Source: Paecilomyces variotii (Eukaryota). From it: a DNA stretch of 64,000 nucleotides. A program made the position numbers and the translations under genes. The notes below the pieces were generated by a model. It searched no databases, was not told where the DNA came from, and saw only the letters and a program-made list of their open reading frames with translations. The DNA lies in assembly GCA_004022145.1 (NCBI GenBank), contig RCNU01000009.1. One strand, written 5' to 3'. Positions 1 through 64,000 of the stretch are shown here, piece by piece; position 1 is the stretch's first letter; the number at the start of each line of letters is the position of its first letter.

Positions 1-45
1 TAGAGTACATATATATCGTAGAGAAAAGCTGAACAGGAGAACAGG

Positions 46-882
46 TCAGTCTGTTCGAGATTGGCCTTTCGCGCTGAGTTCTGCGAACCGTGATGCAACC
101 TCCAAAAACCCGCCAGACCCCAGATCTACCCACATATCCACAGAGCCGTCTTTCTTTGTTTTGACAATCTGCTCTGTCGTGAAACCTTCTTCCTGTGGTC
201 GCTCGACGTACACAGTCTGGAAGCCGCATCCTTTGGCGGCCTTCAAGTCGCTCAAATGCGCCGCCACAAGAGCGCATTCCTGGGGTTTCACGCCGAATCT
301 GCGGGCCGCGCCATTGTAGACCACCGGCGACGGCTTGTAAGCGCCAAATTGCTCCGCGCTGACAATATCGGTGATGGGTATAGGGCTCTTTCGATGACAG
401 AGATCTTCTAATAGGGCAACGTTGCCGTTTGAGAGAGTGCATGTCCGGAAGTTCTGGCTCAATTGCTCCAGACCTTGGACGCTGTCAGGCCACGGATCCA
501 GCCGATGCCAGCAGAGTGACAGCTCCCGGATTTCATCGTCGGTAAACAATCCCTCAAGGCGCCATTTCTTCAGCAACTCTACCAGAGAGTCATAATGGTG
601 TTGGTCTATAGAGACAAATGTGCCTGTCGAATGGAAATTCCGGGTGAATCGGTAGTAGCTTTTCCGCCACTCCTCCGCGAAAGCGTGCCAGTCGTCGTTC
701 GTGAGCGCGGAGGCTGCCTCTCGTAATTCTTCAGAAAGGTTCTTGTTGGGATCGCTCAGTGCAGCGTTCGTCGCATCCATCAACGACCTGACGACCGGTG
801 TGCGCCAGTTGTAGATGGTCCCGAACGTATCGAAGAAGATCACCTTCGGAAGGCTGAGCGGTCGCTGCGGTGATGGGGACAT
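46..882 (-). CDS. Haloacid dehalogenase type II-like (HAD superfamily) hydrolase
   Basis: Intronless ORF from ATG 882. HAD motif I 'FFDTFGT', 'LSNGN', 'YKPSP' and 'VAAHLSDLKAAKGCG' are typical of fungal L-2-haloacid dehalogenase-like proteins. Confidence 0.88.
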   Translation of the reverse strand: MSPSPQRPLSLPKVIFFDTFGTIYNWRTPVVRSLMDATNAALSDPNKNLSEELREAASALTNDDWHAFAEEWRKSYYRFTRNFHSTGTFVSIDQHHYDSLVELLKKWRLEGLFTDDEIRELSLCWHRLDPWPDSVQGLEQLSQNFRTCTLSNGNVALLEDLCHRKSPIPITDIVSAEQFGAYKPSPVVYNGAARRFGVKPQECALVAAHLSDLKAAKGCGFQTVYVERPQEEGFTTEQIVKTKKDGSVDMWVDLGSGGFLEVASRFAELSAKGQSRTD

Positions 883-3800
883 CGTGATATCCGACAGTAC
901 TCTATCCAAAGGATAGCCGATCGCGATTGGTGCTGGCAGATAGCTCTAGAAGCGGCGGAGCTTAGTACAGCTCACGAACAGACACAACGATGGCCCCGGC
1001 GCGAGTGGAAAGCATCTGTCCCTTCTTTACTCAGGGGTGAAGCTTTTGAGAAAAGAGATAGATCATTTATTCTATTCCTCAAGTAGAAATGTCAGCGAGA
1101 AAACCAGAAAATTGCCGCTGGAGGACAGGCGCCGAGTCTAGGCCGTCGGCCTTGATTGAGGGACCCGAGGGGCAATGGAAATTAAATCCAGGCAAGCCCG
1201 TCGGTTTTTGTCGCGAAGGCGGGGGCCTGAGCCCAGCGTAATAATAATAATATTCTCTCTCTGGCTCTGCGATCGGGAAATATTTCCAAGGTTGCGAACA
1301 ACTGACCCCGCGACTCATGGGCCAGATCCACGATCTCCCAGGCGTCCGTCGGTGTTAGCACGTTCGAACGGGTGTTCCCCAGACGGGTCCGTGATCACGT
1401 CAAAGCTCAGTGACAGCGAATTGTTGGAATGGCGACTTTTGAGTGTTCCAGGGCAGCTAACTTGGTCAATGTGTGGAGATATTCTCAATCCAGAACTATT
1501 GTACCCGGTAGTCTGGCCTTCTTTGCCTTTGCCGTCCTCCGATCCATGGGACCACAGGAAAGAACAGTCGGGTCTAGATGAAGGAGATGGCGTATATAAT
1601 GGATATCGAGCGAGCATTTCCCGACAAGACTCCGCGGGGAAGGCGACAACCATCAGAAAAGATGCTCTGCACACTCTACACACGGCCATAAATGGTGTGC
1701 TTTGAATCATCGAATAGAGTGTGCTGACTGACGTCCTGTCTCCGGGGAAGAATGGAACGATCTTCGACCTCTACTGCAGATTGGGCGGCGATAATCGCAT
1801 CGCAGTCCATCCTTGTCCGGTTTGCAAGCGAGATGAGGTTTTGGTCTTCATGCGTCTCTGGTATATCCATGCCCATCCCGTAAGCACCTTTCAGGAACGA
1901 TTCGGGTGCCTGGGAAACGCATCTTGCCGATATTACTGATAGTCCCTTAGCAGCATGCGGATAGCAATAACTTAATAGCGATATATTAACCCGGGGTTCC
2001 ACGATACAGTCTTTCCCCATTCGTTGGCCCCTTATAGCCCCCAATCACAACGTTCAGGATGTGGTGTGATAAGACGTCCTGCGACAACCTCGTGCCGTTT
2101 CATCTTTCGGATCTTAATCAGAAACCCTCCTAAATATAACTATTCGATTCCGCCTGTTCACAAGAATAAGATTGACTTACTGCACGGACCTCGGAGGTTG
2201 CACTGCCGACCCTGTCAAGTTGTAAATGCTAATGAGACCGCTGGCGTGACTTGGACCGCCTGTACGTCTGTGAGATACTGTATCCTATTGACGCCTCCGG
2301 ACTTGGTCCCCTGTTTCTCTCGCTGGATCATCCCGAGAGGCGTTCCACGAGTGTCTCCTCGGGTGCTTTGACTTTTGAGGCAGGCGGACCGTCCTTTAGA
2401 TCGGGACACGAACCAGGGAAACACCACAGACGGCGCCACCGTTTGCGACGCGTGTTCGTAAACAAGCAAGGAGGCGGAAGGACATCAAGAAGTGGCGGAC
2501 GTACTTCTCGGTCTCCAGCCATGTATAAGACCTTGCGTTCCTATGCGGGGATGACGCAGCTCTGGTTGATTAATCAAGTGACACTATTATTCCGGGCTGT
2601 CCTGACCAGCTGGAAAGTCCAGGGCGACTAATAATAATAACCGTACTTTCTGGCAGGAATCTATTATAGAGGGATTCTGAGCTCCGTCAGGACTCAGAAG
2701 AAACCCCTGAAATCTTTCCGTTAAAATTCCGCCCGCTCGGACCAGGATTCAGAAAAAAAAAAGGGTCTTCTTGGAGCTGGAAAAGTGGACGCTCCTTCGA
2801 CCGTTACTCGTTCCAGTAAATGCTGATGTCTTCCAGGTTCAAACCCTTTTCCACATGGCGCATGGTGACCAGAGCGGCCAGCAGGACAACTTGACTGCTA
2901 CTCCGTAGTTAGTTAACTATGAAGAAGACGCAAGAGGACGCAAGAGTCAGCAGGATCGGTTTCTACCGACTTCTACTTCTTCGCAGCTAACCTAGGGGCA
3001 TGAGCTTCGGGGTTCGAGAAAAAGACGGCATCGAACTCTGCTAAGTAGTGATGCTCCACAGCTTCGTAGCTGCTAACTAACTATGTACCACCACTAGATA
3101 AGTCATAGTAGATTGCGATGTAATCTAATAATTGCGAGAGCGCCTGGCAATCAATCATGGACGACCGAATAACGCTCGTGTCTTGCGGAACTTTCTCGGT
3201 GCTCATAGTAGGCAGAGGCTAGAGCCTTTTCCTGATCATGCTGCTGATGCCTCAACCGCAGTGATCAGGGGCTATTGTTAGTAGTTATAATAATATAATT
3301 ATATAACAAGGATAATAACGTGTTTGGATATCACCAGAAACAATGCATTGTTATTATTATTATGGCTTCCATCTTGCGGCGCAGAGTGGGCGCCAGACCG
3401 CCAAGCCCCGGGTTGGACCCAAAATCAGCCATTTTAATTGAGCAGACTGAAAGACTCTCGGTAGGACGAGAACTGCTATCACAACCCTGATCATCCAGGT
3501 GATCCCCGATCAGCAACGGACTGTTTCTTGCCGCAATCAGGGTCGTTTACCTATCTACCGTCATATCCACATGGTCTGGCACTCTGGGAGCTGCTGTGGG
3601 AATCGTCGAACCGCTCTAAATCCACAGGGCTCAGGCGGTTGATAATCTCTTACCAACTCACTGGGTGCGGCTCAAAACCCGATAATGGAGGAGCGAACAC
3701 GGCGCACTGCACGACAGAACCCTTTTTCTCTCTCTCGGCCACTAGTTAATAACCATTGACCAGATGTTGAGGAGAGGGCTGATTCTCAAACACACTAGGT

Positions 3801-4972
3801 ATGCACGAAGTCCATCCCGGGTGCTCTCCGATTCCATAGACTGACCGTGGCGTTGACGGATAGTCCGGGGATCACAGATCGCCCGGGCTGTGAAAAGGAG
3901 AGAGCCCTGTGGGGACCTGTCGTGATGCTGAAGGCTAAGTTACGACTCTAGTTTAGTACTCCGTATATTTCTTGTCGAAAAAGCAACGGCGCAGCTGCAC
4001 AATTCTCGCCCCATTGGCCCAGGAGGAAGAACAGCTCTCGAACCCCACTGTGATTGTTGCTGCTAGGTCGAGCTTGTCCAGAATGGCGAAGCTACTCAGA
4101 CGGCGCTTGCGATCGTTGAGCTTTACTCCTTTTCCTGAGCTCTTCCCATTCTCTCGGGCCGCGGGTGACCCGTGCCAGATGCTACAGAATTCAAATGCGT
4201 CAAGTCAAGAACTTTGACGCCGCTGGAATTATTCTTTTCGAATCAGCGGGTCGATCTCCTTGCCGCATCGATGCGGTGCACTGTCGAGCCTCAACCCACG
4301 ATCCTGGTGCACTTCATGTCGAGATGCCCCAGCTCCTTTTCCTGGTGTCTGGCTGGTAATGCATCTGTTGAGCAGCCTGCAGGGTGGAGTTTCTTCAAGC
4401 GATCTTAGCGAACTGAGTAAGTCTCCCCTTTCCTCAACGCTTGCATACACAGCATACCCTTGCAAGTAGTTCTGTCGACTTCGAGTTATTCGTCCAGCCT
4501 ATGTATTACTCTCCTGGCTTTTTGTCGCGCAAAGCCAGATAGGACATGCTGGGCCCATGTTTCATGCTCCTTCAATCTCTGACTTGTCGTGGTCTTCTAT
4601 ATACCCCTGCTGATCTTGAAAAACCCCATGATAGATATTACACTGGCCTGTCCGGACATTTTGATCAACAGTGTCTGCGTTCCTACCGCGGGGTCGTGTC
4701 ATTATTACTGGACTTAAGGCCCTCCCCGCAAACCCGATCAATCAATTCCTGTTAGCCTCTACGTGAACCCCATGACGTCGATATTCAGAAACTTGTGAAC
4801 CGCAAGTGGACAACGTTGGGTCCTGACTTGGTCATATATACCACGTTTGCGCCGAAAAACAAGTATTGGTAGTGCGCGTGCCACCGGCACCGGTGTGAAG
4901 GAGGCCTTTGGGATTCTGATATCCGAAGCCTCTGGTCGAAGGACATAGTCGGGTTGTACATGCTGAGAGAAG

Positions 4973-7900
4973 ATGGCAGCAAATGAGGAGGACACAGTTA
5001 GCACTGATGCACAAACTATACCTGCATCGTCGGATACCACTTTCATGACACCTTCGAGGACTTCATCGCGACGTTCTGCTCACCGGAGAGACTCATCGCC
5101 TGGACCGTCACCCGGAATGTCTTCCTCTCCAGACTTCCCTCTTCAGAGCTTCTCGCCCGACGGACGACCCAATGTTGTTGAAATTACAAATGACGGACCA
5201 TTGGTAGCACTAGATCCGCGCAGATTTACCCCGACATTACATGCTTCTTTGGTCTCAGAAATTCTTGCACTGCGGCGGGAACTTGAAAGCAAAACCAAGG
5301 TCATCGACGCTTTGGAAGCGAGCTTGGATGACTCGCGGACGGAGAATGAGGCTCTCAATGAGAGTTTGTCAAAGAATTCCAGGGAGACATCGTCATTGAA
5401 GCGCCAGCTGCAGCTCCTGGAAGGTGGCTCATCATCGGCTGTCACAGAATTAGCCAAGGAGAGAGATGAGGCCCTGGAGAACATATCTGATGTACGCAAG
5501 AGACTCGAGCAGGCACAAAAGAAAGCTCGTTCTCGAGGGGACGAGGTAGAGAGAACACAAATGCTTTGGGATCGGGACAAGGAGGCATGGGAAGGGGAGC
5601 GAAGGAATCTTGAGCGCAAAGTGCATGTGGTCGAAGGCCGCCTGAAAGTGGTCCTAAACGAGATCGCTACTGTCCGAGCCACCAGGCCATCCAGCAGAGA
5701 CCGCCGGGAGGAGCTGGCACAGTCGGTTGAAGATAGCCCAGCACAACACAGTGATGCAACGAGCGTACGATCCCACAGTGCGTTCGGGAGGAGGCGTGCG
5801 AGCACAACTAGCTTGAGCACTCATGACAGCGAGCGTCATAATGTCAGGCTATCCGTATCGAGTATCCCGAATGGCCTTGTTCCAAGGACGGACGGTTTGA
5901 ATCTAGCTGAGGAGTTGGCCTTCTCCGAAAGAGGAGAGGACCAAATGGATGAAACCGACGATGACGATGTTCTAGACTCCCCAGAAGCATTACCAGAGGA
6001 GAGGCCTACCTCCGTCCAGTCTCATTTGTCCCACATAGTGGGAATGAAAGCTCGGAAGATCCTGGGTCTTTCGCTGGACAGCAGCGCCCAGCGATACAAC
6101 GACAATGATTCTCGAGAACCAACGCCATTGTCGGAACAAGTACGTGCACTTAAGGAAGGTAGAAAGCCTGATCATGCGCGTTCTGCAGATTACCGAGATG
6201 CCGGTATCCAATATTCTCCGCCTCCATCACCTGAGTTTCCACGACCTGTCCATTCCCAACTAGCGGTCAGCCCTGAAGATCATACGCCCTTTGGTCAGGA
6301 GAAACATGCTGCCAATGAAGGAAGGAAACGTGCGACAGCAACTTCTGCGGCTGATTCGTACCAAACAAGAGACAGTAGTATGGTGACAACAAAAATTGAG
6401 ACAGTGTCCACGTCTTGCCAGACGGTTGGGAATCTTCCTACGCCTCCTCGGAGCCCCAGTGTCTCCGAATCAGCCGTGCAGACCACCCCAGATGTCAAGC
6501 GAGGGGCGGCAATATCGACCTCAACGCAGACAGAATTGTCTGCTCAGGTCAAGGACGCGAAGGTGTCTGCTCTCTCCCCCGAGGAGCAGTTATCACCCCA
6601 CATGGCGGTCCCGATGATTGCAATCCATCCCCCTGAATCTGAGCCGACATCCACTCGCAATAGTGTTGTTTTGCCGCCGCACACGAAGAGTGTTGCGTGT
6701 CAAACAAACTTCAGAAATTTCGTGGAAGGCCGATCTGTCGGCATGCAGACAGAGGAAATCAGAGTTGATAAGCGTCCTATTAAGCTTCCCGCTAGCCTTC
6801 TCCCATCAGCTATACCAGATCAGCCCCCTACAGACGGCAATGAGACCGTTATCCAGCCATATCGCCCGCCTCCTCCGCGATCTGCGAAGAGACCGCTTCG
6901 CAGTCCCCCAGTCGTCGAGTCTTCAACCAAGGCCTCAAAAGGCAAACAGCCTCAGAAAGTTAATGCTTATCCAGGAAATAACGACAACGGTCCGCTTTCT
7001 GAGAAACGTCGTAGCGATATCAGACGTCCACTCCGGTCTAGCAGTCTGTTTGCGGGCTTCAGTGATGATGAAGCTCCAGAAAATGAACCCGATATCTTCA
7101 GCGATGATGAACTTTTCAACCGGCCTATGGCTTCTTACACATTGAGGCGCGGGAAGCTCGCCAAAAAGGGGCGCCCTAGTTTCGAGGACAGTCCGTTGCC
7201 GGAGCTTGACGAACCTGATTTCAATTCTGACACTGAAACGAATGAGAAGACAACCAGTAATGGGGCGCATGGTCGGTCAACAGGATCAGGCCGAGAACGA
7301 CGCCCTCAGAGAGGGCAATGGCCATCGAAAATCTCGACAGGCTCGAGAGCGCAGGATATTCGACGGACCGCGCTCATCTCAAGCGGAACAGCAGCTCATC
7401 AAATGTCGTGGCCGCAAAGCCCCAGCGCTCCGAGCATCGATAGCGGTTCCGGTTCCAGCACGGCTCCGCGCCCTCCATTCCCCGTCCCTATCCGCCTGAG
7501 TTCAAGAAAGGTCCCGGTCACTGCTAGTGAGGGCGCGCAGAGTCCAACGCCCAGAAATCGCTCTAAACGTGCTGAGCGGCCTCCTTCAAGGACCCCCACT
7601 CTGCGCAAAGTACGATCTGCCTCAGCAATATCGATATCTGAACGGCCTGAACGGCCCAGAAGCCGCTCGCCTCCACCTGTATCAGCTTCGACTTTTGTCT
7701 CTGACAGCCCTGGACCTTCACCCATATCTCTTGACGACATCCCGTCTCGTCATAGACGCGTTGGTAAAAAGCAATCCTCCCAGTACACTACTTCCTCTCG
7801 CACGTTTTCGTACGGAGGGGAAGAATCCACAGCAGCGTCCTCCGTACAGCAGACCAGCGTCGTGGACGCGATTGCCCAAACCATGGTCGGAGAGTGGATG

Positions 7901-9037
7901 TTCAAGTACGTTCGCAGAAGGAAGTCATTCGGTGTCCCCGATCCCAAAGAAGGCTGGGATGCGGGAAAGAACCCAGACGAGACGTCAGCGAATATCACCA
8001 GCAATGGTGTGAGGCATAAGAGATGGGTCTGGCTCGCTCCGTACGAGCGGGCTGTTATGTGGAGCAGCAAGCAGCCGACAAATGGCAATGCTCTTTTGGG
8101 CAAGAGTGGTCGTAAACGTAAGTGACCTATGGGATCAATGGACGAAAACGTGTACTAATGTGCAGCAGTGACCATTCAATCGGTGCTCGATGTCAAAGAC
8201 GACAACCCCTTACCGAAGGGTGCTCAACCGGAGAGTCATTTCAATAGATCTATATTGATCTTGACGCCTCAGCGGGCGTTGAAATTCACAGCTATGAGCC
8301 CGGAGCGCCACTTCATATGGCTTACTGCTTTATCTTTTCTGAGCCACTCTGCGGTGAGCGCCAATGAGCTCAGATCTATACCGCCGACTCCCCAGGAAGA
8401 ATCTGCGAGCCCACCGCCAGTGAGACGGAACCCTATCCGTGACACTATCAAGGTGACCAAGAGTAAACCTCGTCTTGTTGTTGTTGGCGGAAACCGGTCA
8501 TTCACTGCCCATCCGCCCGTTCCAGAGATTCCTCTGGACACGATGGAAATGCGCGATTCAACCATGGACGCAGCCGACCCTCCAACTGTGCCTAGGTTTT
8601 CGAACCATTGTCGGAAGCGCAGCAACACTGCACCTCGCGTGGGGCCGCTTTCACTCAGAAGCTTCTCAAGCAATGCAACCATACCCACTTCTACACATAG
8701 TGCAACGACACGGACACCCAATTCCATGGACCTCTATAGCGGCTCACACTCAGCTGGGGTTCCTGGAAGCAACAGTTTCAGTCGTCGGACGTCTGTAGCT
8801 AGCGGGTTTTCCACTAACACGGGCAACTTCTTCGAAGCCGTCGGTACTGTTCGTATGGAAGCTTTTATTGATCGGACCAACCAGATGAGTTCTCAGCGCA
8901 GTGCTTACGCTCCTCGACACACCATGAAGAGGGATTCGAGTCAATGGAGTTCAGGCCAGCAGTCGCTCGAGTTTGCGAGATCCGAGGCCAGCAGTGAGAT
9001 GAGCTATCGCCATGAAGACCTTTTCCGGGGCTTCTGA
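4973..9037 (+). CDS. Coiled-coil plus Num1/Mcp5-type PH-domain protein (ApsA/Num1-related cortical protein); exons 4973-8117, 8169-9037
   Basis: N-terminal coiled coil and a long S/P-rich linker. C-terminal 'QTMVGEWMFKYVRR...RHKRWVWLAPYERAVMWSSKQP...SILILTPQRALKFTA...WLTALSFL' matches the Mcp5/Num1 PH pattern. Intron GTAAGT 8118, branch TACTAAT, CAG 8168 joins the two ORFs in frame. Confidence 0.8.
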
Positions 9038-10779
9038 ATTCAGTATTGATGTTTCGAGAGTCGCCGCCCCGCAGTTCCACGGCCGCGTTTATGTCGGAAG
9101 ACGAAGGTGATGATATTAGAGACTCATCATTTAATGTTTTAATCTCCCTTTCACCGTTTTATCTTCTAGAATTTGCTGGACAAAAGAAGACAGCGAGAAA
9201 ATATCCAACTTCAGTGTTTCTCTGGAGATCTGTATATCGTTTGGGCCTTTCCTCCTATTCCAGACCCGGTTTCAGTTGAACGCCGTTTGACGAACACCTT
9301 CATCTTCTTATCTGACTTATACCTTGCCCTGGCTGTTTCTTCGCTACTCAGCATCGATATCCCTTCTTTCGAGATACCATGTCTATTGTCGCGTTTCGGT
9401 TTATCCCTGTCCTTCTTTTTCGCGGTTCTCGCTAGTGATTTCCAATATATTATTGGGCAGAGGAGCGATATTATTTATCTATTTGGTCTACGAAAATAGC
9501 CGGTGGAATTCGAGGACGATAGATGACCAAAAGAAAGGCCTCACAGGCTGTTGAACATACTTCAATTTCCATGACAGTAACCCCTTGCATGTGTAGAAGC
9601 TTCTTTAGAGATGTCAATTGTCAATCAAGGAGTATCGTGAACCTGCAGAAGCTGCACCTGCATACATCCTCCTTTCGGCAGTGATTGCCTTTAATTGCTG
9701 TATTTCTTTGGCCAACACTGATTCCTCTCCCTCTTCACACTCTGTCTCTCTGCTACCTCGTCATAATTGCAGCTCTCAAAAGTCTCGAAATTCATCGTCA
9801 ATGGTTCTTCCTATTGAATATCGTCATCGACTCGTCAAGTGTTATCTGTCAAAGCTGCGTAACGATATCTTTGATGTGCTCGCCTTCAGTTTCCTCGCTG
9901 TACACAATTACTATGTCCGTTCTTTGTTACTCGGAATTCCCACATATTTCTAGTTCCGGGTAATATTATTACCCCACAGATAATCCATAAACTTGACTTT
10001 TGTTTTCCGCCAAGCTCAGTGGGTTGGTTATCATTAGATCGGTCCATAGATCCCCGTCTTCAGCACGTTCCGCAAGGTACCGGCCGCACGTGTAGACAAG
10101 CAGTAACAATCCCTTTCGGGTATTCTCTCCACATAAGCTCAAACTTCAAGCCTAGTTTCATTCGAATCCTGGGTATCTCGTACATCTTTTTATCCAACTG
10201 CTGATCTGCACGTTCTAGACAGCCTTTTCAGAGCCCGCTACGATGTCTATACTTACTTTTTACTGCAGATCCTCGACAACTCCGGCGCATGAGAAGTCTT
10301 AAGGTACCGTTTGTTTCTATTGCTGTTGTTGTTGTTCGCCTTTCGAGAAGACCTTGCATTCTGATGTCGGAAGTGAGGCCGCTGCGACTATCATCTCCGC
10401 GTGCCGGTCCTTCTGGAATAATGGTTAGGTATGCCGAGAGGGACACTGGATTCTCCAACGATATGCCTGAAACCATATCAAAATGTTCCATGCGAGAATA
10501 TGCCTTTCGGGTCGATTTGCTTTCTATCCTCAACGTGGTATTTCCTGCCTTGAAATTCGCCTGGGAGATCATCCAAAACGAAAGATATAAAGAGTCCTCT
10601 AATTCCCCTCCAAGGTCAAATCTCTTTCTTCATCCCATCAAGCACTCCAGATCTCAAAGCATCGAGAACTCTCTCTCTCTCCTTCAATCTATATCTTTCT
10701 AATCAATACTTTCTTTTTTTACTTCCTACCTTCGTTCACTTAGCTTCGGCAAAACCAACAACAAAACCAAACAGCCAAA

Positions 10780-11252
10780 ATGCGCTTCTCTATCATCTCT
10801 GTTGCTACCATCCTGGGCGCCGTCGCCGTCACCGCTGCTCCTGCGGCTGTGGAGGAACGCCAGTCCTGCTTGAACCCTCTCCTCTGCTGCCCTGATCTCA
10901 AGACTCCTCTGGACCCTACCCTTGATCCGATCCTGTTGACTCTCGGTATCAATGCTACCGCTCTCGAGGGTTCTATCTGCCTTAACGGTACGTGATTGAC
11001 AGAAGATAGCCAATTCTCTACGATCTACACATCACAGAAATTGAACTCTTACCCTAAGATGCACTTGAATGGACAGTATATACTAACATTTCATCTGTCC
11101 AGGCCAAGCCTACACCACCAGCTGCGCCACTGGCCCCAGGTGCTGCACGGAGGTCAACCTTCTGGTAAGATTTCACCCATTACACATTTAGATATTGCTG
11201 GTTTACTAACACCGAATCTTTCCAGGGCGGTCTCGTCGCTCTCGGCTGCTAG
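10780..11252 (+). CDS. Class I hydrophobin; exons 10780-10987, 11103-11164, 11226-11252
   Basis: Signal peptide followed by eight Cys after splicing: C-X5-CC-X29-C-X9-C-X5-CC-X13-C. Introns GTACGT..CAG and GTAAGA..CAG carry CTAAC branch points and preserve frame. Confidence 0.9.
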
Positions 11253-12419
11253 ACGGATGGACGATGATTGGTGGTCATAATCGACATTTCTCGATAGTCA
11301 GACAGTCAGAAAAAGATAGTTTCTGGCAGCATAATAATAGCATGGAGATGATATTTTCTTGAACTTTTCGCGCTTCCTTTCCTTTCCTTCCTTCTTCCTG
11401 TCCTAGTGGATAATATTCATGGTATCTTGCCTTTCAATCAAATGGAAACACGAGTTCTATTCCGTTGAGAAACCTTTTCGTAGACGTACTTGATTCTTCA
11501 TACTTATCTAGCGGATATCCTACTTTCATGAGTATTCAACCCCTGGTTCGCAATAACTCAATTCATAATCATAATTAGATGATCGACAGCCACAGAAGAA
11601 GAAGAAACCAAAACCTTATTCACATTTCAACCGCGCGCATGGAAGTTTTTTTTCGTCTCATACACCCACCCGACAGGAAGAAGGAGAGAGAGCAGGGGCC
11701 TTGTTTTTTACTAAACCTTATTCTGACCCAGCTGTCAAGTCGGTTGATCTTAAGCGATCCTGTCATGTTCCACGAGGCGGCGTTGAGTCGGAGGTAAGGG
11801 GGTGGGGGGAGGGCAGGAATGTGAGATTTAGCATATCGGTTTAAATAGATAGGAATAATATATGCGAGGATTTGTGCTTCGTGTTGTTCACGGGTCGGTT
11901 ATTTAATACTTAGGGGGTGATTGTTTATTAAATGTTTTATGAATCATTACTGAACAGGCACTCGATCGTAACATCAAGTATGGAGAGGTCAATAATCCAT
12001 CTTCTGCTTTTCGGTATTTCAGCTATTAATGGTATGGGGTCTGTATTGGCGATCCGCAGCAGTGACCCCGAGAGCTTATGCAAGGCCAGCGAAATAATGG
12101 GCAAAGATGCCTGGTAGATGAGATTACAAATAGAATGTGAGGACCTGTAGAATTGAAGCTGAAAAAGACGACTCCGGAGGCCATATACGGCCTCATTTCC
12201 ACCCGTAACTTCCAGTGGCCTCCTCTGCGGCTAGAATTAGGCCCCCTTAAATTTTTCTCCTGTCCTGAATTTTTATAAAGCCTAAATTACTGCTTGAACC
12301 TATTAGCCTACCCTTTACTATTTTGCTTTGACATATTTGATGTCTCTACCTCTTATATTACCTGCTTAACTTAGTGAGCACTAGTGCTAGCCGATCTGAT
12401 TTTTTGTGAAGAGATTTAA

Positions 12420-13063
12420 GCTAGACATAAATATTTCTGCAGCCTTAGATGGCTTCCCCCAAATTATAAGCTAGAAGAACTTGCTGTTATCGAGCGGTAT
12501 CAGCGAAAGTAAGAAGTCTCCTTTTTTTTTCTCTTAAATAACTTTGGCATAGTTAAAGAGTAATAATTTATAGATATTGCATATATTTAAACGAGGACTA
12601 TGTCGAGTATCTTCTTTTAGAAGATCAAGCGATCTATATAAATTTTTTGACTGGATATGCAAGACTTCGCGGAATAAACTCCTTTAGTTATACAACGAAT
12701 ATTAGCAACGCCTTTATTAGTACTTCGCCCTATTTGCCCGCTGTCGCCTAAATAGCCGAGTTTATAAACAAATGCAGCGAGTAAGTACGCTTTTTAAGTT
12801 GCTACAGGTGTAAGGCTAATAAAAACAACAGTTTCTCGAACATATCTATTTCTGGCCGAGCGCAAGATCTCCAGGTGAATGAATATCGAAGTAGATATCT
12901 CTTTTTATGCGATTCTTCATTATTTTTACGGCCGACCTCCAGAATAGATTGGGAAGATTTTATGGAGCAAATAAATGTTACTATATATCTCTCTTGAAGC
13001 CCCTTGATTCTCTCGCCTCGTGGGTCTACCAAATTACGCTATCGCAAAGATAAGCCACCAGAG
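12420..13063 (+). pseudogene. Degraded three-exon gene remnant, possibly a DUF3435 tyrosine-recombinase (Starship captain) 5' fragment
   Basis: Phase-consistent introns 12509-12573 and 12781-12831 give WLPPNYKLEELAVIERYQRK/YCIYLNEDYVEYLLLEDQAIYINFLTGY.../DFSNIS...YLFLCDSSLF... with in-frame stops TAA 12749 and TGA 12995 in TpA-rich DNA. The family assignment is a by-eye resemblance only. Confidence 0.5.
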
Positions 13064-13617
13064 GTCTGTATAACATCCAGGTGTAGAATATTTATACTTA
13101 CTTACCTAGTTACTTGCTATACTTGTATTGATCAGTCTAGATTACAAAATGTGTTGGCAGAGGCACAGAACCCCCGCCCGCTTCCCTAATTATATAGGAA
13201 AGGCATAAAATAATTGCATTAACTTTGATCCGGTCGAAGACTTCGTCGAATGATGCAGTCTAACAATGGAGAGAAAGAGCTAATATAAGAATCCCGCTCC
13301 TACGACAGAGGCAAGTTCCACGAGGCGCAGAATGAACTGCCCACGACATCGAGATATAGCAAAACCTCCCAAGAAAGACGACAAAGTCGATCGTGAAGGC
13401 TGCTGCCTAAGGTCCAGGATTGTGGAATTAGGGGCTCTGTGCCAAGTCTTTAAGTACTTACAGTAGTCACGTGTAGACTATCTAGATAGACTCTTTGTGG
13501 TCGATTGACTCGCCCCTGTATTTAAAGCTTCGCTCTAACCATTATCAATATCAAGTGCTTGTTCTTTTATTTCACCTTGAACACTGGCTCCAGTCAACTT
13601 TTCTTTCATTTTTCCTC

Positions 13618-13638
13618 TGTGTGTGTGTGTGTGTGTGT
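13618..13638. repeat. (GT)n microsatellite
   Basis: Uninterrupted GT/TG run about 8 bp upstream of the kinase ATG. Confidence 0.9.
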
Positions 13639-13646
13639 CACTGAAC

Positions 13647-14567
13647 ATGTCCTCCCCATTCCTGGATCTGGACGGAAATCCTATAAATGGAGACGAAGTT
13701 CTCGGGTATGGCAGGGCCGGTCTGGTTGTCCTCCGTGAAAATATAGCAGTCAAAATGCCATTACGGTACAGAAGCAGTCGAGATAGCGATGTGGAAACCA
13801 ATATAGAGGTTTTGCAACACGAGAAAGAGGTCTATCAGCGGTTGGGACAGTGCGAAGGCGTGGTGCCTTGTATCGGTTTCTCCGAAACAACGATCCAGCT
13901 TAGCTTCATGGCAAATGGGGACCTACGTGCCTATTTAAATCGAAATAGACCACCTAGGTCCTTGCAACTCTCGTGGTTTCGTGATATGGCTCGCACTCTC
14001 GCACGAATACATGATCGCCGGGTCATTGTAGCAGACATTGCCAGTCGGAATTTTCTTCTTTCCGATGATCTCTCCATCAAATTTTGTGACTTCACAGAAT
14101 CGTCTATTCTTCATCCTGACACCGACATGGAGAATTTCAATGATAATGGATATTCTATCCAGACAGACATTGGGCAGCTTGGAGCAGTGATATATGAGGT
14201 TGTTACCGGGAAACGTTGTGATTTTGATCTTTTCAAAGATCAGCCATCGACAATTAGTGAAGCCATGTGGCCTCGGAGAGAAAATCTTCCTAATGTCAAA
14301 GATATTTGGCTCGGACCAATCATCGATAAATGCTGGACAGAAGGCTCTTTCAAAAACGCGGAAGGTGTGGCAAAGGCATTGGATGCTATAACGTTCCAAT
14401 CTCTATATTCGGACGACATTAGCAAAATACCACCGGAGAAAGAGCCTCAGTCACAACTCTCGAATACGCCTTCCACATATAATATTTCAATGCGACATAC
14501 TCTGGCCCTTTCAGTCGTCGTTGGTATCATTGCACTTTATACCACGTGGGGTTCCAGACGACGTTAG
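13647..14567 (+). CDS. Atypical protein kinase-like protein with C-terminal hydrophobic anchor
   Basis: Intronless. Gly loop 'LGYGRAGLV', 'AVK', helix-C 'HEKEVY', catalytic loop 'VADIASRNFLL', 'DFT', and subdomain IX 'TDIGQLGAVIYEVVTG'. C-terminal 'LALSVVVGIIALYTTW' followed by RRR. Confidence 0.85.
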   Translation: MSSPFLDLDGNPINGDEVLGYGRAGLVVLRENIAVKMPLRYRSSRDSDVETNIEVLQHEKEVYQRLGQCEGVVPCIGFSETTIQLSFMANGDLRAYLNRNRPPRSLQLSWFRDMARTLARIHDRRVIVADIASRNFLLSDDLSIKFCDFTESSILHPDTDMENFNDNGYSIQTDIGQLGAVIYEVVTGKRCDFDLFKDQPSTISEAMWPRRENLPNVKDIWLGPIIDKCWTEGSFKNAEGVAKALDAITFQSLYSDDISKIPPEKEPQSQLSNTPSTYNISMRHTLALSVVVGIIALYTTWGSRRR

Positions 14568-15399
14568 AAACGTACTCTATACTTAGAACATTTCCCGCTA
14601 TTTTGCTATCATCTCGTGACGAATTTCAAATAAAGGAGCATCGGGTCAGTTTAGGTCCCTTGAGAAGTTTGTTTTTGTTATGATCACTTGCTTTAGAATG
14701 GAACAATTACGTTCACGTCAGCGCTCGGGTTTCTTGAACAAATATCTACTACTTGACCCAAGCTTTTTAATAATCAGAACTCCGAAATTATCTACATAGT
14801 GTGATTATGGAGCATATCCGCACTGTATGATACTGAATTGAACGATTAATTATCACAAGATAACTATACCAGGATCCTTCCTAGCTATCCTATCTGTATA
14901 TCTCTTACCAGCATACCAGCCTCCACTCTGTATACAGCCACATGAGTCGCGTACTCCTGCCGTGTATTCCGTTATTTCGTAACCATTTGATAACACAGGG
15001 CGGTGATAACGATACAGTGTATTGGGCGGCCATGCCAGAAACGGGAAAATTAACGGCAAGGGGGAATTCACAGGTCCTCGCTTTACGAAGTAAATCCTGA
15101 GACCGGATAGGAAACTTGCATCGTATAACATCGTCCTTTCATATAGAAAAAAGCAAATAGATATTAAAACACAGAATATCCCATGTGAAGAACCGAGGAA
15201 GGCTAAGCGCAAGGCTGAATCGATGTGCCATCACGTGTTGATCTTATGCCTCTCGAAAGGCTACCTAAGCCACAGCGCCCGACGCAATAAATAACTGTCG
15301 CGCATTTTGAGCTTCTTAAATTTTCAATTGAGTTCTAATATAACCCGATGCTATTTGCCTTTTTTTTGGACAGTTGCTTCAAGGGGATTTACGGTGATT

Positions 15400-17213
15400 A
15401 TGTCTGGCTTGGAGGCCATAGGTGTCGCGGCCAGTATTATCCAGGTCGCAGATCTGGGCACCAAAGTATCGGTCCGGCTGTTTTCCTTGTACCGTCGGTT
15501 CAAAGATGCCGACCAGTCCCTCAGGGATCTTTCCAATGATGTTGCGCTCACCTGTGCTATTTTGCGTGAATTGGGCGAAAGCATAGAGAAGGACGAGCAA
15601 TCCAAGCTCTGCTCAGAGGAGGCACATCGCACTCTAAAGAGCATTCTGGGCCAGTGTCAAGAGGTCCTTGAGCAGATCCAGAACATGATTGATTATAGGA
15701 ATGATCCCCAAAAGACACCTTTGCAGCGGGCCACTGAGAAGTTCCGGAATGTCTTGCTGGAGCCGAAATTGGATCCGCTGAAGAGTAACTTGGAGAGATT
15801 GAAATCGACAATGCTCCTCTTGCTCAATGCAATCATGTACGCCGGTCAGATACGGAGGTAAGTCTGGAAAATAGTATGTTCTGAAAGTGTCTTTTTCTGA
15901 TTTCAAAATAGTAAACATGTTCCGACTCTGCTCGAAGAGCAGCGTGCTTTATTAGAAAGTCTTTTGGAAGAGAAAAGAAGCAATGAGCGAGGACCGGACC
16001 AATTCGCATTCATTGGACTGTCTCAGGTAACAGGTCCTGAATCCTCGAGCAGCAAAATCCACGCGCAGAATGACGGAGATCCTAATACCATAGATGGACC
16101 TGATGAGCTCAAACAATACAATTTCCTTATCCAGAGAATGTTTCACGAGATAGATTCGTGCAAGTCTAAGCTTGAAAGCAGTCGTCATTCGAGGATAAAA
16201 GACGGCGTCCTGAATATACATTCTGGCGAAATAGTGCGGTTTCAGCTGGAATACGGCCACACTGCTCTCCAGAACTTCGATCATTCGCTCTTTGCGTACG
16301 TTCAACTCACATTGTACTTAATGGCAAGAGAGACTAATATCTGCAGTGATCGGAGTACCAAACCGCTGGACTTGAAATCCTCCGCAAAGGATACTCCTGC
16401 ATCAACAGTGCCTCAACAAAGGCATCCCGACAACGGCGCTCTAGAGAGACCGGCGATCGATAAACGCTATGAATTGCGTACCCGTGCGAAACCAGTTCCG
16501 CCCACTAGAGAAAATCCTCCAGCTCATTCTGTAAAGAATCCTCCCCTTCTTGGTCCCTGGAAAGCCATGCTAATAAGGAGAAGATTGAGCTACACGGTAG
16601 TTCGGTGCGGTATCAAAGTGAAGGGGAGCAGATGACTTGGAACCCCCAGCCAAATGGGTACTCTCCGTACCCACTTTTCACAAGGCATCCCTATTTATCA
16701 ACCAATGGTGGGGAGAACAGCACTTCCACAGAAATGGATCCTTCTAAATTCTTTTATCCCCCTCCTTTGCTAAGGCAAGGGATTGACGAAACCTGTTGGC
16801 GCTCATGGGGGAATGTTGGTCGGGATATTGGGGAACAAGGGCAGCAAGCGGTTGCGGATGGGCGTCTTTCGAAGAGTCGACGCTCAGGCAGTGGATATAA
16901 GCCTTGTAAGCCCAAAGCCCAAGCCAAATCCAAAGCAGCCCGTCCTTCGACTCCCGAGTCCACCAGTCCCAATGACGACTCATTACCAGATAATCTGGTA
17001 GATTTGATGCTACGCTGGACCAATATTCAAAGAGATGAGCTTGGGCATCGTCCTCAGAAGCGACATCGCGACTCAAAGGGCCAAGGGGCCCCTTCCGAAA
17101 AGAAGCAGAGAGTCAACAATGTGTCTGAAGAATTCGCATACAAGCCAGAAGATATGACCACTGCGACGGCTGTTCAAGACCAAGACCTTCCCAATATACC
17201 TGGACAACTCTGA
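15400..17213 (+). CDS. HeLo-like / fungal STAND N-terminal domain protein without an NTPase domain; exons 15400-15857, 15912-16295, 16347-16530, 16584-17213
   Basis: N-terminus 'MSGLEAIGVAASIIQVADLGTKVS...DVALTCAILRELG...LERLKSTMLLLLN' is the typical fungal NLR N-terminal helical domain. Three GT..AG introns join the ORF-track frames in phase. No Walker A motif seen. Confidence 0.72.
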
Positions 17214-17416
17214 TACTGCTGAATCTCTTTAGAGCATAAGGCTATACATATTGAGAATCCCTATATCCCTTACGGTAATTTCAAATTCAAATATCTATAC
17301 GAAGTATACATAAACTTCGCTTCACAACGTATCGGAAGTATGTACAATTACATACATAACTTCAAGTGGAGAAAAAAACCTCCAACGCGCGGAACCGAAA
17401 TGCTTAACTCGGTACT

Positions 17417-17470
17417 AAATTTCTTGGCCTGCGGTAAGTAAGTGCCTTAGTACCACGGGCCAAGAAATTT
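17417..17470. repeat. Inverted repeat / hairpin with 20-bp arms (18/20 match) and 14-nt loop
   Basis: aaatttcttggcctgcggta (17417-17436) versus taccacgggccaagaaattt (17451-17470). Confidence 0.85.
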
Positions 17471-17912
17471 GTAACACGACGTCAAATTCAATATATCTAC
17501 TTCATTTTGACTCACGGGGAGATTCTAATTATTACGTTTTCGGGAAGAGAAGAGAGAGTAGTGAATCTGATTGTTTCTTCAAATCTATCTTGTATTCAAT
17601 ACTAGAAGAAGAAGAAGAAGAAGGACAGTCCATTATGTTCTGGAAATATGCTTTTGTCTTCCATACATACATACATGCATAAACCGAGATGGGGAAAGAT
17701 TTTGGTATGTTTGAGTGGAAGGGAGATGAGAAAGGTGATAATTGGAGGTCAAGATGCAGAATTGAATAGAGTAATGTGAATGAAACTGGGTAGGGGTATG
17801 GTATGGTCTGTTCAAAATCAGGTAAGAGAGATGGTTTTCTACATCCAGAAAATGACCGGTCAAGTTCGTTTCTGTGCAATGGATGAAAGATTCAAGGCAT
17901 GTTCTGTCTTTC

Positions 17913-18992
17913 TCACGCCCACTTGCCCAACAGAGCCATGATACCAGCACCCAGCAGCGTCGACAGGATCATGAAGCCGAGCTGCCTACGGCTGTTTGTC
18001 CGGCACGGGTCGAAGAGGAAATCGCGAGCCAGCAGCTCCACCAGGCCGGTATAGATGAGGATACCAGCTGAGATCGAGTCCAATACACCCGACACGATGT
18101 TGGCGGTGTTGGAATTGGGGTTGTAGGTCGTCCGCACTCCGAGACCGATGGCGATGGCAATCGGCGTCGTCAGGCCGTAAGCGATGCAAAGCACCCAAGG
18201 GACCCAGCGGAGACTGCGCTTGAATTCGATGGCAGAGAGTCTCGCGCCAATACCCAGGCCCTCGAATGACTGGTGGAAGACCAGGACGGGGTAGAGCGTC
18301 GCGAACTCGTCGCCGGCCACGCCCAGGTTCAGGCCGATGATGACGGAATGGAAGATGACGCCGAATTCGAGGATCAGGAAGGCGGCGAACTGCTGTTTCA
18401 TCGAGATCTCGGCACTGAGCGAGTCGGCCTCGGAGTTGTTGTAGGCGACGGTGGCCTTGTCGGGATTCTGTTGGTGCTCGTGGTCCTGTGGGTAGGATTG
18501 GGATCCTTCCTGGTGGTGGACATGGCCGGTGACGATGTTCACGGGGGCTTCTTTCTGAATGCCATATTTGGACTCGACGTACAATTCGGCGCCAAAGTCC
18601 ATGAGGAAGATGACGGTTATCGAGGCGAGAACGAGGGCTGGGGGCCATGAATAGACGGCCCAGTTGCCCGTCATGCCGACACAGCTGGCCGGACCGATCT
18701 CCTCGTAGGCCGGATCCAGCAGATGGACAAAGGCCGTGGCGATGATCACGCCGGTACCGAAATAGCGTGCGAACAGGTAGACATAGAGAGGAATCTTCAG
18801 AGAGGGGACCCGTTTGGCAGCGACGGGAAAGACGGTCACGAAGGTGGAAACGAAGAGGATGACGAAGATGGAGGATATACGCGCCCCGAGGTGTCCATTG
18901 TAGTCATTTCCACCTTGATTCAGATAGCAGACGACTTGGGCGGGGTCCGCAGTGTCCAGATCAACGTTGGTCGGATCAAATGAGGAAGACAT
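17913..18992 (-). CDS. zrt1: ZIP-family high-affinity zinc transporter (Zrt1/ZrfA-like)
   Basis: Intronless, 359 aa. Motifs 'ARYFGTGVIIATAFVHLL', His-rich loop, 'ILEFGVIFHSVIIG', 'FHQSFEGLGIG' and C-terminal 'MALLGKWA'. Confidence 0.93.
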   Translation of the reverse strand: MSSSFDPTNVDLDTADPAQVVCYLNQGGNDYNGHLGARISSIFVILFVSTFVTVFPVAAKRVPSLKIPLYVYLFARYFGTGVIIATAFVHLLDPAYEEIGPASCVGMTGNWAVYSWPPALVLASITVIFLMDFGAELYVESKYGIQKEAPVNIVTGHVHHQEGSQSYPQDHEHQQNPDKATVAYNNSEADSLSAEISMKQQFAAFLILEFGVIFHSVIIGLNLGVAGDEFATLYPVLVFHQSFEGLGIGARLSAIEFKRSLRWVPWVLCIAYGLTTPIAIAIGLGVRTTYNPNSNTANIVSGVLDSISAGILIYTGLVELLARDFLFDPCRTNSRRQLGFMILSTLLGAGIMALLGKWA

Positions 18993-19163
18993 GATTGAAC
19001 AGGACCCGGGGGGAACGAAAGGATCGAGAGGAGAATTGAGGGGGATTTTGAACGACGATCCGATCCTTTACAGAAAGCAACAGACGAGATCTCTCCCCGG
19101 ATGAGTGATATATGAATATATATAAGAATATATAAGATATTAGTGTGATGGGCTACCTGCGCC

Positions 19164-19178
19164 GAGTACCTTGGGGCT
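19164..19178 (-). promoter_or_regulatory. Putative ZafA zinc-response element
   Basis: AGCCCCAAGGTACTC on the minus strand, CAAGGT core, about 170 bp upstream of the ZIP ATG. Confidence 0.65.
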
Positions 19179-19761
19179 ATGGGGGCGCAAAGGCTTTTCG
19201 CCTCTGTCAAACTCGCGTGGGAAAGCAGACTAATCTAGTCTTCCAGATGACTCTCCACCCTGGCCGACGAGATGCTACCTTCTGGGTTAGCTGGCCAGAG
19301 GAGATTCGGATAAGACCGAGAAGGCCAGGAGAATTAAAACTTAGTTATTTGCAGGAAGAGTCTCGTCTACGCCACGCTCAGGATCATATCAGGACGAAGA
19401 TCTCAACTCCGAAGAAGATATTCTATGTTACATGGACAGATGGGCCATCTTCTCTTATTATTATCAACCCGAATCGACACCTGCATGATCTTTCGGACCG
19501 TTTAATACGCCACACGATGCACGAACAATCCTGGACGGAGATGGGGCTGGATGGTTTAGTTAGTTGGTGCTGTGCTGTATACGTATCCTGACGGAACAAG
19601 CCGACGTTGTAGCGTCTCGGGGGACCTTCAGGACCACAAAAGAAAGGGAAAAAAAAGGAAAAGAAACGAAGAGAAAAAGAAAAAAGGAAGAAGAGACGGG
19701 CAAGGAACGGCGAGGGGGAAACACGACTGGTTCTGATTAGTTTGGCTGATCCACCGCGTGT

Positions 19762-19776
19762 GAGGACCTTGGGAGA
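19762..19776 (-). promoter_or_regulatory. Putative ZafA zinc-response element
   Basis: TCTCCCAAGGTCCTC on the minus strand fits the Aspergillus ZafA consensus DYYVYCARGGTVYYY (recalled) at all positions. Confidence 0.7.
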
Positions 19777-21078
19777 AGAGAATTATTCTTCTTCTTCTTA
19801 TTATGGGATTATGATTCTTATTGCCAACGAGAACATACTAGGTCAGCATCTCTCATGGTCTGATTATTGGATATTTTATTACCTAGTTATTCACGAACTA
19901 TCTATCGATGGGATCGAGCAGTTGACATACTACTATACACTGATCTCGTCGACGTTGACAAGAACGGTTGGTGTCAGTGAAAGCTAACAGGTTAGTCTCG
20001 CACTGGAACGTGTCGGGCTGGACTGGGAGCGATGAGTGGGTTTCGAGTAATATCATGATAATATCCTGAGAGAAAGAAGAAAATATCAGGCCTAATAGCC
20101 GACCAAGAAGAGACGTCTACCTTTCTGGCCATATTATAGTTACCTCTGGGAGATGACGAATCTACCCACTTGAAGTATCAACTCAGCCCTGGCCATCATC
20201 AGTATCCCGAGTCTGTTCCGTAGGGTACACTGTCCCTGAGTGAGGTTTCGTTTCCCTTGTAGACAGACGCCTGGATAGGTTTTCATTATGGCGGTTCGCA
20301 CTCCTGGCCAGGGTCTATTGCTTCAATCGCTTTGAGCATGCCTTAACCATGACTTGAACACTTCCAGTTGGTTCCTTCTTCCTCTTGCGCATCTCTAGGA
20401 TGTTCCGTCCGACCATCACAGCGAACAAGATTCAACTGATCCAGATCAACCTCTTCACGAGTCGAATTTGGCACATATCAAGAAGCATCAGCTCACACAC
20501 ATAACCTCCAAATAGCGCTCTTCGGAAGTGTCCAGTTCGAGAGAAAATGAAAATAAATAAATAGAAAAACAGGGACAAGATAGCTGGTCAGAGAAACGAG
20601 TCTCAAGACTCACACATTCATCAAAGCCCACTCCGGATCAGTCGACTTGCAACCGATACTCGACCCGCAGTCTCATAGAATAAATGTTTCATGCTATGCG
20701 TACCGAATCATATTCCTGGATTAATTCAAGTAATCATCGATATCTAGCTAAATATCTTAATTCCTTTGGAGACGTCCAGTTACTAGAGACTACTCCTGCT
20801 CTAGAAATGGCGGGCAGAAGGAGATCTCGCCAGTGACAGCTTCCATCGAGATTGCAGAGGGTCCAGAAGACTCAGAGCCATGGTTGAGATACTATTGACT
20901 ATTTTATCAACCAGATAAAAATCGAATGGTCAGTGACGACTCCTCCGTATTCAAGACAGGCAGTATACGAAGATACATACATTATCTCAATGGTTAATTT
21001 TATTTTATTTCTTATAATCAACATCAACATAACCCCCCTCTATTACAGACAGACCACAAACAGATAGAATTTGACTCT

Positions 21079-21471
21079 CTACAACTTCGCAGCCTCCTTC
21101 ACCTCTCCAATCTTCAATTTGGGCCCATACTTCTTCAACACGCCCTCGTTGTGATACTGTTGAAATCAGTCAGTATCGGTAACTATCGGTTATCTAACTT
21201 AACTTCACCCGCTTTCCGTGATTTCTAAGGAATCGAACAGAACAGCTAACTAAGTCCAAAAAAAAAAAAAAATAAGAAATAATGATATACTAACCTTCCG
21301 AAACTGCTTCGAAGCATCCTTGCCCGCGACGCGCTTCAGGATCTTAGCACCGCCAGGATGCTCGTTGATAAATTCCGTCACGTCGTACACGCTCGAGTCG
21401 ACGATGATGTAGAGGCCCTTGTCGGGGCTGTTGTGAGACGCGACGTCAGCGGGAGTGAATGATTTGGACAT
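21079..21471 (-). CDS. Small soluble cytochrome b5-like heme-binding protein (84 aa); exons 21471-21295, 21156-21079
   Basis: 'VYDVTEFINEHPGGAKILKRVAGKDASKQFRK/YHNEGVLKKY' contains HPGG and the second His ligand after splicing intron 21294-21157. Confidence 0.9.
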
Positions 21472-22200
21472 GGCGATTTGATTTGAATTGAATTGAATTA
21501 TTGATTGATGATGGTTGATCGGTATGGTTTCGTTGTCGCGGAAGGGATGGATCAAAGGATCATCAAGTAAGGGTGAGATGAGAGAGATGAGCACGCGAGT
21601 AGGTATGTTAGAAAGGTAGATGGATCGATGCGCTCTAGTTAATTAATCACCCGGATGGTTTAAGTCAGATAGATGGATGATGAAGAGGATGTGATAACTT
21701 GTAGTTAGTTGATGCTTTCTATAATGTTCATCAATCATTCCATGAGCCGAGGCCTTGTTTCGCGCGTCAGATGAATCCCCGCTCTGCTCATTGGTTCTCC
21801 GCGGGGTTCCGTTCTCTCGGCCGGTAGATATGTATGTACTCCGTAGTTGGATTTTAAAATAGTAACGAACTTATTTACTACTACCATATTGAGTTATGGC
21901 GTTTTTCTTATTGTTATTACATATTACTATAACATATAACACTATGCTTTTTGACTCGTTTGCACATGTATGCTATTGCACGTATATGTTACTGTACTGT
22001 ACATCTATAAGGTCAATGATACAATGTAATTAATACATAATACCAAGATGCGATTAATATGCGCCTACATCATCCATCCAGAGGGTATGATACATTGAGC
22101 CCAGTAACTAGTATAGTGTATACCGGACCATGGTATATAATAAACAGCAATCCCAAATAGCATAACTCCCCGCGCTTTCCAAGACACCACTGAGCTTATC

Positions 22201-25200
22201 CTAGATCCGACTCTTCTCCCCCGTCGCTCCAGCCCCCTTGGGCACCTTCTTGTCCAGACCAAGCGTCTCCAGATCCTTCTTCTTGTGATAGTGCGGCGCC
22301 ACCTCGACCAGCCACTCGGGCTGCAACGGCATGTTGCTGCGCATGTACTCCTTGCTCGTCAGCACCAGCTCGTGGTAGATCACCCACTTGGGGTTCACCT
22401 CGAACAGCGTGCTTGACGGGTGCAGGTACACCGTCTGCCCGTTCTTCACCGTCCGGTAGCTGTCGCCGCCACGCTGCAGTCGCGCTGCGTTCGGGAAGAA
22501 GCCCGCCGTGATGGCTTTCTGGATGGGAATCAGGTTATTCGACCCGGCGCTGCTGACAGTCACTTCGACACGGTCACACAGTTTCGCCAGTTGATCTCGC
22601 ACATCGCGTGCTCGCGTCAGACTGCGCTGCTGCAAGAAGTTCTCCCGCGCCCACACGTAGCTGAAGTCCGAGTCCACCCACTGGTTCCATACATTGAGCA
22701 GCGTCAGATGGTCACCGCCGTCCTTGACGGTGAACCGCGCCCGGGCGCTATCCGCATGGATCTTCTTGTCCTTGGGACGGAAAAACAGCGCGCTGGCCTC
22801 GCCAACCATCGCAATGATCGAGAGCACCTCCTCCACGCATCCGTACTTGTCTGCGGCCAGGATCGCCTTGGCCTGCATCGGGTCCGTCGGGAACTCCGCC
22901 ATCTGGCGTCCGATCTTGGTCAGCTCGCCGCGGTCGTTGAGCGCCCCGAGAGCGTACAACTGCTCTAGCGCGCGGATAATCGTTTCGGCCGGCGGCGGAT
23001 CCATAAAGTCAAAGTCGAGCAGCTGGTCGATTCCCAACGACTTCAGCATCAGGATGACCGCGCTGAGGTTCGTCCGCTGGATCTCCGGGGTCGTGTTTTC
23101 CTCCAGTTCGTTGAGATACGCCCACTTGGTATACAGCCGGAAGCATTTGCCCGGACCGACACGACCGGCACGACCAGCGCGCTGTCCAGCAGAGGCACGC
23201 GAGCACGGCGTCACCACCAGACTCTCCATACCGGTCCGTGGGTTGAACACGTTCTCCTTCACGAAGCCAGGGTCAATCACGTAGACGATTCCATCAATGG
23301 TCAAACTCGTCTCCGCGATATTGGTTGCCAGGACCACCTTCCTCGCACGGGGCGGCGTCGGCTCGAAGATCTTGGTCTGAAGTTCTGACGGGAGATTGGC
23401 GTAAATCGGAGCTATGATGAGCTCTGGGATCTTCCCACCTAATTTGCGAGCCGTCTCCTGTATACTCTGCTCTGCAGCCTCGATCTCTTCTTGACCTGTC
23501 AGGAACACCAAGATATCTCCCCGACCCTGTGTGATATGGATCTGGAAGACGGTCGTGATAGCAGCCGCCAAGTAGTTAGCCTCCGGCTGCGAGGTGTAAT
23601 GAATATCGACCGGGTATCGTCGTCCAGGGATGTTGAAGATCGGGGCATCGTCAAAATACTTCTGGAACTTCTGCGCATCAATCGTCGCAGACGAGATGAG
23701 AAGCTTCAGGTCCGGACGTGCCTTGGCGATATCCTTCAGAAGCCCGCATGCAATATCCGTCGGCACCGTCCGCTCGTGGGCCTCGTCGATCATCAAAGCA
23801 GAGTACTGGCCCAGATCGGGCTCCGTCAGCAGCTCGCGCAGTAACATACCATCCGTCATGTACTTGAGGATGGTCTTGTCGCTGGTATTGTCCTCGAACC
23901 GGATCGCATAGCCAACTTCGTGGCCTAGCTTCACACCCATCTCCTCCGCTACACGCGCGGCGACACTCATGGCAGCCACTCGTCGGGGCTGGGTGCAGCC
24001 GATCTTCATACCGTTCTTCGTATATCCTGCTTCGTGGAGATACTGCGGGAGCTGGGTGGTCTTTCCGGACCCGGTCTCTCCGACAATAATCAGGACCTGG
24101 TGATCGGCCACCGCCTGGAGGATCTGCTCCCGATACTGATAGATGGGGAGACTCTTCCTGGTCTCTTCGATGGAGGCAGCCTTCTTCTCAGCTGCATCCA
24201 GCTGCTCCGCCAACATACGCTGCTCCTTTGTCATGGGCTTGCGATCACCCTCGAGCTTCGAGTCCATGATGAAGTTGATCTTCTGTGCGTCGTCAAAGAC
24301 ATATTCGTAGTCTCCCTCGTCGACATACTCTGCTCGGGAAATCTGCGCCTTCGCCTTGGCCGTCTGTTCCTGCTCCCATTCCTCCTGCTCCGTCACGAAG
24401 CGCTCCTGACCATGTTCGTCACGGTCAACGTAACGTTTGTAGAGAGCCTCCTCCTTCTTCTTCCTATCAATCTTTCCTTTCTCCGTAATGTAGTCTTCCG
24501 GCATCATATAGCCATCGCGGTAGTCGTCGATCCGTAGTCTCTCCTCTGCGATCCGCAGCACCTCGCGATTTCTCGCAAACTCCTCCTTCTCCTTGCGGGT
24601 CAAGTTGGGGTTCTCTCGCAGTTCTGCCGTCTCCTCCGCTACCTGTCGTCGCAGCAGGGCAAGACGTTCTGCCTCGCGTTTCTTCAGATACTCCTGACGA
24701 GAACGCATTCTCAACTCCGGCATGGCGGCGCTTCGAGCCGCAGCATCATCGGCCAACGCCCGCCGTCGAGCACCCTCGCCTGTCCCTGCTCGATCCTCAA
24801 CGATCTTCTTCGACTTGGTGTTATCTTTATTCGCCAGACGTTTCGCGAACTCATCTCTCTCCTTGAGATCGCGTTGCCGCTCCAACTCGGCCCTGGTCTC
24901 CGGATCGAGGTCTTCGTCTTCTGCATCAGAGTGCGACGACGCAGGACCATCTTCCAACCGCGTCCGCTTAGACGGTGACTCGTGGAAATCCTCCTCTCCG
25001 TCCGCAGCGAGCTCTTCCTCAGCGTAATCTTCATCACCCCATCGATCCTCAAAGTCATCCACGTCTCGCTTGCGTAGCTTCCTCGACCGATGACGATCGC
25101 CCTCACGACTACGCTCTCTCTTCCGCGCATCCTGCTTCTCCCAACGACTCCCACCCTCGTCGCCATCTGCAGGCCTACCCCGATCCTTATCTTTATCCTT

Positions 25201-25578
25201 ATCCCTCCGTCTCTGTCGTTCCCGATTCCTCTCCAGCTCAACATTCGCAGGTCCCAAAGAACCCGCCATATCATCCTCCATCTCCACTAGTCGATATCGT
25301 TTGCTTCCTCCATCATCCTTTTTCGCTTTAGGCTTTCTCTCCTCCCTTTCACCGGCACCACCACCACCGCCGCCACCACGCACCCGTGTGAACAGTTCCT
25401 GACAAAACGAACCGAGCTCATTCTCACTACCCCCTTCAATAAACGGCGCGAGTTTATCACCGAGTGAGCTAGACGATTTTGCGGACGCGGCAGTCGCCAG
25501 CACGAAGTCGATAACGGTAGGATCGGACGCGCCTGTCAGACGGAGGAGAGAATCCGAGACGAAGGTTCGGTCATCCAT
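22201..25578 (-). CDS. prp2: Pre-mRNA splicing DEAH-box helicase Prp2/Cdc28 (DHX16)
   Basis: Intronless from ATG 25578. Motifs [25 protein letters not shown] and QRAGRAGR, plus the DHX16-type N-terminus '[10 protein letters not shown]...YMMPEDY'. Confidence 0.93.
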
Positions 25579-27150
25579 TGTTGTTGGTGGTGCTAAGAAA
25601 GGAAATTCAGACGTAGTAGACTGGTTCGAGGATTCGTTTTTCGTTTTCGTTTTTGAACGGTTGCTAGTTTCGTAATAATGCAAATCTCACTGCGCTCAGC
25701 GTCGATTAAGTGAGATCTGTATAGTACAATACATTTGATTTCCCTTTCAGGGTTCCACGGTGCTCCTTCTTTTCTTGTGTTTCTTTTTTCAATTCTCTTC
25801 GTGATCCATTGCCGTCTGTTCTCTCTCTCGCGCGGCTGCTGCTCCTGCTCCTGCTCGAAGAGACGCAGGGAAGACACGAGAGAAAGAGGAAAAGAAAGGG
25901 ATTGATTGATCGATTGATTGACAGAGCTTCGCCCCCTTTCTAACCGCGATCCACGGTTCACGATCAAAAGGAAAACACGGCGGCGAAAGTGGCGATAGAC
26001 TGAAGGAGGGGCGTCGAGCTCACAGAACTCATCGTCGTCGGAGTAGGAGAAAGTTCACCGCCGCCAAGACCGGCGCCAGCTTTCTCTCCGCGCGGCAAAA
26101 AAAAGTAAAGAAATGACAACATTCAACGCTTTTTATTCTTACTCCCGGCTTCTGCTTTAAGATTTACCAACGTGTTGCAGCTGCTGAATACTCGGACTAC
26201 TGGGATAATACTTGATCTACCCCTGACTATTTGCTCTACAGCTATTGAACCACTCTCCAGATTGAATATCATAAAGTTCGTGTTCTCATTGCGTGAGACT
26301 ATAAACAGGCCGCTCAAAACTCGGCTCCAGACCCCTTTTGAGGCCATAGGTATCTAGCAATTCGATAAAAGACAACAAGACACAGCAGGTCTAAAGATGC
26401 CGCCATCACCACTGCCAATATCGCGCCAGGATTCAAGCCCAAGGCAGGAAAGGTGACATTAGAATACAGGGGGGTCCCAATCGGATCGATCGATCGGACC
26501 ACTTTTCTCAAAAGAAAAGAACAAGAAGGAAAGGAAAGACCGGCAACAAGACGCACACGGACGGACCGACATAGTCCTAGAAAGCTCAAGGCGAACACAG
26601 TTGTTTGGAGCGAAGGGGGTATGGGTAGTAGCGGTCTGAAACAGCGCAAACCTCGCAATCCAATGCAGATGATAATGATAACCCTTGGGAAGGCCGAGAT
26701 GGAAAATACAGCAGATGCCAGACAGACACAGGCAAGAAAAAAAAGAAAAGAGAAAAAGGAAACAGAAGGATCGTCCCGGAGATCATTATCAAACAAAGAA
26801 TCGACGTGGCTATGTGAGATATTGGGCAATAGAACAAAGGAAAAAAGTTTGGAGATGATGGACGTAACAAAGTGAGAGGGTGTACACGTGAGGATCTATC
26901 GCTACCGTCAAAGAACAGTAGACAAAAAGAAAAAATCCTGCACCAAATATCTGACTACTCTTACAAGGTTTCCCAAACGAACCTCGCACGTCGACTGCAA
27001 ATCGATAGTCGTTGCCATTGCATGTAGTGCAATGTTCGTCAGAAAACATCAAATGGCGCTGAGAAATGCGAAAACGCCTCCGATCCGTCAATTAACTCGA
27101 TTAAACGCTGAGGTCATTCGGCATGGGCGATTGCATATTCGTTGGAACAA

Positions 27151-30100
27151 TTAGACATCAATCATTTCGGCATCTTCGGCAAGCACTTCGTCGGCTGGGC
27201 CCCAGTTGCCTTCGAACACGGTGGCCCCGGCGCGGCGCCGACGTTCAGCAAACTGGACTCCGTACGTCTGAAGGATCTGGTCCGCAGTAGGACGATCGTC
27301 GGGATTTGGGGAGATCATCCAACGGACAATCTTGTCCAAGGCCTGCTCGTGGTTCGCATCTACCATGAACTCGGGAGGCTCCACCAGCTCACCGCTGCGT
27401 GCGAGACGGACGGCCTTTTGTTCTCGAGATCGGTGGGTGTGGAGGAAGCTGTCTGCACCAAAGTCATCATCACCGAACTCAGATGCACACAGCTTCTCAA
27501 ACGAGGGCTCTTCGGACAGAGGGTTGCCTGACGCATCTCGGAAGATGCTTGTCTCGGAACTCCATGTCAAGCTGGGGACGTCGCTCATGTCACCGTTGCG
27601 CAGTTTCTGCCACGACAGACCGTTGTCAGGAAGCTCGACATTGCCAGCGATCTCGAACATGATCAAGCCTAGCGCGAAGATATCCGCAGGCTTGTCGTAC
27701 CGACCCATGAGGATTTCGGGGCCGATGTATTCACGATCACCTTCGCCCTCAATCCCGGCTTCAGCAGGCCAACGTGCAGCCATTCCGAAATCCGCAATCT
27801 TCAGCACGCCTTCAAAAGTGATCAAGATGTTGGCGGGCTTCAAATCAAGGTGGATAAAGCCGGAGTCATGAATATGCTTGAGTCCCTGACCAACGAAGTC
27901 AGCTCTGTCATGTACCTCCTACGACGAATATGGGAAAGGGGCTTACCAGAGATAGTTCGAGCAAGATCTTCCAGATGCGGAAATCATCAAGTCTGGCCTT
28001 CAGACCGACCTGGGCAAGGAAGACATCCAGGCTACCTTCTTCGCAGTATTCAGTCTGGATATACAGGTGGCCCTTGTCCTCCCAGCTGTCTACAAAGGAT
28101 ATGATGTGGTCCGAGTTAGCCAACGCTTTCAGAACGTCGACTTCGCGGATCCGGCGCTGGCGATCTTTGGGCCCCGTATACGGATGCTTCGCTTTCTTCA
28201 CTGCCCAGATGCGGTCAGGAAGGGCCGTCGGGGTTGTGGTCCCGCTGGAAGGCAGGGAGAAGATTGACGAATATGAGGATGCGTGAGGCTGAGAGACACG
28301 ATACACCTGAGAGAACTCGCCAGTCCCGACCAATTCGACACGTTCGAAGCGTGCGGTAAGACTGGGGTCGACGTCAGGCGCATTGTACACGTTCAAAGGC
28401 AGACTAGGGCGGTGGCCCGGCTGGGGGAACGAGTCCCGCGGCCCTGTGGGAGTTGCGGGAAGCACCGTCTGACTGAAGTCGGGCTGGGCAAGAGGGGGAT
28501 CGTTCGCAGCGGAGATGGACAGTCCGCTGGGGTCAGGCGGAAAGTACTGGTCCTGAGGAGTACGAGGAGAGGCCCGTAGAAACTTGTCATTCAGAGGACT
28601 CGTGCTTGGTCCTTTAGGCTCTGAGAGTCTCTCCAGAGGGGTGAGCTGCGTACTCGGAGGAGGATACGTTCTGGATGGGAAGAAAGACTGCTTCGTCGGA
28701 GTCGGGGGCAAATCAAAGTCATTCATGGCATTGTCGTGCCTGGCTGAAGGTGACTGCGACAGACGGTCGTCACCATCCAGACTGACCCAACTGCCACGCC
28801 GCGACGTCTCTGGCTTATTGAACGTGCTGCCAAAGATGCCGACCCCACGAGAGAAAGGCCCAGGGGACGGGCGTGACTCCGGCGGGTTGAACGGCGAGGC
28901 AGGGGCCGCGAATGACTGACGAAGGAGCTTTGGTTTCTCGATTGGACGCTCAGGCAATGCCTTGTGCGTTGAGAACAAATTGACGGGTCGTTTACAGGGG
29001 GTGTCTGGCATGTTCTTGCTGAATCCAAGCGAGCTGTGAGGATCCTCGGCATTGCGATTCTTCTTTGAGATCAGTCCCGTCGACATAAAGGCAGCTGGCA
29101 GAGGTTTCACGAGCTTGTAATTATCCGGCGTTGCAAAGGAATCCGACGAAGAAGTAGAGTCTTCCCGGGTGAGCTGACGTCCAGCTCCTGGTCGTGTTGC
29201 TCCTACCGGGAGAGACTTGGAGAAATTGAAGATTGGTTTTGGTCGGTCAACCTTGTGAACCGGCTCATGCGTAGGTGACTCGTCTGCCAGACTGGAACTC
29301 GAGGAGGATTGAGTGATGGTCCTCGAAAGAGGATGTCGTGCATTGTTTCCGCCATTGGACGAGAACAAGGACCGACCAGGCGGATTTGAAAATGTGCCAC
29401 TCGAGCCGAAGAGACTTTCTTTTGGCGCAGGAGGAGGGAGGAAAAGATTGCTATCAAGAGACATGCGAGGACGGATCGACGGACTGCCAGTCGGCGTCTC
29501 TGGCGCGTCACTCGAGCCCCGGGATCGGGTAAGGAAAAAGCGATCGCTTTGCCGTTGTTGAAGCGTGGATCTTCTCAGCGATGATGAGCGCTTGGGAATC
29601 GTCGCCAGAGGACTGAACGGCGTATGCTGAGTGAAGGGTGTTGGGTTCGTGTTCTCGTCAGCAGAACTCTCTGATGCGTCACCGGCCGTATTTAGTCCGC
29701 TGTCGTCATTCGCGAAGATGTTGAATTCGTTTCCAAAGGATGCGCTGTGAACGCTGCGCCGTTTCGCTGAGGGACTGCCCCGGCTTGCCTGGTCCAGTCC
29801 CATAATCCCGTCGCTGCGCTTCAGAGGACTGACTGACGGTGGAAAGCCGCCAAACGTCCCGCTGCGTCTCTTCTCAATGCGAAAACTGCTGGATTTCAAT
29901 ACGGTACTCGGTTCGGTTGCGCCAGTCGCATCCCCCGTACAAGAGCCTTCGCTGGTCTCGCTATCATCGTCAGGGACGTTGGGGGTCTCTGTCATATTCT
30001 CGTCACCCGGCGGAAGGATCAATGGCTGAACGGGAGTCGCGTTTCCCTGGTCCGTCGAGTCTGTCAGGGCGCGCTTGACCGGACTCCGAGGCGAGGTGCG

Positions 30101-30454
30101 CGTCCGGGTTGGTTGGAGAGTGCCGGTACGGCGCATCACCGGTCGAGTGATCTTTGCACTGGGAGGATACGGCACCGCCAGCGGAGACGCGTTGGAAGAC
30201 TGAGGGACAAAGAAGAGGTTTCCGTGGTGTATTCGTCTGGACGGTGACAGTGGCGAGGAGACGAAGGGGGTGTTCGATGGCGATTTGGTCCGCGATGGCA
30301 GGAGGCGGAAATCCGAGTTCTTCGAGGGGGAGCGCGACAATGACCGACGAAGTTGTCTTATGGCGGAACTCGCATCGACATGGTGCATCCCGGTGGGAGA
30401 TGGTAGATGAAGGGTACCGCCTGCATCGCGGTGTGGTGAAAACGTAGCGACCAT
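27151..30454 (-). CDS. wee1: Wee1/Swe1-family mitosis inhibitor kinase; exons 30454-27947, 27885-27151
   Basis: Motifs 'GTGEFSQVY', 'HLDLKPANILI', 'KIADFGMA' and the Wee1-diagnostic 'EGDREY', after a long S/P-rich regulatory N-terminus. The intron joins the frames in phase 0. Confidence 0.93.
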
Positions 30455-31531
30455 GGTTTGGGAATGTTGTGACGCGCACCGATCCCACACTGAATCTTCT
30501 CTTTTCTTTTTCACTGGATACTTCTCTCGTCTTAGGCCCGTCACAAACGCTGTCCGGCCGGTACTTGGTGATTTGCTGATCTTTCTCTTGTCCTGGAGAT
30601 CTTCCAAAAGGCGCGCGATGACCACCAGACTGCTGGGATATCTGGGAAAACAGGTTGTGGTTCACGTCGAGTCGTATTGTTCGGCGCCGCCGCTTGTCTT
30701 CTGGCAAGATCGGCAGGAAGACAGACGCTCTTCTTTTTTTTGTTCTCGAGGATGGAGACACGACAAGACAACAAGGCGTCCAGCTGAGGGCGGGTGTCAA
30801 TTGCCGCGTGAACAGAGGCTGTGTGTTAGAAACAATCGGTGATACCGGAAACCGCACTGGAATGTGGATCAGGATCAGGAAGCGAATCAATATGTCGAAG
30901 GATGTCCGATGTTCAAGACTCGACGTCACACAATCATTGCGAGTCAACGGAATCCGATGATGTTGACGCCTCCATGCGTCCTGGTGCACCTATCCCCACA
31001 CCCCGACAACAACAACAACTCCACGGGCACGCGCCCTGAAACCCTTCGTCCTGCGCGCAGTGGTGCCTCGTTTGCCGTGGAATGTTTCGACAGGCGACCG
31101 TCGCGCGACGTCCGGCAGGTGCGATGGGGATGGGGGAGTTCGTCTTGTCTTGTTCTCCCTTTCGCGTGCGCTTCTTTTAGCGCCAGTGACCCGTCCCCGA
31201 AAGGGATTGATTCAACAACCAGAAAGATCTCACAAGAGGGGGGCCCTTCGATGATCGGGAAACCCAGGCGCTGACGGTCGCGCGCAAGGGGACGTGTTGG
31301 TTCCGGAAGATCCAACAAAATCCGCCACGGACAGATGGGGGGAACACTAAAAAAGATGCGTTATCGCAACAACGACGTCAATGAACGGTGAGGGACTGCG
31401 GGACGTTGTAGTTCGAGGGGTGCCTTGAAGTGGTTGGCGATCGTATATTTTGGTGTTTTATTGTAATTAATTTTTTTAATTGTTGGACAAAGGCGGGATA
31501 GAGTTTCCAGGGACGAGAATGTCGGGAAAGG

Positions 31532-31551
31532 GAGAGAGAGAGAGAGAGAGA
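31532..31551. repeat. (GA)n microsatellite
   Basis: GA run upstream of wee1 (a CT-rich tract on the wee1 sense strand). Confidence 0.85.
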
Positions 31552-32660
31552 AGAGAGAATGTCGAGGAAGTCGGGGCGCCTTCTTGGTTTGGTCCAAAAG
31601 CCTCTCGCAGTCGCTCTTTCCCCAAGAGTTTCCCACGCGCTCGCGTTGTTGTTGACTTGTTCGCCTGATTGGGTTTAGTGCCTTGGGCGGCGACGCGCCA
31701 CCGCGACGGCCCGCGACGAGAGACACTGACAGTGACCCAGCTGGTACTCGCAGGGTACCCAACAGCCTGCCCAGCACGCCATACACCACCAAGTATCTGA
31801 CAGGTCACTCTGTTGTCTCTCGATTCTACAACTCCCGCTTTCCCTCCCAATGGTAGAAGCAGACTATAGTACAGTGATAATTCTCAGCAACAGTAACTGT
31901 TGTTCGTCTACTCTCACACGCAGCCTAACATCCCAGGCAGTCCAGATCAGTGGCAAATGGTCCCATTTACCTCTCTCTCCACTTGTCGCATCACGGGCCA
32001 TCTGCCCCTCCCTCACAGACCACCGCGTCACAGCGTGCCAGTCACATGAGTGCCCTCTTTGCTAACTAAGCGGAAGTCCTGAAGAGATCACAACATTCAA
32101 CCCAAGCATCTGAACTGAAAGAGTCTCTAAGACTAAGTAGACAAACAACCAAACCACTGTAGAAAAAGAACATTGCTATTGTCCATCCAGTCTATATACA
32201 AGACCAATCCCCTGTCTACCAAGTCCTATCTATGTATCAATAATAATATGGGCTGTGGAACGCGAAAATAAACAATATGATGATGCTGATCCAGATCCAT
32301 CATCATCTGTGAAGTTTGAACACACTCTATACTCGACCAACAAAGCCCTTCAAGATGTCAAACCTCCCCACCAGAAACCACGTGTTGGACCCCATTAACG
32401 CCGCTGTACAGACAAGACGCCCTTGCAGACCAACTGTCGATAGTTCGTGGTCATCTCCACACTCCACACTCCCTTCGACCAAAGGCTCTGGAACTCAATC
32501 ATCATCTTCTAGGGGCTCCAAGAAAACCCCCCTTCCCATTCCTTGCCATCTCCTCACGTCCTAGACCTTGAGAATGTCCGCTGACCTTTGCTTAAGACGA
32601 AACCGTGTTATCTGTTCCGACAAGAGACAGATCCAAAGCGTTCCCGCTGGCCACAACGGA

Positions 32661-35600
32661 TCAGTAACCATTCGTATCCTGGGTAATAACAGAAAGGATC
32701 TCCCGTCGTAAATCGGTGAGTATGGTTTCCGCTGTCGCTTCGTTGACAAGATTCTTCGGCCCGAAGACGCCCACGTCCAGTGCGTCCCCCCGGACGGCAG
32801 CTTCGATATCAATCGTCGGCTATGCAAGACAGACTCGGTTAGTTCTTGATGCCACATGGAACCATATGCGATGTCACATACCAGGAAAATGTCTTCTAAA
32901 AATCCAGAGCGCTCGGGGTCAAAGCTGCTTTGGCTGTCTTGGCCATGATTAACGGTCAAACAGTGATCCTCTTTCGCCTCGGCGTTGCCATTGTCCTCTG
33001 CCAGAAGGGCCTTGATTTCCTGGGGATCTGCTGGCTCCACTCCCACATGTCGTTTATCGCCGTGATCCTGATCCTGCGCTGGTCTAGACTCAGGAAGTCT
33101 GAGGAAGTTGACGCATGTGTCTACTCGCACGCCGGTCCAGTCTGCGATCTCCACAAGCGACACGCCTGAATACTCAATTCGCCCGATTTCCTGTATATCC
33201 TTCTGTATCCTTTGCGCCACACTGAAAATGGACTCCCCGCTAGCTGCTGCATTTTCGATCTTCAGAGGGACAATGTTCACCGTGGGCGCTGTGAGCTCTT
33301 CTAATCCTTCCAGATCGTGGCCGCGGTTTGCTAGATACAATCCGACGATGACATGACCCGTTTCTGATCCATCATTGGTCTTTGTCAACCGCGATTGTAC
33401 GCGCGCGTAGGCCGCTAGGAACAGAGCTTGAATACTTATCGCGTGCTGTCGTGCCGCCATTTCGACCCGCGAGATATCCGAGAGCAGTCCCGGTCGATAG
33501 AAGCTCTTGATCTCAGTGTATGATGATGCCAGTGTCTCTGATTTCTTGTACGTTCTCTGCCCAAGATAGCCTTCCCAGAACTCCCGTCGCTTCTCCACAG
33601 GCGATCTAGTACTTTGAAACGCCACGAGTGTCGCCAGATCAAGGCTCGACTCACTCTTGGAAACCTCACCATTGCAGAAACTGCCAAGAGCATCGATAAG
33701 CATTGGAAGACTCACGGCATCGTAAAGTGCATGGTGAATCTCAAGCGCTATGTAGATAGCATCGGTTCTCGCGTAGGCGTGGAGTGTCACTGGCACTGAA
33801 TGGATGTTTCTCTTCTTCGATTCCCCAGCAGCATTGGATGCGTGCCAAACGATAGGGTTCCGGATATCATTCAGCACCACTGCGATATAAGGCATGTCTC
33901 TCTCAGCCGTCGGAATGAAGGCGGTGCGTAACATGGCTTCACGTTGTATCAAAAGCCTCCATGCATCATCTAACCGGCTGTGATCATTGAGGTCATGGAT
34001 TTTGTACCAGAATTTCGGGTAGAACACGGATGGATTCAGCTCATTCATCGCCAGGAGGTATGTTTGGCCAGCAGTCGTAGGGGAGATCCGGTCGACATGC
34101 TGCCGCTGGATATCATAGGATTGTAGCAAGCTAGGAACATCGATCCTTGCCAGCAGGGTATCCAGCACCGGTGTCACATCTCCAGACTTGAATCCCATAC
34201 CCTCAACCTTCACGGTCCTAGCCATCGCCCTGATGGTACCAGCCTTGAGCATGTCACTCACTGGAAGCGTGATAGACTGTTTCTTCAACAAGGACGACAC
34301 TTTTATGGCACTGATGCTATCCAGACCGAGATGGAACAGGGTCGCATCCTTACCAATCTCTTGCTCGGGAATTCCAGACACGGACGCAAGAACCTGACGA
34401 ATATTCGTCTCAAGTGTAGACCATTCTTCATGAGACTGAGAGATTGTATTGTCTTTCGATGTCGCCTGCGCTGTCGCAGCCTGCTCCTGGAACGCTCGGC
34501 CCTCACAGATTGAGACTCCACTGTCAACAAAGTCTAGAACCGGTCGATCTGGCTGTTGGAGAATCAGAGCGAACATATCACAAACACGCTCCAAGAGCAC
34601 TGCAGTCTCTGATGCTCCCAAAGTAGTATCATGGCATGCCACTCTCCATATGAGCGATCCACTCGTATTCTCCAGTTCAACGCATACAGGATACTCTAGA
34701 TTGGATGACGCATCAACAGATTTGTATAAAGCCTTCTGTGGATGGACGGCTTCTTCTGGCCTTTTCTGGTAGATGAACAGAGAATCGAAGAGTGCTCGAG
34801 AACTCATGTCGGGCTTTGCCTTTCTCAGAGGGAAATGTTGATAAGAGGCCATATCAGCCAGAACCCCTTGGGTGTATTTTAGCATTTCTGACCGCGTACC
34901 ATGGATAATAGAACGCATGGCAACTGTGTTCATAGTAGGGAACATCACTTGCTCTGCATTGGCAATGTCGCGACCTGAAAGTACCAGTCCGAAGACGACA
35001 TCTAGCCTCTTGACGTACTCCGCGAGTACAAGGGCCCAGCACGTAGACGCGAGAGCTTGCAGAGTAATCCCGACTTTCTTGCAGAAGCTATTAACTTCTT
35101 CGACCGCCACCAAAAGGGTCTTCTCCTGGCGATGCACAACCTGTTGCCGCCCGCCAGCGTCTGCTCCTGCGGGGAATTTAGTAGGAGTGCAATTGGAAAG
35201 AGCAGTTTTCCAATACTCAGAAGCTTGCTGTCCAGAAGACTCAATCAAGTGCTCCAGAACACCATCATACGGAGGCCGCTCGCAAGATCCACCGGCATAA
35301 CATTTTGCGACGTCGGCATGGAGCAAACCGAGTGACCATCCGTCATAGAGAGCATGAGCGACTGAGAAAATCAGATAGCGCTTGTTGTTTTCGGTCAATA
35401 TAACACGCAGCGCCATAAGAGGCTCGGTGTTGTTGGCGTTTCTGTCTCGGACTGGTATCTGGCCCTCGAGCACCTTGTTCACTGGTTGGTCCTTCCACTC
35501 AACAACAGGAATATCTAAAGCCACATCATGCACGAGTTGGGCATACGAAAATGGCACACGCGGGTCTGAGATCTCCGCAAAGGTCGTCCGCAAGATTGGA

Positions 35601-38600
35601 TGAGTCTTGAAGACTTGGTCCCAAGCGCTTTTCAGTCTTTCTAGGTCCACGTCTGGTTCGATCTCCAGGATATCATGGTTGTAATAATGTGTGTAGTCCG
35701 ATGCCACCATTTCCGCCACCATGGCCTCTTGAATTGCGGTTGCGGGCAACACTCGAATGGTATCTTTGGAGATCTCTCCATCCCGGGTCAGGCATTCGGT
35801 TATATCCTTTTCGTATCGGGAAAGGGATGTCCTCGAGATAGATGAGCTGCCATTAACCGGTTGCACTAGCTGCGCGGCCATTTTTTCGATAGTGCGCTGG
35901 CGCATGATAGTGCTGACAGGCAGACTTATGTCGAGGATCTTCAGTCTGGAAGAGACCTTTATTGCATCTATGCTGTCCAAACCGAGTTCGAAAATCGATG
36001 TGGTTTCTTTTATGTCATTTGGATCAATTCCAGCCAGCTCAGCAATGACATTTCGAATCATCTGGGACTCGGCATTCCATTCAAATTGGGTGGCTTTTCC
36101 TTGTCCTCGGTCGGACTCTCCTGTTCCCTGAGTCGTCGCGGTGGCGTGGCCGTTCAGAGATGTCGCGACACCATTGCTGTAAGATAGCTCTCTTGAAGGG
36201 TCCTCTATGAGTTGCAAGAGAGTGTCCCGGAAGAGGCGAAGCAAATCCTGGGCGTCTTCGGAGGAGATAGATTGTGTATTTGCAACGACTGTCGCAGTCA
36301 ACGACTGGTCGTCCTTGTGTTGTACTTCGAAAGCCAAAGGATATCCCATCTCTGCTTCACTGTCCAGTGGGAACCATAGGTTTTTCTCTGAGGAAGTGTG
36401 CATACTGCTGCTTTTCTGGAATACGAACAGCGACTCAAAGAGCGGCTGGTCTGGAGACCTGCGTGTCCACTTCATTATATCTCGCAGAGGAGTATGTTGG
36501 AAAGGAATGGTGGAAGTATAGTAATCGTGACAGCGCCGCACTAGGTCAGACCAAGTACTGAGATGGCTGAACCGCACATTGCTTGGAAGTGTGTTGAACA
36601 ATGGACCTATCAATTCTTCTATTCCAGGGACGTCGAGCGCCCTCCCTGAAACCACCATACCAAGTGTTGGGACCCTTCCAAATTGACGATATAGGACGAG
36701 AAGCCAACAGGCATGAAGTATAGATTGCTCGGTGACACTGAGCAATCGTCTGAGGACCTCCAAGCCACCCACGTCGTCGATATCGAGTTTGGCACTGGCT
36801 GTGCTATACTGGTCATCATCTTGCCGTGCACTGGAGAAAAGTGTCCCCACCGGAGCGTCGGCCAGATGCTCAGTCCAAAACTTTTCTGCGCCAGGAATCT
36901 TGCACAAGGGGCCCAGAGGCAAGACATCCAAAAATGAAAGTCCACTGGAGGAAGAGTCATTTTGAAGATATATGTGAGCAATCTTCTCTAACAGCAGCGG
37001 TAAACTGTTGCCGTCATATAGGGCATGGAAGATGTCCAGACACATCAATGATCTCGTTGGGGATGTGATCAAACCGACCTGCCAGGGCGAAGCACAGAAG
37101 TCACCCATTCTTTTGCACCATTTCATGAAATTATGGCGTCTCAAGTTATCCACATCCTCGCTATTTGCAGTAGTCATCTCGAACCACGGAAGCTCACTCT
37201 CTTTGAGGACGACTTGAGCGTAACCGTCTGGCGTTGGCGCGAACCTCGTACGAAGTAGCTGCTCCGCCTTTTGCGAGTGCTCCCATGAGCCTTTCAGTCG
37301 TTCGGAGTCAATCGGAAGTACCAACTCGAAAGCGAAAGAGGAGCAATATAGCGGCTTGTCACTTTCTAGGAAGTGATAAATCATTCCTTCCTGTAGTGGA
37401 GTGCAAGGAGCAACAGCGTCGATAGTCGAAGAAGCGATTTGAAGGTAACCTGCAGCAAGATGGAGATATTTGTGAGAAAAGGCCATGATGTTTTGTCGTG
37501 CCTCTCTGTAAATGTTCTCCATCGAAGCGGAATTGATGCTTGAGCTTTGAAGCTCCTTCGTTATTCCAGAAATAGTGGGGTCTTAAAAAGGGTCAGCTCT
37601 GTCTCGAAATCACACATTAGATAGATACTCACTCTTCATTATGACTGACGGCTGTGCCTGCGAAAATCCGGCTTCCCTGAGAGCCCTGCCAAATGATATC
37701 ACTGAAATCGAGTCCAAACCCAGTTCGTAAATACTGGACTCAGGGGATATTTCTTTATCTGCACTACCAAGATATCCCGAAAGCACAGAAATAACTTTCT
37801 TCAATGTCTCATCGTCCACATCCACCGCGTCTCTGCTCAGCGAGTTCAATGACTGCAATTCTTCGATCGACATAGCCTGGTACAATGCCTTTAGAGTCTT
37901 CGCGTCCGCCTTGTTATTAGCAGACAGAGGGAAAGATGTGATGGGAATGATATGCGTTGGGACCATGTAGCCAGGAAGATGAGACCGGCAGGCATTCTTA
38001 ACAGCTGATAACAAGCTGCCATCATCCTCATTGATACAGATCTCCACGGAATTTCGTTTCTGCTTCTGGCTGCCCTTAGTGACGAAGGAAATCAGTTGTT
38101 CCTTTGACTGCTTTGGATGCTTGACTACTAACGTAGCAACTTCTCCCACATCTGGCGCTGCGCCTTTGATTACCTCGTTGATTTCCCCAATCTCAAGACG
38201 CTGTCCACGCAGTTTCACCTGGTCATCTATGCGGCCCAGGAACTGGAAAGTACCGTCCCATAAGAGCCGCACGAGATCACCTGTTCGATAAGCGCGTTCG
38301 TTGAACTCCTCCAAGAACTGGAACTTCTCCGTTGTCAAATCCGGACGATTAAGGTAGCCACGTCCGACAAGAGGACCCGAGACACAAAGCTCACCCACAC
38401 TGCCGCGCAAGACGGGGGTTTTCGTCCCAGGCTGGAAGACATATGATCCGACATTATCAAATTGAGGCCCAATATTTGACGGTTTTCCGTTAGCGGGGAC
38501 TCTGGGGAACATGGTGCAACCTATTGTGACCTCTGTTGGACCATATCCATTGTAGATGACTCCCTGCTCTCCCCATGCATCAAGGATCTCTTGTTTCAGT

Positions 38601-41600
38601 TGTTCTCCTCCCGTGATAAATACACCGCGACACAGAGAAGGAACCTCGTCCGGACTGAGCAGCCTCGCGAGACTAGGAGTAAGATCAATGTGCGTGATCT
38701 GCAGTGCGCGAATCGTACCGGCGAGGTCTTCAAATAGCAAATCGCGAGGGCACGAAGTGACGCAAATGCCAACACTCCAACTCCAGTATTGCTCAAGGAC
38801 ACTAACGTCAAAATGGAAAGAAGCGAATTGGAGCCATCGAGACTCGTCGTCCCAATGGCCATCAAAAAGCCTGCTGAAAGCTAGCATAGCCTGAACAGCA
38901 TTGTCGTGGGTTATTTCGCATCCCTTTGGTGTCCCAGTAGTTCCAGACGTATACAAGCAGTAACATACGTCCTGTGGCGTTACCGGTCGATCAAGGACCA
39001 CTGCACCTGACGGTACATCGTCCAAAATACCCGGTTCATCTAGCGCAAGTACTTTGATGTCAGGAATGGTCTCCAACTCTGCCTTCTTGTCGAGGGTACA
39101 TAGCAGCAACTTGGAACCTGCATCGCCCATAATAAATTGTTTTCTGGCGATCGGTGCATTGGGGTCCAGAGCCACGTATGCGCAGCCTGCTTTTAAGACA
39201 GCAAGGATTCCCAACGATGCTTCAGGACATTTATCGAAACATATACCGATTAACTGCCCTGGTTGAGCTCCGAATCTTTGTAAGAGATGGGCAAACTTAT
39301 TTCCATCAGAATCGAATTCCTCGTAAGTCCAGACTCTCTTTTCGACCCCGTTTCTTTCGATGCTGGTTGCGAACTCAAATGCTATCTTCTGAGGTACTTT
39401 GCGCGCACTTTCTTCGACGAATTCGTGCAGCAGCTGCACTGGGGAAGGTATTCTCTGTTCTTTGGCAGGTGTAATAGATAGAAAGTCGCGGCCGACGCCG
39501 GAACAGTCATCAGAGCTTGAATCCGGCGAAAAGATGGAGTCTATGATGAACTTGTCGAACTGCTCTAGAATGAGGGATGCTTGTTCTTGGGGGACAACAT
39601 CGCTTTTGCAGGTCAGCCGCAACTCCAGCTCTCCAGAGCGGGGAATCATTTCAATCGACACAGGATACTGTAAATGGTAAGCTTTCACACCGGTATTTAG
39701 TGAAGAAGGGGTACACACGTCGATCTTAGCGTCATCTTCCACGACCTCCCAAGGACGAGAGTCCTCTGTCCCAGATGACATTTTCTGGTACACAAACAGC
39801 GTGTCAAATAATCCCTGTTCAGACTTCAGCCATCGCTGGATTTTTGACAATGGCGTACGGCCATTTTTCATGAGCCCAGCGTTTAGTTTCATGATGCGGC
39901 TGGTGAGATCACGATTAGTATTCTGCACGCGGCATGGGCAAGGCACTGTCATCAGACACGGCATCACTGCCTCTTTCGCCATCTCAGATAGGTCACGACC
40001 AGATAGCACAAGCCCGAAGACTATGTTTGTTTCACCGGTATATGCAGACAGCAGTCTGGCCCATGCAGCTTGTCCAGCAGCTTGGAGCGTAATGCCTAGG
40101 TCTCGACATCCAGTGTCCAACAAAGTCAATGACCGAGAACTTTTCTTTGAGACCACGGACAACTTTCCCTTTTCTGCATGCAATGGGTTTAGGTCAGGGA
40201 ATCTAACCACTTGTGATTCTTTGAGAACGTCTTTCCAGAAGTTCTCCGTAGCGTCGCTCTCGAGCACACTGGATGTGAGAATATGACTCAACACAGGACC
40301 AATTGGGATAACATCAGCCAAGCTTTGGCCAGTATAGGCTGCTGCAACATCCCTAAAGACCAACTCTAAGGACTGGGCATCATAAATCGCATGAAGAGCT
40401 GAGAACTCGAGAAATGTACTGGACGCTGTGGTCTTTACTGCGAGGTACCAGGGAGGCCGGTGGAGATTGGCGTGAATATTCTTTCTTCTCGAAAGCGCCT
40501 CGTTGCTAGTCCCCGACTCTAGAGGCTCTCCATACCAAAGTAGTGGCATGGCATCCTTGTGGTATGTAATCATGGCAAAGGGGTATTGCTGATCTTGCAG
40601 CTGGACAAACCCTGTGCGCAGCATCTCGTGTCTTGCAACAGTCCTCGTCCAAGCTTCGTTGAGAAGCTTTTCGTCAAGAGGAGCATATGATCTCAGGACC
40701 ACGCGGGTGAAATACAACTCGCCCCCTGAGCTATAAAATAGAGAGAGCATTCCTGATTGTACAGGAGTACAGGGGCGTACTGACTGTACAAGGGTACTGT
40801 CGATGCCCAACTGCTCACACACGCGAGGACGATATTTGGTCTCGAAGGATGCGAAATCAAATTCTTGCTCGTGAGACGCATCCTCTTGCTGGCGAGTAAG
40901 AAGCGATGCTATCTCACTCACGGCTGGGGTCTGTGTCATAGTCAGTCAGTAAAACAGAATCTTATGAGAAAGATGTCTACATATGGTCACATATAGGGGT
41001 ATTTACTTCAAGAATGTCAATCACAGACACTTCATAGCCACGTTTCCTCAGGGCGCCAGCGATCTGCACAGCGTTGATACTATCGAGTCCCAGTTGGAAT
41101 ATTGTTGTCTCCAGCTTAATCAGCTCGCTCTGGACCCCGGAAAGATTGGACAACAAGTCCCGAATCTCTGTCTCTTCTGCCGTCCAGGAATACGATGTCG
41201 ATTTGGAATTAGGAAGCTCTGAATGAGAATTGCTTGCAACGAGGAGACCGTTCTGACCAGTCGTTGGCAAAGGCAAATTTGCCCTAGTATCCAGAATACT
41301 TTGATCAGCAGCCCGAGCAGAAGGATATCTGACAGTGTGTTGGACTAATGTGACAAAGTTCTGGAGGAGGATCTCTGCATCAGATTGAGAGAGCCGCGAC
41401 GTTTCTCTGTGCAGGCATATATGGACTTTATTCTCGTCTAGGTGTGGCGTAACTTCGCATATAATCGGGAAGTCCATATCTCCTTGTTCTTCGAGCAGTT
41501 GCCACAAGTCGCGACTCAACCCTCGAGCATTGTTCTGTAAAATAAGGAGAGTATCAAAAAATCTCACTCCGTTACGCAGGACATTCTTCTGAATATTTCG

Positions 41601-44600
41601 CAGAGAGCTTAGCTGGTGTTCCAGGATCTCGACGTTGCTCTCTTGGACGGTCTTCAAGATGTCAGTATTTGTCGCCGTCGAGGGTATTCTGACGCGGAAA
41701 GGGAGTGTATTGAAACATGGCCCGACTATCCTCTCGACACCTTCTAGTGGGATTGTCCGACAACTAAAGACATTACCGAAACAAACATCTGTAGAGCCAG
41801 TGTAGAAGGCGAGCAATCTAGCCCAGGCTGTGTGAAAAACGTTCAAGGGTGTCGCCAAGACCTGTTTGCACTGCTTTTCGAATGCATCGAAGGGGATATC
41901 CAATGACAATCGGGTTTGCAGATAGCCAGGATCACCTTGCTGGGGCCCATTGTTTGAGGGTGAACACAGCAGCCTTGGAGATAAGTCAGACAGATAGCGG
42001 CTCCAGAACTCGTTGGATGCATCGAGCGGTGCATTGACGGTATACTCGATGAATTTGCGAAATGGTACTGCATCAGGTAGTGATTCTCCATGATACGTTG
42101 TCTCCACTTCCTGCAAAAGGACTGCCATAGCCTCACCGTCATGAAGTGCATGGTGAAGAGAGAATAACAGGACCTTTTCGCCAGTTTCCTGGACATTGAA
42201 GAGCGTCAGAGAATAGGGTAATTTCAAGGGGTCCTGATATGTGTCCGCAGACTTGATCTTCCGCTCTTCGATTGCGGATGTCAGGAGATTAGCCGTCGTC
42301 ACTAGAGATGACCATGGTAGATCAGCATTTTTTAAGACCACCTGAGCGTAAGTGAACCGCGCATCATCGGTGGAAACGAAGCATGTTCGTAAAATATCAT
42401 GTCTTAATACCATGTTCCACCAAGCCTCTCTGAATTTGTCAGAATCCCCATTCACTCTGAACAGAAGGTGATTAAAGTAGGTCCGAGCATCCTTGCTCTC
42501 TGTCTGGGAGAGCATTGCTTCCTGAAGCGGAGTGCACGGGAGAATTTCTGCGATTTCTTTTCCAGCTCTTTCAAATTCGGACGTCACCTGGGTTATGAAG
42601 TCTTCTTTGAAGGCTTTATCCAACGTTGTGTGTTTATGTATTCCATTGACTTCCAAAATTCTCTCTGATAATGTCTTGGCTAGTCTCGCCACCGAGTTTT
42701 GGCGGAGTATAACGGAGACATCGAGTTTCCCAATACCGGCATCTCTCAGTCCCCTCGAAAAAGATATAGCGGACACCGAATCTAAGCCGAGGCTGTAGAA
42801 TGACGTGTTTCTATGGATGCTGTGTAGTGGGACGAGAGTAACCTCAGAAAGAACGGCCGCAACTCGCTGTTCCAAATCAGAGAAATTGTCATCAACCCCG
42901 GCAGGCTCAACTTCTGCAGAAAAGCTCTCCAGCTGCTCTGGTTCCATTGCCCAGAAGATCTCCTGTAGTCTTCTATGATCAGTCTTTTTCTGAGACGTCA
43001 TAGGAATGCAGTCAATTGGTATGAGTGACGACGGCACCATGTAACCAGGCAAGGCCGAACGGAGATCCTCAAAGAGATAGTTGATTATCTTCTTGTAGCC
43101 TTCATTATCCGTCTCGATCACTGGGGTGGCTGGTGTCCAGAATGAGATCAGTTGCTGCTGGGTTTGGTTCTTATTGCTAACAATCATGGTGGCACAGTCT
43201 TTGACAGATCCATCCCGCAGAAGAATACTGTTGATCTCCCCGAGTTCAATTCGAAGACCACGGAGCTTCACCTGGTCATCTCTGCGACCCGTGAAGAGTA
43301 GAGCGCCACTTGCGAGTAAACGCCCAAAGTCTCCAGATCTGTAGAGTCTACCATAGCGAGGATGTTCGATAAACTTCTCATTTGTCAAGTCTGGCATGTT
43401 CAGATAACCTCTACCCTGTCTGGGGGTCAGTATGGTTAAACGATGAATTGATCGTCAACTTACCACTTGGTCACCTCCAAAAACAAACTCGCCAACTGCG
43501 CCCCGAGGAACCAACGAGAAAGTCTTATCACCAGAGACAACAAACGCAGAAGTGTTCTTGAATGGTCTACCAATATTCCTAATCGGATCGGATGGTCCAA
43601 CATTAGGCCGAACTGTACAGATGTTTGTTGTCTCGCTTGGGCCATAACCTAGTGGATTTAGTCAACGATTGCATCGTGGGCTACGGACTCTGGATGGAAA
43701 ATACCCTGGTACAGCCCCTTTCCCCCCCAGTCTCTGTGAACCTTTGTCGTCATGCCTTCACCAGCTGTAACGAGAAATCGGACTTTTGGCACATTACTTG
43801 GGTGAATGAGTGCAGCCACTGTAGGTGTAAGACTGAGATGGGTAACATTCATGACCCGGATGACATGTTCAATGTCCCCGAACATTATGTCGTTAGTGGC
43901 TGAACAAAGGGTCATGCCTCTGTGCCATGAGAAAAATATTTCGAATACCGAAACTACCATCTATCATCAGCCTTTTTATCTCATGTTAGAAGCAAAAAAG
44001 GAAGCACCAACCGTCAAAAGCCTGAGAGCACGCCTGGAGCAGTTTTGATCCCTCTTCCACTGGATACAATTCCGTAAGAGTTGCCAGATTACTCTGTAGA
44101 TTATGATGGGTGATAAGAACGCCCTTTGGCTTTCCTGTACTTCCAGAAGTGAAAACAACGTATGCAAGATTGTCCGCTCCATTGCGAGACGGGGTATTAG
44201 TAGTAGGATAACTGTCGAAATTCTCCCTGTCGAGTGTAATCAATTTCAAAGAACCTGCAATATGCAATTTCTGCGCTATAAAAGAGTCAGTAATGCAAAA
44301 CCGTGCCCTAGACTCGGCCAGAATAAACGTTGCTCTATCAGGAGGTGTATTTGGTGTAATTGGGACGTATCCAGCCCCAATCTTGGCAACTGCGAGGATG
44401 GAAATATAGAGGTCGGCGGACTTTTCTAGGATAACGCCAACAAGGTCGTTGTCGGTCGCTCCAAGCTCGATAAGATGATGGGCAAAGCGATTTGCCCTGG
44501 CATTCAATTGACAGTAGGTGACTTCTTCTTTCGTCCCAGCACCGCTCTCCAGATCTAAAGAATGTAGGAACTCAATTGCAATCCTATCCGGGTCCTCAGA

Positions 44601-47600
44601 AGCCAGCTTTTCAACAGAATACGCCAGTCGCGGGAGATCAAGCTGGGGCTCGAAGTTCTCATTCTCTATTGAAAGAACTGATGGGGGAAGGAAGTCACTG
44701 ATTTTGTCGACTGGAAGGTCGGTAGAGTGTATAAACAAGGATACCACGGCCTCTAACTGCTCCAAGAATATTTCGACCTGAGCAGCTGGTAGGACTGACG
44801 TCTGAAAATTGACCCTGGCCTGGATTTCATTACCTCGAGGTTGCAGCTCCAGAGTCATTGTAAACTCGAGGAAGTCAGTAGCTGCGACTTCCTTGAAGAG
44901 ATCAGTCGATTGCTGTTCTCTGCTCAGCGTCTCTTGCCATATGATCAGACTGTCGAACAAGCTGACTCCTGGATCAATTCCAGAAGCCCTTTTGATGTCC
45001 TGAAGAGAGAGGTGCCCATATCGGAGAGCTTTTCGATTTGAACTATTGATCGCCGCTAGCAGATCTGCTATATTTCGTGTGCTGTCGATGTTTATCCGCG
45101 TCGGAAGGACTCTGATGCATGGTCCTATGATGGACTCAATCTCCTCAATAGGTAATGTGCGACCAGAGAATACGGTTCCAAAAACAATATCTGATGTTTC
45201 CAAATATGAGGAAAGCAAATAGCCGTAGGCGGCTTGGAATATGGCTTGCCGGCTGACTCCGAACCCCCTTGATGCCTTTTCTATTTCTGAAGCGGGAATT
45301 GACAATATTCGTTGGGCTACTCCTGTTCCTCTAGGAATATCATTCTTGTCATTCAGGTTTGGCCATGTTGTAGGAGTCACGTCGTGTAAATTGTCTTGCC
45401 AATAGACTGATGAATCGCCTGCAGATGGAAGACCATTGAATTCCAGGTAGAAATCAGTAACACGCTTGTAAGGCGGTCTCCGTGTCGGAGTCGTTCCTCT
45501 GAGAGCCACACGGAGATCTTCTAGGATCAGCTCCCACGACCATCCATCATAAAGGGCATGGTGCAAATGGATTAGAGCATGAACGTGTTGTCTCTCTTGC
45601 TTGAGCTGCACTCTAAGCGGATACAGAATGCCATTCGCATCGTCCAAGCGAATGTCGTATCTGAAGGACGGGACTTCTTCGAAAATATCAGCGTCTAATT
45701 CCTTCCAACTGAACATGCTGTAGGAGCTGTCTCCCAGTCCAGTCTCAATGAATCCAGATCGCAATATATCATTTTCTTGCGCGATACTTTGAAAGGCCCG
45801 TTTGATTAGAGAAGTCTCAATACCCTCGGAAAATTCGAGCTCGATCCAATTACAGTATGCTTGGTGATTGCGACCAGTTTCAGCAAGCATAGCCAGCTGG
45901 ATATGACTGCAAGGCTCGACATTCTGGATCTTTGAGAGAACGTCAATGGAACGCAACCTTTCGATGGTAGCATTGACAATGTTCTGCTTTACACTCAGAA
46001 TATGGCCTTTCTCGCCTTCTTCTGACGTTCTATCATGTAGGTCACCCGCAAGACGCCAGATTCCGGTGATGGAGTTAGCCTCGAGGAGCTTCCCGACGTC
46101 CAGATTTACTCCCTCCGTACGAAGTCGGGATGCCAACCGAATTGCTGTCAAAGAATCTAGACCAGCTGCTGTGAGTTCCTGTCGATCATAATGCACGGTT
46201 CCGAGAGTCTCAGAGACACATCTGACGATCTTTTCTTCAAGAGCGTCCCGGAATCTCTGCTCGCCGGACGACACCATGGCCTCCCGTCGTTGGACGAACT
46301 CCCTTTCGAGGGCTTTTCTATCAACCTTTCCAGATGGGAGTTGAGGGAAACTGTTCATGAGAATATATTCGCCGGGAACCATGAATCTCGGCAACCACCG
46401 CTTGCATGTCTCGCGGATAATATTTGCGGTAACTTTGTCATCGTTGACAAGTGCGAAAATAACAAGCGTTCCGTCCACAATAACTGCCACCGTGCTCCGC
46501 ACACCATCTGTCTTGGAGGCAACTTGTTCAATTTCACCCAGTTCTATCCTTTGGCCTCTGAGCTTCACTTGACCACTGGATATTCGCCCAAAACATTCGA
46601 TTTCACCATTGGGAAGAAGCCGAGCTTTGTCGCCGGTTCGATATAACCGACCGTGTAGCTTGCTAATTAGGAAAGCCGTTGAGTTCTCCTCTGGTCGATT
46701 GATATAGCCTTCCGCAAGTTGCAGACCACCTACAACCAATTCACCAATCTGGCCGATAGGGAGAATTTCTGGTTCCCCGTTCTGCATATCTCCTTTTTGC
46801 TCGGTGGAGACAACATATGCAGAAACGGTCTTGAAGGGCTTCCCAATAAGGTTGACCCGCGCGCTTGTCTGGAAATCAGAGGCGATCGTACAGTGTATTG
46901 CTGCTTCCGTCGGTCCATACATTCCGTGGAGAATGCCTTTTCGATTTTCCGATCCTCCAAACTCGTCCACAACATGCCGTGTAAGCATCTCGCCGATTGT
47001 GAGGAGTATCTTCAGGGACGGGGCATTATCTCGTCTCTGAAGCAACTCTCCGGCAACTGTTGGAGTGAGCTCTGCAGCGTCAACGTCCAACTTCCTCATC
47101 ACCGACGAGATATCCCGTAGCATGGTTTCCCGGTCTGCGGCAGCGAGAATTGCACCTCTGTATAGAGGGAAGAACATTTCGAAGACTGAAACGTCAAAAG
47201 TCGGTGATGCAAATTGTAGGAACCTCTTGAACGTTGGAATCAATTCGTCGTGTGCGAGTAGTGACTGCGTCACCGCACGATGTGAAATGCCAACCCCCTT
47301 TGGACGTCCAGTCGAACCGGACGTGTACATCACGTAGGCTAATCTCTCTGGGCTGATAGTCCTCTCGGGTAAACTAGAAGGTGTCTCAATTGACTGCAGG
47401 TCATCTGTAAAAACCACTCGTACTGAATCGAGAGAGGATAGTTTCGTTGCAAGGTGGCTTTGCGTAACAACCACCTCAGCAGCCACATCATTTACGATGA
47501 AGTCGATCCGTTCAGGGGGATAGTCTAGGCTAAGAGGGCAAAAAGCAGCACCTGCCTTGAGGATGGCGATAACTGAGATGTATAGATCCACGGACTGTGG

Positions 47601-48356
47601 TAATAGCACCGGGATTACCACGTCGTGAGCCTCACCTTGCTTGACAGGACCCAATGTCTCTGCCAAGCGGGCAGCCAGTCTCGTAGAAAGTCGGTCCAGG
47701 AGGTCATAGGATAAGCTTTGCACTGTCCCGTCTGCATGGAGGAAATCAATGGCGCCATTTGAACCGCATTTGCCAGTTAATGCAAGTTGATGGAGGAGCT
47801 GGGGTCCAGGGAGAATATGCGGTTGCGGGTTCGCGATGGACAGCTCCGGATGTTCAGCTGCAGGTACAACCACCTGCAGCCCACTAGTTCGAGCCTGGTT
47901 CTGGATCACTTGCTTCAGCTGCCGGCCGATCTGATCGAGGAACGACGGCGTGATGCTAACGCCGTCCGCAGAGAGATATCCCGCACCGGTCTCCAAGTCT
48001 ACCGCAATCAGCAGAGCACCCGCCAGCGATGTAGCTCTCTGTTCCTGCGCTTGGAGAGAGATGTTCTCAACTCCTTCAGTGAGAATGGCTGAATAAGTGC
48101 TGTCTGGCTGAGGAAGCAGGTCGGACGCAATCTCATGGATGGTCCTGGCAGACAAATCTGCTCTGATCGGTCTGCCGTCCAAGTTGAATACCGGAGATTC
48201 TACACCAGTGAAGGAGCGCAGCAGGGTTGCCCAAGACAAGGCGAGGACTTCTTTGGAGATGCTCTTCCCGGGGATTTTCCACTCCACCACCGACCCTGAA
48301 GAGATGAGGTCATCATCGCGGGGATAAAACTGCGGGAAAGAAGTGTATCGATCCAT
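32661..48356 (-). CDS. sidC: Ferrichrome-family (ferricrocin-type) siderophore NRPS, ~5097 aa, A-T-C-A-T-C-T-C-A-T-C-T-C-T-C; exons 48356-44012, 43953-43705, 43648-43464, 43415-41007, 40930-39719, 39667-37633, 37581-32882, 32819-32661
   Basis: Three A domains (YTSGSTGRPKG, FTSGSTGKPKG, YTSGTTGTPKG), six T domains (GLDS) and six C domains (HHALYDG, HHALHDG, LHAIYDA, FHALYDG, AHALYDG, HHALYDA). Seven GT-AG introns all keep frame. Divergent from an ornithine monooxygenase. Confidence 0.92.
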
Positions 48357-49110
48357 CGTGTTGAAGATTTATGTTTCTTTGTGTTCTTTGAAGTAGTCTC
48401 TTCTGGTCAGGATTGGATGAATGGCAGTTCCCAGGCAAGGGGGGCCTTGTTAACTATAAGTGTGTAAAGGCACTGTGCGTAAAGCCGACATATCAATCGG
48501 TCAAGAGGGAAATTGAAGAAAAACAGAAGTTTGCTTTTTCAATCGTGAGTGGGCATCTCGGTGTACATGGAGGAGAGATGGAAGTCAAGCAGAGGCAAGC
48601 AATGCCAATCAGGGCAATCCAAAAAGAAAACAAGATCCGTGCGAGGCAATCGCATTTGTCCGGGCATCACGAACAGTCCCCAGCGAGTTTGGCCACCTGA
48701 AGCGCGCTATGCGGCCAGCTCTCACAGCCCCTCCTGGAGTGTGAGATCGATGCAGCTTGACGGCGGGGTCGGATACTTGCTGGGTGGAGCCTCGAAAGCC
48801 CGACTGAGTTATCCCCGAGACTTCAACTTAGCGGCGCTTTACTCGTAGATGGGAGCCTAGGTTGCTGGCTAATTAATTAATTATTATTATTGTTATTATT
48901 ACTTGGTGCTAAGTTAGTCGAGTCCTCTAGGTAAAGGTCAGTGGGTAATAATATGTAGTACTGTACTTAGACGCTCGTTGAGCCTCGTACTGGCTTCAAC
49001 TTCCGCTGCGATGGTTCTGGTTGTTCATCCTTTGCTCCGGGCGATGTGCCTAGAGTATGAACGGGAAACAATGACGAGACCCGCGAATAAGCAACTACTG
49101 AATAAGAGCC

Positions 49111-49815
49111 ATCTGATTAGTATCAGTCAGGGTCAGTTGGTTCTTCTGTTAGCTCCGAGAAAAAGAAAATAGTTGGAAGAAGAAGAAGAAAAAAAAAGCA
49201 CAAGGGAGAGGACTAGGCTACGATCAATAGAAGCAGAAAAGGCAAGTCAGCAGGCGGGCAGATGAGCCACTACGGCAGAGTAACTGGTTAACTACAGCCA
49301 GGAAAAAGATGCAGACAAGGGTCTTGGAGGGAGGGACGGGACGGGACAATGGTGAGTGAGATCATGAGATGGATGAGCAAGTGATCCGAAAAAAGAAATA
49401 ACAAGAGAGATGGTAGTTTGTGTATGGTAGATGTCCTCAGATGACCTGTGATCGCATTTAGAATCATAAATAATAAAGCCATTCTGTTTCCAATTATATC
49501 AAACAACAATTATTTACGACCAAATGTAACAGATGTAACTAACTAACATACAATGATGGAAATGATGATGGATGGACATAGCCCGGGTCTTCCCCTATGA
49601 TAATTATTGCTTGAATCCGTCCGCGTATGCCAAGTCCCAATGTAATTTTCTTTTTCCTTTTTTCCTTTTTTTTTTTTCTCTTCTCTTCTCCGTCCTGAAT
49701 AGGAATATTAAATTACTGTAACTATTATTACCCTTACCAGAAGAAACAAAAAATGCTAGTGAACAACGCCAACGCGCGGAAATCCGACATCGGGCCAGCG
49801 CGGATCTAATCTGAT
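49111..49815. promoter_or_regulatory. Two SreA-like GATA elements in the sidC-sidA divergent promoter
   Basis: ATCTGATTA at 49111-49119 and TAATCTGAT at 49807-49815 (reverse complement ATCAGATTA). Each is one mismatch from ATCWGATAA. Confidence 0.45.
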
Positions 49816-50258
49816 CTTTTCTTCGGCCCACCCGAGCCCTTGTTAGTTAATTACGTAGACTCTAAGACCTCGCCGTGACATTATTATTGACGCCAAGCGC
49901 CTGCGGGGCTTTCTCTCTCTCTCTCTCTCTCGTTTCTTCTTCGAGTCTTGATCAGTGGATCTGGCCCATTCACGCTACTCGTGGCTCTCTCCATCATTAC
50001 TGGGTTATTGGGCGGTTGATGCGATGGTCATGGCGATGCCCTGCAGGAGTGGGAAAAGGTTCTGGTTTACTTTCTGCGTTTTTCGTCCCGCACAAGGTAG
50101 AGTGGAAACTAGACAGTCGTTTCGACCCTGTCAGTACCAGACTACTACCAGGCTACCAGCGCTGCTTTTCTCCGGAAACGCTGTAAACGGCATAAATTAA
50201 ATTCCACCGGACACAACTTGGCAGAAACTGGTGTGCTTTGGTCAGTTGCTTCTGATGT

Positions 50259-50265
50259 TATAAAA
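50259..50265 (+). promoter_or_regulatory. Candidate TATA box of sidA
   Basis: TATAAAA about 250 bp upstream of ATG 50515, ahead of a probable 5'-UTR intron. Confidence 0.45.
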
Positions 50266-50400
50266 AGGGCCGCTGTTCCTCCGCGGTTCATTGTCCGATT
50301 GATCATCCGCGTCCGATCCCCCGTAACATAGTAGATAGCGGGGAGGCAGCGTGGTACTTTTTTTTTTCCCGTACCCTTTCTTCCAAGATCGCAATACTGA

Positions 50401-52062
<1,662 letters not shown>

Positions 52063-52799
52063 ATGCCGTGGATTAAGTTATGATTATTATTGTTGCTGCT
52101 GACCCCCGGCTCTAATTCCTTATTCTGGTGTTCTCCGGTCTTGGCTGATCCGAGCGAGCTGTGTCCGACGACTGCTCCTAGGTTGATGGCATTTTCCTTT
52201 CTTTTTCTCTTCTGTTTGGTCTTCCAGCATTTTTGGATTCACTACTAGTTGGCAGCTTTCCTCTCAAAAGGGTAGACGGACCATGTAATTTAGAAATACT
52301 CTCCGCAACACAACGATAGGTCACCATGTGCTTGTCTCTTATTATTATTAAAAAGTTTGACCGTTCTTTTTTTTTGAAGTATCGAGCAAGGGCGTCTGCC
52401 GGGTTGTCTTGCTTTGTGGAAAAAGCACGCAGCTCCGGCTCGACTCATTCGATACCGTCTACTCCGTGTATTAGCTTCTTCAACTGACGGCTGCAGGCAC
52501 CTCTCCAATCCGACCGCTCGTGGGCTCCCACAGCTCTGGAACGCACGTAGCGGAACTATCCGCCCTTGGGAAACCCTTGTTCGGGCTCGTGGGGCAAGAT
52601 CAGACGACGTATGGACGAGCTGTATTGACCAGTACGCGAGTGAAATCCTGACTCCTCTAGGCACGTATGGTATTATCATGGTATTATCGTGGTAGTATTC
52701 GGACCGTCATTGCCAAGCAGGCGTTTTACTCCATAATAGTCTGGTACGATGAAGCGGGTCGGGAAAAGCGGGTCGATGAGACACTTGGAGAATGGTGCC

Positions 52800-55700
52800 A
52801 TCAGATAAAAGGAAAAAATTTTTATCTGATCAAAAACTGCCTTCAGGCTCGGTTCGGATCTGGACATGGCTGGCTGGTTGGCTTCCAGGAGGCGCAAAGA
52901 CCCATGGACTGGACTTCAACGGCTTATAGGCGATGGAACCGTCCGCATGTTTCGCCATGATTCTTGTGTCTCAAGTTATTTAACTAGTTACTGATCGAAC
53001 TGATGATCAAATCAGATAATGATACATCGCCGCGTAGCGTTGCCACTAGTTTGTCCGACAGAGTGTCTGCTAACTCAACAGGTATTAGTTAGTTGGTCAT
53101 AACTAGTTAATTCACTCTTTCTTACACACTCGACCATACTGCCCACACTCGAGGAATTATTATTGCTAACCGTTCGAGCAACTTCCCAATAATCTCACAC
53201 ATTGAGTTTCTAGCCCGTCTGCCAGGTCATTGCCAACCGCCAAGCTGAGTGATGGCGGTGCTCGCATTCCGGTTCGATGGAAACTTCTGCAACGTCTCGG
53301 GGTCCCGCTGAAGATGTGATGAATTTTCAGCAAATGATAATACCATACGGACCCTGAACTACTTAATTGCTTACTTAGCATTCCGACATCACACTGCTAG
53401 CTTAAGTTAAGAGTCTACCAGTTAAATTCCAACTGTGAGGTCCATGATTCCGTTGAACTTGGTTCCTGTCATCGGTCATTAGAGCACTCGTTCCAGCTGA
53501 ACCAGCGTCATCTAGATATCTCAACACTGTCTTCTGGGGGAGTTGTGCTCATAATCAATGCCATAGTAACCCTCATGTCCCAAGTGGTGGTGGGTATTAC
53601 GAATAAATGCTTACGGAAATCTCCAACCCGAAAGTCATGAAAACAAAACTTGCCGTTTCTATCCTCTAAGATCAGATCGGATCAGACACGATCGATCGTC
53701 CTGTTCCTTTTTACTTTTGTCTTCGCCCCCTGCAGCCATACTAGACTATACCAGCGCTTCTTATCTTTCCTCTCTCCCTGTCCCTACTTGATCTTCATCT
53801 AAGATAATTTCACTACTTCCTTTTTCCTTGGCAGAAATCATCCATCGTGATCATGACGCCCACCTTGATTCCCTCTTGCTATCACGTCTCTATCAGCCGT
53901 ACGAATCGCCAAAGTTTCCCTAAAGCAGCTGTTGAGGTGCAGGTGGGGTGTTGGAGTCCATCAGCAATAGCCCTCATGGCCGCCTGAAGCTCTACTCTAC
54001 AGTACGGGCCATTGCAATGCCTAAGTACTTTTAGTGTGCATCCAACTGGAATCTTCCGCGTTTCTTCTCGTGCATCTGCAACCCGCGCTGATCACACAGT
54101 CCATACCACTCTAGAGTACCTGGTGCTATGGTCATCATCCTGCACGAAGAACAACAGAGGGGAAATTCCAATCATTGCGGGCGTCTTTCTAACTCTCCTC
54201 TTATCATTCGTTGAACTTCTCGCGCCCTAACGAAGCTCCCCTCACTAGACAAGTTACTCTTCCCGCGCGTTCTATCTCTCCCCCCACTCTCTCTCTCTCT
54301 GAAGCAATAATCTCTCCTAGCACGAGATGAAGCCTGCATTAACAGATCAGAAAAAAAAGAAAAAGAGCTGCCCAACGAAGATACGACGCAGTTTCAACCC
54401 CCGCGTTCGTTCGCGTCCACACCAGGGATAAAAGTCCGCGCCATGTGCGCGCGCGCTCGGGGCTCCTGATGATACATCACACAGCCTGATCTACGACGAT
54501 ATACAGTTGGAACTGCGAGATTAGCGTCTTCCCCTTGACTGCATGAGATGGTTCCACCAGTTATTATTCACTGGTTTCAAATCCAGGACCTTTTTTTCTT
54601 TTTTTCTTCTCCCTTCTGCGCGTCAGCGATCTTGCATGAGATTGGCAAGGAACAGAATGTCTACCTAGTTATCTAAGTTAACTACTACTAACTCTAGTCC
54701 CGCATCACATTCGGAACTACGTAGAAAGTATGATATGCATGGTCCCCTCGTAGGCCCTCTTTTCTTTTTTCGTTTTTGTCTTTCTTTCTTTTGTCTTTGA
54801 AATCGGAGTGCTCTCATTGCTCAGAATGCTGTTTCTCCCCCCTCCCCTCCCCTCCTAATCCTCATCTCCTGTGGGGAGGAGGGGGGAATTAGACCATCAT
54901 CACCATATTCACGCAAGATAACTAACTAGCTAGATATCACCTCCTTCGGGCACTAATTTCCGCAAGGAGAGCCGGTGGAGAAAAAATAATAAGCAGGCAT
55001 GACTCGAAAATCAGAATAATGTCCGGTGATCAAGTATCGCCGTCTATTATTGATAACATACTGTTGGATCTAGCGCTAGTGTTGCGGATAGGGAGGATGA
55101 TGATGATGATGATAATGCAGCTAGCTGTGACACGGGAGTAATGGTCGGCATGTCATGTTGAGCAATCAGAGATGGGGTATTTGCAAGGAACGAAAAAGAA
55201 AGCAAAGCTGGTTCGAACAGTGGTGACTGTGTGCTCCCCTTCTTGTGGGTGGTGAGAGGGTAAAGTTTTCGAATTGTTGCGGCCTGGAAGGTAAGGTTGG
55301 AGCTTGGATCTGGGGTGTTGCTTATGTGTAGATGTGGTTGTGGCTTGCTATTTTGTATATGAACATTAGTGTTAGGAAAAGGATGGATAGTGAGCAGAGG
55401 ATGTAATATATCATTATTGAGTCAAAGAATACTATCGTATAGACTCTACATAGATATAATCCTATGATAGTCTACTCCCAAAACTATTAGATCGGCTGAG
55501 GATATATATTAATATGGTATACGATAAACAAAAAAGTCCCAAGATACTAAATAATAGAACAACGAACACATTCTCTTTTTCTCTTATATCAACGATAGAT
55601 AGATATAAATGTAAATACTAACTACTACCTCCACGTAACTAACATCAACACCTGAAATCAGTAATATAGATAGATAGAATCCACCTGTAAAGATCTAGGA

Positions 55701-55889
55701 TCACGGAAGCAAAGACTCTGAAGAGGCAATATTATGAAACGAGAATGATTTCTTGATTGCTTAGAGAACTAGAGGATACCGGAATCTATCAGCTATTTAT
55801 GCCCATGGGGGACTTCATCTCTTGATTACCTGCTGGCTGGAGCACTGCACTGCCTCCCACCACTGATTTCAAGCAATTACTTATCTGAT
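52800..55889. promoter_or_regulatory. Cluster of four exact SreA-type ATCAGATAA boxes
   Basis: ATCAGATAA at 52800-52808 and 53011-53019; TTATCTGAT at 52822-52830 and 55881-55889. The first pair forms an 11-bp inverted repeat with a 9-nt spacer. Confidence 0.6.
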
Positions 55890-56610
55890 TCTGGCGTGTC
55901 TCCTTCGATCCTTATATTGCGGGTGCAAATGGATAGCACGACGGATTACATGCACGCGGCTTTGTGCGCCGGGATATAAGTATATTGAATACTCGTATGC
56001 TTATAGACGTATAGAAAAGAGATAGCAGGAGTGGTTATTTTCGTGCAACTGCTTTAGCCTATCGAGCTGCTAAGAGATTATGTTTTAAGGTAAAGGTATA
56101 AATCAAGCTGTCTACAGGGAGGTCGAAGACTACGCGAGAAGTAGTGTCTTTTTCGTTGATCTTGTAGTTTACAATCCATTATTATATATAAGAAGTGCTG
56201 CTATATGTTTTTGAAGATAACCAGCAAAAAATCGCAAAGAAGCCCGTACATCGAGGGAGATATACTGTACATAACACAAAAAGAAGTGAAGAGAAGAATC
56301 ACATTTAAAAAGAAGTAAAAATGAAATGCACCTCCTTTCGTGCTCGGGAATCAACGGAGCGTCCATTCAACTGTAGTAATCATGCAGTGTCTATTCCATC
56401 TATACCCACCTTGGTGATCATCATATGAACGTACACGAAACTATCAGCTGTCCGGCTGTCCGCCAGGGATAGCAAATAAATGACTTGAAATGGCCATGAC
56501 CCCCAGGCCAACAGAGTGGTATAATGCTGAGTCGATGCCAACTCCCCTAGAGAGCATCCGCCAAAAGGAAAGGGGATGCGTTAGTCATGAGAAGGAACGT
56601 ATATATACTG

Positions 56611-59146
56611 TTAGACCGCGTTTTCTGGGTCTTCGGCTGCAAGGCTCGCATAGGCGCCCTGCGATCTATCGCCTCCACCTCCTCTGCGCATCCGTAGTGG
56701 TACCTCGTACATCTGGTTATAGTTGACCTTCTCGCCGCCCAGCATTGCGGCTCCGGATTCTCTTTTCCCAAAGTAGGGCTCAGAATCACACCAGAAGTCT
56801 CGGCAATTGCTGACGATTCCTCGAGAGAAAGGGTTTCTGGGAGCAGTATTACCGCGGCGCTCTCTGAGACCGCCTCGGGCCGTTGCCAGAAAGCTGTCAA
56901 GACCAAGGAGCATCTTCCACTGCTTGAAGCATCCTTGCCGGTGACGATGAGGAGCCCCAGCGGAAAGTGAGGGGTTAGGACCATGACCAGAAGCTGATAG
57001 TCCAGCAGCGTCGAGTGAGGTTGTCCCTGCGGCAATGGCGGACGTAATAGCTTGTGAGCTTGGGCGAGCATGGTCGATAGAATGACCTCGCATATTCTCA
57101 TACGTCGTCTGGTTTCGAGAAATCTGGACCAGCTGAACAGCACAAAGCATTGTCACCCAAACCAATTGAAGCGCAATCCAAAAGTTGAGAACTAGAGTGT
57201 ATGTATCCCGCAGGGCGATATTACAGAGGCTATCCTTGATGACGTTGCACTCGACAACCTCAGGGTTAGGTAACAGTCCGATATCTACAGGCATGATCAG
57301 TATCGTCTTGAGCATAATACCACGTATCGGAAAGCACATACAGGCAATAGTCAACTGTATGAACAGGATGATTCCTACTTCCAAAGTGATAATGTATAGA
57401 ACGAAATGGCGTAGGTTGTTCGCTCCCACGCAATTATCGATCCAGGGGCAATGGCTGTCTTGCGTTAGCATTTCGCAAAAGGAACGAGATAGTAACGTAG
57501 AACTCACTGATCATGCTTCGAGACACAGCGCGCACAACGTCTGCAATGCTTGCTTCGTAGGGGCTTCCTGCTCATGCAAAACACACAGAAATTCTCCTCA
57601 TCGAATTTCCAGATATCGAACAATTCGGTAATGACTGCTCTCTGCTGATTCCTGCTGCTGAGTTTTGGCACGTAACCAGGGTCTGAAGTCATAGAGAAGA
57701 TGTAGAAATAAGTCGTCAAGCCGTAGAAAACCACGAACAAGATATTGAGAATCGGATGCGATGAATAAGTTGCTACCCATTGTTAGCCTCTGGACTATAC
57801 GATCAGACGGGGGGCATCTTACTTGGTAGAATATGTGTCACATATCGTACTCCCACCCAAAAAAGAGATCCTGCAAAGATGCCCGCTAGGTAGGGCTGGT
57901 ATTTGTTCGTGTCAGTAAGGACGGAGATCGAATATTTCTTAATTCGCGACCTGAAGGGGATGACGCTTTACGTACCGTTCTCTGCAGAATCCTGTACTCT
58001 GAAGGGGCCTGATTGGCAACCTGCTGTGCTACCCACTGCAACGAGAATACTGCCACTAGCATGATTGGCACGGCCGCATATATTGGCATATGACTGAGGA
58101 TGTAGACAGCCACGAACACAGTCAAGAACGGCCAAAGGAAGAAGAATTTCGATACAGTGCTTTTGTTCTGTGCCAGTGAGGCCCAACCAGCGGCATTCTT
58201 CGTATTTCCGTCAATGTCGTAACCACACTCATCCAGCGCGCGATGCCATGCTCGTGTGGTATTCATCTCTTGCGCCACGACCGAGGGCGACTTCCCGTCC
58301 CTCGTCTTCGCGAACCTGTCTGCGCCATACTCGAGGATTTTCTGTATGCAAGGTGCTGATCCTTTGACTAGGGCCCAATGAAGAGGCGTCAATCCACCTT
58401 CATCCACAGCGTTCACATTGGCACCCCATCGCAAAAACAGATCAACACAAGCAGGGAACCCCTTGTATGCCGCCCACATAAGACCCGTGTGCCCTTGAAC
58501 GTCCGTCACATCCACCGGTATCTCCTGATGGAGGAGCAGTATGAGCAAGAAAGCGTTCCCGTCGATTGTAGCGAGGTGGAGAATGTTATATCCTTGCACA
58601 TCGGTGAGAAGAGGATCGGCTCCGCGCTGAAGCAAGAGATTGACAATATAGTAATGGCACCGCTGAGCAGCCCACATGGCTGGTGTAGCAACAGACTCTC
58701 CGCCTTTCGCGTTCACGTCCGCGCCAGAGTCCAGAAGGAACCTACACATGGCATATTGATTGTTAATCGCAGCCCACTGTAGTGGATCACACAATAGTCA
58801 GTTATACAGTCCTAACAGCGACTAAAATGAATTGGGAACTGCGTTGGGAACAAGAACGTACATGCAAAGGTGTAATCCCTTCCTCGTCTCGGTATTTGGC
58901 ATCAAACTGCTTGCTCTCAAATAGCTTCTGTACTGCTGCAATCTCTCCTAGGCGCGCCAGCTGCATAATATCCTGCTCGATCGGTAAAGGAGACTTGACG
59001 GCTTCCGGGCCAGATTCCATATTCTTAAGCTCGACGGCATCGTCGTGCTGTGTGAGTCTTGGAGGCGCTGCGGTTGTCTTTCCATTAGGCGCTGACAGGG
59101 AGCCCCGACCAGCGGCGCTGTTATTGTGAGATTCCGAAGAGGACAT
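56611..59146 (-). CDS. akr1: Ankyrin-repeat DHHC palmitoyltransferase Akr1; exons 59146-58862, 58776-57976, 57895-57823, 57772-57508, 57454-57342, 57284-56611
   Basis: Ankyrin repeats ([21 protein letters not shown]), TM segments, and 'CVFC...[27 protein letters not shown]' with DHHC restored across an intron, followed by 'NQTTYE'. Confidence 0.94.
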
Positions 59147-59947
59147 ATCGGGAACGATAGAGCGCCAATTCTGCGATAGGAAATAAATCTGTTCTGGGAC
59201 GAAGACTCTCTATAAGAGCCACGGATGGTGGACGGCGAGAACAACGGCGGTTTGGTTGGCAATTTAGGGGAGCGTAACCGCAGGGAGACTCATATCCGCG
59301 TCCGAGGGAGATGATGGGTAGAGGGTTTCGAACGAACAGCACAATAAAGCTGATGCTAAATGAAAGACTGAGAAACAACAAGAGAAATAGTCCACGGACT
59401 CTGCGTACACGTTGAGAATTGAACTTAGCCGCAGCTGGGGAGAATCCGCGGCGCGCAGTTGAAGTCGGAGTTAGCTTCGAGACCGCCGATGGATATGCTA
59501 ACGTGAGTGGTCACCACAGGGCGGCTGAGCAGAAATGTCTATTATTGTAGCATGTACAAAAGCGCACAGCCACCGTTTGTTTTAACACATTACTATCGAA
59601 TATTGTTTTAAGCATGCTAGGACTTTAAGGGATATCCTGTAGTCGACCATCTACACTCCGGTTGAGGCCCCAAAAAACCCCGAGATTTGGAGAAACGTGG
59701 CTAGGCAGAAATGAACCGAACTGATAACAAAATAATTATGTATGGTGAATAATATGACGAAATTGTAACGAGCTTCGAGGAGCGAGGCCGCATCTGTATA
59801 ATCGAAGCTGGAAATCTGTTCAGCAGAGATGATCACGGATCATCTGTTACGAGTACTGTACAAAGTCATGACCATGCCCATTGCCAATCAATCCAAAAAC
59901 AGTTTCCAAATCAAAACTATTGAATTGGCTCTGTAACGAGCATCAAC

Positions 59948-60763
59948 TCAAGACGGAGCAGTCACCGCTGGCACTGACGGTTCGTCTCTGTTGTGGTCTG
60001 ATGGCCCCGTGCTCTTACCAGGTACGCTTCCTAGTAAAACCCCGCCCTTCTGCATGGATCTTACTTCGTTCATTAGCATGTGAGGGTCAACTTTCAGCTC
60101 AAAGTCCGCTAGAAAGCAGAAACTGATTTCCAGACGGGAAAGCTCCCGTTCGCTGACTCCGCCGACTTTCGCAAAGCGGCTGTGGGGATAGCTCAAGTCT
60201 TCAAGAGCCTTCATCGCGACGCGTAGACTAGCCAACGCCAGCCGGTGCACATTACGCGGAGTCAGAGAAATTATTTTCTCGACAGTTGCGAGCCTGGTGA
60301 TGTATAGACTGGCCGCAAGATACACCGCCGTCGACATTGGACAATATCGCTGCAGGCGCGATACGTACTCTTCCAATGAGATCGGTGGTGCTTTTTTGGA
60401 AAAGAATTTCTTGGCTAGCGCACTCTGCTGGATTGTCTCCAATAAAGCACCTTCGACTGTAGGATCTCTTGTCTGACTGCAGTGCAGCTCGGTGACTTTT
60501 AATGGCGTACCTTCGGTGTCTTCCGGGTCTGCAGCCTTTGAGTGAAAAGCAGCCTTCATTAAAGGAGTCGGAGGAACATCGCCAGTCAACCGCACAATGT
60601 CGCCGATATGCGCGCAGAACATCGAAAGCGCGGTGTTGGGTGATATGCTGAACAGTTCGTCTCGGTCTCCAGCTGCCCCTATCGTCCCTGACAAAGGCTG
60701 GGCGGACGTCGCCGTTGCAGACCCGGCATCCGCTTTCTGGGAGGCAACTGTAGGAGAGCTCAT
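59948..60763 (-). CDS. Pho80/Pcl-family cyclin (Pho85 cyclin)
   Basis: Cyclin box 'FFSKKAPPISLEEYVSRL...NVHRL...KALED...FAKVGGVSERELSRLE'. Confidence 0.85.
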   Translation of the reverse strand: MSSPTVASQKADAGSATATSAQPLSGTIGAAGDRDELFSISPNTALSMFCAHIGDIVRLTGDVPPTPLMKAAFHSKAADPEDTEGTPLKVTELHCSQTRDPTVEGALLETIQQSALAKKFFSKKAPPISLEEYVSRLQRYCPMSTAVYLAASLYITRLATVEKIISLTPRNVHRLALASLRVAMKALEDLSYPHSRFAKVGGVSERELSRLEISFCFLADFELKVDPHMLMNEVRSMQKGGVLLGSVPGKSTGPSDHNRDEPSVPAVTAPS

Positions 60764-61696
60764 CCTGATAGACTGCTCTGAGCGAAAACCTCAGCTATAT
60801 CCGCGAGACCTCGCAATGGGTTATCCAGACCGGAAACCGGACACGCAGAGTGCAGGCCTAACACTACAACTGTAGGACGATTTTTGAGGTAAAAATTGCA
60901 TTGTCGAACCAAGCCCCAGGAGGATTCTGATTTTATCCACCCTATATTCTCTTAGATAGACAACAATCCGTGACCGATAAACGAAGGTATGAAAGGGCTA
61001 TTACTCCAACCGGGGAGCGAGGACGACGATTATGTACGAGAAAAGACGTCAGGCCGATATTCTCAATTCTGCAGCGCTACTTATCAGTAATTATTATTTA
61101 AAAAGAAAAGAACGTGCATGAGAATCGATGCGAGAATAAATCCAAGAGCATGTCCAATACTGACATTGTTGCCCAATGCCCAACCTTCCCCCCTGAGATG
61201 TCCAAATGAGGGTGATCTAAGTAGTCCCAGCGGCTGCAGTCAGGCCTAGGCTCTCGAGTATGACCAGGGGCAATGTTGAATCGACGAAAGTTCCCCCGCT
61301 CCAAAGAAGGAGACGTGGCAGCATCCTTTGATCTGTACGTCTTCAGGAGGGAGCATCCTCGGCGTTGGTACTGCGATCAGCTTTTTTTGGCGCGCGCCGC
61401 AATTGGATTCTGCCTTGAAAGCACACCGAGATGGGCCACCGCCTTTCGACTACGTCAACAGGTGCTCAGTAATAGTTGTGCCTTGTTATTTCGATCGATA
61501 TTCCTCTTTCGGTTTTCTACATAAAGCATATGTGCTTGCTTTAGGTGAACCAGTAGTAAATTCACAATTGCCCTGCCATCCTCCGAGGGTCGCTACACGA
61601 GGTCGCTTTCTACTCCTGCATGCTTGCTTCAGAATGATAAGAATTAATGTATGTATCCAGACCTGGGAATCAATTCGTCATGTATAGAACTCAGAA

Positions 61697-63434
61697 TTAT
61701 GACCACCTTTCCATGAATCTGTCCCGATGTTTGTTTCGCTGGTGCAAATCTTCTAGGTTTACACGTTCAACGCCCTTTTGAACGCGAACCAATTGTCTTT
61801 CCAATTCAGCAAGATCCTTTTCTTGGACAGCATCCAAAAGTGACGGCGACCAAGTCGATTCTGCATGTAAGGAAGAGTGAAGTAACTGTCCTGCCTGGTC
61901 TGCCTGATTGAGGTGAGAAAGTAATGGAACATCAGCGGCGACAACGAGATTATGCAGGCGCTCTAGCATAGAAATCTTCTTTTCATGAAGGGTATCGAGA
62001 CCACCGCCCTCTTCAGAAGGTCTAAGTACTGTGTCAACTGAAGTCCCAAGACGGCGTAAGACGGACTCGAGGGACGGTGACTCGAGGATAGGTAGAGTAG
62101 ATTTCCTTCTTTCGGAATCTCGCGGGCGCGGTGAACCCAGTGAGCTTCTGAGGGTGTCTTTCAGCAGTGATTCTCGTCTGGATGTCGGCTCAGAAAGTTT
62201 AACGTCCATTTCCGTTTTGTAAACACCTATGAGACCTTCCAGACATTCACGGTAAGACTGTCTATCTCGCAAACGCTCTCTGATATCTTGTGTGGACATC
62301 GTCATCTCGCTCAAAATGTCGAGGATCTGTATACAATCCAGTCAGAGAGGACCATTTCTAACTGTACCTGGGTACACTTACATGACTCAACTTTTTCTCT
62401 GAGGCAGAATACATGTTCCCGTGATGATTTTCGAGCTCGCGCTGTATGGGGTCGCTGAACTGCTGCTTCGCAGATATGTCCGATAGCACAGTGATTTCGG
62501 GGTATAGAGACTCTAGCTCCTCCTGCAATGCAAGCAGGACTTCGTCTTCACCTCCTGCCCCATTGAAAGCCGATGATTCCGACGTAGAATTTATCGTTTC
62601 CATGTATAATCGATCTAGGCGACACTGTATTTCTTCGGAGACATATCCAGAAAGCCTGCTTGTAAGCTCTGTTGCTCGCTTCCCTGCCGCCCTATCTTCA
62701 TCATCAGACCCAAGCCGTGATAGTAATCCTTCGAGTTTCTGCAGAGTCCGATCATCATCTTTTAGCCTGGCGGTCACTAGAGAAAATAGTTTTCTGCTTT
62801 CGATGACTGTCGACTCTGTTCCAGTTCTCATTCTCGCCTCAAGAGTCTGTGCAAGATCATCGGCCTACATCATATTAGTGACAGTTCTGTTTAACAACTA
62901 GCTTTTGAAGGAACGTACCGCGGCGCTAATATGCTGTCTCTCTAATTGATGTCTCCTCTGGACGTCTGTCAAGGCCTTTCCACGGTTCTTATGATACTCA
63001 TTGTCATCACGTAGCCTTTTCTTCGCCAATTCACATTGAGCAGTCAGCACCTCAGTGCGTCTTTTGATAGATGCTGTAGATTCTTTTAGGGAGCTAATGG
63101 CGGTGCGAATATCATCCTCCAGCAAAGGTCGCGTTGCAGTGAGGTCCGCAGTTGAAAGAAGGCCTTGAAGGGCACCAGAACTTTCTATCTTGGCATATCT
63201 ACGATTTCTGTCAGTGACTCATACATTGGTGGTCAGGATTTGGCCTGTATACAGATTGATCTCCTCCTTGGACAACAATGTGTCGGAACGGAGATGGTTG
63301 GACACCCATGTCGAATTTGCAGGGCCATCGGGCTCATTAGCGAACGCCGACTCTATGATCTCCTTCCTAAAAGGAATATCGCGCTCTCGAAAGGCAGCGA
63401 TGACCTGCTCGGCCGGGCTTTTTGAACATTCCAT
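61697..63434 (-). CDS. Conserved coiled-coil protein of uncertain function (possibly an augmin/HAUS-like subunit); exons 63434-63253, 63198-62919, 62864-62382, 62326-61697
   Basis: Four ORF pieces are joined in frame by three GT..AG introns. The product is helical/coiled-coil throughout and ends 'RDRFMERWS'. The family assignment is tentative. Confidence 0.7.
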
Positions 63435-64000
63435 GGCGCGGTGAACTTGATGGCAACAATCTATCGGCCGAACGCGCACAGAGAACGGGAAAGCCAGACG
63501 CGGTTGGGGCCCAATGACAACTTTCGGCTCGGGATCCGCTAACTTATCAAGTAGATAGACTATGACCACCAGACTTTAAATATGGTAGTATGCCACCACG
63601 GTGGAATGCCCCTCTTGCTATGAAGAATAAAGAAATTTTCACTTTCCAATGTCGCCGAAGAACCAGATAGAGAGCGGTTTATATGACGCAGTCTCTGCAA
63701 TAACCTTGGTGGGTCTCATACCATATCAGCTCTGATTCTAGACGGCAATTAATACTGGATTCTAGGTTGTTCGTCTGTCGTGGCGCAGATTATTGCGATC
63801 ATGGATTCAAGTTCCCGTTGGACTCTTGCTGGCCCTTTTGACTTGCTTTGGTGTTGATTCTTTACTGGGGCTCAGTGGAGTGCCATTCCCGGCATCGGTC
63901 GCTTGTATGATTGTGCTATTTCTAGCACTGCTCTTGTCTCAGTGGCTCCTGGGCGACAAATGGACGAGGACGATAGTGAGATACATTGATATTCCAGTAT

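What the first reader, a model, noticed from the sequence alone, without database searches (positions are those of the whole stretch)
12120..17540. Candidate derelict Starship-like accessory island between hydrophobin and zinc transporter
Between housekeeping-type genes sits a block of three co-oriented units: a decayed recombinase-like gene first, then a lineage-specific-type kinase, then a HeLo-like NLR-effector gene. A captain-first layout with NLR-domain cargo is the known Starship organisation. Both ends carry structure: GAGGCC/GGCCTC short inverted repeats at about 12177-12223 and a 20-bp hairpin at 17417-17470. TTAC, a direct-repeat motif reported for some Starships, occurs at 12124 and 17532, but a 4-mer is weak evidence. 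At about 5 kb it would be a heavily deleted, non-autonomous relic.
Basis: inference. Interest (0 to 1): 0.7.

Follow-up and report, generated by a model that had tools for sequence, protein, structure and literature searches.

The report
Shrunken Starship relic keeping one kinase
This is the 3-kb wreck of a known kind of giant fungal transposon (a Hephaestus-family Starship): both ends survive, its recombinase gene is broken and mostly deleted, and one intact kinase gene remains inside, while the neighbouring HeLo-like gene lies outside it.

Summary
The element runs 12124-15086 (2,963 bp), TTAC to TTAC-N7-A. Its ends match published Hephaestus-family ends at 23/27 and 26/27 bases and recur elsewhere in the genome. 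The decayed gene (12340-12880) is the first ~143 of ~805 residues of a DUF3435 captain (E 4e-29), with RIP-type damage; the DUF3435 and catalytic part is deleted. The only cargo is an intact kinase, as conserved as the neighbouring zinc transporter. The PigL_N (HeLo-like) gene, the hairpin and the TTAC at 17532 lie outside. One conspecific run lacks the interior but keeps both flanks and the PigL_N gene; the exact empty-site join was not seen. The genome, probably Paecilomyces variotii, holds three more short paired-end elements of this type and no intact captain of the family. The scan noted captain-less relics of another (5S-targeting) Starship kind in this genome, not this element. New member of a known kind.

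The parts
12124..12127 (+). Left direct repeat (microhomology) TTAC; start of the element
   Evidence: Similarity to three other genomic copies starts here; loose ends before 12124 in runs X5 (1 contig) and X20 (38 reads)
12124..12159 (+). Left terminus: TTACA-N5-AAT, then the inverted-repeat arm (core GAGGACCTGT), offset from the direct repeat
   Evidence: 12133-12159 matches the published upstream TIR of A. calidoustus aspcal2_s00748 at 23 of 27; the pattern finds 8 places in the genome against 0 in the control
12160..12215 (+).
   Evidence: 74-80% identical in the C34, C86:609k, C2:339k, C45:1242k and C45:700k copies
12340..12880 (+). Pseudogene stub of a Hephaestus-family captain tyrosine recombinase: about residues 1-143 of ~805, two introns (12509-12573, 12781-12831), several stops and frameshifts; DUF3435 and catalytic region absent
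   Evidence: tblastn of P0013 E 3.7e-29; 64 of 65 captain sequences hit the element, none past 12934; 74 of 108 codons identical, 23 of 30 one-step changes C>T or G>A
12884..13386 (.). Unidentified decayed interior; an internal deletion joint lies at about 12880-12884
   Evidence: Contigs of runs X1, X2 and X5 carry other sequence (197 to 1,122 bases) before 12884 (table 8); no Pfam hit in the ORFs tested
13647..14567 (+). Intact single-exon kinase-fold gene, 306 aa, with a hydrophobic C-terminal tail; the only cargo
   Evidence: PF07714 E 1.8e-13; 10 of 10 cluster members full length, 284-306 of 306 identical; 0.9% DNA difference in run X1 against 7.4% in the adjacent interior
15010..15082 (+). 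Right subterminal block and inverted-repeat arm (core ACAGGTCCTC), directly next to the direct repeat
   Evidence: 79-93% identical copies on C23, C12 and C3; 15060-15086 matches the published downstream TIR at 26 of 27
15083..15086 (+). Right direct repeat TTAC, end of the element; followed by seven bases and A (15094), the Hephaestus target pattern TTAC(N7)A
   Evidence: Similarity among copies stops here; loose ends behind 15086 in X1 (2 contigs), X2 (3) and X5 (4); 7 of 7 right ends have the A against 77 of 289 TTAC in the window
15400..17213 (+). OUTSIDE the element: PigL_N (HeLo-like) N-terminal domain gene with a fast-evolving, allele-specific C-terminus; no NACHT or repeat domain
   Evidence: 5' half covered at about 35-40x in X20, where the element interior has depth 0
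17417..17470 (.). OUTSIDE the element: 20-bp hairpin between the convergent PigL_N and ZIP genes; real, no other copy found, not an element end

Best explanation
12124-15086 is an internally deleted, RIP-damaged Starship of the Hephaestus family. A full-size ancestor, captain first and kinase last, was integrated by its tyrosine recombinase at a TTAC(N7)A site, using the TTAC at its own end as microhomology (mechanism shown for Hephaestus in 10.1101/2022.08.04.502770; inferred here from the same end anatomy). C-to-T mutation then broke the captain, and one or more deletions removed its catalytic two-thirds and the middle cargo. Both ends and the last cargo gene remain. The kinase is kept intact by purifying selection and now acts as an accessory host gene, present in some strains and absent in others. 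The element cannot move itself, and this genome has no intact captain of the family. Shown: ends, captain identity and truncation, mutation bias, kinase conservation, absence of the interior in one run. Inferred: the full-size ancestor, the order of events, any benefit from the kinase.
For: Ends match published Hephaestus-family TIRs at 23/27 and 26/27. The same ends recur in the genome and similarity stops at 12124 and 15086, as do loose ends in other runs. 7 of 7 right ends are followed by N7-A (background 77 of 289). The stub matches the N-terminus of DUF3435 proteins: 55 of 61 hits carry PF11917, tblastn E 3.7e-29. 23 of 30 one-step changes are C>T/G>A and 2 the reverse. X20 has depth 0 over 12336-13920 and 14238-14871 with outer flanks at about 40-60x. 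In P. lecythidis the 93% identical kinase (Plec18167_001880) is 12 locus tags from a full DUF3435 captain (Plec18167_001892), while the counterpart of a flanking HAD gene is at _008915.
Against: No read or contig showed a clean empty-site join. X20 leaves the window sequence at 11971 and has little depth again until about 15190, so a later deletion or a diverged haplotype could also explain it. The window has no DUF3435 HMM hit. The P. lecythidis link rests on locus tags and a shared contig length, not on DNA that I read. The one distant kinase locus fetched (L039, 53% identical) has no such ends and no captain, so this kinase family is not Starship-specific. The composite RIP index is only weakly positive (0.04-0.23).
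Confidence: 0.9

Rival explanations
1. One reading: one 5.4-kb element, 12124-17535, that also carries the PigL_N gene; the end at 15086 would then be an inner end of a nested or extended element.
For: The PigL_N gene is co-oriented, differs strongly among strains and is of a domain type often found in fungal NLR systems (recalled). The hairpin is more than chance.
Against: No end motif near 17.5 kb; TTAC 17532 lacks the A. X20 keeps the PigL_N gene without the interior. PigL_N and ZIP have adjacent tags in strains with no listed kinase (DTO164E3_1269/1270, DTO271G3_1637/1636). The holes in X5 are uninformative: the tool filters records, and X5 holds 0.45 of the words of the whole stretch.
Confidence: 0.05
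2. The 3-kb unit is not a wreck decaying in place but a natural non-autonomous mini-Starship that was, or can be, moved whole by a captain supplied in trans.
For: Both ends are nearly intact. Three more short paired-end units with unrelated interiors exist (1,909, 2,928 and 6,899 bp). HhpA moved a captain-frameshifted mini-Hephaestus in trans in the laboratory (10.1101/2022.08.04.502770). In X20 a left end follows directly on the right end of the C45 unit, so that site is polymorphic.
Against: Single copy in this genome. X1, X2 and X5 hold it at the same site, with 4-7% non-coding divergence and different internal deletions, which is decay after one old insertion. The four units share only their ends. 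No intact Hephaestus captain in this genome.
Confidence: 0.12
3. The two ends belong to two separate insertions, and the kinase between them is an old host gene.
For: The genome has several unpaired left and right ends, and related kinases are widespread in Eurotiales and Onygenales.
Against: The ends face each other in the right order 2.96 kb apart, with the captain stub 216 bp inside the left end. The kinase is missing together with the stub in X20 and lies near a captain at another locus in P. lecythidis.
Confidence: 0.04

Closest known systems
Hephaestus-family Starships (family 2 in PMC11162782), closest in end sequence to A. calidoustus aspcal2_s00748 and, by target pattern, to A. fumigatus Nebuchadnezzar (TTACA(N5)AAT, PMC12153272)
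   Same: TTAC direct repeats, TTAC(N7)A site, near-identical TIR arms, captain first and close to the left end, captain N-terminus about 69% identical over 108 codons.
   Different: 2,963 bp, against 15,020 bp for the smallest element of that paper's set and about 90 kb for aspcal2_s00748; captain broken and cut before DUF3435; one cargo gene.
HEPHAESTUS itself (P. variotii metal-resistance Starship; 10.1101/2020.03.06.981548)
   Same: Same probable host species; same end layout: TTAC, a short spacer outside one inverted repeat, the other repeat next to TTAC.
   Different: Its repeat reads AATAT[A/T]GGGACCTGTGA, this one GTGAGGACCTGT; no metal-resistance cargo here, and 'kinase' has 0 occurrences in that preprint's main text. 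A relative, not a remnant of that element.
Derelict Starships (10.1101/2021.12.13.472469; life-cycle stages 4-5 in PMC11623301)
   Same: Captain lost or RIP-mutated, cargo persists and varies among strains.
   Different: Here both ends and a captain stub survive, so boundary and family can be read to the base, and the relic is unusually small.

Membership tests
Starship superfamily | Captain (DUF3435 tyrosine recombinase) as first gene at the 5' end | tested here: met
   As a pseudogene stub only: homologous to residues 1-143 of DUF3435 captains, start codon 216 bp inside the left end
Starship superfamily | DUF3435 domain with catalytic residues (autonomous element) | tested here: not met
   No PF11917 hit in the window; the domain starts at residue 158 of P0013, past the end of the stub. 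Derelict, not autonomous
Starship superfamily | Short direct repeats at both ends | tested here: met
   TTAC at 12124-12127 and 15083-15086; similarity among copies breaks there
Starship superfamily | Terminal inverted repeats | tested here: met
   GAGGACCTGT core in both arms; 23/27 and 26/27 to a published pair
Starship superfamily | Cargo downstream of the captain | tested here: met
   One intact kinase gene inside the ends
Starship superfamily | Empty site in another strain | tested here: inconclusive
   Interior absent in 1 of 4 runs laid (4 of 23 listed); no joint across the site was listed. Locus-tag spacing fits a missing gene in four named strains
Hephaestus family | TTAC core direct repeat and TTAC(N7)A target | tested here: met
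   15083-15094; 7 of 7 right ends in the genome, one reading TCAC; definition
Hephaestus family | Captain falls in family 2 in a tree of the core-binding and catalytic domains | not testable with these tools
   Those domains are deleted. Indirect only: the TIR-matched published element is fam02 = Hephaestus; I did not establish that P0013 is that element's captain
Fungal NLR (for the 15400-17213 gene) | NACHT or NB-ARC domain plus repeat domain | tested here: not met
   Only PigL_N and a sub-threshold SesA hit

The most novel reading that the evidence does not exclude
This fungus carries a natural class of miniature, captain-less Hephaestus-family elements (1.9-6.9 kb, each with different contents: a kinase, a NACHT-ankyrin gene, fragments) whose short ends are enough for an incoming intact captain to excise and move them. 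They would be to Starships what MITEs are to class II transposons, would carry single genes between loci and species, and would define the minimal cis-acting ends (about 90 bp left, 80 bp right).
Probability: 0.15. Interest if true: 0.7.

Novelty: new member of a known kind. Interest (0 to 1): 0.36.

Why it matters
It is a clean, base-resolved example of the late stage of the Starship life cycle: captain destroyed, ends intact, one cargo gene kept under selection and varying among strains. Pipelines that start from a DUF3435 hit miss it, yet a search for the ends alone finds it and three more paired-end relics in the same genome, so Starship-derived genes are probably undercounted. The conserved ~90 bp and ~80 bp end blocks are candidates for the minimal sequences that the captain needs, in the species where Starship movement can be assayed. 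My four literature searches and passages of seven papers showed no description of this element, but derelicts as a class are well described.

Tried and rejected
Right end at 17417-17535: no copy elsewhere, no family motif, no A after TTAC. A 32-nt inverted repeat 11623/17371 that would bracket all three genes: 23 of 32 matches, reached by 10 of 20 shuffles; chance. Pfam on the stub in three frames: 0 families. The weak match of captain residues 133-168 to 12843-12935: past 12880 it probably crosses the deletion joint seen, so I end the stub at 12880. My first RIP count (22 of 34) had one segment out of register; one search replaces it. P0004, the top hit, is a repetitive protein and was dropped; the other 7 of 8 hits are captain fragments. 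The pattern gave 8 matches against 8 in the control at one mismatch, so only its exact matches were looked at. The DUF3435 gene on C45 is only 27% identical to one family captain over 66 residues and was not returned by the P0013 search: another lineage. Holes in runs X1, X2 and X5 were not used as absence. L039 showed no ends and no captain. Partners for the unpaired ends on C2, C3, C12, C23, C45:700k and C86:609k were not found within 10 kb; farther was not searched. Expression was not tested.
Full report
Setting. The window is C86:1178001-1242000 of a 30.1-Mb fungal assembly. The kinase and PigL_N proteins are 99-100% identical to proteins named Paecilomyces variotii, so the host is probably the species in which the Starship HEPHAESTUS was described. 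GC falls to 39-45% over 12-15 kb.

The three co-oriented units, the short repeats and both TTAC words are there. The hairpin at 17417-17470 (18 of 20 pairs) beats 20 of 20 shuffles. But TTAC occurs 124 times on the + strand of the window, so the ends had to be found another way.

Left end. A DNA search of 12000-13600 against the genome returned, besides the window, three places matching only 12123-12211 at 77-80%. All begin at the TTAC of 12124 (one reads TTCC). A pattern for this end found 8 places, the window included, against 0 in the reversed control. The start, TTACA-N5-AAT, is the pattern listed for the Hephaestus-family Nebuchadnezzar elements in PMC12153272 (passages). The GAGGCC/GGCCTC palindrome lies inside this conserved block.

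Right end. The same search with 13400-17800 returned five other places: three match only 15009-15086, one is a decayed kinase paralogue, one a 73-bp piece of a helicase gene; nothing matched 17130-17800. The 15060-15086 stretch carries the reverse complement of the left arm (core GAGGACCTGT) and ends in TTAC, where similarity among copies stops. Seven right ends were found without asking for a downstream base, and 7 of 7 have an A eight bases after the 4-mer (one 4-mer reads TCAC), against 77 of 289 TTAC words in the window. TTAC(N7)A is the experimentally mapped Hephaestus target (10.1101/2022.08.04.502770, passages). TTAC at 17532 has a G there. In the supplement of PMC11162782 (term search; the file was cut when stored, so rows may be missing) the TIRs of A. 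calidoustus element aspcal2_s00748 match the window at 23 of 27 (left) and 26 of 27 (right) bases; its captain is fam02, which Table 1 names Hephaestus. The element is therefore 12124-15086, 2,963 bp.

The captain. The window gives no DUF3435 hit; the genome's only hits are one gene on C45. One frame of the decayed gene found 8 proteins, 7 of them fragments of one family. One fragment led to 61 longer proteins among 70 candidates, 55 of 61 with PF11917. These align to the window in order: residues 18-60, 60-84 and 84-129 of P0013, E 3.7e-29, with the start codon at 12340 and two introns. 64 of 65 captain sequences tested hit the element and none past 12934. DUF3435 begins at residue 158, and the tyrosines that HhpA needs are at 381 and 416, so the whole catalytic part is gone. 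Over 108 codons, 74 are identical to P0013; 23 of 30 one-step changes are C>T or G>A and 2 the reverse, and three stops replace Gln or Trp codons. That fits RIP, which is active in this species; the dinucleotide index is only weakly positive. A search of the genome with P0013 returned only this stub.

Other strains. Of 23 runs listed I laid 4, from 4 studies. In X20 (raw reads, same species label as the runs that hold the whole stretch) depth is 0 over 12336-13920 and 14238-14871, about 40-60x on the outer flanks and 35-40x on the 5' half of the PigL_N gene. No joint across the site was listed: X20 departs from the window at 11971 (35 reads) into sequence that looks by eye like a diverged version of the flank. 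So absence is shown, a clean empty site is not. X1 and X2 have contigs across the left junction, and X1, X2 and X5 across the right one: the same insertion at the same site. They differ by 3.7-7.4% in two non-coding pieces (X1), X2 and X5 lack 12332-12547, and all three have extra sequence before 12884. The insertion is old and has decayed differently in different lineages. Named assemblies agree. The kinase tag is adjacent to the PigL_N tag in six strains. In four others the PigL_N tag is three steps from the upstream HAD gene (four to six steps in the three kinase-bearing strains where the same HAD gene is listed) and no kinase is listed. This is indirect: accessions of the window-identical kinase are hidden and gene calling varies.

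The cargo. The kinase has GYGRAG, AVK, DIASRN and DFT motifs and a hydrophobic tail (residues 280-298). All 10 of 10 cluster members are full length. In X1 it differs by 8 in 939 bases (0.9%), like the ZIP gene (10 in 1,110), while the interior next to it differs by 37 in 503: purifying selection, by inference. The P. lecythidis counterpart of the flanking HAD gene (88% identical) is elsewhere. This points to a full-size parent element, but I could not read that DNA. A distant kinase locus from a metagenome had no Starship features. What the kinase does is not shown; a membrane-anchored signalling role is a guess from its tail.

The PigL_N gene. It starts 314 bp beyond the right end. It has PF17111 only (recalled as the former Helo_like_N), no NACHT or repeats, a conserved N-terminal half and very different C-termini among seven alleles. 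It neighbours the ZIP gene in strains with and without a listed kinase. It is a variable host-side gene, not cargo of this element.

The family in this genome. Four units have both ends: this one, C1 (2,928 bp), C34 (1,909 bp, partial right end) and C45 (6,899 bp, a NACHT-ankyrin gene, altered right end). They share essentially only their ends; further ends are unpaired within 10 kb. The plain reading is independent wrecks. Because HhpA can act in trans on an engineered mini-element, natural remobilisation is not excluded, but this unit is single-copy and sits at one site in the three runs that hold it.

Comparison and verdict. It works like, and by ends and captain homology is, a Hephaestus-family Starship in the derelict state described in 10.1101/2021.12.13.472469 and PMC11623301 (passages). 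It fails the test for an autonomous element. It is a fifth of the size of the smallest element in the reference set (15,020 bp). Papers seen: passages of 10.1101/2022.08.04.502770, 10.1101/2020.03.06.981548, 10.64898/2026.09.21.753150, 10.1101/2021.12.13.472469, PMC12153272 and PMC11623301; passages, sections 20 and 23 and supplement rows of PMC11162782; other papers as search listings only. Figures and the preprints' supplements, which list further Hephaestus relatives and could include the parent, were not seen. New member of a known kind; interest 0.36.

Noticed in passing
G000:C45:1241659-1248557 (L029:60-6958): 6,899-bp unit with a left end and an altered right end followed by N7-A, no captain, carrying a NACHT-ankyrin NLR-type gene on the opposite strand. 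In run X20, 38 reads show this right end followed directly by a left end, so another family element seems to sit in that site there.
   Followed up: partly
G000:C1:3402508-3405435 (L026) and G000:C34:1101326-1103234 (L027): Two more short paired-end units without captain (2,928 and 1,909 bp), each with an internal direct repeat of 63-71 bp; they share one 21-bp word.
   Followed up: partly
window 17053-17125: 73 bp in the last exon of the PigL_N gene are 89% identical to the 5' end of a DEAD-box helicase gene on C12 and encode a basic, localisation-signal-like stretch; four of seven alleles lack it. Looks like a captured gene fragment.
   Followed up: partly
window 15400-17213: Alleles of the PigL_N gene range from 431 to 696 aa, with a conserved N-terminal half, unrelated middles and a shared short motif near the end; a pattern that suggests diversifying selection, as in fungal non-self recognition genes (inference).
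   Followed up: partly
window 17417-17470: 20-bp hairpin between the 3' ends of two convergent genes, beyond chance in 20 of 20 shuffles; run X2 has a 4-base insertion in its loop. Function not tested.
   Followed up: partly
   Followed up: no
G000:C23:42013-42287 (L010): Decayed paralogue of the cargo kinase, 69% identical, with stops and frameshifts.
   Followed up: no
L008 and L012 (right ends on C23 and C3): Kinase-like ORFs of other types, judged by eye from translations, lie just inside two other right ends; kinases may be common last cargo.
   Followed up: no
window 32561-52062: Large NRPS gene on the minus strand beside an ornithine-monooxygenase-like gene: a siderophore cluster by recalled motifs; ordinary.
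   Followed up: no
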